In this document: positions 1-43,030 of the stretch, piece after piece
Layout of the letters: each line of letters opens with the position of its first letter
Numbering within the stretch: the first letter of the stretch is position 1
Translations under genes and position numbers: made by a program
Source: Candidatus Curtissbacteria bacterium RIFCSPLOWO2_02_FULL_40_11
GTDB lineage: Bacteria; Patescibacteriota; Microgenomatia; Curtissbacterales; GWA2-41-24
Direction of reading: 5' to 3'
Assembly (NCBI GenBank): GCA_001776505.1
Contig: MFBV01000001.1
Span: 862 to 43,891, forward strand
DNA length: 43,030 nucleotides
Notes under the pieces: generated by a model
The model's database searches: none
What the model saw: the letters and a program-made list of their open reading frames with translations, nothing else
Told to the model about the DNA's origin: nothing

Positions 1-1
1 T

Positions 2-301
2 TCTATTGGCTTCGAAAAATGCCTCTTCGGCTTTGATACCAAAAATTGGCAGGCTGAATCCAAGAAACAATTGGTTCTGCCTATTACCCAAAGACGCTCA
101 CGAGATTTACGTCGCATCTTTTTCGCCAGCGCAACCCCTATCAAACTCGATGATCAAGGCCGGTTTGTTATTCCTAGCGATCTACTTGAGTACGCAAAAA
201 TTAAGAGGCCAATAATCATCGGCGCTGGAGATCATTTTGAGATTTGGGAGAGAAGAACTTGGCAAGAAGAACGCTTAAGACTTGATAAGGAGATTAGATG
301 A
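2..301 (+). CDS. mraZ: Transcriptional regulator MraZ, 5'-truncated by the window edge
   Basis: Frame is open from nt 2. Translation ...GFEKCLFGFDTKNWQ...KLDDQGRFVIPSDLLEY shows the MraZ/SpoVT-AbrB DxxGR repeat. Stop TGA overlaps the rsmH ATG (ATGA at 298-301). Canonical first gene of dcw clusters. Confidence 0.85.
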   Translation, partial: SIGFEKCLFGFDTKNWQAESKKQLVLPITQRRSRDLRRIFFASATPIKLDDQGRFVIPSDLLEYAKIKRPIIIGAGDHFEIWERRTWQEERLRLDKEIR

Positions 302-1161
302 GGTATTTTCACGAAAGCGTTTTAACCAAAGAAGCAATTGATTTTCTAAGAGTAAAACGAGGAGATCTGTACATAGATGCCACTTTAGGGGCGGCAGGGC
401 ACACGAGGGAAATATTAAAAAAAGGTGGGAAAGTACTGGCAATAGACAGAGACCCAGAGTCAACTAAGTTTGTAGAAACCTTAAAGCTAAAAAATTTGAA
501 AGTAGTAAACAATAACTTTTCGCACATTTACAAGATAGCTATTGAGTTTGGAATCACAAAAGTTTCAGGTATTCTGTTTGATCTGGGAGTGTCCAGCCAT
601 CAAATAAAAGACGCCAAAAGGGGTTTTAGCTTCAGGAAAAACGGACCTTTAGATATGCGCATGGAGCCAAATTTAGCTGTGACTGCTGCGGATATCGTCA
701 ATAATTTTGAAAAAAGGAGATTATATGAAATTTTTCAAAACTTTGCTGACGAAAGGCTTAGTCGGCCAATTGCTGATGCTATTTTCAGCACCCGTCAAAT
801 AAAAAGAATTAGCTCAACAGGTGAGCTTGCCCAAATAATTCGGGAGGTGTATGCGCGACATAAATTAAAAACAAAAACAGATCCGGCGACAAAGGTGTTC
901 CAGGCACTAAGGATTATTGTTAATAGCGAATTATTAAATTTAGAAGAAGGGCTACTGCAGACTGAAAAACTATTGATACAAGAAGGCCGGTTGGTGGTAA
1001 TAAGCTTTCATTCTCTTGAAGATGCCATAGTCAAACGATTCTTCAAAGGTTCTAAAGAATTGAAAGTTTTAACAAAATCACCAATCGGCCCAACCAGAGA
1101 GGAAATTGAAAGAAATCCAAGATCAAGAAGCGCCAAACTTAGAGCCGCAGAAAAAATATGA
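298..1161 (+). CDS. rsmH: 16S rRNA (cytosine1402-N4)-methyltransferase RsmH/MraW
   Basis: 287 aa. DATLGAAGHT SAM-binding motif, FDLGVSSHQ, ISFHSLED and C-terminal NPRSRSAKLR are typical RsmH blocks. Position after mraZ. Confidence 0.95.
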   Translation: MRYFHESVLTKEAIDFLRVKRGDLYIDATLGAAGHTREILKKGGKVLAIDRDPESTKFVETLKLKNLKVVNNNFSHIYKIAIEFGITKVSGILFDLGVSSHQIKDAKRGFSFRKNGPLDMRMEPNLAVTAADIVNNFEKRRLYEIFQNFADERLSRPIADAIFSTRQIKRISSTGELAQIIREVYARHKLKTKTDPATKVFQALRIIVNSELLNLEEGLLQTEKLLIQEGRLVVISFHSLEDAIVKRFFKGSKELKVLTKSPIGPTREEIERNPRSRSAKLRAAEKI

Positions 1162-1215
1162 AGCAAAAATTCTAAGCACGAGATCCAAAAATCCTAAAGA
1201 AACACAAATAAAAGA

Positions 1216-1533
1216 ATGTCAAAACTGACTGATTTTAAAAACAAAACAAATAAGACTGACAACTTTAACCTTATAGGTAAAGTCAGGGTAAAATTTTTAG
1301 TGGTACTTGCGTTTATTGTAGTAGCCTCATTTTTCGGTCAACTGGTTTTAGCTAGCAATCTAGCAGTCGGTGGGCAAGAACTATTTCGAATAGACGAGCA
1401 AATTAAAGAGATTGAGGCTGAAAATATGACTTTGAGAATAGAAATTGCTAAAGAATCCGCACTTTCAAACTTAGCAATTGACGCCCGAGAATTAGGCTTT
1501 GATAAGCCCTCAGAAGTGATTAGTCCCAATTAG
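1216..1533 (+). CDS. ftsL: FtsL-like cell division protein (single TM plus coiled coil)
   Basis: 105 aa with one hydrophobic span (FLVVLAFIVVASFFGQLVLA) followed by a heptad-like segment (IDEQIKEIEAENMTLRIEIAKE). Sits in the rsmH-ftsI slot. Confidence 0.6.
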   Translation: MSKLTDFKNKTNKTDNFNLIGKVRVKFLVVLAFIVVASFFGQLVLASNLAVGGQELFRIDEQIKEIEAENMTLRIEIAKESALSNLAIDARELGFDKPSEVISPN

Positions 1534-1591
1534 GCATTTTTTAACCTTGGCTATCTTTGTTAAACTATAATTTCAAAGAAATTACATCAGG

Positions 1592-1623
1592 GAGCGAAGT
1601 CGAGTCTAACTCGACGAAGCGAG
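1592..1623 (+). repeat. GA-rich hairpin element, copy 1 (GAGCGAAG-TCGAG-TCTAA-CTCGA-CGAAGCGAG)
   Basis: 5-bp stem TCGAG/CTCGA flanked by mirror GAGCGAAG...GAAGCGAG arms. Second copy on the minus strand at 32620-32651 has a compensatory T:A to C:G change. Abuts the ftsI extended -10. Confidence 0.6.
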
Positions 1624-1625
1624 GC

Positions 1626-1634
1626 TGATATAAT
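1626..1634 (+). promoter_or_regulatory. Extended -10 promoter element (TGaTATAAT) for ftsI
   Basis: TG at 1626-1627 and TATAAT at 1629-1634, only 7 nt before ATG 1642. No SD in between, suggesting a leaderless or near-leaderless transcript. Confidence 0.5.
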
Positions 1635-1641
1635 TGCCTCA

Positions 1642-3387
1642 ATGGATAGAATTAAAATCATCCAGGTTATATTTTTCATAGCCGCCGCTATAATTGTCAT
1701 AAGACTGTTCTACTGGCAGTTTATTGCAGAGATTAATCCGAATACAATACTTGGGCTGCAAGACATCAAAATTCCTGCACCTCGGGGTGAAATCTATGCA
1801 AGCGACGGGTTTCCTCTAGTTGCTAATCAGGAAGCGTTTTTGCTTTATGCAAGGCTCACCGAGTTGGATAGAAATCCTCAGGAAATTGCGAAACTATTAG
1901 CACCTCATCTTATTTCTGAAAAATACTCAACACCTGGTGCCCAGTTGGAGGAAGAGCTAACAAATAAAAAAGAAAAAGAAGAAGGAGAAGAAGAAAAGAG
2001 ACTATCGGAGCAACTATCAAATGACAAGCTAATTTGGGTCCAACTTGCCAGAAAAGTCCCTCTAGAAACAAAACAAAAAATCGAAGCTCTCAAAATAAAG
2101 GGTATAGATTTTGAAAACGATAACAAAAGATACTATCCGGAAGCTTCGATGGCGGCTCAACTCCTCGGGTTCGTTGCTTCTGACAAATTCGGTGATGATA
2201 TCGGTTATTTTGGCCTTGAAGGTTATTACGATTCTCAACTTAAAGGCAAAGCAGGGCGTCTGGATCAACTTCAGGATCCATTCGGTTTTCCAATTCTAGT
2301 AGGAGATTTTAAACCTATAGATTCAAGAAAAGGAAATTCTCTTTATCTAACTATAGACAGATCCATTCAATACATAGTTGAAAAAAATTTGAAAGAAGCC
2401 ATAGAAAGATACGGTGCAAAGGCAGGATCCGTAATAATTTCTCAACCCAAAACAGGCAAAATCATAGCGATGGCAACCTACCCCACCTATAATCCTGCCC
2501 TGTTTACCGAATTTGAAGAAAGCGCTTATAAGAATCAAGCTGTTGCCGATACATATGAGCCTGGAAGCACATTCAAATTAGTCACTATGTCTGCAGCTCT
2601 CGATTCCGGTGTTGTTAAACCGGATACCAAATGTACGGTTTGTACAGGCCCACGAGCAATAACGGGCCATGTCATTTCAACATGGAACAATAAGTATTTT
2701 CCAGATTCCACTATGACCGAAGTTATTGAGCATTCGGACAATATCGGTATGACTTTTGTTGCCGACGAACTGGGTAAAGATAGACTTTATGATTACATAG
2801 ACAAATTTGGTTTTGGTAAGCGAACAGAAATTGATTTGCAAGAAGAATCAAAAGGGGATGTTCGCGACAAAGACGAATGGCGACCTATTGATATCGCAAC
2901 AGCCTCTTTTGGTCAAGGTTTAGCAGTTACGCCTATTCAAATGGTTCAAGCAGTCCAAGTTATAGCCAATGGCGGTAAATTAATTCCTCCAAAAGTGGTG
3001 GGAAAAATTGTAGAAAATGGAAAGGAAAAAATAGTTAAAAGCGAAAGAGAAAATCAAGTAATCTCAGCTAAAACTGCGGCTCTAATTACCGAAATGATGG
3101 TGAGTGCGGTGGTAAATGGAGAAGCTAAAGCTTTTGCTCCCAAAGGTTATAGAATTGCCGGTAAAACCGGTACCGCTCAAATTCCTGTAGCTGGTAATTA
3201 CGATCCGGAAAAGACAATCGCTAGCTTTATTGGCTTTGCGCCAGCCGACGATCCAAAATTTGTGATGTTAGTCAAATTTACCGAACCAAGCTCGTCGCAG
3301 TTTGGCTCCGAAACCGCCGCCCCGACTTTTTTTAGAATCGCAACAGAAATATTAAGATACATGGGCATTAGCCCCAGTGAAAAATAA
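1642..3387 (+). CDS. ftsI: Class B penicillin-binding protein / peptidoglycan D,D-transpeptidase FtsI
   Basis: 581 aa with an N-terminal TM. Transpeptidase motifs STFK (YEPGSTFKL), SDN (HSDNIG) and KTGT (AGKTGTAQ). dcw position. Confidence 0.9.
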   Translation: MDRIKIIQVIFFIAAAIIVIRLFYWQFIAEINPNTILGLQDIKIPAPRGEIYASDGFPLVANQEAFLLYARLTELDRNPQEIAKLLAPHLISEKYSTPGAQLEEELTNKKEKEEGEEEKRLSEQLSNDKLIWVQLARKVPLETKQKIEALKIKGIDFENDNKRYYPEASMAAQLLGFVASDKFGDDIGYFGLEGYYDSQLKGKAGRLDQLQDPFGFPILVGDFKPIDSRKGNSLYLTIDRSIQYIVEKNLKEAIERYGAKAGSVIISQPKTGKIIAMATYPTYNPALFTEFEESAYKNQAVADTYEPGSTFKLVTMSAALDSGVVKPDTKCTVCTGPRAITGHVISTWNNKYFPDSTMTEVIEHSDNIGMTFVADELGKDRLYDYIDKFGFGKRTEIDLQEESKGDVRDKDEWRPIDIATASFGQGLAVTPIQMVQAVQVIANGGKLIPPKVVGKIVENGKEKIVKSERENQVISAKTAALITEMMVSAVVNGEAKAFAPKGYRIAGKTGTAQIPVAGNYDPEKTIASFIGFAPADDPKFVMLVKFTEPSSSQFGSETAAPTFFRIATEILRYMGISPSEK

Positions 3388-3569
3388 TTGATTTTTGCTT
3401 AAATTTTCCTCTTTTAAAAAATCAACAATCGATTTTCCAACGTTTGTTAAAAGTTGAGGGCCAAGATGGAGAGTCTTGATTTTTTCAAGTAGATAATTAT
3501 TTTCGTCTGTTTCAATTACTGCAGTCACACCCAACTTTTTCCTTTTGGTTCAACATCTTATTTTTTTTC

Positions 3570-3836
3570 TTAACCATAGCTGTTCAGAATTTTTAAAATT
3601 TTGACCTTATATTCGCCTCCTGGGGCTTCGACCTTAGTTTTTTCACCAATTGACTTGCCTAAAATAGCTTTGCCTAAAGCTGAGTAAGCAGAGATTTTAT
3701 TATGGTAAATATCTGAATCTTTATCCGAAACTATTGTGAAAGTGTGGTTTTTACCAGAGGAATCTTTGTAGGTAAAGGGTATACCGATTTTAATTGTAGA
3801 ATTACTATTATTTTTTGTTTGAACCTTTTGGTCCAC
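3570..3836 (-). CDS. GreA/GreB C-terminal (FKBP-like) domain-only protein
   Basis: 88 aa. ISAYSALGKAILGKSIGEKTKVEAPGGEYKVKILKI matches the GreA C-terminal domain signature. There is no N-terminal coiled-coil finger. Confidence 0.7.
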   Translation of the reverse strand: MDQKVQTKNNSNSTIKIGIPFTYKDSSGKNHTFTIVSDKDSDIYHNKISAYSALGKAILGKSIGEKTKVEAPGGEYKVKILKILNSYG

Positions 3837-3887
3837 TGTGCAATCTTAATACAATAAAAGAATTAATTTGTCAAGTATTAGATAACA

Positions 3888-3907
3888 AATATTTGATATC
3901 AAATATT
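3888..3907. promoter_or_regulatory. Perfect 20-bp palindrome AATATTTGAT|ATCAAATATT, candidate operator
   Basis: Verified base by base. Lies in the 124-nt divergent region between the GreA-CTD gene and the XRE regulator gene. TATAAT at 3944-3949 precedes ATG 3961. Confidence 0.6.
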
Positions 3908-3960
3908 ATATATACAATATTTTAAATATCTTAACAAAAGGGGTATAATTACTGTTTACG

Positions 3961-4761
3961 ATGAACATTACACTTGGCGGTCTAATCAAAACTTACAGGA
4001 TAAATAAACGCTTGAGCCAATTTGATGTAGCTTTGGCAATCGGTTGGAAAGACACCTCAAGGCTTTCAAAAATCGAGCAGGGGAGGGTTAAGCCTACCAG
4101 GCCGGTTGTGGAAAAAATTATGGCTGCTTTAAACCTTTCATCTGAAGAACGCGGCGAATTTTTATTGACCGGCGGCTATTTACCCAGTGACGAAGAAATC
4201 ACAAAGGTGATTAAAATTGTAAAAGAAAAAATTAATAGTTGGCCATATCCGGCATATTTAATTGATTTTACCTGGAGACTTCTAACTTGCAATGATGCAA
4301 CCGCAAAAACATTCTATGTTAGTCCCGAAATGCAAAAAAATCTTATAAAAATAAAACCAAACCTCTTAGAATTTGCGTTTTTACCTAAAGAAATATTACC
4401 TGTTGAGATTTCAAAGGGTGAGGATGAAAAACATTGTAAACCTTTCCCTGTAGCCCAAATAGCTCAGTTTAAAATAGAGCAAATTATGCGAACAAATGAA
4501 AAATGGTATCGCGATTTAATAAAAAAGATGATGGAGTACAATCAATTCAGAAAGCTATGGACAGATATCACACCAGATTTATACCATAAGAAGCTTTTGG
4601 ATTATGAGTATAAAATTGTAAAAGGGAATTGGGATGGCAAAAAAACTATATTACGTTTCCATCTATTAACTTCAAGAGTAATTAGTGACATCCGGTTCCA
4701 AATCGTTCTATATTTTCCAGCAGAAAAAAATACCCAAACGTTTTTTAAGAAGAACACCTAA
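3961..4761 (+). CDS. XRE-family HTH regulator with MmyB-like C-terminal ligand-binding domain
   Basis: N-terminus LIKTYRINKRLSQFDVALAIGW..SRLSKIEQG is a Cro/C1-type HTH. The C-terminal half (PAYLIDFTWRLLTCNDA...LRFHLLTS...QIVLYFPAEKNT) resembles the MmyB-like PAS-type domain. Confidence 0.75.
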   Translation: MNITLGGLIKTYRINKRLSQFDVALAIGWKDTSRLSKIEQGRVKPTRPVVEKIMAALNLSSEERGEFLLTGGYLPSDEEITKVIKIVKEKINSWPYPAYLIDFTWRLLTCNDATAKTFYVSPEMQKNLIKIKPNLLEFAFLPKEILPVEISKGEDEKHCKPFPVAQIAQFKIEQIMRTNEKWYRDLIKKMMEYNQFRKLWTDITPDLYHKKLLDYEYKIVKGNWDGKKTILRFHLLTSRVISDIRFQIVLYFPAEKNTQTFFKKNT

Positions 4762-5171
4762 TCTTTCCCAAGTACTTCGGCTGCTGCTTTTGCACATTCG
4801 ACATCCTGATTGACGTCGGCTGAACCACCTACGCCTACAGCACCAATTACTTTCCCGCCTTTTTTAATAGGTAGACCGCCAGCAATAACCATTAATTCAC
4901 CGCCAAAAGCACTGGTAGTCCCAAAATAAGGTTTACCCTCAACGGCATAGCCAGCAATATCAGCCGTAGGCAAACCAAGGTTAGCTGATGTAAAAGCTTT
5001 AGCATATGAGTATTTTGGGCTTATATTCAGCGCCCCATCCATTTTATTTGCTGCAATTAAAGTGCCATGGTCATCCACAACTGTTACCGTAACAGTTATT
5101 CCTAGATCTTGAGCTTTAGTTACAGCCTTTTCGATTGCCTTTTGAGCAGATTCTAGCGATATCATCTTCAC
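4758..5171 (-). CDS. GlcG/HbpS-like (DUF336) haem-degrading/binding family protein
   Basis: 137 aa. VTVVDDHGTLIA...AKAFTSA...GGLPI..GGKVIGAVGVGGS is the DUF336 pattern. Convergent 4-nt overlap with the XRE gene. Confidence 0.85.
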   Translation of the reverse strand: MKMISLESAQKAIEKAVTKAQDLGITVTVTVVDDHGTLIAANKMDGALNISPKYSYAKAFTSANLGLPTADIAGYAVEGKPYFGTTSAFGGELMVIAGGLPIKKGGKVIGAVGVGGSADVNQDVECAKAAAEVLGKD

Positions 5172-5221
5172 CTCCTTATCTTTATATGAACTATGTTAGC
5201 AGATAATTTGGGTGAGGTCGA

Positions 5222-6331
5222 TTACCTTTCTTGTTGAAGAACATTAAAATCTTCGCCAGGTTTCACAGTTCTACATCTACCGTCGGACCATCTCAATGCC
5301 TCTAGTAAATCAGCGTTGGGATACTTTCTTAATATAAAAGTTCTGTAACCAAATTCTCCACCACCCCAAGCGCCATTAAATAATAATGCTTGCGAATTAA
5401 CCGGATCTTTTCTGGCAAAATCCTGAATAATAATAATTCCAGTGGACTTAATTGCTTTATATGCTTCAGTAATTATTGTTTCCCTTTCAGTAGGAGTTCT
5501 CTGATATAACACAGTGCTTAATATTACTGCATCAAATTCGTTCTTTGGTATCATATGAGGAGCTTGCTGAGATAGTAAATCTGCTTGTAGAAAAGCAGTA
5601 TTTCGAGACCCTTTAAATCTGGACGCTAATTCATTATCCCCCTTGAGTTCTCTGAGTTCTTTGGGATAGTGGGAGCAAGCAATACTCCACATTTTCACAT
5701 CTGGATCTTCTGGGTTATATTTATCGATTGCTAGCCCTACTTGGATATTCAATGGTTTTCTGTTCTCTGATAGTACTAATTGATCAGGAGTTTCATCAGT
5801 AATTGCTTCAAAAGGAACATTCAGCTCAATGCCAGGGAGGCCTACATTTGCTCCGCAACCAAAATCAGCCACGTTTACCGGATCCCCGTTCCAGTATGAG
5901 GAAATTATTGCCTTAGGGCCTGCATATCTTTGGTACACAGTTGTGATAGTATCTTTAATTAATAGCAATTCTTCTAAAAGTTTCCTATTATCAGGTGCCA
6001 TTAATTCGACCAATAGTGGTCGCCATTGCTCAGAAGTTTCGAAATCTAAGTAACTTCTATCACTTTTTAAATTTAATTGAATATGTTGAATAGATCTAAA
6101 GGTAAGGTTAACAGCATGAGCAGGAGTTAAGGAAGATCTTTCTTGATAGATTCGTGCGAAAAAATCGCCAATTTCTTCATCTGTGTCAATCAATGATACT
6201 AAACACTCATAACAAGAACCAATGCATGGGTCGTTCCCAGGGGGTGTTTTTGCTTGAATCCGCATTAATTCAACTACATCGCCAAAGCTACGTGTAGACT
6301 CAGGAGAGCCTATCGCAAGAGGACGTTCCAC
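5222..6331 (-). CDS. Hypothetical protein with class-I SAM-methyltransferase-like fold (possibly DUF2332-like)
   Basis: 369 aa, GTG start with GGAG 6 nt upstream. VADFGCGANVGL resembles SAM motif I, and DAVILSTVLYQ / GIIIIQDF resemble later MTase strands. GC-richer than flanks by eye. Confidence 0.5.
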   Translation of the reverse strand: MERPLAIGSPESTRSFGDVVELMRIQAKTPPGNDPCIGSCYECLVSLIDTDEEIGDFFARIYQERSSLTPAHAVNLTFRSIQHIQLNLKSDRSYLDFETSEQWRPLLVELMAPDNRKLLEELLLIKDTITTVYQRYAGPKAIISSYWNGDPVNVADFGCGANVGLPGIELNVPFEAITDETPDQLVLSENRKPLNIQVGLAIDKYNPEDPDVKMWSIACSHYPKELRELKGDNELASRFKGSRNTAFLQADLLSQQAPHMIPKNEFDAVILSTVLYQRTPTERETIITEAYKAIKSTGIIIIQDFARKDPVNSQALLFNGAWGGGEFGYRTFILRKYPNADLLEALRWSDGRCRTVKPGEDFNVLQQER

Positions 6332-6371
6332 TTTTTGCTCCTATAAGTTAATTTTACTAGAATTTTGTAGC

Positions 6372-6632
6372 TTATGTCCAAATTTGATGATTTACTATTG
6401 CATTGCCAACTGTGAATCCTAATGTTCCAGCAGTAACTATCCCCTTTTCCCATTTACTGTTTACACTGCCATCCATAGTGCGGGAAAGTACGTAAACAAT
6501 AAACAAGTTTATGGCTCCGGAAATCGCTGAAATTGCCACTTTAGATTCAGGATTTAAATCAGTGAGCATTTGTGTTTCGTTGACAGGTAATTCAGCAGCG
6601 ATACTTAACAGTCTTTCGGTAAGCATTTTCAC
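6372..6632 (-). CDS. Small hydrophobic protein (84-86 aa), unknown function
   Basis: The ORF begins at GTG 6632. The in-frame ATG at 6626 lies 9 nt downstream of a minus-strand TATAAT. Polar N-terminal 30 aa, then two hydrophobic/Gly-rich segments (VAISAISGAINLFIVYVL; GIVTAGTLGFTVGNAIV). Likely co-transcribed with the 369-aa gene. Confidence 0.5.
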   Translation of the reverse strand: MKMLTERLLSIAAELPVNETQMLTDLNPESKVAISAISGAINLFIVYVLSRTMDGSVNSKWEKGIVTAGTLGFTVGNAIVNHQIWT

Positions 6633-6635
6633 GAA

Positions 6636-6663
6636 ATTATACCATTTATTGTCGTTTTGTCAA
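6636..6663 (-). promoter_or_regulatory. Minus-strand promoter TTGACA-16-TATAAT for the 86-aa/369-aa operon
   Basis: Reverse complement of 6658-6663 is TTGACA and of 6636-6641 is TATAAT. The -35 overlaps the -35 of the divergent plus-strand promoter. Confidence 0.45.
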
Positions 6664-6685
6664 ACTCATAGTAATTTGTTATAAT
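6657..6685 (+). promoter_or_regulatory. Promoter TTGTCA-17-TATAAT for the 334-aa gene
   Basis: TTGTCA at 6657-6662, TATAAT at 6680-6685, ATG at 6694 (8-nt gap, no SD). Confidence 0.5.
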
Positions 6686-6693
6686 ACGAAACA

Positions 6694-7698
6694 ATGGAAA
6701 TTGAGGTTCCGAAATTTAGGCGAGTACCCAGGGAAATAGGATCCGAAACATCTAATGTTGATATAATCGAGCGAAATAGAAATGACGGTCTACTTCTCCT
6801 TGATATAAAAATTGACCATGAGACGACTATAGTACCGGTCTTCGACTTACGAGAAGATTCTCACAAGCGTGAAATAGCGAAAGTTTTAATATCAGGAGAT
6901 CCTGTAGCGGCATTTGGAGTAGGAAATTACGGTATTGCTATTGGCATTGATCATCCAAAAAGAGGCAGATTCCCTAATTCGTGGGAACATTACTGGAAAT
7001 TTAAGCCTGACAGGCCAAGAGATGCGAAAATCCCAATTTTAATGCCCCCGAAATATTGGAGTGAAATAATAGATTTCAGAAAAATACACTCAGGGTTTAA
7101 ACCTTTGTTTAATAGAGGACAATTGGAGAGGGCTTACAGGGAAGCAGTAATATTTCATATAGTGGCACCTTCTTATAATTATGCTCCGCACATCAATCAT
7201 CCTGCGCTTGTGACTGCTGAAGACGGAAAAAACTCGGTCAGTGCTTTCTGGTGGGACGACCCTGATTTAGAAGAGATAGCGGATATTGCCATGAGACTTG
7301 ACCCTAATGTATTAATTGGGATTTCTTCTTTTAATGATCGCGGAGAAAATCCAGCATTTAATTACGATGAAGTAAAGGATTACATTATGCGAAAGAAAAA
7401 AGTACCGTTCAAATATATTATTAGAGATTCTATAGGTGAAAAAGTAGGAGTGAAGAGCTCTCATCCTCAGTTTAAAGTTCCAGAAAATGATGAAAAGCCG
7501 GTTTGGCAAGTAGTAAGGAGAGGGGCAAGAAGTGTTAAAAGATTTCTTCAAGCCACAAGATTACCGTTTGAAGCAGAAGGTAAGGATTCAGCACTGTTTG
7601 CGCCTAGGGCCCATTCAGAAGATGTTGATTTGGATAATTTAATCGATACTGTACATGAATTAATTTTAAGGGACTACTCCTTGAGAAAAGCCAGCTAA
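6694..7698 (+). CDS. Hypothetical protein, weak YrdC/Sua5-like resemblance
   Basis: 334 aa, no TM. ISGDPVAAFGVGNYGIAIG, KFKPDRPRDAKIPILMP and GISSFNDRGENP loosely parallel YrdC-fold blocks (vYGL, KxRP..kPl, tSAN.SG.p). This is a by-eye inference only. Confidence 0.3.
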   Translation: MEIEVPKFRRVPREIGSETSNVDIIERNRNDGLLLLDIKIDHETTIVPVFDLREDSHKREIAKVLISGDPVAAFGVGNYGIAIGIDHPKRGRFPNSWEHYWKFKPDRPRDAKIPILMPPKYWSEIIDFRKIHSGFKPLFNRGQLERAYREAVIFHIVAPSYNYAPHINHPALVTAEDGKNSVSAFWWDDPDLEEIADIAMRLDPNVLIGISSFNDRGENPAFNYDEVKDYIMRKKKVPFKYIIRDSIGEKVGVKSSHPQFKVPENDEKPVWQVVRRGARSVKRFLQATRLPFEAEGKDSALFAPRAHSEDVDLDNLIDTVHELILRDYSLRKAS

Positions 7699-7741
7699 TA
7701 AATTCTTGGCGCATAGTTTATTATCAGTTTATACTGGATGT

Positions 7742-9166
7742 ATGGCTGATTATGTTACAACTCCTAAAACGAGTGACACTATAAAATCTCTTTGGAAATT
7801 AGAAAAAATTATACTCAATACCTTGGATTTCAAAGAGGTAGTGCAAAAGATATGCGACAGCATGCTCTCCGAGCTAGGTTACCTTAAATTAGGATACAGA
7901 ATTATAGTACTAACACTTGCGGACGAGAAAAAAGGTGTATTAAGAAGGATTTCACTTTCGCAAACTCCCGAAGCAGCCAAAGCTCAGGCAGCGTCGGCAA
8001 TTCCATTTCACGACATAGAAATCCCGCTTAACGCTCAAAAAAATCTTCTTATTCAAACACTTCACGAAAGGAAACCGCACTCTACGCATTATTGGCCTGA
8101 TATATTCACACCTGTTTTAACGCCTGAACAGGCAATTGCAAATCAAAAAGCTTCTGGGATTAAAACAAGCATGCTTTATCCGGTGACAATTCAAGATAAG
8201 ACTTTGGGTGTTCTTATTTTTAGCATGGTAAAGAACTTAGAGGAGGTATCAGAAGCAGAAGAAGACTTAATTCGTGGTTTCACAGATGTAGTAGGGTTAG
8301 CCGTGCAGAATGCAAAGCTATATACAACCTTATCGGAGACTACACAAAAGCTTGATAAAGCCAATAAAAGACTTCAGGAGTTGGATAAATTAAAAGACGA
8401 TTTCGTTTCGATGGCTTCGCATGAACTGCGGACTCCCATGACTGCCATCAAAAGTTACCTCTGGATGGCGCTCAATAAGAAAAAGGCAGAGTTATCTGAA
8501 GATTTAAACAGGTACTTAGGTAGAGCTTATCATTCAACAGAAAGGCTAATTTCGCTCGTCAACGACATGTTAAATATCTCCAGGATAGAAAGTGGCCGAA
8601 TCGCCTTGAAACTTGGCGAAGTTGACCCTGTGGAATTAGTCCATGAAGTAGTCGAGGAAGTTATTCCCAAAGCAACAGAACTTCAATTGAACGTTAAAGT
8701 TATAGAGAGGAAAGTCTCTAAAGTCCTAATAGACAAAGACAAAATCCACGAGGTGGTTATTAACTTAATCGGCAATTCCCTTAAGTTTACAAAACCGGGA
8801 GGGACTGTCTCTGTAACTTTCGACGAAAAACCGCCTTTTGTTTATATTTCGGTAACCGACACCGGTGTTGGTATGGCCAAAGAAGATATGCAAAAATTAT
8901 TTAAAAAGTTCAGTATGATCGAGCACTCCTATACGGCGGCTTCAACTTCCGGCGGCACCGGCTTGGGCCTTTATATTTCCAAATCGATTGTGACTCTTCA
9001 CAAAGGAGATATAACTGCTTACAGCCCCGGACTGGAAAAGGGTTCAACTTTCACCGTCAGCCTGCCGATTACAGGCACCAGTACTGCGCTGGAACTTCAA
9101 AAAGAAGCGCCCAAAGTTACCGAAGATTCTAAAGGACTGGAGAAAAAAAGGTTGGGCTATATTTGA
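7742..9166 (+). CDS. Cytoplasmic GAF-domain sensor histidine kinase
   Basis: The ORF is open from TTG 7706 and the first ATG is at 7742. H-box SHELRTPMTAI, N-box NLIGNSLKFT, G1 DTGVGM, G2 GGTGLGLYISK. GAF-like N-terminal half, no TM. Confidence 0.9.
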   Translation: MADYVTTPKTSDTIKSLWKLEKIILNTLDFKEVVQKICDSMLSELGYLKLGYRIIVLTLADEKKGVLRRISLSQTPEAAKAQAASAIPFHDIEIPLNAQKNLLIQTLHERKPHSTHYWPDIFTPVLTPEQAIANQKASGIKTSMLYPVTIQDKTLGVLIFSMVKNLEEVSEAEEDLIRGFTDVVGLAVQNAKLYTTLSETTQKLDKANKRLQELDKLKDDFVSMASHELRTPMTAIKSYLWMALNKKKAELSEDLNRYLGRAYHSTERLISLVNDMLNISRIESGRIALKLGEVDPVELVHEVVEEVIPKATELQLNVKVIERKVSKVLIDKDKIHEVVINLIGNSLKFTKPGGTVSVTFDEKPPFVYISVTDTGVGMAKEDMQKLFKKFSMIEHSYTAASTSGGTGLGLYISKSIVTLHKGDITAYSPGLEKGSTFTVSLPITGTSTALELQKEAPKVTEDSKGLEKKRLGYI

Positions 9167-9182
9167 CTGTGTCTAACTGGGT

Positions 9183-9211
9183 TTGACATCAAAGGCCAAT
9201 CGCTGTTAAAT
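9183..9211 (+). promoter_or_regulatory. Promoter TTGACA-17-TTAAAT upstream of the response regulator gene
   Basis: TTGACA at 9183-9188, TTAAAT at 9206-9211, ATG at 9230. Confidence 0.4.
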
Positions 9212-9229
9212 CAAATAGGCAAGATCACT

Positions 9230-9643
9230 ATGGACAAAAAAAGGATTTTACTGGTCGAAGACGATCAATACACAAGAGAACTATATCAGGAAGTAATTAA
9301 AGATGAAGGTTATTTTCTCGACAGCGTTACAAATGGTGAAGAAGGTTTAGAAAAAATTAAAAAAGGGGGCTACAATCTGATTCTCCTGGATATAATGATG
9401 CCCAAAATGAGCGGTCTTGAAGTTTTAAGGTCTATTAAAAACGAACCACCCAAAATACCAAACGGCCCAATAGTAATTTTAACTAACCTCACAAACGATC
9501 CTATTTTAAACGAAGCTTATGGGCTTAATGCCAGGGATTTTGTAGTTAAATCGGATATAACGCCCGGAGAATTAATAGAAAAGATTAAAGGATATTTAGA
9601 AGAATCCGGTAACAAAGAAAAAACAAAACAAGAGCAAAAGTAG
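9230..9643 (+). CDS. Stand-alone receiver (CheY-like) response regulator
   Basis: 137 aa. ILLVEDD acidic pocket, LLDIMMP phospho-acceptor Asp, conserved Lys in FVVKSD. No output domain. Confidence 0.9.
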   Translation: MDKKRILLVEDDQYTRELYQEVIKDEGYFLDSVTNGEEGLEKIKKGGYNLILLDIMMPKMSGLEVLRSIKNEPPKIPNGPIVILTNLTNDPILNEAYGLNARDFVVKSDITPGELIEKIKGYLEESGNKEKTKQEQK

Positions 9644-9653
9644 AAGCTTAACC

Positions 9654-10112
9654 CTACTTATTTACCCAACTGCTGTCATCGCCGGTGATATTTTCGAGAA
9701 GTATTACTACAGCAGGCACAGTCAAGCTTTTTTTAAAAATATTAACGGGAGAAACAAAAACTCTAATTTTTTTACCATTTACGCTAACGTCTTTCGGGCC
9801 AATTCGAATCCTTTCCCTAAAACAATTATCTATATCTTTCATAAGATCATATTTGCCCTTAAATAGCTCTTGGAGTTTTTCAACATTCCAACCGCCATGA
9901 TCAATAGGTCCCAAAATTTCATCCACAGTAATATTTTTAAAGGTAATTTGCTTGTAATCATCAATCATCATAAAACCTATCGCGAGATTTTCAAGCGCAG
10001 ATCTAAAGTATGTTTTCTCTCTCTCGATTTCTAAGTAACCTTTACTTATTTGAGCCTTTGCATGCTCTAAAGTTTCTATGCGTTTTTTCAAGGTACCGGA
10101 TTTATCAGCCAT
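9654..10112 (-). CDS. PAS-like sensory domain protein with N-terminal coiled coil
   Basis: 152 aa. LENLAIGFMMIDDYKQITFKNITVDEILG resembles the start of a PAS fold. No effector domain. Confidence 0.5.
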   Translation of the reverse strand: MADKSGTLKKRIETLEHAKAQISKGYLEIEREKTYFRSALENLAIGFMMIDDYKQITFKNITVDEILGPIDHGGWNVEKLQELFKGKYDLMKDIDNCFRERIRIGPKDVSVNGKKIRVFVSPVNIFKKSLTVPAVVILLENITGDDSSWVNK

Positions 10113-10151
10113 TTATTTAATTGAAGCTAAACAGAAGCAAACTGTCAAATC

Positions 10152-10484
10152 ATGTTCATTGCAAATGTGTTAATATACGCACAGATGGAAGCCTTTTTCT
10201 ATGATTATATTTATAAGTATTTAAACCCGGAAACACTTGGAGGGTTGGCAGTTATTGTAGTTTTATCTATTTGGGGTTTAGTTTGGAAGAGTTTAGCTTT
10301 TTGGAAATCGGCCCGCAATAATGAAAGATCATGGTTTATAGCATTTATAGTACTTCAAACAGCTGGAATTCTCGAAATTCTGTATTTATTCAAATTTTCA
10401 AAAGACAAATTAACACTTGAAAAAGTTCAATCCAATATTAAATCGTATAAGATAGAAGATCCGCGCAAATTACTAAAAAAATAA
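10152..10484 (+). CDS. DUF5652-like small membrane protein
   Basis: WKSLAFWKSARNNERSWFIAFIVLQTAGILEILYLF matches the DUF5652 core as I recall it. The true start may be the internal ATG at 10185. Confidence 0.6.
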   Translation: MFIANVLIYAQMEAFFYDYIYKYLNPETLGGLAVIVVLSIWGLVWKSLAFWKSARNNERSWFIAFIVLQTAGILEILYLFKFSKDKLTLEKVQSNIKSYKIEDPRKLLKK

Positions 10485-10535
10485 GCCTATAGGTTGTATT
10501 CTGTTTGATTATTTGCTAAAATACTAATCTCCATC

Positions 10536-10567
10536 AGCCATTTGCTATTAAACCAGATGGCTTTTTT
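10536..10567 (+). terminator. Putative intrinsic terminator
   Basis: AGCCAT (10536-10541) pairs with ATGGCT (10557-10562) and is followed by a T-run. The loop is long (15 nt), so this is a weak call. Confidence 0.4.
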
Positions 10568-10603
10568 AAAGGCCGATTTTTGGTGCTAAAATTAGCTCTA
10601 TAT

Positions 10604-11794
10604 ATGTGGCAAAAAATTAAAAATATATATCACTATTTTCAGGCCCTATCTGCGGCGCTGTATTTCCGCTTTCCGTCTAAAAAACTTATTGTAATAGGCA
10701 TAACAGGTACAGATGGGAAAACAACAACAGTAAACATGCTTCATCACGTATTGAGTTTAAATAACAAAAAAGTTTCCTCGATTTCGTCAATTAGTGCAAA
10801 AATCGCAGACAAATCATTTGATACTGGATTCCATGTAACTACCCCAAGTCCATGGCAAATTCAAAAATATCTAAGAAACGCCCTCAACTCCAGATCACAA
10901 TATTTCATTTTAGAAGCAACCTCCCATGGTCTTGATCAAAACCGACTTGCGTTCATCGATTTCGAAGTTGCTGCTATAACAAACATATCTCACGAGCATT
11001 TCGACTATCACAAAAGCATGAAAAATTACTTAGCTAGTAAGGCTAAATTGTTTAAAAACGTTAAATATTCGGTTCTTAATGCAGATGACGAGAGCTATAA
11101 AGATTTAAAAAACAAAGCGAGCGGAGAAATACTCAACTACAGTTTACAAAAGAACGTAGATTTTAATTTGAAAGAATATCCGATTAACCTAAAAATTCCC
11201 GGGGAATTTAATTTAAAGAATGCTTTGGCAGCATTGGCAATTTCTTCGGCGTTGGGGATTAGCAAATCTAGAACCCTCAAAGCCATTACTAGTTACAAAG
11301 GGATAGTGGGGAGACTTGAAGATTTAGACTTTGGTCAAAACTTTGATGTTTATGTGGATTTTGCACATACCCCCGTAAGTCTCAAAGAATCTCTACAAAC
11401 TTTAAAAGAAAAAACTAGAGGAAGATTAATAGCAGTTTTTGGTTCAGCAGGAAAAAGAGACGAGTCCAAACGTCCTTTAATGGGTAAAGTTGCATCATCA
11501 CTTGCTGATATATCAATTCTTACTGCAGAAGATCCAAGAGATGAGGATGTAAATAAGATATGTAACCAAATCGCCAAAGGTTTTAAATCAAATAGGAAAA
11601 AAGAAAATGAAGATTTTTTTATCATCCCTGACAGAAAAAAGGCTATTAAATTCGCGGTAGATTTGGCAAGAAGCAATGATACGGTTAGTCTTTTTGGTAA
11701 AGGTCACGAAAAGAGTATGAATATAAAAGGCAAGGAATTTCCCTGGAATGAGATAAACGTAGCTAAATGGGCGATAAATCAAAAACTAAAATGA
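10604..11794 (+). CDS. murE: UDP-MurNAc-L-Ala-D-Glu:diamino-acid ligase MurE, lacking the usual N-terminal domain
   Basis: The ORF is open from TTG 10580 and the first ATG is at 10604. P-loop GITGTDGKTTT sits only ~32 aa from the start. EATSHGLDQNR, NISHEHFDYH, DFAHTP and GSAGKRDESKRPLMG...AEDPRDE are MurE blocks. Confidence 0.8.
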   Translation: MWQKIKNIYHYFQALSAALYFRFPSKKLIVIGITGTDGKTTTVNMLHHVLSLNNKKVSSISSISAKIADKSFDTGFHVTTPSPWQIQKYLRNALNSRSQYFILEATSHGLDQNRLAFIDFEVAAITNISHEHFDYHKSMKNYLASKAKLFKNVKYSVLNADDESYKDLKNKASGEILNYSLQKNVDFNLKEYPINLKIPGEFNLKNALAALAISSALGISKSRTLKAITSYKGIVGRLEDLDFGQNFDVYVDFAHTPVSLKESLQTLKEKTRGRLIAVFGSAGKRDESKRPLMGKVASSLADISILTAEDPRDEDVNKICNQIAKGFKSNRKKENEDFFIIPDRKKAIKFAVDLARSNDTVSLFGKGHEKSMNIKGKEFPWNEINVAKWAINQKLK

Positions 11795-13791
11795 AAAGTG
11801 TTGCTGCGATAGTTTTAGCAGGTGGGATTGGAAAGAGGATGAAATCAAAAACATCCAAAGTTCTTCACGAAATCAAAGGTAAACCAATGATACTGCGCAC
11901 TATTCACAATCTTAAAGCTGCAAATGTCGACGATATTATTGTTGTTGCTAATCCCGCTAATATTAATGAACTTAACAAGGTATTGCCAAATAATATCCGC
12001 TCAACTATTCAAAAAAACCCAAAAGGCACAGGTGATGCAACTGAAACAGGTTTAACAAAGATAAAAAAAGACACAGGTACGTTACTTGTAGTTAATGGAG
12101 ATGATAGCGCCTTTTATAAACCGGAAACCATTAAACGAGTAATAAAACAACACATAGAAACAAATAGTATTCAAACTTTCTTAACGGTAAAGGTTGCAAA
12201 TCCGGCAGGGCTTGGCAGAGTTCTGAAAAAAAATGGTCAAGTCTTAGCAATCATTGAAGAAAAAGAGGCAACACAAGCCCAAAAGAAAATAAAAGAGATT
12301 AATGCTGGATTTTATGTTTTTAAAACAGAATGGTTGAGAGAAAATATCTCAAAGATTGATGCGTCCCCTGCTACCGGTGAAAAATACGTGGTAAATCTTG
12401 TTAGTATTGCAACTAGGGGCGGCCAAAGAGTAAATGCTTATTTAGTCAAGGATGAACATGAATGGTATGGGATAAATACAAAAGCCGATCTTCAAGTAGC
12501 AAACGAGAAGTTTGCTAAAAAAATTCATATCATGGGTATGGCGGGAGCAGGAGCTTCGGCCGTTGCTCATATTGCTAAAGAGTCTGGATTTGACGTTTCA
12601 GGATGTGATTTAACCCCAAATTCCTCTTATGTAAAAAGTTCAAAACTGAAAATAGCGAATGGTCACGGTGCAGCGCATGTTCATAATATTGCTATGTTAA
12701 TTGTTTCTCCTGCCGTTGTTAAAAATAACCCTAACAGTGAAGAGCTAAAAGAAGCGAAAAAACATGATATTCCAACTTTAACTTGGCAGGAGTTTCAAGG
12801 TAAGTTTTTGCAAAAAAATAAATTTGTGATTTCTGTTGCGGGCGGTTATGGCAAATCCACAACAACGGCAATGATATCTCAAATTATGATCAGTGAAGGG
12901 CTAGATCCAACTTGTGAAGTAGGTGCTGTTGTTAAAGATTGGGGAACAAATTACAAAGTAGGAAAGTCAATATATTATATTAATGAAGCAGATGAATACG
13001 CTGACAATTTCTTAAATTACAATCCGGATATAGCAGTTATCTTAAATATTGCATGGGATCACCCTGATTATTTCAAAAACCGAGAAATGCTCCAAAAATC
13101 GTATCAGAAATTTATTAACAATATTAAAAAAGACGGCTATCTAATCATTGGTCGTGATGAAAACTTATACGATTTAGCAAAATCAGCAAGAAAAGATATA
13201 AAAGTCGTAAAAATAGAGGATTTTAATCAAGAAAAATTGTCAATAATAGGGGATTTTAGAATAATAAATGCCAATGCTGCTTTAACAGTTGCTAAACTTT
13301 TAAAACTGGACATAAACAGAGCCAAAAAATCCGTCCAAAATTTCAAAGGAGTTGCCAGAAGACTGGAGTTAAAAGGAGAAGTAAATGGTGCGGTAGTATA
13401 CGACGATTATGCCGTTCAGCCTTTTACAGTGTTAACAACAGCAAATGCCCTAAAGGATAAATTTAAAGACAAAAAAGTAGTTTTAGTTTTAGAACCACAT
13501 ACTTTTTCCAGAATCAATACCTTTTATGCTGATTTCATTTCAGCTCTCAAAAAAACAAATGTTGAATCAATTTTAGTAACTAATGTATTTGCGGCCAGAG
13601 AAAAAGGCGATATTAAACAACTTTCCAAAAAACTTGCTAGGTCAGTTGGCAAAAAAGCGACATATTCAGGATCAATTAAAGAATCTGCTAATTACCTTCA
13701 GGAAAACAATAAAAATTTCGATATTATTCTCTCCATGGGCGCAGGGGATATTTACAAACTGTACGACATCATGAAATCAAGGAACCTATAA
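11791..13791 (+). CDS. murC: Fusion protein: GlmU-type N-terminal sugar-1-P uridylyltransferase domain + UDP-MurNAc:L-alanine ligase MurC
   Basis: ATG 11791 forms an ATGA overlap with the murE stop (the ORF is open from 11767). The N-terminal ~250 aa carry AIVLAGGIGKRMKS..KVLHEI.GKPM, GTGDA, IIEEKEATQAQKKIKEINAG and GEKYV, the GlmU pyrophosphorylase pattern, with no left-handed beta-helix. The C-terminal part has IHIMGMAGAGASAVA, VAGGYGKSTTTAM and NEADEYA, which are MurC blocks. Confidence 0.85.
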   Translation: MKSVAAIVLAGGIGKRMKSKTSKVLHEIKGKPMILRTIHNLKAANVDDIIVVANPANINELNKVLPNNIRSTIQKNPKGTGDATETGLTKIKKDTGTLLVVNGDDSAFYKPETIKRVIKQHIETNSIQTFLTVKVANPAGLGRVLKKNGQVLAIIEEKEATQAQKKIKEINAGFYVFKTEWLRENISKIDASPATGEKYVVNLVSIATRGGQRVNAYLVKDEHEWYGINTKADLQVANEKFAKKIHIMGMAGAGASAVAHIAKESGFDVSGCDLTPNSSYVKSSKLKIANGHGAAHVHNIAMLIVSPAVVKNNPNSEELKEAKKHDIPTLTWQEFQGKFLQKNKFVISVAGGYGKSTTTAMISQIMISEGLDPTCEVGAVVKDWGTNYKVGKSIYYINEADEYADNFLNYNPDIAVILNIAWDHPDYFKNREMLQKSYQKFINNIKKDGYLIIGRDENLYDLAKSARKDIKVVKIEDFNQEKLSIIGDFRIINANAALTVAKLLKLDINRAKKSVQNFKGVARRLELKGEVNGAVVYDDYAVQPFTVLTTANALKDKFKDKKVVLVLEPHTFSRINTFYADFISALKKTNVESILVTNVFAAREKGDIKQLSKKLARSVGKKATYSGSIKESANYLQENNKNFDIILSMGAGDIYKLYDIMKSRNL

Positions 13792-13830
13792 TAAGAACTG
13801 ACCCTTAAAAAGGTTTTTGGAATAACCTAA

Positions 13831-14832
13831 ATGAGCAAAACTGAAGAAATTAAAAGTATTTTGGGGCCACTGAGGGTTTTTGAAAACGAGTCGCTTTCTA
13901 AACACACATACTTCGAAATTGGCGGCCCTGCCAAAGTTTTTTTTGAAGCTAAAAGTATAGAAGATTTAAAGCTTGCTTTAAAAGCAGCTAAAAAAGTAAA
14001 AATCCCCGTTGTTGTTATTGGTGGCGGTGCAAATGTTTTAGTTTCTGATAGTGGTTTTGATGGCCTTGTGATTAAGAATAGAGCAACAGGAGTTAAGTTG
14101 GTTGGCTTGAAAGGAACTTACAGTAAGCATGGCAGAGGGATAAAGACTGCATTTGTTTATGCAGCATCCGGAACATTAATGAATCAACTCGCTCGTTTCA
14201 CCCTGGATCAAGGTTTAGCGGGGCTTGAGTTTTTACTCTCTGTTCCAGGAACAGTTGGTGGAGGTATTAAGATAAATGCCCATTTCGAAGTAGAACAAGG
14301 CGAGTTTTTAGGTCGTCGTTTAGCGTCAGCCACACTATTTAATCCAAAAACAGCAGAAATAACAGAAGTTGACCAAAAGTATTTCAACTTCTCCTATGAC
14401 CACTCAAAAATTCAAGAGACTGGCGAAATTGTTTTAGATGCCATTTTTAAACTAGGTAAATCCCCGGATCCTGTAAATCTTTGGCAGAAGGCACTTGCTA
14501 ATGTTAAAAGACGCAACGAAGAACAACCCATTGGAACTGCTTGCTCAGGATGTGTATTTAGAAATATTGATGCAGGCGATGCAAACAGACTAGCAACACC
14601 AAATCTTACAACATCGGCTGGTTTCATAATTGATAGCTTGGGTCTCAAAGGCACAAAAATTGGAGGAGCGGAGATTTCCAATCATCACGCAAATTTCATA
14701 GTTAATAGGGGAAATGCTAGCGCAAACGACGTGATAAAATTAATCAATCTCGTCAAAGAAAAAACGAAAAATACTTACGGTATCGATCTTCATACGGAAA
14801 TATTTTTGATAGGAGATTTTAAAAATGTCTAA
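13831..14832 (+). CDS. murB: UDP-N-acetylenolpyruvoylglucosamine reductase MurB
   Basis: 333 aa. FEIGGPAK, VIGGGANVLVSD (FAD-binding), GLEFLLSVPGTVGG, GCVFRN. Confidence 0.9.
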   Translation: MSKTEEIKSILGPLRVFENESLSKHTYFEIGGPAKVFFEAKSIEDLKLALKAAKKVKIPVVVIGGGANVLVSDSGFDGLVIKNRATGVKLVGLKGTYSKHGRGIKTAFVYAASGTLMNQLARFTLDQGLAGLEFLLSVPGTVGGGIKINAHFEVEQGEFLGRRLASATLFNPKTAEITEVDQKYFNFSYDHSKIQETGEIVLDAIFKLGKSPDPVNLWQKALANVKRRNEEQPIGTACSGCVFRNIDAGDANRLATPNLTTSAGFIIDSLGLKGTKIGGAEISNHHANFIVNRGNASANDVIKLINLVKEKTKNTYGIDLHTEIFLIGDFKNV

Positions 14833-16078
14833 ACTCGAAATATCAGGCGGAAAAAAGCTTTCTGGAAAAATAAAAGTAGCTGGTAATAAAAATTCTGTTT
14901 TGCCTATTATGGCAGCGTCATTGCTTTCAACCGAAACATCCACAATTGAGAATGCACCTCAAATTTCAGACGTAGATGTAATGGCAGATCTTTTGAAACT
15001 TTGTGGTGCAAAAGTAACTAGAGCAAATACTAAGATCACAATTAATCCTAAAAAAATTAAAGAAGTTGAGTTTCCAAGGAGTTTAACAGCAAAGCTTAGA
15101 GCATCGGTTGTACTTCTGGCACCTATCTTGTCTAGAGTTGGGAAGATAAGCATGGGTTATCCCGGAGGAGACATTATTGGCAGACGCTCACTTGATGCTC
15201 ACTTGCAAGTTCTCAAAAAGTTGGGTGCCAAAATAGAAATTGAAAATGATCATATTCTTGCCAGTGTTTCTGGATTAAAAGGAGCAGAAATTTTCCTTCA
15301 AGAAGCTTCTGTTACAGCTACAGAAAACGCTCTAATGGCTGCCAGTTTAGCAGAAGGAGAAACTATAATCAAAAGGGCCGCTATAGAGCCGCATGTAATT
15401 GATTTATGCTTGTTCTTAGTCAAGATGGGTGCTGACATTGAAGGTATAGGAACAAGCACTGTTGCAATCAGAGGAGTATCAAAGCTGTTCGGCGCAAATC
15501 ATGTTGTCAGGCCCGACCATATTGAGGTCGGCACTTTTGCAATCCTTGCAGCAATAGCTTCTAAAAAAATCGAAATATCACCAATAATTAAAGAAGATTT
15601 AGACATGATTCTCTTGAGTCTGAATAACTTCGGTGTCAGGTATAAATTAGAGAGAAACAAACTTATTGTTAATGGTTCAAAGCTTAAATCAGTAGAAAAA
15701 GTTGTTACAGATGTATGGCCGGGATTCCCGACAGATTTAATGGCACCTATGATTGTTCTTGCAACCCAAGCAGAAGGTATGACCATACTTCATGACTGGA
15801 TGTACGAATCGCGCATGTTCTTCGTGGACAAACTTCTTTCTATGAATGCTAAGGTTGAGATCGCCGACCCTCATCGCGTTTTTGTGTATGGACCGACAAA
15901 ACTTAGAGGACAAAGACTTGACACTCCGGATATTCGAGCGGGTATTGCTTTGGTTATCGCAGCCCTTGTTGCAAAGGGTAAAAGCACAATTGAGCGAGCG
16001 GAATTAATAGAAAGAGGTTATGAGAATATAGTCGAACGACTATCTGCCCTCGGCGCGCGTATTAAAAAAACTTCATAA
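14825..16078 (+). CDS. murA: UDP-N-acetylglucosamine 1-carboxyvinyltransferase MurA (Asp at the fosfomycin-target position)
   Basis: 417 aa. VAGNKNSVLPIMAA and YPGGDIIGRRSLDAH (GAC at 15170-15172 where E. coli has Cys115). 8-nt overlap with murB. Confidence 0.95.
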   Translation: MSKLEISGGKKLSGKIKVAGNKNSVLPIMAASLLSTETSTIENAPQISDVDVMADLLKLCGAKVTRANTKITINPKKIKEVEFPRSLTAKLRASVVLLAPILSRVGKISMGYPGGDIIGRRSLDAHLQVLKKLGAKIEIENDHILASVSGLKGAEIFLQEASVTATENALMAASLAEGETIIKRAAIEPHVIDLCLFLVKMGADIEGIGTSTVAIRGVSKLFGANHVVRPDHIEVGTFAILAAIASKKIEISPIIKEDLDMILLSLNNFGVRYKLERNKLIVNGSKLKSVEKVVTDVWPGFPTDLMAPMIVLATQAEGMTILHDWMYESRMFFVDKLLSMNAKVEIADPHRVFVYGPTKLRGQRLDTPDIRAGIALVIAALVAKGKSTIERAELIERGYENIVERLSALGARIKKTS

Positions 16079-17026
16079 ATGAGCAAGAAAATTAATGTAG
16101 CTGTCTTAATGGGCGGCAAATCCGCAGAGCACGACATATCTCTGATAACAGGCGGGGAGGTTGTTAAAAATCTCGATTCCAAGAAATACAGAGCACTTTC
16201 GATTGTTATTTCAAAAGATGGAAAATTATTTAAGTTTAACGATAAAAATTACCCTCTTTCTCAATTATCAGCGATTCAATGCCAGTTGTTTTTTATCGCT
16301 ATGCATGGTTCTTCTGGGGAAGACGGACGAATTCAAGGGTTTTTAGATTTTTTAGGTGTAGCTTACACAGGTTCAGGGGTACTGGCTTCTGCTCTTGGTA
16401 TGGACAAACTTTACTCAAGGAAATTATTTACTCAAGCAGGTCTTACTGTACCAAAGACTGTTGCAGTCAAAAAAGGCAAAACTATTCCCAAATTAAATTT
16501 CGACTTTCCAGTTTTTGTAAAACCCAATAATCAAGGTTCATCCGTTGGAGTTTTTAAAGTTAAGAATAAAAAAGAATTAGTGTCAGCCCTTAAAAAATCC
16601 CACAAATATTCCGATCAAGCTCTAGTCGAGGAAAGTGTCGATGGAGTAGAAGTCACAAGCTCTATATTAGGAAAAGAAAAACCTGTCGCTTTACCGCTTG
16701 TTGAAATTGTGCCTAAAACACAATTTTTCAACTACAAAGCAAAATACAATGAACGATTCTGCGAGGAAATAGTTCCAGCAAGAATCAGCAAAATCTTAAC
16801 TAAAAAAGCGAAAGCAGCAGCCATTTTAGCTTATCAAACAATCGGATGCCAAGGGTTTGGCCGTGTAGACATGATTATCAAAAATAACAAAGTTTATGTT
16901 CTGGAAGTCAACACGATTCCAGGTCTTACCGCGGTTTCACTACTACCCAAAGCAGCCAAAGCAACAGGAATTTCCTATAGGCAGCTTTTAAACGAAATTA
17001 TCTCTTTTGCCCATCCCATAGTTTGA
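16079..17026 (+). CDS. ddl: D-alanine--D-alanine ligase
   Basis: 315 aa. VAVLMGGKSAEHDISL, HGSSGEDGRIQGFL, FVKPNNQGSSVG, GRVDMII, LEVNTIPGLT. ATG immediately follows the murA TAA. Confidence 0.95.
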   Translation: MSKKINVAVLMGGKSAEHDISLITGGEVVKNLDSKKYRALSIVISKDGKLFKFNDKNYPLSQLSAIQCQLFFIAMHGSSGEDGRIQGFLDFLGVAYTGSGVLASALGMDKLYSRKLFTQAGLTVPKTVAVKKGKTIPKLNFDFPVFVKPNNQGSSVGVFKVKNKKELVSALKKSHKYSDQALVEESVDGVEVTSSILGKEKPVALPLVEIVPKTQFFNYKAKYNERFCEEIVPARISKILTKKAKAAAILAYQTIGCQGFGRVDMIIKNNKVYVLEVNTIPGLTAVSLLPKAAKATGISYRQLLNEIISFAHPIV

Positions 17027-17052
17027 CAATTCTAATTAAGATTCTGTATAAT
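17023..17052 (+). promoter_or_regulatory. Promoter TTGACA-18-TATAAT overlapping the ddl stop, driving the 472-aa orphan gene
   Basis: TTGACA at 17023-17028 (the ddl TGA is 17024-17026), TATAAT at 17047-17052, ATG at 17060 (7-nt gap, no SD). Confidence 0.55.
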
Positions 17053-17059
17053 TCGCTCC

Positions 17060-18478
17060 ATGAGTGAACGACGCTTTGGACCCCGAAGGCCTTCTGAAAG
17101 GCCAGTCATCCATCGTAAAGATTTTGATAAATATTGGCCATCTCCCTGGAGTTTATACGAACGGCCCAGCCCCTTTCGTTTAGGGCCGGAGATTGAAAGT
17201 GGTTTGCATCTACACTTTGTTACCAAGGGTGAAAGAAAGTGGTCTGAAGAGTTTGCCCTGTCTGAACAAATTTACAAAAAGGAGCTTGCGGGCCTTCCCT
17301 TTCATGAGGCTTTTGGAAAATATCTCTCCATAATGCTAAGAGTTAGCGACATCCATCTTCCTCTAGGGAAAGCAAATAAACCCAGAAGCATTAGTGTCTT
17401 GTCTGGTATCCAAGTTGTTCTAATCGAGCTATTGGCGATGGAACATGCAGAGAAAATCCCCCAGTCTTATTTTGAAACGATGAGAAATCAGGAGCAACTA
17501 CTTCTGGAAACAGAACATCCAGATAAATGGTTTTTACCTAAAGTAAAGAATTTGATTCATCGGGTTGAAGGATGGAGAAATATTTATGAATGGATTGATT
17601 TAATAAGAAAAAGACTGGGCCATTTAAAAAGTCAATTAGATCCACAGGAGATCCAAGGTGAATGTAGTGAGATAGCCAAAAGAATAAGCGAGGATAGGGC
17701 GTATGGCGTTAAGAATTGTTATTTTACTTCACCCTTGTTTTTAAAACCCAATCAGGCATTTACCATATTTGATGAGCGGTTGGGATTACCAGATAAGATC
17801 GATAAATATGACATGCCTAATGACACAATAGCCTGTATAGGCGTAGGGGATAAGCCACGCGGCAAAATCGAGGTTATACCACTTGCCGAGGAATATATCC
17901 ACAACATTAAATGGCGAGGTTTCGGAACAACCTTCACCTATGCAATTTTCTCAGTAAATCAAAGTGGAGAAATCAGCTCAAGCGTACTAGGAGCCATGAG
18001 CCCGCTAAGATATGGTTTTGAAAGAAAAAAAGCTCTTCCAGAATATGAACTTTGGAGAGCTTTTATGCTAATGAGGATATATGATTTGACAAAACGCGCG
18101 GATGTTATTGAAAAAATGCCCTCGCTGGATAAAGCAGAAAGAGAAATTTCAAAAGGGGAAGGTGGCATATTAGGAATTGGTAAAAAGGTTAAACGAGTAG
18201 ATTACAGAAGCTTACTCTTTCCAAGAGTCAAATATGATGCTACAGAAGTTGTTGAGACAAATGAATCGGTCGAGCAAAAAAGATTTATCGACCGGCACCG
18301 TGTAACATGGTTTGTGAGGCGACTACCTATAGGTTATAATGCGACGGAAAGAGGAATCGAATACGCAAATGAGCACGGGGTGACACTGAGGGAAGGGGAA
18401 ACTATAGTAAGAGAACATTTTAGAGGGAAAAGTAGAGAAGAAGCTCTTGAAAAACCGACAAAAGCATCATTCAGATAA
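17060..18478 (+). CDS. Hypothetical protein, 472 aa, no recognised domain, compositionally atypical
   Basis: Long uninterrupted ORF with its own promoter. W/R/P/E-rich, no TM. GC-richer than neighbouring dcw genes on hand-counted lines. Confidence 0.85.
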   Translation: MSERRFGPRRPSERPVIHRKDFDKYWPSPWSLYERPSPFRLGPEIESGLHLHFVTKGERKWSEEFALSEQIYKKELAGLPFHEAFGKYLSIMLRVSDIHLPLGKANKPRSISVLSGIQVVLIELLAMEHAEKIPQSYFETMRNQEQLLLETEHPDKWFLPKVKNLIHRVEGWRNIYEWIDLIRKRLGHLKSQLDPQEIQGECSEIAKRISEDRAYGVKNCYFTSPLFLKPNQAFTIFDERLGLPDKIDKYDMPNDTIACIGVGDKPRGKIEVIPLAEEYIHNIKWRGFGTTFTYAIFSVNQSGEISSSVLGAMSPLRYGFERKKALPEYELWRAFMLMRIYDLTKRADVIEKMPSLDKAEREISKGEGGILGIGKKVKRVDYRSLLFPRVKYDATEVVETNESVEQKRFIDRHRVTWFVRRLPIGYNATERGIEYANEHGVTLREGETIVREHFRGKSREEALEKPTKASFR

Positions 18479-18535
18479 AAGAAGAAGTGATTATTTGAAA
18501 AGTGTCTTTCCTTCAACTACTATCAACCCCATAGT

Positions 18536-18564
18536 TTGATAAACGTCTAAAATTACGTTATAAT
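18536..18564 (+). promoter_or_regulatory. Promoter TTGATA-17-TATAAT for murF (paralogue of the 17023 promoter)
   Basis: TTGATA at 18536-18541, TATAAT at 18559-18564, ATG at 18574. Preceded by the same CCCATAGT as the copy at 17015. Confidence 0.55.
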
Positions 18565-18573
18565 TAACTCTCC

Positions 18574-19776
18574 ATGCCTTACTCACAAGTATACCGCAAC
18601 ATTGAAGATTGGAAAAAACCTTTGCATGTGGTTCATGCCTATTTAGCCAAAATTTACTTCAAATTTTTACCCAGCACTCAGGTAATTGGTGTTACCGGCA
18701 GTGTCGGCAAAACCTTGACGCAGAATGCTATTTGTAGTGTTCTCTCTAAAAAATTCAAAATAGTCTGCGGTGACGAAAATCTCGACCCGACTTACAGAAT
18801 TCCCAAAACTATTTTTGCGGCGAGGCCTTGGCATAAATTTATTGTTCTTGAATACGGCGTAGAGCATCCACAGGATATGGATTATTATCTCTGGTTAGCA
18901 AGGCCACAATTTGCTATTGTAACTAATATTGCACTTACTCACACGAAATATTTTAAATCGGAAAAAGGAGTATACGCAGAAAAGGTAAAACTAATAAAGG
19001 CTTTACCGCCAACAGGCACAGCAATCCTAAATAAAAATGATAAGGTCGTAGCCGAAATGAAGTCGCAAACGAAAGCAAATGTTTTCTGGTTTGGAAAGAC
19101 TTCTAAAATGGGAATAAAAATATCCGACTACTCACAGGATTTAAGAGGATCCACTTTCAGAATGCATTTTCATAAGGATAAAGCTGCTGTTTCCTGGAAA
19201 ATCATTGGCAAGCACCAACTGCTTTCTGCACAAGCAGCAGCTTCGATGGGTATAGTTGCTGGCCTTAGCCTAAAGCAAATAGCCTCAGGTCTTTCACAAG
19301 TCGAAGTCCCGCTTCACAGATTAAATGTTGTTAAAACACAAAAAGCTTATATTCTTGACGACACCTATAACTCTTCACCTAAAGCAGCCAAAGAATCTAT
19401 AGAAACTTTAGTCGACTTGGGTGCCACTCATAAAAAACTTGCTATTTTAGGTGAAATGAAGGATTTAGGTAGTTTATCAACTACAGCCCATATAGATTTA
19501 GGTGAATTTATATCAAAAACCAATATCGACCATCTAATTACAATCGGAAAGGTTGCAAAGCTCATAGGCAAAAGTGCACGAAAAAATAAATTTAAAGGAC
19601 AAGTTTTAAATTATTTCACGACACAGCAAGCTCTCGTGCAAGCTCAAAAGTTGACAAGCGAAAATTCACTCATTTTAATTAAGGGTTCACGCCACGCTCA
19701 TCTTGAAAGAATTGTTTTTGCTCTTCAGGGAAAGTCTACGCAAATTTCTTGTTATCAGTGTGGGAATTTGAAATAA
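18574..19776 (+). CDS. murF: UDP-MurNAc-tripeptide--D-alanyl-D-alanine ligase MurF, short N-terminus
   Basis: 400 aa. P-loop GVTGSVGKT at residues 39-47. LEYGVEH, DDTYNSSPKAAKESI, LAILGEMKDLG and IKGSRHAHLE are MurF blocks. Confidence 0.8.
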   Translation: MPYSQVYRNIEDWKKPLHVVHAYLAKIYFKFLPSTQVIGVTGSVGKTLTQNAICSVLSKKFKIVCGDENLDPTYRIPKTIFAARPWHKFIVLEYGVEHPQDMDYYLWLARPQFAIVTNIALTHTKYFKSEKGVYAEKVKLIKALPPTGTAILNKNDKVVAEMKSQTKANVFWFGKTSKMGIKISDYSQDLRGSTFRMHFHKDKAAVSWKIIGKHQLLSAQAAASMGIVAGLSLKQIASGLSQVEVPLHRLNVVKTQKAYILDDTYNSSPKAAKESIETLVDLGATHKKLAILGEMKDLGSLSTTAHIDLGEFISKTNIDHLITIGKVAKLIGKSARKNKFKGQVLNYFTTQQALVQAQKLTSENSLILIKGSRHAHLERIVFALQGKSTQISCYQCGNLK

Positions 19777-19789
19777 TATATTTTCAGGT

Positions 19790-20821
19790 ATGGCACAAAC
19801 CTTAGGTCTTGTATTACTATCCTTTTTCACAGTAAGTATTCTCTTAGTTCCATTCATAAATTTACTTTACAAAATTAAGTTCACGAGGCAAAAACAAAAG
19901 ACTCGGGATATGTTTGAGGTGCGGACCCATATTTTTGATAAATTCCATGAACACAAATCGGGGATACCAGTAGGTGGGGGAGCGCTCATTATTTTTGTTG
20001 TTACCCTGCTCTACCTTTTAACAAACTATCTATCCCCTCTACTTGGAGTTGAGAGAACTTCTATCTATCCATACAAGCAGGAAATCAATGTAATTCTTTT
20101 TACATTTCTGTCATTTGGGCTGTTAGGTTTATATGATGATTTAAGAAAAACATTCGGTTTTAGGGGAGTAAAGTTTTGGGGTTTAAGATTTCGCGTAAAA
20201 TTTATAGCTCAATGGGCACTGGCTTTTGTAGTAGCCTTTATGCTCTACTTTGCCTTAGGTATAAATATTATCAATATAACTTTCTTTGACGTTTTTAATC
20301 TCGGGATTTTTTACATTCCTTTCGCGGCTTTTACTATTGTTGCATTTGCAAATGCGGTAAATATTTCTGATGGGCTAGATGGACTCGCTTCAGGCCTCAT
20401 TTTAATTTGTCTTACTGCCCTTCTTGTAATGTCGTCTTCAATCCTAGATACCACACTTTCGATTTTCTTAGGTTTACTAATAGGCTCATTAATAGCATTT
20501 CTTTATTTTAATATTTGGCCGGCGCGAATTATGCTCGGAGATGTCGGTGCGATGTCCTTTGGGGCGACCCTTGCAGTGGCCGGTTTGCTTCTTGGAAAAC
20601 CTATTGGACTCGTAATAATTGGGGGAATGTTTATCCTAGAAGCAGGATCGTCTCTGGTACAAATTCTTTCAAAGAGTATTAGAAAAAAGAGAGTATTTGA
20701 AGTGGCTCCGCTGCATCTTTGGTTGCAATATAAGGGTTGGCAAGAGCCGAAAATTGTTTTTAGGTTTTGGCTCGCACAAATCATTTTTGCAATTTTCGGT
20801 CTTTGGCTAGCGTTTTTTTAA
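19790..20821 (+). CDS. mraY: Phospho-N-acetylmuramoyl-pentapeptide transferase MraY
   Basis: 343 aa polytopic membrane protein. LYDDLRK, NAVNISDGLDGLA, GDVGAMSFG, APLHLWL. Confidence 0.95.
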   Translation: MAQTLGLVLLSFFTVSILLVPFINLLYKIKFTRQKQKTRDMFEVRTHIFDKFHEHKSGIPVGGGALIIFVVTLLYLLTNYLSPLLGVERTSIYPYKQEINVILFTFLSFGLLGLYDDLRKTFGFRGVKFWGLRFRVKFIAQWALAFVVAFMLYFALGINIINITFFDVFNLGIFYIPFAAFTIVAFANAVNISDGLDGLASGLILICLTALLVMSSSILDTTLSIFLGLLIGSLIAFLYFNIWPARIMLGDVGAMSFGATLAVAGLLLGKPIGLVIIGGMFILEAGSSLVQILSKSIRKKRVFEVAPLHLWLQYKGWQEPKIVFRFWLAQIIFAIFGLWLAFF

Positions 20822-20822
20822 A

Positions 20823-21605
20823 ATGGCAGACAATCGTCCCATAGGTCTTTTTGATTCAGGTGTTGGCGGGCTTTCGGTTCTATGTGAAATTAAAAAAGTA
20901 TTACCTCGTGAATCATTTATATACCTCGCGGATCAAAAAAACGTCCCATACGGCACAAAATCAAAAAAGGTTTTAAATAATTTAACACTGAGAATAACTA
21001 AATTCTTACTAAAATTTGATATTAAAATGCTAGTAGTTGCTTGTAATACTGCCAGTTGTTACTCAGTTGATTTCTTGCGCAATAATTTCAATTTACCAAT
21101 TGTAGGAGTTGTACCTGCTGTTAAACCTGCTGTGAAATTAAGTAAAAAAGGAAAAATAACTATTATGTCTACTTCGGCAACGGCCAAAAGCACCTATTTA
21201 AAAAACCTAATAGCTAAATTTAGCAGTGCCAAAAATGTTTTAAGTCTTGGCTGTGATGGTCTTGAAGATTCGGTAGAGAATCTAAATTATAAAAAAATCA
21301 ATTCACTGCTTGATGAATATGTAAAAAGAGCTAATAGTTTTGAATCGGATGTAATTATCTTAGGGTGTACGCATTTCCCTTTTTTAAAAAATGATATCCA
21401 AAAAAGAGCAATAAAAGGCACTAAAATAATTGACTCCGGAAAAGCTATAGCAAGCAGAGTAAAATTTTTACTTAAACAAAACAATATGATAGCGGCTAAG
21501 AAAACAAAAGACCTATTTTTTACTACTCTTAATCGTAAAAAATTTTCAAATGTTGCTTCGACTCTCCTAAAATATAAAGTACTGGCCCAAAAAGCTTCAA
21601 TTTAA
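20823..21605 (+). CDS. murI: Glutamate racemase
   Basis: 260 aa. GLFDSGVGGLSV, VVACNTAS, LGCTHFP. Confidence 0.9.
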   Translation: MADNRPIGLFDSGVGGLSVLCEIKKVLPRESFIYLADQKNVPYGTKSKKVLNNLTLRITKFLLKFDIKMLVVACNTASCYSVDFLRNNFNLPIVGVVPAVKPAVKLSKKGKITIMSTSATAKSTYLKNLIAKFSSAKNVLSLGCDGLEDSVENLNYKKINSLLDEYVKRANSFESDVIILGCTHFPFLKNDIQKRAIKGTKIIDSGKAIASRVKFLLKQNNMIAAKKTKDLFFTTLNRKKFSNVASTLLKYKVLAQKASI

Positions 21606-22961
21606 ATGATCTCTTCAAAAAATGTAGCTATTTTTGGTTTTGGCAAAGAAGGTGTGGCAGCTGCAAATTATTTAGGTGTTAAAAATAAAATACACATTTT
21701 TGAAGACAAACAACAATCGGATATCAACAAATCTTTTTTTCGCGGATTAAAAATAAAAGACGCCCAATTCTATTTTAGTGGCCAAAAACCAAATAATGCA
21801 AAGCTAGACTTGTTAATTCGCTCACCTGGCGTAAAACTCAACCATCGACATATTAAATACTTTTTAAAAATGGGTGCAAAACTGACATCTCCTACAAATA
21901 TATTCTTCGTAAGCGCACCCTGCATTATTATTGGAGTCACCGGTACTAAGGGCAAGGGCACAACTTCAACATTGATATACAAGATATTAAAAGCACAAAA
22001 CGACAATATTTACTTAGCGGGGAATATTGGTACCCCTGCTTTAGAAATACTGCCTAAATTAAATAAAGATTCGATTGCAATTTTAGAGCTCTCCAGCTTT
22101 CAGCTTATTGATCTTAAATATAGTCCACATATAGCAGTTGTGTTAATGATCACATCAGAACATTTAGATTGGCATATAAGCCAAAATGAATATGCAAAGG
22201 CTAAGGAATCAATCGTTGCATACCAGTCTAATCAGGATTTTGCCGTAATTAATCAAGATTTCACCAAATCAAAAAAATTATCCAGTCTTACAAAAGCAAA
22301 AGTAATATATTTTTCAACAGAGCACAAAACAAACGGTGTATACATAAGCAACGGGGAAATATTTTCAAATATTCAGGCAAATGAGCCGCTGATAACAACT
22401 GCCGAGATTTTACTTCAAGGAAATCATAATTTACAAAACATTTGTGCAGCAGTATCTGTCGCAAAAATTCTCGGATCCAAAAACGAAACTATCAAAACTG
22501 TACTAAAATCTTTTAAAGGTTTGAAGCATCGGCTTCAATTAGTTAAAGAAATTAGAGGTACTAAATTTTACAACGATTCCTACTCAACTACTCCTGAGAC
22601 CGCCATTGCCGCAATCGACGCGTTTAATTCATTGAAAATTCTAATTTTAGGAGGCTCATCCAAAAAATCAGATTTTACAAATCTTTCCAAAAAAATAATA
22701 GCCGATAAAAAAATAAAAACAATAATTTTAATTGGAGAAGAAAGCTCTCGGATAGAGAAATCACTGGACGCAACAGGAAACTTCAAAGGCCGGATAATTA
22801 GGGGGCTGACGAATATGAAGCAAATCGTTAAAAAGGCATTGGATATTTCAACAAAAGACAACATTGTAATATTTTCTCCGGGATGCGCTTCATTTGATAT
22901 GTTTGCAAATTACGAAGATCGAGGCCAGCAATTTATAGACGAAGTATTAAAGATAAGATGA
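21606..22961 (+). CDS. murD: UDP-MurNAc-L-alanine--D-glutamate ligase MurD
   Basis: 451 aa. GFGKEGVAAANYL Rossmann N-domain, P-loop GVTGTKGKGTT, HRLQLV, NDSYSTTP. Confidence 0.9.
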   Translation: MISSKNVAIFGFGKEGVAAANYLGVKNKIHIFEDKQQSDINKSFFRGLKIKDAQFYFSGQKPNNAKLDLLIRSPGVKLNHRHIKYFLKMGAKLTSPTNIFFVSAPCIIIGVTGTKGKGTTSTLIYKILKAQNDNIYLAGNIGTPALEILPKLNKDSIAILELSSFQLIDLKYSPHIAVVLMITSEHLDWHISQNEYAKAKESIVAYQSNQDFAVINQDFTKSKKLSSLTKAKVIYFSTEHKTNGVYISNGEIFSNIQANEPLITTAEILLQGNHNLQNICAAVSVAKILGSKNETIKTVLKSFKGLKHRLQLVKEIRGTKFYNDSYSTTPETAIAAIDAFNSLKILILGGSSKKSDFTNLSKKIIADKKIKTIILIGEESSRIEKSLDATGNFKGRIIRGLTNMKQIVKKALDISTKDNIVIFSPGCASFDMFANYEDRGQQFIDEVLKIR

Positions 22962-24073
22962 AAAGCAAATCGAGCCTTCTAAAAAGTACGAGTACGCCTA
23001 TAGACCTTTGGTTAATTCTTGCAACTTTCACACTTATAGTTTTTGGCCTCATTGCTATTTACGATTCTTCAGTTGTTACTGCATTTAGAGATTTTGGCGA
23101 TAAATTTTATTTCTTTAAAAATCAACTTACGTGGGCCACTCTCGGGGTTTTTGCGTTTCTCTTTTTCAGTTTTTTCGACTACCGCAAATTAGTAAAATTA
23201 GGACCCATATTTGTAGCAGTTGGCACTTTCCTTTTAATTGCGGTTCTAGTTCCATTTATTGGTACTGAAGCATTAGGTGCAAGGCGTTGGATTTCACTTG
23301 GAAATTTAACTTTCCAGCCATCTGAATTTGTAAAGTTGGCCGTTATTTTCTACGCGACAAACATAATGTCAAAAATTAAAGACCATAGAATTATTTTCTT
23401 TGACTCAATAATTGTTTATTTTTTACCTATTTTAGTTGTGACGGCATTAGTTATTATCCAGCCGGATCTTGGAACGGCCCTGATCTTTACTGCTCTCGCC
23501 ATAATTATTTATTTCGCTGCTGGCGCACCGATTTGGCATTTTTTACTCGCAATACCAGTTTTAATAGCCGGGACTCTTGCAGCTATTGTTACCCAACCTT
23601 ATCGTTTAGAAAGATTAAGAGCATTTTTCGATCCCAGCTACGATCCTTCAGGTGCTTCATATCAAATAAACCAAATAATAATTGCAATTGCGTCCGGCGG
23701 TCTATTTGGGGTAGGTCTGGGTGGAGCGCACAGTAAATTCGAGTTCATACCCGAGGTGCATAATGATGCAATTTTCGCTGTAATCATCGAAGAAATTGGA
23801 TTTATTGGTGGGGTGATCTTAATCGGCGTTTTCTTATTTTTGATTTCTCGCGCAATTAAAATTTCCATAGAAACCGCGGACTATTCAGGGAAAATTCTTG
23901 CAATTGGGATTGCTAGCCTTCTTGCCGTTCAAAGTCTTTTTAATATTGCATCCAATGTCGCGCTGGTTCCTTTAACAGGAGTTCCACTGCCTTTTATTTC
24001 GTATGGTGGATCTTCACTTTTCGTTACGTTGGCATCTATCGGGATACTAGTTAACATTAAAAGACAAACATGA
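22958..24073 (+). CDS. ftsW: SEDS-family peptidoglycan glycosyltransferase FtsW
   Basis: 371 aa polytopic. FQPSEFVKLA, QPDLGTA, PEVHNDAIFAVI, GVPLPFISYGGSS. ATGA overlaps on both sides. Sits in the murD-murG slot. Confidence 0.9.
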   Translation: MKSKSSLLKSTSTPIDLWLILATFTLIVFGLIAIYDSSVVTAFRDFGDKFYFFKNQLTWATLGVFAFLFFSFFDYRKLVKLGPIFVAVGTFLLIAVLVPFIGTEALGARRWISLGNLTFQPSEFVKLAVIFYATNIMSKIKDHRIIFFDSIIVYFLPILVVTALVIIQPDLGTALIFTALAIIIYFAAGAPIWHFLLAIPVLIAGTLAAIVTQPYRLERLRAFFDPSYDPSGASYQINQIIIAIASGGLFGVGLGGAHSKFEFIPEVHNDAIFAVIIEEIGFIGGVILIGVFLFLISRAIKISIETADYSGKILAIGIASLLAVQSLFNIASNVALVPLTGVPLPFISYGGSSLFVTLASIGILVNIKRQT

Positions 24074-25167
24074 GAAAAGTTGTAATTTGCGGCGGGCATC
24101 TAACCCCGGCCCTGTCCGTAATAGATCAGTTAAAAAAACATAAAGGAATAGAAATACTTTTTTTTGGTCGTAAATATGCAACAGAAGGTGCTAAAAATTT
24201 TTCAGCGGAATTCAAAATTATTTCGCAGGAAAATATTAAATTTTATGGGATAACCGCCGGGAGGCTTCAGCGCAAATTCACAAAATATACAATTCCGGCT
24301 TTATTCAAGACGCCTACTGGTTTTATACAAGCTTTAATCCATTTATTTATTTTAAGGCCGAATATAATAGTTTCCTTCGGAGGATATTTGTCATTACCAA
24401 TAGTTATTAGCGGCTGGTTGTTGGGTATTAAATCGGTAACCCATGAACAAAGTTCAAAAGCGGGTCTTGCCAATAAAATAAATTCACTATTTACAGAGAA
24501 AGTTTTTCTTGCATGGCCACAATCCCAGAAAGACTTCCCAGAAAAAAAAACAGAAGTAATAGGTAATCCCACGAGAAAGACAATTTTTCTAAAAAAAGCT
24601 AAAAACTCAACGCTAAATAATTTTCTTAAAAAATCTCAGAGACTAATACTCGTAATTGGCGGAAATCAAGGCTCCCACTTCATCAATCAAAAGATATTCG
24701 ATCTTCTACCTAGTCTTTCGCAGTTTAATATATTACATCAAGTTGGCACCACAAACTTTATGGGTGATTTAGACAGGGCAAAAAAAATAAAAATGAGCAA
24801 TTACTTTGCACTTGACTATATTAGCGCATACGATATTGGAGCAGCGTTAAATAGGGCTGATCTTGTTGTTAGTAGGTCTGGAGCAAACACAGTTTGGGAT
24901 TTATCTTTGCTTGGAAAAATATGCATACTGATACCTCTGCCTTTTGCGGCGGCGAAAGAACAGGAAGAAAACGCAAGGATTTTAGAAAGAAACGGAAGCT
25001 GTCGAGTTCTCAAGCAGGAAGATACAACTTCAAGCAAATTGAAATCCACCATTGACGAGCTTTTAAAAGATTTACCAAGGGCAAAAAAGCGGGCTGTCAA
25101 TTTCCAAAAAACTTTACCGAAAGATGCTGCCGAAAAGCTATCAAACTACGTTTTAAGTTATACTTAA
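24070..25167 (+). CDS. murG: Lipid II synthase MurG (UDP-GlcNAc transferase)
   Basis: 365 aa. ICGGHLTPAL G-loop, VIGGNQGS, SRSGANTVWDL, QEENARIL. Confidence 0.9.
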   Translation: MRKVVICGGHLTPALSVIDQLKKHKGIEILFFGRKYATEGAKNFSAEFKIISQENIKFYGITAGRLQRKFTKYTIPALFKTPTGFIQALIHLFILRPNIIVSFGGYLSLPIVISGWLLGIKSVTHEQSSKAGLANKINSLFTEKVFLAWPQSQKDFPEKKTEVIGNPTRKTIFLKKAKNSTLNNFLKKSQRLILVIGGNQGSHFINQKIFDLLPSLSQFNILHQVGTTNFMGDLDRAKKIKMSNYFALDYISAYDIGAALNRADLVVSRSGANTVWDLSLLGKICILIPLPFAAAKEQEENARILERNGSCRVLKQEDTTSSKLKSTIDELLKDLPRAKKRAVNFQKTLPKDAAEKLSNYVLSYT

Positions 25168-25173
25168 AACGTA

Positions 25174-25851
25174 GTGATCAAGCTTTTAGCCTTAGCAGCA
25201 GCTGGTTTCGTCCTGGCGTTTTTAGCCGTATTTTCTCCACTTTTCGAGATAAAAACCGTCATTTTTAATGACGATGATAAATGTGTCGACAACTCTCAGG
25301 AGATTACTCAGTCTCAACTTATTGGTTCGAACTTAATATTTTTTCAAGCTCAAACTTTTGCTCAAAATATTAAAGATCAATTTGTCTGCGTAGACACGAT
25401 TGGTCTTGAAAGAAAATTCCCTTCAACAGTAATTATTGATATAAAATCAAAAGAACCTGTAGCCTTAATTGCGGAGACCCAGTTGCAAGTAACAAAAGAT
25501 GGTTTATTAATAGATGCAGATTATAAAGTTCAAATTCCTACAGTTTTTCTTCCAAAAGATTTTACATTGGATCCAAATAAAAAAATCACAGACGAAGATG
25601 TACTTACAGCACTAGAAATTACTGATAATCTTCTGAAGTCCGACTTTGTGCCTTCAACAGTCAGAATAATTGATAAACAAAAAATTGCCGTATATAGTTC
25701 GAAAGATATTTTGGTGATATTTTCTAGCGATAAAGACCCCTCAAGCCAAGTAGACTCTTTACAGGCAATCTTGGCAGAAGCTAAAATAGACGCTACTAAA
25801 ATAGACAAAATAGATTTGAGTTTTGAAAAACCTGTTATTTCATATAAGTAG
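25174..25851 (+). CDS. ftsQ: FtsQ/DivIB-like cell division protein
   Basis: 225 aa, GTG start, one N-terminal TM then a POTRA-like segment (FEIKTVIFNDDD...). Sits in the murG-ftsA slot. Confidence 0.7.
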   Translation: MIKLLALAAAGFVLAFLAVFSPLFEIKTVIFNDDDKCVDNSQEITQSQLIGSNLIFFQAQTFAQNIKDQFVCVDTIGLERKFPSTVIIDIKSKEPVALIAETQLQVTKDGLLIDADYKVQIPTVFLPKDFTLDPNKKITDEDVLTALEITDNLLKSDFVPSTVRIIDKQKIAVYSSKDILVIFSSDKDPSSQVDSLQAILAEAKIDATKIDKIDLSFEKPVISYK

Positions 25852-25857
25852 TAATCT

Positions 25858-27135
25858 ATGCCAAAAGATAAAGTAATTGTTGGCGTCGACATAGGGTCAA
25901 CTAAAATCTCCACGATTATTGCTACTCTCGAAGATGAAGAAAAATTAAATATCATTGGGGCAGCTTCTACTCCGGCAAAAGGTCTTAGAAAAGGTCAAGT
26001 TGTCGACATCGACGAATCAGTAGCCAGTATCACTCAGTCGCTTGAATCCTCAGAGCGAATGGCAGGATATTCAATTGGGGCAGCTTTTGTTTCTGTCGAC
26101 GGCACACACATTGAGTCTCAAAACTCAAAAGGTGTTGTAGCGGTTTCCAATCCAGAAGCCGAGATTTCCGAGGCAGATGTTGGGAGAGTTATCGAAGCGG
26201 CGAGAGCAATATCCCTACCCTCCTCTAGAGAAATTATTCACGTTATCCCAAGACATTTTGTAGTCGATTCTCAAAGCGGAATAAAAGATCCAATTGGAAT
26301 GAATGGGGTGAGACTAGAAGTTGAGACTAATATTGTCACAGGTGCGGCGACTGCACTTCGCAATATAGCCAAGTGCGCAAGTCAAGTAGGTGTAGATGTT
26401 GAAGCCATGGTTTTTGCGGGTCTTGCGTCAACATATTCGGTTTTGACAGATACCGAAAAAGAGCTCGGAGTTATCTTAGTAGATTTCGGTGGGGGGACTA
26501 CAGATATTTGTATATTTTTAGAGGGTGCACCTGCTCACTGTGCGGTAATCCCTATCGGCGCAAGAAATGTTACGAACGACCTTGCCATAGGCCTTAGAAT
26601 ATCCCTGGATTCGGCTGAGAAAATAAAACTGGCGCTTTCTAAAGCTCCTAATGTTGCTGTTGAGCCAGATGAAAACGGTAAGCCTCAAGACAAAAAAGAA
26701 TCAGACGATCTTGATATTTTAAGCCTGTCGATAGAAGAAGATTTAAAATCTGTTTCTAAAAAAACCTTAACGGATGGTATTATAAAACCGAGACTAAAAG
26801 AAATTCTTACGATGGTAAAACTCGAAATCCAAAAATCAGGATTTGGTAGTTTGACTCCTTCCGGAGTTGTAATAACTGGGGGAGGAGCAGCAACTTCTGG
26901 CATGGTAGAGTTAGCAAAATCAGAACTCGCAATGCCTGCAAGAATAGGTGTTCCTCAAAATTTAACTGGCTTAGTAGACGAAGTTTCTACTCCACAGTTT
27001 GCTACAAGCGTTGGCCTGGTTATGTATGGTGCAGGATTTCAGCAAGAAGACGTCCGTTTGCCTCTTGTTGGCAGAATTGAAATTAAGAGTCTTTTCAACA
27101 AAGGTGTTGGTATTGTCAAAAACCTTCTTCCGTAA
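25858..27135 (+). CDS. ftsA: Cell division protein FtsA
   Basis: 425 aa. VGVDIGSTKIS and VDFGGGTTDICIF actin-fold phosphate motifs, ITGGGA. Confidence 0.95.
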   Translation: MPKDKVIVGVDIGSTKISTIIATLEDEEKLNIIGAASTPAKGLRKGQVVDIDESVASITQSLESSERMAGYSIGAAFVSVDGTHIESQNSKGVVAVSNPEAEISEADVGRVIEAARAISLPSSREIIHVIPRHFVVDSQSGIKDPIGMNGVRLEVETNIVTGAATALRNIAKCASQVGVDVEAMVFAGLASTYSVLTDTEKELGVILVDFGGGTTDICIFLEGAPAHCAVIPIGARNVTNDLAIGLRISLDSAEKIKLALSKAPNVAVEPDENGKPQDKKESDDLDILSLSIEEDLKSVSKKTLTDGIIKPRLKEILTMVKLEIQKSGFGSLTPSGVVITGGGAATSGMVELAKSELAMPARIGVPQNLTGLVDEVSTPQFATSVGLVMYGAGFQQEDVRLPLVGRIEIKSLFNKGVGIVKNLLP

Positions 27136-27138
27136 ACC

Positions 27139-27167
27139 TTGAAAATATAACCCCGCTGTGATAAATT
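27139..27167 (+). promoter_or_regulatory. Internal promoter TTGAAA-17-(TG)aTAAATT upstream of ftsZ
   Basis: TTGAAA at 27139-27144, TG at 27159-27160, TAAATT at 27162-27167, ATG at 27189. Confidence 0.4.
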
Positions 27168-27188
27168 GCAGCAAGCTTTTAACCTCGT

Positions 27189-28286
27189 ATGTTAATTAAA
27201 CCAGATGTAAACAGATTTGCCAAAATAAAAGTTCTCGGACTCGGTGGCGGTGGCACTAACGCTCTCAATTCAATGATTACTCAAGCCCAAATACAAGGTG
27301 TAGATTTTGTTGCTGTTAATACCGACCAACAACACCTACTTGCTTCTCAGGCCCAAACAAAAGTTCAAATTGGCGACGGTTTAACAAAAGGCTTAGGTGC
27401 CGGGGCAGACCCCGAGATTGGCCGAAAAGCAGCAGAAGAATCTCTGGAGCGAATTAAAGAAACAATTACTGGGGCCGACATGGTTTTTCTAACTTATGGT
27501 GCGGGCGGAGGCACAGGAACAGGTGCTGGACCAGTGATTGCGGAACTTGCCAAAAAACTCGGCATTTTAACAATTGGAGTTATTACAAAACCATTTGGAT
27601 TTGAAGGAACCAGAAGAATGGTTGTAGCCGACGAAGGGATAGAAATCCTGAAAGATAAAGTCGATACACTAATTGTTATCCCTAATCAAAAACTACTGGA
27701 TGTTGTCGATGAAAATGTTTCTCTTCTAGAAGCATTTAAATTAGCAGATTCAGTCCTCTCACAAGGTGTGCAGGGGATATCTGATATTATAGTTGTTCCA
27801 GGCTTAATCAATGTTGACTTTGCAGATGTTAAAGCAATAATGAAGAGCGCAGGATCAACACTTATGGGTGTCGGTAGCGCAACCGGCGAAAATCGGGCAG
27901 CAACTGCTGCCAGAAGCGCAGTAGCCTCACCTCTCTTAGATACTTCTATTGAAGGGGCCCGAGGAGTTCTCTTCAACATTACTGGTGGTTCTGACATGAC
28001 CATGAACGAAGTCGATGAGGCTGCAAAGGTCATTACCTCTCAGGCAGATCCAGATGCGCAAATAATATTCGGCGCAGCAATTGACGAAAAATTAATAGAT
28101 CAGATAAAGGTGACAGTAATTGCCACAGGATTTGATGAGACTCGACAACAATACGCAAGACCAACTGTTCAAGATGTACTAGATACAGAAGGCAAGGAGC
28201 TGGAAGAAGGCGAAAAACCAGCCGGTGATGGACAGATGGAAGACGATGAATTCGACGTTCCCACTTTTTTACGTCAAATACGTTAA
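27189..28286 (+). CDS. ftsZ: Cell division GTPase FtsZ
   Basis: 365 aa. GLGGGGTNA, tubulin signature [12 protein letters not shown]-terminal FtsA-binding peptide [12 protein letters not shown]. Confidence 0.98.
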
Positions 28287-28300
28287 ACTTTCCCAGCATA

Positions 28301-28329
28301 TTGACTATCTGTACATAATGTACTAATAT
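28301..28329 (+). promoter_or_regulatory. Promoter TTGACT-17-TAATAT with embedded 13-bp palindrome GTACATAATGTAC (candidate antitoxin operator)
   Basis: TTGACT at 28301-28306, palindrome at 28311-28323, TAATAT at 28324-28329, ATG at 28336 (6-nt gap). Confidence 0.55.
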
Positions 28330-28335
28330 CAAAAT

Positions 28336-28614
28336 ATGAACGTAGTTGTTTCCATAAGTCAATTTCGTCAAAATATCGCTTCATATATTGAAAGAGCCAA
28401 AAAAGGAGATACAGTTATCTTAAAAGACGAGAAAAAAGACCAGCAGATGGTCCAGCTTGTTGGAAAGAAAAAGTTCAATCCTGAAGCATTTGGAAGAGCA
28501 CTAAAGACAGCTGCTGGTGTGTTCTCCGCAAAGAATCACCCCGAGTGGAGGACAAAAAAAGATGTAATTAAATGGGTCGAGCAAACAAGAAAAGCATCTG
28601 ACCGTATCTTTTAG
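28336..28614 (+). CDS. Phd/YefM-type antitoxin
   Basis: 92 aa. N-terminus VVSISQFRQNIASYIERAKKGDTVILKD is the Phd/YefM pattern. Immediately upstream of the PIN toxin. Confidence 0.75.
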   Translation: MNVVVSISQFRQNIASYIERAKKGDTVILKDEKKDQQMVQLVGKKKFNPEAFGRALKTAAGVFSAKNHPEWRTKKDVIKWVEQTRKASDRIF

Positions 28615-28616
28615 AC

Positions 28617-29015
28617 GTGTATTTACTTGATACGGATATTATCATTTGGGTTTTACGCGGCAATAAAAAATACGAAGAGTTACTTCAAAATTTAAAAGAC
28701 AAAGATACACTTTCTATCTCAACAGTAACAATTGCCGAAATTTATAAAAATATTTTTCCTTCCGAAATTGTAAAGACCGAAAATGTGCTTGGCGAGCTTG
28801 AGACTTGGGACGTGACCTCGTCTATTGCAAAACAAGCTGGTCTTTATTGGCAAGAATATGTAAAACAGCTTAAAAATTTAAACCTAACGGATTGTTTAAT
28901 TGCTGCAACTGCAAATGTTAACAATCTGACACTAGTTTCGTTAAATACTAAGCATTTTCCCATGAAAGACATAAAAACCTTAAGCCCTCTTAGACAAAAC
29001 GAAACTACAGGATAG
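28617..29015 (+). CDS. vapC: PIN-domain toxin VapC
   Basis: 132 aa, GTG start 2 nt after the antitoxin stop. LLDTDIIIW (first acidic residue), TIAEIY, LTDCLIAATA. Confidence 0.85.
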   Translation: MYLLDTDIIIWVLRGNKKYEELLQNLKDKDTLSISTVTIAEIYKNIFPSEIVKTENVLGELETWDVTSSIAKQAGLYWQEYVKQLKNLNLTDCLIAATANVNNLTLVSLNTKHFPMKDIKTLSPLRQNETTG

Positions 29016-29098
29016 TTATAGTAGAGGAGTTAAGGTTAATCTCCTAAAGTGACAATTTTTACACACCTTTATTTTAGAAGCTAATTTGAAGCTAGAGT

Positions 29099-29132
29099 AG
29101 TAACGTCGTACTACGTTGATTGTGCGACGCAC
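29099..29132 (+). repeat. 34-nt intergenic repeat R1 (AGTAACGTCGTACTACGTTGATTGTGCGACGCAC)
   Basis: 25/34 identical to R2 at 31277-31310, with exact blocks AGTAACGTC, TAC and ATTGTGCGACGCA. Contains the palindrome GTGCGaCGCAC. Confidence 0.6.
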
Positions 29133-29160
29133 TTCTTAAAAATCATGACAGCTCAGCAAA

Positions 29161-29169
29161 TGATATAAT
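29161..29169 (+). promoter_or_regulatory. Extended -10 (TGaTATAAT) for mntA-hepT
   Basis: TATAAT at 29164-29169 and ATG at 29176 (6-nt gap), so predicted leaderless. Confidence 0.5.
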
Positions 29170-29175
29170 TACAAT

Positions 29176-29463
29176 ATGAAAGCAGATTTAGAAGACATTA
29201 AAAAGAAAGCAGTGCCAATTCTAAAAGAGGCTGGGGTGACCCGTTCTTCGATTTTCGGCTCTTATGTTCGTGGTGAAGCAAAAAAAAACAGCGATATTGA
29301 TATTTTGGTTGATTTCCCAAGAGGCAAGGGGTTATTTGCGTTTGTAGGCTTGCAGCAAAGGCTCGAAGAAGTTCTTGGGATAAAAGTTGATCTTGGGGAA
29401 TACAGTACGCTTAAACCACGTATAAAAGACCAAGTTCTTTCCCAGCAAGTTAGAATTATATAA
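29176..29463 (+). CDS. mntA: MNT-type nucleotidyltransferase antitoxin (MntA)
   Basis: 95 aa. FGSYVRGEAKKNSDIDILVDF is the GSxxRG...DxD minimal nucleotidyltransferase motif. Confidence 0.9.
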   Translation: MKADLEDIKKKAVPILKEAGVTRSSIFGSYVRGEAKKNSDIDILVDFPRGKGLFAFVGLQQRLEEVLGIKVDLGEYSTLKPRIKDQVLSQQVRII

Positions 29464-29474
29464 ACAATCAGCCC

Positions 29475-29804
29475 ATGCAAAGAGATATAGGTTTGTACCT
29501 TGATGATATTTTAGAAAGCATAGAAAAGATTGAGGAATATACCCACGATTTAAGCGAAGAAGAGTTTTCCAGAAATACCGAGACCCAAGACGCAGTTCTA
29601 AGAAGATTAGCAATTATCGGTGAAGCTGTTAAACACCTTCCAGAAGACTTAAAAGAAAAACACAAGCAAATTCCTTGGAAACAGATTGCAGGTGCAAGAG
29701 ACATATTTGTTCATGAGTATTTTGGTGTTGGTATTGAAAGAGTTTGGGAAACAATCCAAGAAGATTTACCAGAGCTAAAGAAAGTGGTTGAAGAAATAAT
29801 CTAG
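29475..29804 (+). CDS. hepT: HEPN (DUF86) RNase toxin HepT
   Basis: 109 aa. RDIFVHEY matches the Rx4HxY HEPN catalytic motif. Paired with MNT. Confidence 0.9.
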   Translation: MQRDIGLYLDDILESIEKIEEYTHDLSEEEFSRNTETQDAVLRRLAIIGEAVKHLPEDLKEKHKQIPWKQIAGARDIFVHEYFGVGIERVWETIQEDLPELKKVVEEII

Positions 29805-30529
29805 GGTGCAGAGTTTGGTACGGGCAACCCTTTTAAATCTTCCTGTTTAGCAAAAGTGAAATTGGCATTTAGAAGATTTTTGCCTCTGAGATAGCCATTA
29901 ACGAAGCTATATCCCTTAACTCTCAGTCGAACATTACTACCAACTATTCCCAAGTTAACCACATCTATAAATTCTGGTCTGTTAAAAACGAATGAAACTC
30001 TTGGAGTTTCAACTTCTGGGTCAGTTCTCAAAACCATCTTATCAACTGGAATCTCCGTAATTAGTATGTCCTGTCCGTTTGGTGACCATGCAAATTGGAT
30101 ACTAGATGCTGTTCTGGAATCAGACTCATACTTCCCTTCGCCACTCATGGTTGAGAATAATAAAAATCCGCTTCCATGCATTTCAAATGCTCCTTGAGCC
30201 TGTGCCCATACCCCTCTTTGGACATTTGCGGGGGCAAGAAGTTCATGGTCTCCGACCAACCCTTTTTCAGCTAAATCTCTTTCAAATTCTTCTATAGCTT
30301 GCTTCTCTGCCTGATTGAAAGAATTCCTCCATTCACGATATTTTCTCCCAGTAAACACATCCAAAGGACGTCTACTAATTCTGACTGAAATATCACGCCC
30401 TTGTTCAGGCCACGCAAGATGAGCAGACTCGGGTCTTGCTAGAGCTGTTTCATCGGCACCACTTGGGACAATAGCTCGTTCTTCGTTTGCCACAGCCAGA
30501 TTATAGAGGTGCAATACGTATAAAATCAA
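29801..30529 (-). CDS. Hypothetical protein (242 aa ORF, true start possibly GTG at 30493)
   Basis: Open from TTG 30529. An in-frame GTG at 30493 lies 6 nt after a minus-strand TATAAT. No recognised motif. GC-richer than the backbone. Shares a CTAG stop overlap with hepT. Confidence 0.7.
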   Translation of the reverse strand: MILYVLHLYNLAVANEERAIVPSGADETALARPESAHLAWPEQGRDISVRISRRPLDVFTGRKYREWRNSFNQAEKQAIEEFERDLAEKGLVGDHELLAPANVQRGVWAQAQGAFEMHGSGFLLFSTMSGEGKYESDSRTASSIQFAWSPNGQDILITEIPVDKMVLRTDPEVETPRVSFVFNRPEFIDVVNLGIVGSNVRLRVKGYSFVNGYLRGKNLLNANFTFAKQEDLKGLPVPNSAP

Positions 30530-30550
30530 TAGAGAATAAATCTAAGCCTG

Positions 30551-30652
30551 TTGCAATCTTTCCCATCATTAAGTATTCTTTACTTACCTTTTGAGGACTA
30601 AAGAATAGCTTGATCTATTATTGGGGTTGCTGATTGCTTTTGAACCTAAAAA
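30551..30652. repeat. Non-coding module L-A (~102 nt), paralogue of L-B
   Basis: Hand alignment with 32483-32583 gives 76 matches over ~102 columns with one 1-nt indel. Contains the hairpin AATAG-cttgat-CTATT (30604-30619). Confidence 0.7.
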
Positions 30653-30714
30653 TGGCACCTGACTTAGGAATCCCCACTTTTCTAATGCAAATTAGATAAA
30701 ACAGCCTTATCTTC

Positions 30715-30743
30715 TTGACATTTTGTACATAATATCGTAACAT
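30715..30743 (+). promoter_or_regulatory. Promoter TTGACA-17-TAACAT for the Phd/YefM-RelE operon, sharing TGTACATAAT with the 28301 promoter
   Basis: TTGACA at 30715-30720, TGTACATAAT at 30724-30733, TAACAT at 30738-30743, ATG at 30753. Confidence 0.45.
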
Positions 30744-30752
30744 CAAGATAAT

Positions 30753-31034
30753 ATGACACATACACTACCTATATCAAAAGCCAGAGAAGAGTTTGCAGAA
30801 TTAGTTGAAAACGCCAAAAAACGCCTGGACGAATATATTATTACTGTAAATGGCTCACCAGCCGCGGCCATTATATCTGCAGCAGAGTATGAATCATGGA
30901 AAGAGACAGAAGAAATTTTAGCTGACAAAGAACTAATGAAAGCTATAAAGCAAGGTGATAAAGACATAGAAGAAGGCAAGGTTCACGACTGGGAAGATGT
31001 TAAAAAAGAGCTGAAGCTTGATGTACAAAGTTAA
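30753..31034 (+). CDS. Phd/YefM-family antitoxin
   Basis: 93 aa. LPISKAREEFAELVENA...ITVNGSPAAAIISAAEYESWKETEEIL is the classical YefM/Phd pattern. Confidence 0.9.
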   Translation: MTHTLPISKAREEFAELVENAKKRLDEYIITVNGSPAAAIISAAEYESWKETEEILADKELMKAIKQGDKDIEEGKVHDWEDVKKELKLDVQS

Positions 31035-31281
31035 GCTCACGGCAAAAGCAAAAAAAGAACTAAAACAAATCTCCAGAAGGCATCAACTCGCACTAGGACA
31101 AATCTTCGACGAGCTAAAAGAAGCTCCAGATCTTGGGAAGCCACTAGGCAGAGAACTAACAGGCAAATTTTCCTACAGAATCAGTGTATACAGAATTGTT
31201 TATAAAGTGAACGAAAAAGACAAAATTGTCTACATAACAACCGCAGGTCACCGTTCAATAGCTTACGGAAAGCGAAAGTAA
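31018..31281 (+). CDS. relE: RelE/ParE-family toxin
   Basis: 87 aa. KVKLTAKAKKELKQI...YRISVYRIVYKV.EKDKIVYITTAGHR is the RelE/StbE-type pattern. 17-nt overlap with the antitoxin gene. Confidence 0.85.
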   Translation: MMYKVKLTAKAKKELKQISRRHQLALGQIFDELKEAPDLGKPLGRELTGKFSYRISVYRIVYKVNEKDKIVYITTAGHRSIAYGKRK

Positions 31282-31310
31282 CGTCCTACATTAGCCATTG
31301 TGCGACGCAT
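31277..31310 (+). repeat. 34-nt intergenic repeat R2 (AGTAACGTCCTACATTAGCCATTGTGCGACGCAT)
   Basis: Same orientation as R1. Overlaps the relE stop codon (31279-31281) and ends 7 nt from the stop of the convergent 376-aa gene. Confidence 0.6.
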
Positions 31311-31317
31311 AATTAAC

Positions 31318-32448
31318 TTATGAGATCCTTAGAATATCGGGATTTTTTGCAATTTGTTTTAGGAATGCTTTAGCATCTTTCTTTAAACCTTCATGGAGTC
31401 GGCCGAAGTACGCCCCTTCTTCTTTTGTGAGATATTCAGGGTACAAAACTGACGCCATATAAAATTCTGCAAAAGTTTCATGAATCATTGCTACAGATGC
31501 GTATTGGGTAAGTCTTATCTTTTTAGTTGCCAACCAAGGAATTTGTTCGTATGGTCCTTCACCCCAGACCTCTGTATCACGTATCCAAGCCCCTGGTGAC
31601 CCCCAAGGATATTCACCCCCCTTCTCAATAGCTTGTTTATAGTCGTCTGAGTCAGGCCCCAACCCCGTTTCGTCAATGGGAATGAGTTTCCAGCCATTAA
31701 CTTTGGCAAACGATTGGTAGATTGGATGATTAGCAAGCACATTAAAGTATGGGACGTACATAGAGTTGGAACTTTCATTTTTGTAAGCTTCTAAGGGCCT
31801 TGCGAGATAAAAAACAGCGTCGGCCAGGGCATGACCGTATTCATGAAGCACCGTTCTGTTAAAAGCATCTCGGTATGTTCCTAGCGGAATCTCGTCAAAG
31901 GCAGTGCTTCGGCCTCTGTCACCTGCAATTCCTGTAAATACTAGTGACGGTTCGACTTCTCTGTCTGGACTAAAGTTTTCAGGCAGGAAGAGTGCAGTTG
32001 CGGCATCTTCATCTAAATGATCAGAGTTGAATTTCTTTATACTTGATGACCATCTACGTCCCCAGTAGATGCCAGTAATGCCAGAATCGTCTGACTCCGA
32101 CTTGTATCTGTAAGGCAAAAGTAAGGGGGCAAGTTTGCCTGCGTAAGGGATGCGTGATAAGCTTTCTTCAATGATATTTGCTTCATCTGTTGTAAGATCT
32201 GCAGGGTTTCGTTCAGACAGATCATAAAGCTTGGGATACGTATCTTCTTTTATGAAAAAACGCTCATCTGTGTTTAATGGAACCAGAACTCCAAATCTAG
32301 CTGAAATTTGATTTTCCGAAGACTTAGTTAAAGTCTCAAAGAGTTTCCAGCCGCCTACAGCTGCCGCTCCTCCAACAACAAATGAACTTCCTGATACGAT
32401 CAAAAACTTTCTTCTGGAAATTCTCCTTGAATGTTCTATCTCTTGCAC
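31318..32448 (-). CDS. Predicted Tat-exported HExxH zinc-metallopeptidase-like protein
   Basis: 376 aa, GTG start. Twin-arginine N-terminus SRRISRRKFLIVSGSSFVVGGAAAVGG. TVLHEYGHALADA is an HExxH motif. GC-richer than the backbone. Confidence 0.6.
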   Translation of the reverse strand: MQEIEHSRRISRRKFLIVSGSSFVVGGAAAVGGWKLFETLTKSSENQISARFGVLVPLNTDERFFIKEDTYPKLYDLSERNPADLTTDEANIIEESLSRIPYAGKLAPLLLPYRYKSESDDSGITGIYWGRRWSSSIKKFNSDHLDEDAATALFLPENFSPDREVEPSLVFTGIAGDRGRSTAFDEIPLGTYRDAFNRTVLHEYGHALADAVFYLARPLEAYKNESSNSMYVPYFNVLANHPIYQSFAKVNGWKLIPIDETGLGPDSDDYKQAIEKGGEYPWGSPGAWIRDTEVWGEGPYEQIPWLATKKIRLTQYASVAMIHETFAEFYMASVLYPEYLTKEEGAYFGRLHEGLKKDAKAFLKQIAKNPDILRIS

Positions 32449-32482
32449 AATTGGCCAATTTTAACAGATTTTATACGGCTTA

Positions 32483-32583
32483 TTGCAATTTTTCCTGCAA
32501 TTATGTATTCTTGGCTTGCCTTCCGAGGACTAAGGAAAGACTTGATCTTTCTTGGAGTAATTGGTTGTTTTTGAACCTAAATA
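32483..32583. repeat. Non-coding module L-B (~101 nt), paralogue of L-A
   Basis: See L-A. Contains the hairpin GAAAGA-cttga-TCTTTC (32535-32551) at the aligned position. Starts 34 nt from the start codon of the 376-aa gene. Confidence 0.7.
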
Positions 32584-32619
32584 AAATACTCAATATGTGA
32601 AGCAAGAAGTATTTTGATT

Positions 32620-32651
32620 CTCGCTTCGCCGAGTCTGACTCGGCTTCGCTC
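32620..32651 (-). repeat. GA-rich hairpin element, copy 2 (minus strand: GAGCGAAG-CCGAG-TCAGA-CTCGG-CGAAGCGAG)
   Basis: 28/32 identical to copy 1 (1592-1623). The two stem differences are complementary (T:A to C:G). Confidence 0.6.
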
Positions 32652-32774
32652 AAAATAGGGTAGATGTTTCTAGAAATCTTGCGATTTCTGAGGTGCTTTT
32701 CGGCAAAGCTGGATGCGCGCCTAAGGAATTTCCAGATTCCTAAAGCAAATAAGATAAATCTAAATCTAGAATAA

Positions 32775-33224
32775 ATGTCAGCCATTTCAGAAATCCCACA
32801 TAACCAAGAAACTTCACAAAAACGTACGCACGATGTAGATGGAATTGTATTTATAGTGCAGGGAGATGGCAGTGTATCGGGAGTAGGTTGGCAGGGCAGG
32901 TATTTAATCTTTGGACGGAATCAGTTGAATTTGCTTCAGCGAGTCGTCAAAAAGGTGGGTTCTCTACCGTCTACTCAATTAGAAGTCGCAGGCATAATAA
33001 CAGTATCTAAAGAAAGCGGACATGAGCCAGTTGATGTGTTTGTAGAACAAAGTGGCAATTGGGTTAGAGGAAGTGATTTTGCCGGCAGCGTTTCTCTTTC
33101 AATGGCGACAAGCGACTCTGAAGCATTGGCGCATACCCTTAGTGAACTAGATGTTCTTTTAAAAGGAGAAGATTTGCACAAAAGTCATTTTTGTGAAGAG
33201 TACGGTATAGTTGATGATGATTAA
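32775..33224 (+). CDS. Hypothetical protein, 149 aa
   Basis: Uninterrupted ORF with ATG start, followed by a terminator-like hairpin. No recognised motif. Acidic C-terminus. Confidence 0.6.
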   Translation: MSAISEIPHNQETSQKRTHDVDGIVFIVQGDGSVSGVGWQGRYLIFGRNQLNLLQRVVKKVGSLPSTQLEVAGIITVSKESGHEPVDVFVEQSGNWVRGSDFAGSVSLSMATSDSEALAHTLSELDVLLKGEDLHKSHFCEEYGIVDDD

Positions 33225-33244
33225 TGTAAGTTAAATTATTCCTA

Positions 33245-33283
33245 AGAAGACTTGCTTTTTCCCTATTGTCTTCTCAATTTTTT
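33245..33283 (+). terminator. Putative intrinsic terminator
   Basis: AGAAGAC (33245-33251) pairs with GTCTTCT (33268-33274), followed by caaTTTTTT. The 16-nt loop weakens the call. Confidence 0.4.
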
Positions 33284-33360
33284 CGCGTTAAACTTCTGGC
33301 ACCAAGCATTAAAGAAGCCCTACTTCACTCTGTTATGCAGAGCTTCGAAGGGTAAAGGAG

Positions 33361-33756
33361 GTGAGAGAAAATTTGATTAAAAATTTAGAAAGTTTAACTC
33401 TTTTTACCCAAAATGCCAAAAAACTGGCAGGTTTTTACCGCGATAAAGTCGGTCTCAAAGTTAAGTTTGAAGCGGTTATGGGAGAAAATGATGAAGAAAT
33501 GTATGACATGTCTGTCGGCAAAAAAAGCAGTCTTTACGTAATTGACCATTCAAAAGTTAGAGGCAAAAACAAACAACCGGAGCGAATAATTTTTAATTTG
33601 GAAGTTGATGACATCAAAAAAGAAACAGCCAGATTAAAAAAAGCCAAAGTAAAAGTTGTGCAGGATACCTACCACGTAGAAGGCTACGGGTACATTACCA
33701 CTTTTGCCGATTTAGATGACAACTTTTTCCAGCTGGTTCAGGTAAAAGCAAATTAA
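33361..33756 (+). CDS. Glyoxalase/bleomycin-resistance (VOC) family protein
   Basis: 131 aa from GTG 33361. The strong SD AAGGAGGTGA (33355-33364) favours the in-frame TTG at 33373. FTQNAKKLAGFYRDKVGLKV and GYGYITTFADLDDNFFQLV fit the VOC fold. Confidence 0.65.
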   Translation: MRENLIKNLESLTLFTQNAKKLAGFYRDKVGLKVKFEAVMGENDEEMYDMSVGKKSSLYVIDHSKVRGKNKQPERIIFNLEVDDIKKETARLKKAKVKVVQDTYHVEGYGYITTFADLDDNFFQLVQVKAN

Positions 33757-34214
33757 GCCGGCCAAACAGCGATAATCGAGCTCATTATAATCAAAGATAC
33801 AAAGCTGTAACTTACGCCAATTAAAAATAATTGCTGGTTTCTCTTTTCCCAGACAACTGGTCCAAGAGAACTTGTTACCACAAAACCAAGCCAGACTAAA
33901 AACGACAAAATAACTGCGAGAGCTATTGTATTTGCACCAACCCAGCCAATAAACACTGCAAGCACATAAGCTGTTACTAATGTTCCAACAAATGTAATTG
34001 CATACATCATCGGCATTTCTTTCTTGTCTTTTTCGATATCAGCTTTGGTTACACCTGCTGCTTTCATCCATGTTTTGCCAAACAAAGGTCCATGCCAAAT
34101 TGCACCCAATATCATACTAACAACAGCAGCAACTAGAACTGCTACATTATTTACTACAACTTCAGGCAAATTGATCACCTCCTTTAGGCAAGAATTTTTA
34201 ACAATCGATATCAA
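33753..34214 (-). CDS. DUF1761-family membrane protein
   Basis: 153 aa, 4 TM. NNVAVLVAAVVSMILGAIWHGPLFGKTWMKAAG matches the DUF1761 N-terminal signature as I recall it. Confidence 0.7.
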   Translation of the reverse strand: MISIVKNSCLKEVINLPEVVVNNVAVLVAAVVSMILGAIWHGPLFGKTWMKAAGVTKADIEKDKKEMPMMYAITFVGTLVTAYVLAVFIGWVGANTIALAVILSFLVWLGFVVTSSLGPVVWEKRNQQLFLIGVSYSFVSLIIMSSIIAVWPA

Positions 34215-34318
34215 AAATATATACCTATTTTAAAAACCGGTCAATACACAGCACTTGATTTTCACGCGGGTATTGTTCTACAATTTTTTATTAGCTGCTC
34301 AATTGAAAGGTTAGAAAA

Positions 34319-34738
34319 ATGGGAAGCATAGAAGCCGAAACAAATCGAGAAATCGAAGGAGAAAGAACTTTTCATCTACCTCTAACACAAAGAGAAGTAG
34401 GAGTTACGATACAAAGTGTCAAAACCCATCCAGTGTTTCCATATCACGTTCGGTCGGGAGAGTCTCATAGAATTGGTAATTTACTGATTTCTGCGGGGGA
34501 TCCATGTCTTGAGACAAACAGCGTTGAATTGACAGTTCAAGATTCTCATTCTGGAGATCACCCAATTTGCCTAAATGAAGTTAGGTTAGTGGACGACATC
34601 TTACTCTTAGGCTCGAAAGGATCTGCTGCACTCAGAGAGATTAAACGTGATGGAATTGTTATGTTACAAATGTCACTCTCTAGAGAAATTGAGTTGAATA
34701 TGACAATTCCTGGAAATAAAGATGCAATTCCAGAATAG
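34319..34738 (+). CDS. Hypothetical protein, 139 aa
   Basis: Uninterrupted ORF preceded by TTGATT-18-TACAAT. No recognised motif. Confidence 0.55.
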   Translation: MGSIEAETNREIEGERTFHLPLTQREVGVTIQSVKTHPVFPYHVRSGESHRIGNLLISAGDPCLETNSVELTVQDSHSGDHPICLNEVRLVDDILLLGSKGSAALREIKRDGIVMLQMSLSREIELNMTIPGNKDAIPE

Positions 34739-34753
34739 ATACCCTGATTCTCC

Positions 34754-34782
34754 TTGAACACCTAATTATCTTCTGACATAAT
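34754..34782 (+). promoter_or_regulatory. Promoter TTGAAC-17-CATAAT for ileS
   Basis: TTGAAC at 34754-34759, CATAAT at 34777-34782, ATG at 34794. The intergenic space is too short for a T-box leader. Confidence 0.45.
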
Positions 34783-34793
34783 TAAGCCTAACT

Positions 34794-37637
34794 ATGGCTT
34801 TAAAAACTCAATTTAAACGTGTTGACCCTAAGCAAAATTTTGTGGAAATGGAGAAAGAGCTTCTTAAATTCTGGTTTGATTCAGGGATTATCAAAAAATA
34901 TCTAAACCGCAACAAAAATTCTAAGAAGAAATTTTCATTTCTCGACGGGCCGATTACCGCCAACAATCCCATGGGTGTTCACCATGCGTGGGGAAGGACT
35001 TACAAAGATTTATGGCAGAGATATTTTAATATGAAAGGATACCAGCAGAGGTTTCAAAACGGTTTTGACGAGCAAGGTCTTTGGATAGAAGTTGAAGTCG
35101 AAAAAGAACTTGGTTTTAAAAATAAAAAAGACATCGAAAAATACGGTATAGATAAATTTATCGAAAAATGCAGACAAAGAGTAGAAAAATTTTCCCAAAT
35201 TCAAACTGAACAGAGTAAGCGCCTTGGTTACTTTATGGATTGGGAGAATTCATACCACACATCTTCCAGTGAAAATAATTACGCGATTTGGAATTTTCTA
35301 AAAACTTGCCACAAAAAGGGGTATCTATATAAAGGGAGAGATTCTGTGCCCTGGTGCCCACGCTGTGGTACAGCAATTTCTCAACATGAAATTCTTACAG
35401 AGGAATATCAGGAAATGACCCACAAAGCAGTTTATGTTAAGTATAAAGTCACTGGTCACTGGTCACTGGTCACTGGTCACGTTTATCTTCTTGTCTGGAC
35501 GACAACTCCATGGACTTTACCCTCAAACGTGGCCATAGCTGTTAATCCAGATTTAAAGTACGGAATCTGGATTATCGATGGGGATAAATTAATAATCGAG
35601 CAAACACGAGCTAAAGCAATTGGTGTCAAAGAAAAACCGCAAAAGATTTTCAAGGGTAAAGAACTTGTGGGCACAACTTATCAGGGTGTTTTTGATGATT
35701 TGCCTGCTTTAAAAGGAGTTAAGCATAGCGTAGTTTCCGCCAAAGATTTAGTGACAGCCGAAGAAGGTACAGGTTTGGTTCACATTGCTCCCGGTGCCGG
35801 AGAAGAAGACTTTAAACTTGCTCAAGAAAATAAATTAGGTGTGGTTGAGTCGATCGATGAATCGGCAAATTACATTGAGGGTTTCAGCGATCTAACTGGT
35901 AAAAACGCCAAAGACAATCCCGATTTGGTAATCGAAAAGCTGCGTCAAAAAGGAACACTTTTTAAAGTCGAAAATTACAAACACCGTTATCCAACTTGCT
36001 GGCGCTGCAAAACAGAGTTAGTTTGGCGAGTAGTAAATGAATGGTATATCGCTATGGATTTAAAGGATTCGGATGACGAAGAAGGCAGGAGTTTGCGAGA
36101 AGAAATGATCGATGTAGCGAAAAACATAACCTGGATACCGAAGTTTGGCTTAGATCGTGAACTTGATTGGCTTAATAATATGCACGATTGGCTTATTTCT
36201 AAAAAACGTTACTGGGGACTTGCACTGCCAATTTGGGAATGTTCAAAATGTAGTCACTTTGAAGTAATAGGTTCAAAAGAAGAGTTAAAAAAGAAAGCCG
36301 TTGAAGGCTGGGCAAAATTTGACGGGAAAAGCCCTCATAGGCCACAAATAGATGGAGTTAAAATAAAGTGTTCAAATTGCGGCCTAAAATTAACAAGAAT
36401 TCCAGACGTTGGTAATGTTTGGCTAGACGCCGGCATTGTGCCAATATCCACAATGCCGGAAAACTGGTACCCTGCAGATTTCATCACCGAGTCTTTTCCG
36501 GGCCAATTTAAAAACTGGTTTTACTCGCTAATCGCCATGTCAACTGTACTAAAAAAATCCAACCCGTACAAAACAGTCCTGGGATTTGCCACGCTTCAGG
36601 ATGAAAAAGGAAAAGAAATGCACAAAAGTCGTGGAAACGCTATCGAATTCAATGAAGCTGCCGACAAAATTGGCGTTGATGTTATGCGCTGGCTATATAC
36701 TTCTCAGAATCCATCCAGTAATTTATTATTTGGCTATCACAAAGCAGACGAAGTAAGGAGAAGATTTTATTTAATACTTTGGAATTCGTATAAATTTTTT
36801 ATAGATTACGCGAGTCTTACGAATTGGAATTGCCATAAAACACCCAGAGATATAAATAAAAAATTGACAACTCTCGATAAATGGATTTTGGCAAGTCTTA
36901 CCAAAACTACACTTACCGTTAATGAGTTTTTGAATAGGTACGATTCGATGATAGCTTCAAGAACAATTGAAGATTTTGTAGTGAACGATCTTTCTGCCTG
37001 GTATATTCGCAGATCCAGAAATAGAGTAGGGCCCACTGCAAATAAACAAGACGAAAATATTTTTCTTTCCACAATGTATGGCGTTTTGGTGACACTATCA
37101 AAACTACTTGCACCGTTCACGCCATTTATCGCAGAAGAAATTTACCGGAATTTAACAGGTGATATTTCCGTAAATCTAAAAGATTACCCTCTGGGTGATA
37201 CAAGATTAAAAAACTCTAAATTATTAAGTGAAATGAAAACTGGCCGCCAAATTGTAGAAAAAGCTCACTCTATAAGAAAAAAAGAAGGCATAAAAGTTCG
37301 GCAACCATTAGCGAGTGCAACTTATGGAGGTTTTAAACTACCAAATGATATTGAGAACATGCTGGCGGCAGAATTAAACGTAGAAAAATTAATTTTCAAT
37401 AAAAATTCTAAGATAAAACTGGATACTAAATTAACAGAACAACTTAAGAAGAAGGGTGAAACTAGAGAAATAATTAGACAAATCCAGCAAGCCAGAAAAG
37501 AAGCAGGGTGCAATTTATCAGAAATAGTTTCGGTCAAACTTCCAACCTGGCCAAAGGGATTCGAGGAAGAAATTAAAAGAGAAACCTTAGCAAAATCAAT
37601 AGAAAAAGATATAAAGCTCGAAATAGTTAGAACTTAA
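34794..37637 (+). CDS. ileS: Isoleucine--tRNA ligase (type-2-like)
   Basis: 947 aa. GPITANNPMGVHHAWGRTYKD (HIGH region), WTTTPWTLPSN, editing-domain blocks, CWRC and CSKC/CSNC zinc knuckles, GKEMHKSRGN (KMSKS region). Confidence 0.95.
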   Translation: MALKTQFKRVDPKQNFVEMEKELLKFWFDSGIIKKYLNRNKNSKKKFSFLDGPITANNPMGVHHAWGRTYKDLWQRYFNMKGYQQRFQNGFDEQGLWIEVEVEKELGFKNKKDIEKYGIDKFIEKCRQRVEKFSQIQTEQSKRLGYFMDWENSYHTSSSENNYAIWNFLKTCHKKGYLYKGRDSVPWCPRCGTAISQHEILTEEYQEMTHKAVYVKYKVTGHWSLVTGHVYLLVWTTTPWTLPSNVAIAVNPDLKYGIWIIDGDKLIIEQTRAKAIGVKEKPQKIFKGKELVGTTYQGVFDDLPALKGVKHSVVSAKDLVTAEEGTGLVHIAPGAGEEDFKLAQENKLGVVESIDESANYIEGFSDLTGKNAKDNPDLVIEKLRQKGTLFKVENYKHRYPTCWRCKTELVWRVVNEWYIAMDLKDSDDEEGRSLREEMIDVAKNITWIPKFGLDRELDWLNNMHDWLISKKRYWGLALPIWECSKCSHFEVIGSKEELKKKAVEGWAKFDGKSPHRPQIDGVKIKCSNCGLKLTRIPDVGNVWLDAGIVPISTMPENWYPADFITESFPGQFKNWFYSLIAMSTVLKKSNPYKTVLGFATLQDEKGKEMHKSRGNAIEFNEAADKIGVDVMRWLYTSQNPSSNLLFGYHKADEVRRRFYLILWNSYKFFIDYASLTNWNCHKTPRDINKKLTTLDKWILASLTKTTLTVNEFLNRYDSMIASRTIEDFVVNDLSAWYIRRSRNRVGPTANKQDENIFLSTMYGVLVTLSKLLAPFTPFIAEEIYRNLTGDISVNLKDYPLGDTRLKNSKLLSEMKTGRQIVEKAHSIRKKEGIKVRQPLASATYGGFKLPNDIENMLAAELNVEKLIFNKNSKIKLDTKLTEQLKKKGETREIIRQIQQARKEAGCNLSEIVSVKLPTWPKGFEEEIKRETLAKSIEKDIKLEIVRT
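35448..35480 (+). repeat. Heptanucleotide tandem repeat (GTCACTG)x4.7 inside ileS
   Basis: gtcactg gtcactg gtcactg gtcactg gtcac, read directly. Translated in frame as VTGHWSLVTGH just upstream of the TTTPWT block. Confidence 0.9.
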
Positions 37638-37638
37638 A

Positions 37639-38688
37639 ATGCGAGAAAGATGGGATTGGTTGTATTTCTTCCAAATTATTGCGCTCGGTTCACTTTCTGT
37701 TCTTATTATTTCAGCGATTAATCCCGTACTTGCTAGGAACCAGCTTTTATTCTGGGCTATCGGTTTATTTATATTGTTTTGGGCATCTAAAATAGACTAT
37801 CAACGATGGGCAAATTACGCTATAGTATTTTACGCAGTTAGCCTCGTTGCTTTAATCGCGCTTTTTTTCATCGGTAGCCCCATCAGGGGCTCAATTCGTT
37901 GGATAGATCTCGGTTTTTTCCGTTTTCAACCAGCAGAAATAGCAAAAGCAGCAACAATTCTTTTTTTAGCTAAGTTTTACAGCCACAATTCTGCCGGCAA
38001 ACTAACAAATCTTATATTGGGATTTGTGATCATACTTCCGGCAATAGCGTTAATTTTTTTTCAGCCTGATATAGGCAATACTTTCGCCTTCTTTATAATA
38101 TGGTTAGGTATAATTTTCGCTGCCGGCTTGAAAATTAAACACGCCATTATTTTGCTAGCAGTCTCAGCAATACTTTTGTTCACACTTTTTCAAGTACTCG
38201 CGCCATACCAAAAGGAAAGGTTAACCACTTTTGTAAATCCCGTTTCTGATCCGCTTGGTACCGGATACAATATTATTCAATCGAAAATTGCGATCGGTTC
38301 AGGTTTAATTTTCGGAAAAGGTTACGGCTACGGTAGTCAATCTCAACTACAGTTTTTGCCGGAAGCAGAAAGTGATTTTATCTTTGCTTCAATAAGTGAG
38401 CACTTAGGCTTAACGGGAGCCAGCCTAATATTAGTATTATTTACTTGGTTAATGTTTCGCACAATTAATTTTACCAAAAGCACTGATCGATTTGGTCAAT
38501 TGATAATTATCGGTATGGTTTCCTACCTTCTTGTTCAGTTTTTAGTTAACGTAGGTATGAATTTAGGTCTGTTGCCTGTAACCGGTATCACCTTCCCCCT
38601 AATTTCCTACGGAGGCTCCTCTCTGATTACGAACTTGTTTATCTTAGGAATCGTATTCGCAATAGCCAAAAAAACTACCAATTATTGA
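37639..38688 (+). CDS. rodA: SEDS-family protein, RodA-like (second copy in the window)
   Basis: 349 aa polytopic. FQPAEIAKAA, QPDIGNT, PEAESDFIFASI, GITFPLISYGGSS. The RodA versus FtsW label is inferred only from its location outside the dcw cluster. Confidence 0.7.
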   Translation: MRERWDWLYFFQIIALGSLSVLIISAINPVLARNQLLFWAIGLFILFWASKIDYQRWANYAIVFYAVSLVALIALFFIGSPIRGSIRWIDLGFFRFQPAEIAKAATILFLAKFYSHNSAGKLTNLILGFVIILPAIALIFFQPDIGNTFAFFIIWLGIIFAAGLKIKHAIILLAVSAILLFTLFQVLAPYQKERLTTFVNPVSDPLGTGYNIIQSKIAIGSGLIFGKGYGYGSQSQLQFLPEAESDFIFASISEHLGLTGASLILVLFTWLMFRTINFTKSTDRFGQLIIIGMVSYLLVQFLVNVGMNLGLLPVTGITFPLISYGGSSLITNLFILGIVFAIAKKTTNY

Positions 38689-38723
38689 AGCATGTGCACG
38701 TTTGATGGTAAAATTCCCTACTT

Positions 38724-39053
38724 ATGACAAACTGGGCAATTATTAAGAGTGGCTCAAAACAATATAAAGTGGCCGAAGGCGACAAAATAGCTGTCGAAAA
38801 GCTGAATGTTAACGGGGAAAAAACAGTAAATTTCGACGAAGTTCTTTTATTAGTTAAAGAGGATAAAGTCGAGGTTGGCAAACCTTTAGTTGAAAAAGCG
38901 AAAGTTAAGGCCAAAGTATTAGAAAACTTTAGAGAACAAAAAGTTAAAGTCGTAAAATTTAAGTCAAAGTCAAGATATTTACGGATACAAGGACATCGTC
39001 AAAATAAGACTAGAGTACAAATAGAAAAAATTTCTGCCCAAATCCCCAAATAA
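38724..39053 (+). CDS. rplU: 50S ribosomal protein L21
   Basis: 109 aa. WAIIKSGSKQYKVAEGDKI...KVVKFKSKSRYLRIQGHRQ. Confidence 0.95.
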   Translation: MTNWAIIKSGSKQYKVAEGDKIAVEKLNVNGEKTVNFDEVLLLVKEDKVEVGKPLVEKAKVKAKVLENFREQKVKVVKFKSKSRYLRIQGHRQNKTRVQIEKISAQIPK

Positions 39054-39090
39054 CTATATCAAAAGATCTCAAACTATAAACAAGTGAGCA

Positions 39091-39119
39091 TTGACAGAGC
39101 GTGAAAATCTCTGTAGAAT
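39091..39119 (+). promoter_or_regulatory. Promoter TTGACA-17-TAGAAT inside the rplU-rpmA spacer
   Basis: TTGACA at 39091-39096, TAGAAT at 39114-39119. Predicts a leader of roughly 115-120 nt ending in the SD GGAGG (39234-39238). Confidence 0.5.
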
Positions 39120-39169
39120 CCATAGAGAATTAACAAATTACTCTAATTAACCTAATCACTCTTAATACT

Positions 39170-39225
39170 TAGAATTTTAGTAATTTAGAAATTGTTTAGA
39201 AATTAGAAATTAGTAATTAGAAATT
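39170..39225 (+). repeat. Seven tandem/overlapping copies of TAG(A/T)A(A/T)TT in the rpmA leader
   Basis: TAGAATTT TAGTAATT TAGAAATT gtt TAGAAATT(T)AGAAATT(T)AGTAATT(T)AGAAATT, read directly. The last units form the hairpin AGTAATT-aga-AATTACT (39212-39228), 5 nt before the SD. Confidence 0.85.
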
Positions 39226-39242
39226 ACTCCAAAGGAGGTATT

Positions 39243-39488
39243 ATGGCACACAAAAAAGGCGGTGGCGCAACCAAAAAAAATAGAGATTCGGCAGGCAAAA
39301 GACTCGGCGTAAAGATTTTTGGAGGACAAAAAATTAAACCGGGCAATATAATTATTCGTCAAAGAGGAACAAGTTTCTATTCAGGCGACGGCACCATGTT
39401 AGGCAAAGATCACACGATTTTTGCTGTAAAAGAAGGCATTGTTAAATTTCGGAAAAATCAGGGCAAAAGGATAGTTTACGTAGTTTAA
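39243..39488 (+). CDS. rpmA: 50S ribosomal protein L27
   Basis: 81 aa. [24 protein letters not shown]...IIIRQRGT. No N-terminal propeptide. Confidence 0.97.
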
Positions 39489-39497
39489 GAAACCTCA

Positions 39498-40328
39498 ATG
39501 GAAGAGAGTCAAGTATACGAGATAGACATAGATATGCTCCAGCCCAATCCACTTCAGCCACGTGGATTAATCACATCGGATTCACTGGTCGAATTAGTTG
39601 ATTCAATAAGGGAACACGGTGTTCTTGAGCCCCTGGTAGTAGCAAAAACTCCCGCAGGCTACCAAATTGTGGCAGGAGAAAGAAGATGGAGGGCCTCGAA
39701 GATTGCAGGCCATAGCAAAGTCCCGGTTTTTATAAAAGAAACTACCCCACAGGGAATGCTTGAAATGGCCATTATAGAAAACGTTCAGCGTGTTGACCTG
39801 AATGCTCTTGAGAGGGCACAAGCATTTAAGCGGTTAATGGATGAGTTTAATTTATCTACTGGCGAAATAGCCGTTAAGATTGGCAAAAGTGCGCCGTATG
39901 TATCAAATACCTTGAGGCTTTTAACAATACCTGATGCCCTAAAAGACGCGCTGACTTCAGGTGCGACAACTGAAGGCCATGTAAGAGCGTTAGCATCGCT
40001 TGAAGACCCTCATTTAATAGTTGAAGCATACAAAGAGATTCTTTCCAAAAATCTCTCTGTCAGAGGCGCTGAGGAGTTAGCACGCAAATTAAGGTCTAGA
40101 GAAAATATTGCGCCGAAACAACAAAAACCCACACTGAAATTGCAGAGCGAAGAGCTAGATAAGTACCAAGAAGAGTTGACCAAAAAGCTTAGCGCAGATA
40201 ACGTTAAAGTAAAGGTAAAAATCGGGCAATCTAGGATAGAAGGTAAAGTTCTAATAGTAGTAAAAGGCAAAGTCGAAGACACTTCTAAGCTAATTAAATC
40301 TGTCAGAGATGCTATAATAGGCACTTGA
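39498..40328 (+). CDS. parB: ParB/Spo0J chromosome partitioning protein
   Basis: 276 aa. LQPNPLQPR, VAGERRWRASKIAG (ParB box), HTH LSTGEIAVKIGKSAPYVSNTLRLL. Confidence 0.9.
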   Translation: MEESQVYEIDIDMLQPNPLQPRGLITSDSLVELVDSIREHGVLEPLVVAKTPAGYQIVAGERRWRASKIAGHSKVPVFIKETTPQGMLEMAIIENVQRVDLNALERAQAFKRLMDEFNLSTGEIAVKIGKSAPYVSNTLRLLTIPDALKDALTSGATTEGHVRALASLEDPHLIVEAYKEILSKNLSVRGAEELARKLRSRENIAPKQQKPTLKLQSEELDKYQEELTKKLSADNVKVKVKIGQSRIEGKVLIVVKGKVEDTSKLIKSVRDAIIGT

Positions 40329-40862
40329 AACCAGCCTGGCTCCTTTGTAGCCCCCCGACTTAACTAAAGGCCAATAAATTAACCAGACCTTCCCTTTAAT
40401 AGAGCTTCTTTTGATAGGACCAAAGGTTCTTGAATCTGAAGAAGAAGATCTATTGTCTCCCAGAACGAAGTATTCATCCTTACCTAACAAAACTGCTGTA
40501 TTGCCATTTGTTTTGCTATTGATATAATTTTCTTCGACCTCTGAACCGTTCACAATTACTTTGCCATCCTCTAATTTAATTGTGTCACCAGGTAAAGCAA
40601 TGATTCTTTTTATAAAATCCGCTTTATTCCCAATAGGTGCTTGAAAAACGATAACATCGTTCAAGTTCGGCTTTGAAAAATGATAACTAATCTTCTCGGT
40701 TAATAATAATTCCCCGCTTTCAAAATTAGGCTGCATTGATATACCTTGCACTCGATGAGGCTGAACTAGAAAAATATATACGAATAGAAATATACCAAAG
40801 GATATAAACGCTGTCTGGATTATTTCCTTTAAGGTTGTTATTAGGTTATTTTTATTATCCAT
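40290..40862 (-). CDS. lepB: Signal peptidase I
   Basis: The ORF is open to 40910, but the internal ATG at 40862 precedes the TM. GISMQPNF (catalytic Ser), KRIIALPGD (catalytic Lys), GDNRSSSSDSR. The 3' end overlaps parB convergently by 39 nt. Confidence 0.85.
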   Translation of the reverse strand: MDNKNNLITTLKEIIQTAFISFGIFLFVYIFLVQPHRVQGISMQPNFESGELLLTEKISYHFSKPNLNDVIVFQAPIGNKADFIKRIIALPGDTIKLEDGKVIVNGSEVEENYINSKTNGNTAVLLGKDEYFVLGDNRSSSSDSRTFGPIKRSSIKGKVWLIYWPLVKSGGYKGARLVSSAYYSISDRFN

Positions 40863-40947
40863 GTGTATAGATAATTTTATGTTAAAATTGCCCAAATCGT
40901 ACAGTAGCAAGCATACGTCTAAACTCGGTAAACGAAATAGTCACACG

Positions 40948-42138
40948 ATGGACATTATTAGATTATTCACCCTACTAACCCTTGCATCCATAATTCCGGG
41001 TCAGTTAATAAGGATTCCTTTGGGTATCAGTGGAGCAATAACGCTAACAGATGTCAGTGTTATTGTAACAGTCTTAGCTTTTACGGTTCACTCCCTATAT
41101 TCCAAAAGGAAGATTTATTTACAAAAAAACATTTTTTATTTTTTCCTAATTTTTATAATTTCGGCACTTGCCTCCACTATTTTGGCTCTAAATACATTTT
41201 CTATTAATGAAGTAACTCTTGGAACCTTTTTCTTAATTAGATTTATATTCTATTTTCTAATTAGCGTAGTCGCGCTAAATGTTATTAAAATTAATGAGAT
41301 AGAAAGTTGGCTAAAAGCAATTTTAGTTTTCGGAACCATCTTTACCTTAATTGGGTTAATACAACTTTTAACATTTCCTGATTTACGATTGTTAACCATT
41401 TTTGGCTGGGATCCACATTCTACGAGACTTGTTTCAAGTCTGGTAGACCCTAACTTTACAGGCGGCCTACTTGCTTTATTTTTTACGGTTTCACTAAGTC
41501 TTTATGTCTTTAAAAAAGACGCAGCTTATCTTCTGTTGAGCATTTTGTTTTTAGCATCCCTAATATTAACTTTTTCCAGAAGCGCATATCTGGCATTAAC
41601 GGTAGCCACCATAGTTATAGGTGCATTTAAATCTCCCAGGTTGATATTTGCAATTTTGCTGATATTTCTAGTTTCTTTAGCGCTAATATCAAAATCTAGA
41701 GAAAGAGTTGTGGCCGGCTTAACTTTAGATGAAACAGCAAGAGCAAGAATCGAAAGTTGGCAAAATGCCTATTCCATTTTTTCCAAAAACATTCTATTTG
41801 GTGTTGGATTTAATACTTTTAGGTATGTTCAAATACAAGCAGGTGCTTTCTCAATTGATAATCCCCAAGGAGGACATTCTGGTGCAGGGGTTGATTCGAG
41901 TATTTTATTTGTAGCAGCAACTACGGGCATATTCGGCCTCGGTACTTTTATTTTATTTTTAATTTCGATTTTCAAAACTATTTTTAAGGGTATTGAGAAT
42001 AGTTACATAAAGCTAATTACTTTTACTAGCATCATTCTATTGCTAGTGCACTCACAATTCGTTAATTCTCTATTTTTCCCACAGATTATGATAATATTTT
42101 GGTTTCTACTTGGTTTGAATTTTGTTAGAGATTTATAA
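40948..42138 (+). CDS. O-antigen ligase/Wzy_C-family polytopic membrane protein
   Basis: The ORF is open from 40861 and ATG 40948 (MDIIRLF...) precedes the first TM. About 10 TM, with FSRSAYLAL and a periplasmic-loop pattern typical of Wzy_C. Confidence 0.65.
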   Translation: MDIIRLFTLLTLASIIPGQLIRIPLGISGAITLTDVSVIVTVLAFTVHSLYSKRKIYLQKNIFYFFLIFIISALASTILALNTFSINEVTLGTFFLIRFIFYFLISVVALNVIKINEIESWLKAILVFGTIFTLIGLIQLLTFPDLRLLTIFGWDPHSTRLVSSLVDPNFTGGLLALFFTVSLSLYVFKKDAAYLLLSILFLASLILTFSRSAYLALTVATIVIGAFKSPRLIFAILLIFLVSLALISKSRERVVAGLTLDETARARIESWQNAYSIFSKNILFGVGFNTFRYVQIQAGAFSIDNPQGGHSGAGVDSSILFVAATTGIFGLGTFILFLISIFKTIFKGIENSYIKLITFTSIILLLVHSQFVNSLFFPQIMIIFWFLLGLNFVRDL

Positions 42139-42150
42139 GCAAGTAAAAGG

Positions 42151-42876
42151 CTATTTCTTGAAGTGAAGCCTAAGTAATTTTGTTTCAGAGTTGCCAGCTT
42201 CGTCTGAGGCTTTAATTTCGATTTTATTTTCACCTTCTGATTCTAGCGGGATGGTTATCTCAAAATCCCCATTCGAGTTAACATTTGCCAAAAATCCTTG
42301 CGCGAATACTTGAGCTTCAGGCTCGGTTTTACCCATAATTTTAACTCTATTATTACCGGAAAAATGTTGTTCGTCTTCTGGGGTTGATATTTCTAATTTA
42401 GGAGGCTCTTTATCAAGAATCACAGTTATTGTTTTTGAAAAATCGCTCGATTCACCATTACGACTTACTGCTTTAAGAGATATTTCATTCTTGCCTCTAT
42501 TAAGAAGAAAATCTTTAAATTCAAACCTGCCATCATAGGTATCGGTTTGGTCAATCTTATTCGAATTACGATAAATTTCTACGTTACTACCATTACCTGA
42601 AAAACCCGAAATCGTAATTCTTTCTTCATTAGTAGCTTTAGGTAAAGAATCTATAATCGGTGCACTTAAAGAAGAGTTCAAGGCACTTGTTTTCTGTGAT
42701 TCATCTTGTTTAAAAATTGAATCAAGAAAGTCGGCAAAACCTCCTAAGAATTTCAAGCCAACTGTAAAAAGCATTGTAACTAGGACTACACTAAATATTG
42801 TAAGCCAAAAAATTCGCTTGACTACGGTCTTTTCTTCGTGTCTGGCGATTCTTTGAACCCTATTAACTCTTTTCAC
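42151..42876 (-). CDS. Membrane-anchored protein with two Ig-like repeats
   Basis: 241 aa with an N-terminal TM (IFWLTIFSVVLVTMLFTV). Two similar beta-rich modules (ITISGFSGNGSNVEIY...NEISLKAVSRNGESS and VKIMGKTEPEAQVF...NKIEIKASDEAGNSE). Confidence 0.6.
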   Translation of the reverse strand: MKRVNRVQRIARHEEKTVVKRIFWLTIFSVVLVTMLFTVGLKFLGGFADFLDSIFKQDESQKTSALNSSLSAPIIDSLPKATNEERITISGFSGNGSNVEIYRNSNKIDQTDTYDGRFEFKDFLLNRGKNEISLKAVSRNGESSDFSKTITVILDKEPPKLEISTPEDEQHFSGNNRVKIMGKTEPEAQVFAQGFLANVNSNGDFEITIPLESEGENKIEIKASDEAGNSETKLLRLHFKK

Positions 42877-42886
42877 GGCTGTTTAG

Positions 42887-42958
42887 AGCCGGCGGTGAGA
42901 ATCGAACTCACGACCTACTGTTTACGAAACAGTTGCTCTACCACTGAGCTACACCGGC
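42887..42958 (-). tRNA. tRNA-Thr (anticodon CGU), CCA not encoded
   Basis: Minus strand: GCCGGTG-TA-GCTC-AGTGGTA-GAGC-A-ACTGT-TTCGTAA-ACAGT-AGGTC-GTGAG-TTCGATT-CTCAC-CGCCGGC-T. All four stems pair (one G:U in the acceptor). 72 nt. Confidence 0.9.
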
Positions 42959-42967
42959 AGCTTAAAT

Positions 42968-42996
42968 ATTTTAGCTTTTTAGAAAAGAGGATTCAA
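42968..42996 (-). promoter_or_regulatory. Promoter TTGAAT-17-TAAAAT for tRNA-Thr
   Basis: Reverse complement of 42991-42996 is TTGAAT and of 42968-42973 is TAAAAT. The tRNA 5' end lies 9 nt downstream. Confidence 0.45.
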
Positions 42997-43030
42997 ACAG
43001 GTGGGGTTTAGAGAGCGGGTGATGGCCGCC

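Follow-up and report, generated by a model that had tools for sequence, protein, structure and literature searches.

Variable hotspot slots between core genes, such as those that hold defence and accessory islands, exchange their cargo by homologous recombination in the flanking genes. The free-standing homing endonuclease genes of T-even phages (seg and mob) provide a second point of reference and have been described under the term 'intronless homing' (PMC2988022). Here, we analyse a single gene, X, located between ddl and murF inside the dcw cluster of a member of Candidatus Curtissbacteria (CPR). The window denotes the whole stretch of DNA that was analysed (43,030 nucleotides). At roughly even odds (a probability of about 0.5), X is an accessory single-gene expression cassette, which consists of a strong leaderless promoter and one ORF, in the ddl-murF promoter slot.

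Gene X and the two promoters in the dcw cluster

The features of the locus are as follows.

16079-17026, + strand: ddl (D-Ala-D-Ala ligase), the upstream neighbour of X
17015-17029, + strand: copy 1 of the conserved element, CCCATAGTTTGA(CAA), overlapping the last ddl codons and stop
17023-17052, + strand: promoter 1, TTGACA-18-TATAAT, 12/12, ending 7 nt before the X ATG
17060-18478, + strand: gene X, a 472-aa ORF with a calculated pI of 9.2
18479-18527, + strand: tail of 49 nt from the X stop to copy 2, with no terminator-like site
18528-18542, + strand: copy 2 of the conserved element, CCCATAGTTTGA(TAA), a GAT-type element as in murF promoters elsewhere
18536-18564, + strand: promoter 2 (resident-type murF promoter), TTGATA-17-TATAAT, 11/12, ending 9 nt before the murF ATG
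18574-19776, + strand: murF-type Mur ligase, the downstream neighbour of X, with its first 17 nt in the exchanged block described below

Translation of 17060-18478 reproduces the 472-aa ORF and the N-terminus given in an earlier note on this DNA. In the stretch from the Mur ligase (10580) to ftsZ (28286), X alone is without a cell-wall or division domain, which bears out its description as the sole non-cell-wall gene in the mur-ftsZ array. The earlier note had also considered X foreign-looking and raised in GC. The GC content of X is 0.407, compared with 0.376 for ddl, 0.377 for murF and 0.376 for the whole window. This value, the GC3 of 0.340 and the codon-usage distance of 0.129 all lie inside the ranges of the window genes (0.317-0.435, 0.218-0.392 and 0.080-0.170, respectively), so X is not compositionally foreign. 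The claimed richness in W, R, P and E stands for E (10.4%) and R (8.7%), to which K (7.8%) can be added, but not for W (1.9%) and P (5.7%), which are unremarkable beyond the first 40 residues.

The window contains the 12-mer CCCATAGTTTGA at just two places, 17015-17026 and 18528-18539, against a chance expectation of 0.16. Two matches were reached in 0 of 100 shuffles; chance does not account for the pair. The match between the two copies lengthens to 14 of 15 nt. No further copy with up to one mismatch was found across the window, nor was the 12-mer found at its other dcw promoters. Promoters 1 and 2 are the top two sigma-70-type matches in the 18 kb between 11 and 29 kb, with promoter 1 scoring best. 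The repeat and the two promoter layouts reported earlier are thus real and non-random. Both promoters end 7-9 nt before the ATG without a Shine-Dalgarno sequence, so transcripts with little or no leader are predicted. The spacers separating the hexamers differ between the two promoters, and outside the functional elements the copy 1 and copy 2 regions are unrelated.

The ddl-murF slot across Curtissbacteria

Comparison of related genomes shows that the ddl-murF slot is variable among Curtissbacteria. In nine related lineages ddl abuts murF, and in three others the slot holds alr, a gene for a DUF218 protein or a gene for an unknown 339-aa protein. X occupies the slot only in the window and in one other lineage, being absent from 12 of the 14 lineages sampled, and X-carrying and X-less lineages are found in the same metagenomes. 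It is shown that, in the ancestral state of the lineage, ddl led straight into the murF promoter and murF, and the identification of X as an insertion relative to the lineage is supported.

Eleven further loci (approximately eight lineages) carry the 12-mer where ddl meets murF. Together with TATAAT and (CTCC)ATG, the 12-mer forms the usual murF promoter in most sampled Curtissbacteria lineages, empty sites included, and lies over the ddl stop in some lineages and in the spacer in others. Across approximately 640 kb of fetched loci, its sole site off the ddl-murF junction precedes a homologue of X (68% identity) at the secF-msrB junction of L003. There, the same 15-mer as in copy 1 is followed by a near-identical -10/start region (TATAATTCgCTCcATG at promoter 1 resembles TATAATTCtCTCtATG of L003). 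A more divergent homologue (L062, 46% identity), located in a third context, is preceded by the one-gap variant CCTATAGTTGACA. The 12-mer is therefore a conserved murF promoter element that also accompanies X homologues at unrelated loci. Because the element is normal at murF promoters and precedes X homologues elsewhere, the repeat represents two copies of a selected promoter module rather than a passive target-site duplication.

If X is an accessory cassette in this slot, its transcription would start at promoter 1 and, since no terminator-like site was found between X and murF, would continue past X into murF. Promoter 2, which is of the resident type, would keep murF-mraY expression independent of X, which would make the insertion non-polar and explain its tolerance within an essential operon. 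Promoter 1 would most likely move along with X, and the cassette would either have recombined at, or been built from, the 12-nt element common to the murF promoter. The empty sites, the variability of the slot, the varied contexts of the homologues and the recent exchange described below suggest such a cassette.

The alternative of a single insertion of approximately 1.5 kb that duplicated the ddl-murF junction, as the earlier note had proposed, stands in one part and needs revision in the other: the nine empty lineages agree with the insertion of X, but the 12-mer is a conserved murF promoter element. The full model, in which both copies derive from one resident junction and X was promoterless on arrival, is rather unlikely, yet it finds more in its favour than a simple repeat. 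Copy 1 lies over the ddl stop exactly as the resident element does in the closest empty-site relatives (L007, L008 and L010), and its first 18 nt are identical to the resident promoter of L034; promoter 1 may thus be the resident one or may have arrived with X. At promoter 2, TATAATTAAC is shared with the sequence ahead of murF in the empty sites L008 and L010, and the -10 regions are equal. In L024 and L034, the inserted slot genes sit directly behind the resident promoter and use it. Against the duplication, the two copies are unrelated beyond the functional elements. X is also found behind the 15-mer with TATAATTC.CTC.ATG in L003 and behind a close variant in L062, so the model would need a secondary movement of promoter and X or repeated capture. 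Copy 2 matches the GAT-type murF-promoter element of L009, L010, L029, L030 and L033. The 3' part of the tail aligns weakly to the native spacer that precedes the murF promoter in more distant lineages, which suggests that copy 2 and its spacer form an intact native unit.

The X protein and the settings of its homologues

Three regions make up the basic X protein (predicted structure with pLDDT 90.6 and pTM 0.89): a helical bundle at the N-terminus, which is variable, a middle domain rich in beta structure, and a C-terminal module of high conservation. Foldseek returned no neighbour of the model in PDB or BFVD, and X has no match in Pfam, NCBIfam or PHROG, peptidoglycan enzymes included. These searches agree with the earlier statement that X carries no catalytic signature. 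A scan of 100 family members for domain families gave no consistent match. Against PADLOC-DB v2, X has no match at E<=1, and the 100 members gave only nine differing single-member matches (E>=0.0016), none of them consistent. Twelve residues are near-invariant (R213, Y215, K218, D238, D342, R389, H413, R420, E447, T448, H453 and R455) and may form the active site of an enzyme whose substrate carries phosphate. The hallmarks of the family are R-x-Y-G-V-K, G-E-L, D-L-x-V-P, P-R and H-x-V-x-W-x-x-R-x-L-P-x-G...E-T-x-V-R-x-H-x-R-G.

A first search identified seven close homologues, and a profile search (E<=1e-3) extended the family to at least 368 representative clusters at 50% identity. X is a full-length member; the profile match spans residues ~5-457 and the motif set is present. 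Relative to the family, X and the homologues of L006 and L003 share an extra disordered P/R-rich N-terminus. Its two source-named members are 'hypothetical protein' entries of Patescibacteria (the family includes, for example, TAK04759.1 and MDL2363251.1). Every homologue examined lies in its own distinct genomic context. One adjoins genes for FtsK_gamma, ART-PolyVal, VirD4/TrwB-like and Peptidase_M78 proteins, and another setting is that of methyltransferase and uvrB genes. A 26-nt direct repeat (22 of 26 positions matching) flanks a distant homologue on both sides; convincing flanking repeats were found at none of ten other homologue loci, L003 included.

For the product of the accessory cassette, we tentatively favour, at somewhat less than even odds, a conflict-type (defence or addiction-like) enzyme that acts on nucleic acid or nucleotides. 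Such an enzyme would travel as accessory cargo, passed on by recombination between co-occurring Curtissbacteria. Several results stand against this assignment. No PADLOC match is consistent, X contains no toxin or nuclease motif among those sought, and no family member was found in the phage, plasmid and IMG/VR collections. The window locus is a dcw cluster and no defence island; one homologue lies beside the ART-PolyVal, VirD4-like and M78 peptidase genes, and the other settings are mixed.

The location of X and of the L066 homologue inside envelope-precursor operons, together with the murF-type cis element, fits a role in the cell envelope equally well. X would then be a lineage-specific accessory enzyme or regulator, co-regulated with murF through the CCCATAG-TTGA element and recruited to precursor-synthesis operons. 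Overall, we consider this role unlikely. In its favour, X lies in the dcw cluster behind a murF-type promoter, two other occupants of the slot are wall-related (alr and the DUF218 protein), and the promoter element is kept with X at 46-68% protein identity. The L066 homologue is placed within an rml operon, with HAD/dTDP-sugar dehydratase-type genes on one side, rmlD/rmlA-type genes on the other and murA nearby. Mur ligase or racemase genes, or ddl, occur within 3-6 kb of the L060 and L059 homologues. Small CPR genomes hold many envelope genes, so the presence of these within several kb is weak evidence. Against an envelope role, X is missing from most sampled lineages at the slot (12 of 14), most homologue contexts are non-envelope (secF/msrB, methyltransferase/uvrB and a mobile-element-like region), and the 12-mer is confined to the two junction promoters among the dcw promoters of the window. 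The first reading noted no TM segment, and no obvious signal peptide is seen in the X translation. X also has no match to the Mur, Fem, ATP-grasp, racemase, MraY/MurG, glycosyltransferase or nucleotidyltransferase families.

Recent exchange of the X block between two lineages

Two further features describe the relation to L006, the other lineage that carries X in the slot.

16852-18590, + strand: exchanged block, running from the ddl 3' end across both promoters, X and the tail into the start of murF, 96.7% identity to L006
16852-17014, + strand: ddl 3' segment in the exchanged block, 94% identity to L006, which makes ddl mosaic

Within the block, 1681 of 1739 positions are identical (96.7%), compared with 67-69% in the left flank and 71% in the right flank. 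The block takes in 163 nt of ddl and the first 17 nt of murF. At the ddl breakpoint (16852), the affinity of the gene changes: the 5' part has its highest identity with L007 (77%) and its lowest with L006 (60%), and the last 175 nt show 94% identity to L006 and 79% to L007. The dS of X versus L006 is 0.073, compared with ~2.1 for murA and ~4 for the 5' end of murF, where the flanks are saturated. At a dN/dS of 0.25, the coding sequence of X is under purifying selection. Sequence divergence shows a recent exchange of the block between two species with synonymously saturated flanking genes. The low dS of X within saturated flanks shows that the exchange went through the flanking dcw genes, by recombination or by gene conversion, and did not consist of two independent insertions. 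The ends of the high-identity block do not coincide with the 12-mer repeats.

The same block could reflect a self-mobilising selfish gene, in which X is a DNA-acting enzyme of new fold (homing-endonuclease-like or a site-specific recombinase) that copies itself into CCCATAGTTTGA-type sites and the identical flanks are co-conversion tracts. This explanation is less probable than an envelope role. It accords with the intergenic position of X between conserved genes, with its presence/absence polymorphism and with the conserved R, H, K, D and Y residues. The near-identity is short and asymmetric, extending 163 nt to the left and ~50 nt past copy 2 to the right, and resembles the co-conversion of free-standing homing endonucleases (PMC2988022). 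The 15-mer of copy 1 marks the left end of the X unit in L003, and the end of secF just ahead of it (CCCATTAGTTAA) is similar to the 12-mer; the 26-nt repeat around the distant homologue can be added. However, ordinary transformation with homologous recombination accounts equally for the block, including its reach through the promoter into murF. There are no terminal inverted repeats at X, the other homologue loci lack convincing flanking repeats, and X is present once within the 43 kb window. The 12-mer is also kept at empty sites for promoter-related reasons of its own. More doubtful still is the extension that CPR bacteria harbour, in X, a new class of single-gene element that propagates itself, with a new-fold DNA-acting enzyme that homes via its own CCCATAGTTTGA-type promoter element. 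If true, such an element would home into look-alike promoters of essential operons (e.g. murF) and leave a working promoter on each side.

The reading that X is no true insertion, but an ancestral resident lost elsewhere or a chimera of metagenome assembly, is strongly disfavoured: all sequences are metagenome assemblies, in which a shared block could in principle draw chimeric joins, but the dS of X is ~30 times below that of the flanks and excludes vertical co-inheritance, the blocks in the two backgrounds differ by 3.3%, an independent assembly (L028) shows the same arrangement as L006, and the breakpoints fall at the same clean alignment positions.

Comparison with known systems

Several classes of element were rejected for X. 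An insertion sequence or transposon does not fit, as no transposase type (DDE, DEDD, HUH, serine or tyrosine) was recognisable, there are no terminal inverted repeats, and the 12-nt repeat is present at empty sites. A site-specific integrative element was rejected because the block ends lie away from the repeats and no recombinase domain was detected in X, the slot or the larger window ORFs scanned. A known defence system of PADLOC-DB v2 was rejected on the lack of a match at E<=1, and a peptidoglycan precursor enzyme on the lack of a family domain and the unconserved position.

As in Campbell-type or integron-like placement, the inserted unit has an identical 12-nt sequence on either side; behind the left copy comes a -10/start region like that of X elsewhere, and behind the right copy a resident-type murF promoter. 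The other genes directly behind the resident promoter in L024 and L034 are also reminiscent of integrons. In contrast to these systems, no recombinase domain or attC-like element was detected, the core is a conserved promoter element, and the spread documented here went via flanking homology rather than via the core.

The seg and mob genes share with X the state of a single intergenic gene between conserved genes, present or absent among relatives (PMC2988022). They are likewise inherited with short flanking stretches, and the promoter layout matters for tolerance by the neighbouring genes (PMC2988022). X differs in that it has no known homing-endonuclease motif or fold, resides in a bacterial chromosome rather than in a phage and encodes a protein approximately twice the usual homing-endonuclease size.

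Compared with hotspot slots, the X slot lies in the essential dcw operon and holds a single gene; it shows no integrase, tRNA or other island hallmark, and X belongs to no known defence family. Nevertheless, the likeness is twofold. One fixed ddl-murF slot is either empty or occupied by alr, the DUF218 protein gene, the unknown gene or X, and the X allele has moved between species together with pieces of both flanking genes.

X in the dcw cluster

The window carries a dcw cluster in the order mraW, ftsI, ..., Mur ligase (10580), NTP-transferase/Mur-ligase fusion, murB, murA, ddl and X, followed by murF, mraY, racemase, murD, ftsW, murG, ftsQ, ftsA and ftsZ. The features discussed here are the following.

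16079-17026: ddl (domains Dala_Dala_lig_N/C)
16852-18590: block exchanged with the lineage of locus L006
17015: 12-mer CCCATAGTTTGA, copy 1, at the end of ddl
17023-17052: promoter 1, ahead of X
17060-18478, plus strand: X
18528: 12-mer, copy 2
18536-18564: promoter 2, ahead of murF
18574-19776: MurF-type ligase (domains Mur_ligase_M/C)

As the earlier note had proposed, X encodes a 472-aa protein and is placed between ddl and murF by the domains of both neighbours. Domain searches agree that X is the sole gene without a cell-wall or division domain in 10580-28286. The foreign composition attributed to it does not stand: its GC (0.407), GC3 (0.340) and codon distance (0.129) lie inside the range of the window genes, whose GC spans 0.317-0.435, with 0.376 for ddl and 0.377 for murF. 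The region 16500-19000 holds no Rfam match, tandem repeat or convincing overlapping ORF.

Two further features of the cluster were observed. The stretch from ftsI to the first Mur ligase is broken at 3961-10484 by other genes, namely an XRE-type HTH regulator, a minus-strand methyltransferase-like gene, an unknown 334-aa gene, a GAF histidine kinase and a response regulator. The 674-aa ORF at 11767-13791 fuses an N-terminal NTP_transferase domain (GlmU/MobA-like) to a complete Mur ligase (Mur_ligase, _M, _C) and shares a 28-nt overlap with the 404-aa Mur ligase ORF upstream, which starts at 10580.

A variable slot between ddl and murF

Among genome and metagenome collections, the nearest relatives of ddl belong to Candidatus Curtissbacteria (CPR, Microgenomates), with 60-75% protein identity. 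Positions of murA, ddl, X, murF and mraY were mapped on all fetched loci (handles beginning with L), and the junctions were then read. The slot is empty, with ddl followed by murF, in nine lineages (L007/L053, L008/L022/L023, L009/L025, L010/L026, L011, L013, L029, L030 and L033). It is occupied by an alanine racemase in L012/L031/L032 (L012 6948-8084), by a DUF218 protein in L024 (6982-7578) and by an unknown 339-aa protein in L034 (6973-7992). Among the fetched loci, X occupies it solely in the window and in L006/L028. Because three junction classes exist (empty, other gene, X), the slot is variable and X is an insertion relative to the lineage, and the nine empty-slot lineages bear out the earlier claim of insertion. 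X-bearing and X-less lineages share the same metagenomes, with both alleles held in Ga0209541, Ga0209542 and ERZ4903072. The occupants in L024 and L034 lie directly downstream of the conserved 12-mer promoter and run over the murF start; remote kinship of X with the L034 occupant was considered and rejected (hhalign probability 5%). Literature searches returned nothing on the X family or on the ddl-murF slot.

Recent exchange between two species

The alignments identify X as an accessory gene of this slot that was lately transferred by recombination through its flanks. The block shared with L006 is 96.7% identical (1681/1739), compared with 67-71% in the flanking DNA, and its edges are sharp: dense mismatches stop at 16851 and resume at 18591. 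It comprises 163 nt of the ddl 3´ end, promoter 1, X, a 49-nt tail, promoter 2 and 17 nt of the murF start. Between the window and L006, dS is 0.073 for X, about 2.1 for murA and about 4 for the murF 5´ end. The dN/dS of X is 0.25 in the same comparison, and the substitution pattern indicates purifying selection. Since the identity passes both repeat copies into both flanking genes, X spread between two species via flanking homology, and the transfer reads as allelic replacement or gene conversion, not as site-specific insertion on two independent occasions. The arrangement seen in L006 was found again in an independent assembly (L028), and an assembly artefact is ruled out because the two blocks differ by 3.3%.

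The ddl gene is mosaic. Its 5´ part is nearest to L007 (77%) and most distant from L006 (60%), whereas its last 175 nt show 94% identity to L006 versus 79% to L007. As judged from these alignments, ddl is unusually variable between the window and L006 lineages. It encodes 343 aa in L006 versus 315 aa in the window, and 16175-16300 is all but unalignable with L006, sliding windows giving 21-37% identity. A 20-nt inverted repeat (18/20 complementary) pairs 16888-16907 in the ddl 3´ end with 18035-18054 inside X; both arms lie within the exchanged block, and the repeat may have arisen by chance.

The repeat and the promoters

The 12-mer is present exactly twice, as first noticed, and a third copy was not found in the window; the shuffle check gives 0.16 expected matches, and 0 of 100 shuffles yield two. 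Similarity around the copies reaches 14/15 nt. The promoter layouts are likewise non-random, being the best two sigma-70-type matches in 11-29 kb (12/12 and 11/12), so far as sequence can tell two strong promoter modules flanking X. Their -10 boxes end 7-9 nt ahead of ATG, Shine-Dalgarno sequences are absent, and the two segments are unrelated beyond the -35, -10 and start-proximal elements.

Empty sites have a murF promoter of the form (C)CCCATAGTTTGAT, about 17 nt, TATAAT, 5-9 nt, (CTCC)ATG. This form occurs in L009, L010, L029, L030 and L033, with variants in L011, L013, L007 and L008, and is placed either over the ddl stop (CCA TAG) or in the spacer 50-90 nt downstream of ddl. The genus's other intergenic DNA is unalignable, which argues that conservation acts on the element itself. 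The fetched loci amount to about 640 kb, and in them the exact 12-mer is confined to the ddl-murF junction and to the sequence upstream of the L003 homologue of X, which is 68% identical and placed between secF and msrB. The sequence upstream of that homologue is CCCATAGTTTGACAA...TATAATTCtCTCtATG, and that of window copy 1 is CCCATAGTTTGACAA...TATAATTCgCTCcATG; a 46%-identical homologue in L062 is preceded by CCTATAGTTGACA...TACAAT. Copy 1 resembles promoters that accompany X elsewhere. Copy 2 is of the GAT type with TATAATTAAC, like the murF promoters resident in L008 and L010, and the 3´ part of the 49-nt tail aligns weakly to the spacer native to L030 and L012. No terminator-like site was found between X and murF.

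We read the repeat as two copies of a functional promoter module, of which copy 2 with its spacer would be the resident murF promoter and copy 1 most likely travels with X. The earlier note took the repeat for a duplicate of the ddl-murF junction made by insertion. Its two copies and their promoter layouts are real, but the element is already conserved at empty sites, which speaks against an insertion-made duplication. Copy 1 does overlap the ddl stop in the manner of resident promoters and has 18 nt in common with the L034 resident promoter; an origin by plain duplication of the junction is nevertheless unlikely. With copy 1 and copy 2 read as promoter modules, X would be transcribed from promoter 1 as a leaderless mRNA, and promoter 2 would keep murF-mraY expressed, so that the insertion of X would be non-polar.

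Several neighbouring sequences were also recorded. An inverted near-copy of the 15-mer at 16831-16845 was rejected as a terminal inverted repeat; it falls beyond the conserved block, and L006 has not conserved it. At L003 5127-5155 the secF stop region CCCATTAGTTAA, which resembles a degenerate tandem copy of the 12-mer, abuts the perfect 12-mer heading the X promoter; the corresponding left junction of the window reads CCCAT-CCCATAG. Operon-first genes starting at 1642, 3961, 6694 and 34794 lack a Shine-Dalgarno sequence and carry TATAAT or CATAAT 7-11 nt ahead of ATG, which suggests that leaderless transcripts are common here and not peculiar to X and murF. A palindromic spacer, ATCACAAwwTCTGACATATCAGAAAATGTGAT, is conserved upstream of the murF 12-mer in L012 (8110-8160) and L030 (~1000-1060) and may be an operator or terminator; the window tail (18479-18527) aligns weakly just 3´ of it.

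The X protein family

Searches of Pfam, PADLOC, PHROGs and NCBIfam gave no family match for X and no consistent match for 100 family members. An E3_binding-like match in 4/100 members is weak, covers A-S-x-x-A-x-x-x-A-x-E-x-G-I-x-L and was judged a local motif resemblance. A PDB sequence search with both profiles gave no match of substance, SPACA9 (E 0.007) being a spurious helical match. A word-indexed search retrieved 7 homologues, and second and third searches of this kind added almost none. With an exhaustive profile search the family grew to 368 representative clusters at E<=1e-3, of which 224 reached E<=1e-10 and 42 reached E<=1e-30. Members are mostly 430-500 aa long, some 550-670 aa, and their source names are limited to 'hypothetical protein' and Patescibacteria (two named members).

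A first model from a shallow 8-sequence alignment reached pLDDT 69.7 and had no Foldseek hits. The second model (AlphaFold2, 122-sequence alignment) has pLDDT 90.6 and pTM 0.89, with these predicted regions.

Residues 1-18: disordered P/R-rich N-terminus
Residues 19-212: helical bundle
Residues 220-307: beta-rich domain, then helices
C-terminus: small beta-beta-alpha-beta module

Foldseek found no neighbour of this structure (best E 0.36 in PDB and 0.2 in BFVD, all TM <0.16), and X is provisionally predicted to adopt a new fold, judged against PDB and BFVD. Residues conserved in at least 75% of the family are R213, Y215, G216, K218, D238, A258, G303, Y329, D342, L343, P388, R389 (100%), H413, R420, L422, P423, G425, E447, T448, H453, R455 and G456. 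The calculated pI is 9.2. The X product would be an enzyme whose Arg/His/Lys/Asp/Tyr site takes a phosphate-bearing substrate.

Contexts of homologues and possible function

The genomic context of the X homologues examined differs every time.

Neighbours of X homologues
L003: secF / msrB
L001 (505-7147): FtsK_gamma, ART-PolyVal, DUF1861 and VirD4/TrwB-like coupling-protein genes adjoin a 39%-identical homologue; M78 peptidase further along
L004: PAS and metallo-beta-lactamase genes
L057: 1043-aa methyltransferase-like protein and uvrB
L058: HAD, SDR and MOSC genes
L059: unknown large proteins; ddl 6 kb off
L060: Mur ligase and racemase at 3-4 kb
L064: unknowns; UvrC-like nearby
L066 (4400-10325): within a dTDP-sugar (rml) operon, a distant homologue between HAD/dTDP-sugar dehydratase-type and rmlD/rmlA-type genes; murA 3 kb downstream

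The L001 neighbourhood looks like a mobile element. The L066 homologue has terminator-like hairpins on both sides.

A conflict-type accessory function is the most likely reading of X, at about 35-40%. The promoter element, conserved in most sampled Curtissbacteria lineages, is common to murF and to X with its closer homologues examined, as might suit an envelope accessory enzyme co-regulated with murF; with the shifting contexts of the homologues set beside it, such a role is quite unlikely.

Significance

The locus is a genuine orphan cassette of an undescribed family, one with clear limits and a history of lateral exchange. It provides a clean, dated case of interspecies gene flow in CPR (Curtissbacteria), whose breakpoints fall in an essential cell-wall operon and are placed to within a few nucleotides, and brings to light a sizeable protein family missing from Pfam, NCBIfam, PHROGs and PADLOC. 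CPR genomes commonly contain orphan genes. The confident model without a neighbour in PDB or BFVD makes the family a concrete structural and biochemical target, and, together with nucleotide-resolution transfer, promoter sharing and family size, makes X a good experimental target. To our knowledge, the organisms concerned cannot yet be manipulated. Should X drive its own spread or prove to be a new defence enzyme, it would represent a new mechanism; if neither holds, it stays a well-characterised orphan.

Comparison with known systems

Tested for membership, X does not pass as an IS element or a site-specific integrative element, nor as a known defence system or a peptidoglycan enzyme. That X is a self-mobilising element of some new type is improbable. 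A 26-nt direct repeat in L060 (7931-7956 / 9801-9826; 22/26 identical, 1870 nt apart) brackets a distant 588-aa homologue, and its downstream copy is not a promoter because it lies between convergent genes; ten further homologue loci, L003 included, have no convincing flanking direct repeats. Phage and plasmid collections (tblastn) and IMG/VR (two pattern sets) gave no X match.

Free-standing homing endonuclease genes of T-even phages are intergenic, polymorphic, inherited with their flanks and subject to promoter issues (PMC2988022). X does not pass as a homing endonuclease either, for no nuclease module was found in it. In genetic behaviour, these genes, jointly with the cargo of hotspots between core genes, come closest to X among known systems.

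Follow-up and report, generated by a model that had tools for sequence, protein, structure and literature searches.

Repeat modules downstream of ftsZ in a Candidatus Curtissbacteria genome: probable attR-type junctions of two tandem islands

The window analyzed is a stretch of 43,030 nt from Candidatus Curtissbacteria bacterium RIFCSPLOWO2_02_FULL_40_11 (assembly GCA_001776505.1, contig MFBV01000001.1, positions 862 to 43,891, forward strand), and coordinates refer to it. The region of interest extends from ftsZ to ileS. The ftsZ gene (27189..28286, plus strand in the public gene calls; Pfam Tubulin/FtsZ_C) ends in the 27 nt CCCACTTTTTTACGTCAAATACGTTAA (28260-28286, plus strand), which encode PTFLRQIR* and are taken here as the putative attL-type core at the proximal end of an island array. 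The HMM of the module family described below matches the ftsZ 3′ end at 28245-28291.

Island 1 (28287..30545, annotated by Pfam), devoid of an integrase gene, contains on the plus strand the genes for VapB-like (28336-28614), PIN (28617-29015), MNT (29176-29463) and HepT (29475-29804) proteins, and on the minus strand an orphan gene of 230 aa as publicly called (29801-30493). It is followed by module LA, which nhmmer matches as a whole at 30541-30705 (E = 8.9e-40). A sigma-70-like promoter match, TTGATT-18-TATAAT, occupies 30529-30500, between LA and the start of the 230-aa gene. Block 1 of LA (30546..30671, plus strand; nhmmer and alignments), the presumed element-derived arm (P arm), presents in this order GTTGCAAT, GTATTCTT, CCTTTTGAGGACT, a hairpin at 30598-30626, TTTTGAACCTAAA and the terminal TTAGGAAT (30664-30671). 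Next to it, at 30672..30699 on the same strand, lie the core CCCCAC and what appears to be a displaced ftsZ 3′ end. The frame starting at 30664 reads TTA GGA ATC CCC ACT TTT CTA ATG CAA ATT AGA TAA, i.e., LGIPTFLMQIR*.

Island 2 (30700..32477, from Pfam and a promoter scan), equally devoid of an integrase gene, codes on the plus strand for a Phd/YefM antitoxin (30753-31034) and a ParE toxin (31018-31281), both recognized by Pfam and preceded by their own promoter (TTGACA-17-TAACAT, 30715-30743), and on the minus strand for an orphan protein of 376 aa (31318-32448). The latter has only 3 homologues among 5.8 billion proteins, and its N-terminus SRRISRRKFL reads to us as twin-arginine-like. Block 1 of module LB (32478..32583, plus strand; nhmmer match 32475-32591, E = 9.2e-23), with its hairpin at 32530-32557, shares 86% identity with the only module of L047, a close relative. 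The two halves of LB are split by about 135 nt of inserted DNA (32584..32718, between CCTAAATA and CTAAGGAAT), including a GC-rich palindrome (32620-32651) with a reverse-complement copy at 1592-1623; the same split is seen in L040, L053 and L054/L083. Block 2 of LB (32719..32757, plus strand; nhmmer match 32711-32761, E = 2.6e-07) consists of TAAGGAAT-TTCCAG-ATTCCTAA followed by a decayed ftsZ tail, GGA ATT TCC AGA TTC CTA AAG CAA ATA AGA TAA, i.e., GISRFLKQIR*.

Distal to LB there is a 149-aa gene (32775-33224) and, just after it, the plus-strand sequence ATTCCTAAGAAGACTTGCT (33238..33256), a possible though weak candidate for a third, truncated module remnant. Homology to L047 resumes at 33258, and from the remnant on the window matches the DNA directly after the module in L047 and L077. 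A conserved backbone follows (33361..37637, Pfam), with glyoxalase (33361-33756, plus), DUF1761 (33753-34214, minus), a 139-aa gene (34319-34738, plus) and ileS (34794-37637, plus). The same genes occur after the last module in L044, L047, L053, L065, L073, L076, L077 and L089. No integrase was detected in the 43-kb window by tblastn, nor in the Pfam annotation of ±10 kb, and neither Pfam nor PADLOC gave matches for the 242-aa (230 aa as called), 376-aa or 149-aa proteins.

The similarity of LA and LB, from which an earlier note had started, is real: segments 30551-30650 and 32483-32581 are 78.4% identical over 102 columns with one 1-nt indel (blastn E = 3.5e-12 within the 43-kb window), and they constitute the top direct-repeat family of the window, with no further block 1 copy besides these two. 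The weaker similarity suspected further right corresponds to a second colinear block (30663-30700 versus 32721-32758, 79% over 38 nt), with E = 0.13 taken alone and 2.6e-07 with the family HMM. The repeat unit is not of about 100 nt, as had been proposed, but a module of about 160 nt composed of block 1 (about 120 nt, non-coding, with a conserved hairpin) and block 2 (a copy of the last codons of ftsZ). The hairpin was found where the earlier note had placed it, and it is conserved across the module family; the 242-aa and 376-aa proteins were confirmed to be unrelated to each other. Concerning the gene starts assumed there, the 242-aa reading frame begins at 30493 in the public gene calls, which shortens it to 230 aa. 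The identical blocks presented as conserved do not by themselves denote constraint, as the longest identical run of LA and LB is no longer than the about 12-13 nt that we calculate to be expected by chance at 77% identity. The mismatches show a transition:transversion ratio of 20:8 without codon periodicity, and constraint on the module is visible only in an alignment of 38 copies. The statement that no ORF is conserved was correct in part. Six-frame translation gave no shared small ORF, a 47-aa ORF of LB (32431-32574) being broken in LA by a stop and a frameshift, but LA and LB alike can still be read, in block 2, in the frame of the C-terminal FtsZ peptide.

Copies of the ftsZ tail (28260-28286) recur in LA (30673-30699) and in LB (32731-32757), in the same frame and orientation. 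Between ftsZ and LA, the identical stretch is limited to CCCACTTTT. The family HMM matches the 3′ end of ftsZ in 10 contigs besides the window. One exact FtsZ C-terminal peptide is encoded by 27 of the 38 distinct modules, by means of 24 different nucleotide sequences. Module codons 1-4 (TTA GGA ATY CCC) are nearly invariant as nucleotides, while codons 5-12 vary synonymously, with the full sets of six Leu codons, six Arg codons and three stops in use, so that the mode of conservation switches at CCCAC. The link to ftsZ, the coding origin of block 2 and the integrase described below were all absent from the earlier note.

About 50 contigs, from Candidatus Curtissbacteria and its relatives and representing different samples and species, carry the module with block 1 conserved. 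In all those where ftsZ can be seen, the module lies downstream of this gene, on the same strand (the window, L047, L048, L053, L065, L067, L069, L070, L076, L080, L081, L091/92 and L094), and the glyoxalase/DUF1761/ileS backbone follows the last module. The modules close islands of 2-8 kb with a cargo of toxin-antitoxin pairs, orphans, candidate defence genes (OLD/GajA-like and GmrSD-like genes in the ftsZ-ileS interval) and a mercuric-reductase-like operon. In L048, L064, L067, L071 and L075 the VapBC segment has its start precisely at the core, behind either ftsZ or a module, with homology from window position 28258-28260. Likewise, L080 carries a homologue of 30670-31307 (tail plus Phd/ParE) directly at the ftsZ end, with homology from window position 30670. 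The module is not a part of the backbone, since ftsZ-ileS intervals without it exist (L093, L095 and L096). The arrangement of the window is fixed in the 23 contigs with identical FtsZ that were read, and no polymorphism of its own islands was seen among them. A Sporomusa contig (L046) was a chance match and was dropped; a module search pattern with 16 specified bases was too unspecific. Three patterns gave chance matches or none in IMG/VR viral contigs, so the element shows no sign of being a recognized virus.

In five contigs (L065, L067, L070, L090 and L094) the ftsZ stop is followed, at a distance of about 220-230 nt, by the start of a 337-338-aa protein with a Phage_integrase domain; in L081 the integrase gene comes after a module core, an integrase-less island being located between ftsZ and the integrase-bearing island. 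The three proteins scanned matched PF00589 with E values from 5e-30 to 1.6e-28. The integrase is a Xer-like tyrosine recombinase, with best model matches to Xer that are below the cut-offs of those models. In intact members a putatively cognate integrase gene lies beside an att site. The contigs L093 and L094 provide an unoccupied and an occupied site in otherwise identical backbones: their FtsZ are identical and their flanks 99.96% identical, and L094 is longer by an integrase island of 7.46 kb flanked by two copies of the 30-nt ftsZ tail. The attL copy of L094, within the gene, has two synonymous changes; at the distal end, attR combines block 1 with the native tail, and the crossover maps inside CCCACATTCCT. 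The target end is directly repeated at both ends of the island. Concerning arm-type repeats common to block 1 and the integrase-side arm, only CAAGAA was found, which is unconvincing.

Because of the ftsZ-tail copies, the contigs with integrase, and the duplication and crossover of the L093/L094 pair, it is very probable, on comparative evidence, that a tyrosine recombinase placed two islands in tandem at the ftsZ 3′ end and that LA and LB are their attR-type junctions. Against this weigh the missing integrase in the window, the fixed arrangement in the 23 contigs and the limited stretch that is identical between ftsZ and LA. In the relatives, the deduced attP comprises an arm of about 100-120 nt (block 1), the core TTAGGAAT-yCCCAC-ATTCCTnA, and a synonymous version, belonging to the element itself, of the eight final ftsZ codons; an arm of about 230 nt and the integrase gene come next. 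Recombination within CCCAC(ATTCCT) of the ftsZ tail would join the element's tail to ftsZ (attL), and the module, as attR at the distal island end, would consist of block 1 joined to the native tail. In the window, the first arrival would have been island 2, with Phd/ParE and the 376-aa orphan, closed by LB; island 1, with VapBC, MNT/HepT and the 230-aa orphan, closed by LA, would have entered later at the ftsZ core. If so, block 2 of LA would be the former ftsZ end, and Phd/ParE would once have followed ftsZ. The displaced tails may stay coding because each of them would again end ftsZ once the upstream island excises. In the window both putative att sites are kept, as in elements that have lost their integration and transfer genes, and its integrase-less islands could be decayed elements or could depend on an integrase acting in trans, in the manner of cis-mobilizable elements (CIME-like). 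The notion of a cassette boundary with swapped cargo was essentially right, in that the module would be a distal attR-type junction with interchangeable cargo.

The function of block 1 deserves separate consideration. By resemblance of motif, the hairpin of block 1 (AAGAAT...ATTCTT), a further ATTCTT upstream and the arms of the core (AGGAAT/ATTCCT) may be repeated half-sites for the Xer-like integrase. On the other hand, block 1 is well conserved in integrase-less islands too, and this, together with the hairpin covariation, hints at an additional or different role, e.g., as RNA. It is considered quite unlikely that block 1 corresponds to, or additionally encodes, a structured RNA, such as a small RNA or a 3′-UTR/insulator borne by every island at its end, with the ftsZ-tail copy as a mere neighbour. 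Such an RNA would agree with the conservation of block 1 over about 100 nt in 38 distinct copies, with a central hairpin 88% paired (57% when the partners are slid one column), with two-sided changes at 5 of the 11 hairpin pairs, and with many U·G/G·U pairs on the plus strand that are mismatches when read on the other strand. However, the outer five pairs hardly vary, so that most of this support is invariance, and the relatedness of the copies inflates the shuffle statistics. Protein-binding half-sites fit equally well, as the arms AAGAAT/ATTCTT resemble the core arms AGGAAT/ATTCCT. No Rfam family matches block 1 even at E ≤ 10; over the whole window only a tRNA reached the gathering score, and neither module was matched in a permissive scan of 30400-32900. 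Single-sequence folds of LA and LB, run for both strands, disagree with each other and have weak z-scores (−0.7 to −1.95), and no plus-strand promoter or terminator match frames the module. The small RNA contemplated in the earlier note thus found no positive support, although block 1 may still be transcribed. Its other proposal, that the divergent minus-strand orphan genes share the module as 5′ leader or cis-regulatory element, suits the two window copies, both 5′ of such genes, but is hardly credible in view of the relatives. The module abuts genes of the other orientation or gene 3′ ends in L047 (where the stop of a plus-strand gene of 301 aa immediately precedes it), L044/L076, L048 and L094, and in every case its position and strand track ftsZ rather than the neighbouring gene. 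Besides, a good promoter match separates the module from the start of the 230-aa gene, and in L041 no more than a degenerate module fragment lies upstream of the homologue of the 376-aa gene.

The mismatch spectrum of LA and LB, the lack of codon periodicity and a longest run within chance could also suit a local segmental duplication in neutral decay, or a MITE-like transposable repeat. Such an origin is extremely unlikely given the occurrence of the module, with block 1 conserved, in more than 50 contigs of different samples and species, always distal to ftsZ and in its orientation wherever ftsZ is visible, with unrelated flanking genes, and without terminal inverted repeats or target duplications in the contigs compared. 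Another scheme is an integron-like capture, in which integrase-less cassettes ending in an attC-like block 1 would be inserted in trans, one by one, at an attI-like ftsZ tail. It would account for arrays of same-orientation repeats about 2 kb apart, with toxin-antitoxin pairs and orphans and without a cis integrase (the window, L041, L042, L048 and L091), for the same toxin-antitoxin cassettes at different ranks in different arrays, and for the integrase-less island between ftsZ and the integrase-bearing island of L081. Nevertheless, we regard it as very unlikely. The module does not form an imperfect palindrome over its full length and lacks R″/R′ boxes (RYYYAAC...GTTRRRY), the fold of the 38-copy consensus limiting the pairing to the central 11-bp hairpin and the core inverted repeat, with unpaired module ends. 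The integrase scores 66-85 bits against the integron-integrase model TIGR02249, whose cut-off is 265, and only its C-terminal 60-70 residues, approximately, are matched. It rides on the mobile island rather than beside a fixed attI, and the supposed cassettes are multi-gene with their own promoters. Tandem accretion followed by decay accounts for the arrays without a new mechanism (PMC5704250). The modules were not accepted as attC sites, on grounds of architecture and integrase type. A broader version is unlikely, in which the ftsZ tail would be an integron-like capture site and the Xer-like integrase, acting in trans, would actively insert, excise and reshuffle short integrase-less cassettes (toxin-antitoxin pairs, orphans, defence genes), with a folded block 1 as attC-like partner and the stored, still-coding tails as interchangeable ends of an essential gene.

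Attachment within the end of a protein-coding gene, as in the preferred attR-type interpretation, has precedents. Phage 21 and e14 bring to E. coli icd a synonymously diverged 3′ end and leave the native fragment at the far junction. The ftsZ elements also seem to swap in their own synonymous gene end and displace the native one, but the exchange concerns about 8 codons (the FtsZ C-terminal peptide) versus about 50 codons of icd, and here the displaced ends pile up in an array. In tandem accretion, the likeness is with integrative elements and CIMEs, e.g., the islands related to ICESt1/ICESt3 at the fda 3′ end of Streptococcus thermophilus (PMC5704250), where a tyrosine integrase is also aimed at the 3′ end of a housekeeping protein gene, and decayed elements without integration genes retain attL and attR. 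In contrast, the target here is ftsZ, the host is a CPR bacterium, the islands are of about 2 kb without conjugation or mobilization genes and with no evident transfer mechanism, and the Xer-like integrase has no recognizable arm-binding domain. The dusA 5′-end integrases (PMC4482086) and the SGI1-family islands at the trmE 3′ end (PMC8409611) have a dedicated integrase clade per conserved protein-coding target, with variable cargo and toxin-antitoxin systems, as here; target and host phylum are different, and no helper plasmid or phage is known for the ftsZ islands. Integron arrays and CALINs share the same-orientation repeats of about 100-150 nt between small toxin-antitoxin or orphan units, often with no integrase nearby. 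Unlike them, the ftsZ array lacks the attC architecture, its integrase is not IntI, and its repeat holds the copied terminus of the targeted gene, a feature absent from attC sites. Searching the literature for ftsZ as an integration target and for integrases of Curtissbacteria returned nothing relevant; the mechanism is known, and the target, the ftsZ 3′ end in a little-studied CPR lineage, was not found described.

What had been a vague paralogous non-coding module is resolved, in Candidatus Curtissbacteria, into parts with putative roles: the ftsZ tail as attB, the arm and core of an attP, and a family of Xer-like integrases cognate to them. In annotation, the modules would be better marked as att sites or as pseudo-fragments of the ftsZ 3′ end; ORF calls spanning them, e.g., one of 94 aa over LB in GCA_001776375.1, are probably spurious. 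The FtsZ C-terminal peptide tethers FtsZ to membrane partners, and an element that rewrites the codons of this peptide and leaves spare coding copies would be under an unusual constraint for a mobile element. In CPR bacteria (Patescibacteria), whose genomes are very small, few mobile elements have been recognized and genetic tools are nearly absent. A site-specific integrase whose target has been mapped could be put to trial for integrating DNA, and the ftsZ-ileS interval, as a hotspot of flexible genes, helps to explain strain-level variation.

The repeat described in the earlier note holds up. The two modules LA (30551-30650) and LB (32483-32581) were 78% identical over 102 columns with one indel and, with a blastn E value of 3.5e-12 within the window, formed the strongest direct repeat of the 43 kb. 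The resumed similarity that the note saw to the right was likewise borne out (30663-30700 versus 32721-32758, 79% identity), the two blocks being separated in LB by about 135 nt (32584-32718). The mismatches (transitions to transversions 20:8) lacked codon periodicity, the single-sequence folds of LA and LB disagreed with each other, and neither gave an Rfam match. The "conserved blocks" picked out in the two-copy comparison carry no weight alone, because at 77% identity chance predicts a longest unbroken match of about 12-13 nt, as calculated here. The insertion in LB contains a GC-rich palindrome, CTCGCTTCGCCGAGTCTGACTCGGCTTCGCTC, at 32620-32651, the genome being AT-rich; a reverse-complement copy is found at 1592-1623, in intergenic DNA before a 581-aa ORF at 1642. 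The same insertion occurs at the same module point (after CCTAAATA) in L040, a short contig, and split modules occur also in L053 and L054/L083, which points to a small element of the REP/MITE kind or to a shared insertion of old date. A 94-aa gene called over LB and its insertion (32501-32785, minus strand) in GCA_001776375.1 (L005 1354-1638, L098 13313-13597) is probably spurious, given the identity of the module.

LA and LB occupy variable DNA bounded on one side by the dcw cluster, whose last gene is ftsZ (27189-28286), and on the other by the glyoxalase, DUF1761 and ileS backbone (33361-37637). From left to right it contains VapB-like/PIN, MNT/HepT, a minus-strand 230-aa orphan, LA, Phd/ParE, a minus-strand 376-aa orphan with a twin-arginine-like N-terminus (for which 5.8 billion proteins yielded no more than three homologues), LB and a 149-aa orphan. 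The called GTG start of the 230-aa orphan lies about 7 nt past a TATAAT box (TTGATT-18-TATAAT, 30529-30500, minus strand) and a Shine-Dalgarno sequence is absent, so that a leaderless mRNA is possible. Contigs from a CPR bacterium of groundwater match the window; its gene order recurs in MFBD01000041.1 (assembly GCA_001776375.1), and its arrangement is unchanged in all 23 contigs read that encode the identical FtsZ. All named relatives of its FtsZ at 81-87% identity come from Candidatus Curtissbacteria.

Several module copies each, in one orientation per contig and between unrelated genes, were present in L040 and L041, the short contigs of two 376-aa homologues. Patterns from conserved positions were run on GTDB species representatives, which yielded six real loci in Patescibacteria and Curtissbacteria MAGs plus three labelled Gammaproteobacteria, at least one of them (L047) with a clear Curtissbacteria-like dcw backbone, and on groundwater metagenomes, which yielded 42 loci. 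Copies and contexts in related MAGs, a check proposed with the original observation, were thus found in number, 38 distinct full-length modules being assembled in total; exact patterns were needed, so that this census is a lower bound biased to conserved cores, covering 43 kb of the source genome and, elsewhere, flanks no longer than 10 kb. Three module carriers, L043, L045 and L047 (CAYHKI01, CAZLVB01, CAYMGH01), bear the label "uncultured Gammaproteobacteria" as deposited MAGs. The dcw cluster of L047 is of Curtissbacteria type, its FtsZ being 90-91% identical to that of the window, and this record, at least, looks misbinned or mislabelled.

The full module is about 160 nt long, and its final 36 nt or so read in one frame as the neighbouring FtsZ's conserved C-terminal peptide plus stop. 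The family HMM also matches the true ftsZ 3′ end, at 28245-28291 in the window and in ten other contigs. An identical FtsZ-type peptide is encoded by 27 of the 38 modules through 24 nucleotide sequences, and, beginning with the Thr codon, Leu and Arg are each written with all six of their codons and the stop with all three, while the four preceding codons (TTA GGA ATY CCC) are nearly fixed at the nucleotide level, where true ftsZ encodes EFD[V/I]P. Taken together, this codon variety and the near-fixed codons before it indicate that the right part of the module (block 2) evolved as ftsZ coding sequence and the left part as a DNA (or RNA) site, with the switch at CCCAC. The non-coding block 1 contains 1-7 in-frame stops in every copy. 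Block 2 of LA reads LGIPTFLMQIR and a stop, and that of LB, more decayed, GISRFLKQIR and a stop.

Two contigs, L093 and L094, encode an identical FtsZ protein in flanks 99.96% identical, and L094 exceeds L093 by 7.46 kb, placed between ftsZ and VapBC and carrying an integrase, an OLD/AriA/GajA-like ATPase and small ORFs. The final 30 nt of ftsZ are present twice in L094. The target site of L093 (attB) reads GATATT CCCACATTCCT C AGGCAGAT T AGATAA TTTCCC. The left junction of L094 (attL) reads GATATT CCCACATTCCT A AGGCAGAT C AGATAA CCCCCT, that is, two synonymous changes and then element DNA, and the right junction (attR) reads block 1 ...GGAATC CCCACATTCCT C AGGCAGAT T AGATAA TTTCCC, where the tail and the DNA downstream of it are native. 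The comparison of the three sites therefore places the exchange within CCCACATTCCT. As far as sequence goes, this pattern is the textbook signature of site-specific integration in which the target gene's end is exchanged for another, and the module is, on the same reading, the attR. LA and LB are very probably junction scars of the attR type, left by islands that integrated at the 3′ end of ftsZ.

In L065, L067, L070, L090 and L094, the strand of ftsZ also carries a 337-338-aa gene whose start is about 220-230 nt past the stop of ftsZ; in L081 this gene comes after a module core. A Phage_integrase domain was found in the three copies scanned (E 5e-30 to 1.6e-28); by NCBIfam the integrase is Xer-like, yet below every curated cut-off. 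The region from the core to the integrase start is conserved among the integrase elements, with the ftsZ tail version CCCACATTCCTnnGnCAGATnAGATAA common to all. No integrase was found in the two islands of the window.

In every contig with visible ftsZ and modules (the window, L047, L048, L053, L065, L067, L069, L070, L076, L080, L081, L091/92 and L094), the modules lie 3′ of ftsZ, on the same strand and 2-8 kb apart, and the glyoxalase/DUF1761/ileS backbone comes after the last one. In L080, Phd/ParE is directly 3′ of ftsZ, and homology to the window begins at 30670, inside the core. The VapBC segment is 3′ of ftsZ in the window, yet 3′ of a module in L048, L064, L067, L071 and L075, where homology begins at window 28258-28260, the CCCAC. 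In the close relative L047 there are a single island and a single module, which shares 86% identity with LB and comes directly before glyoxalase. From these arrangements, the window would consist of two accreted islands, each ending in its own attR, and LA block 2 with all DNA to its right, from Phd/ParE onward, would once have abutted ftsZ. A third, truncated remnant may, tentatively, be placed at 33238-33256, past the 149-aa gene. The islands would fit the published definition of cis-mobilizable elements (CIMEs), arising by decay and tandem accretion (PMC5704250).

Other readings of the modules were considered. A cis-regulatory leader of the minus-strand genes, as proposed in the earlier note, is contradicted, because the adjoining genes have either orientation (the L047 module begins 9 nt past the stop of a plus-strand 301-aa gene); a good promoter match also lies between LA and the 230-aa gene start. 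The hairpin noted earlier is real and part of the family consensus, (C)CyAAGAATGg - loop - cCATTCTTrG(G), with pairing in 88% of cells of the 38-copy alignment of related copies versus 57% with partners slid one column. On the plus strand, U.G and G.U pairs are numerous. Changes on both sides occur at 5 of 11 pairs (innermost pair G-C in 20, A-U in 12) and point to an RNA or single-strand structure, but this covariation is suggestive rather than proof, because the outer five pairs are nearly invariant and the copies are related to each other. An alternative reading starts from the motifs: the hairpin arms AAGAAT/ATTCTT, an upstream ATTCTT and the core arms AGGAAT...ATTCCT around yCCCAC all resemble one half-site; such repetition would suit an Xer-type integrase, in which an arm-binding domain is not recognisable. 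The 5′ TTGCAAT part of block 1 is probably dispensable, since it is missing from the L094-type attR of the integrase-bearing island (HMM positions 38-166 only).

Module arrays at ftsZ are alike in appearance to integron cassette arrays. A reading as attC sites was rejected: the module lacks the attC architecture and the integrase is not of the IntI type, the integron-integrase model giving 66-85 bits versus a cut-off of 265 and matching the C-terminal part alone. The cassette-boundary option of the earlier note was on target in that the modules are very probably junctions of islands; its observation is confirmed and its interpretation largely replaced. The ftsZ islands would share the mechanism of integrative islands aimed at a protein gene's 3′ end, for which they bring a replacement, such as phage 21/e14 at icd. 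ICESt1-type elements with CIMEs at fda are a further example (PMC5704250). Other islands specific for one protein gene are aimed at dusA, at its 5′ end (PMC4482086), and at trmE, at its 3′ end (PMC8409611). Literature searches found no description of ftsZ as integration target or of integrases in Curtissbacteria, and a known mechanism is combined here with a target, the ftsZ 3′ end, not found described.

Concerning the cargo, VapBC and Phd/ParE, directly 3′ of a core, have near-alike promoter/operators, TTGAC(T/A)ATyTGTACATAAT(G)TAC with a TGTACA palindrome (28287-28335 and 30700-30752), with similar ones in L042, L047, L048 and L093. The first cargo past the core is a TA pair in many islands, as if stabilising them. 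Another conserved non-coding element, unrelated to the module and about 150 nt long, lies at 28996-29143 (plus strand), between the PIN toxin stop and the MNT start, with copies of 76-80% identity in L053 (6452-6547), L054 (10827-10961), L067 (4784-4929) and L075 (3827-3960). It has stops in every frame, a terminal hairpin AACGTCGCA-N-ATTGTGCGACGC and no Rfam match, and is found within ftsZ-linked islands with no fixed cargo gene.

The mechanism is ordinary; what is noteworthy is the target and the host, and the att sites may be of use. Related islands carry a GmrSD_N-domain protein with NsnA as best PADLOC hit (L091/L092 11094-14473), an OLD/AriA/GajA-like AAA_15 ATPase (L094 15034-16959) and an ArsR - MerC-like - pyridine-nucleotide-disulphide-oxidoreductase (MerA-like) operon (L044/L076, e.g., L076 2526-4839), and because of this cargo the ftsZ site of these CPR bacteria can be regarded as a hotspot for candidate genes of defence and resistance.
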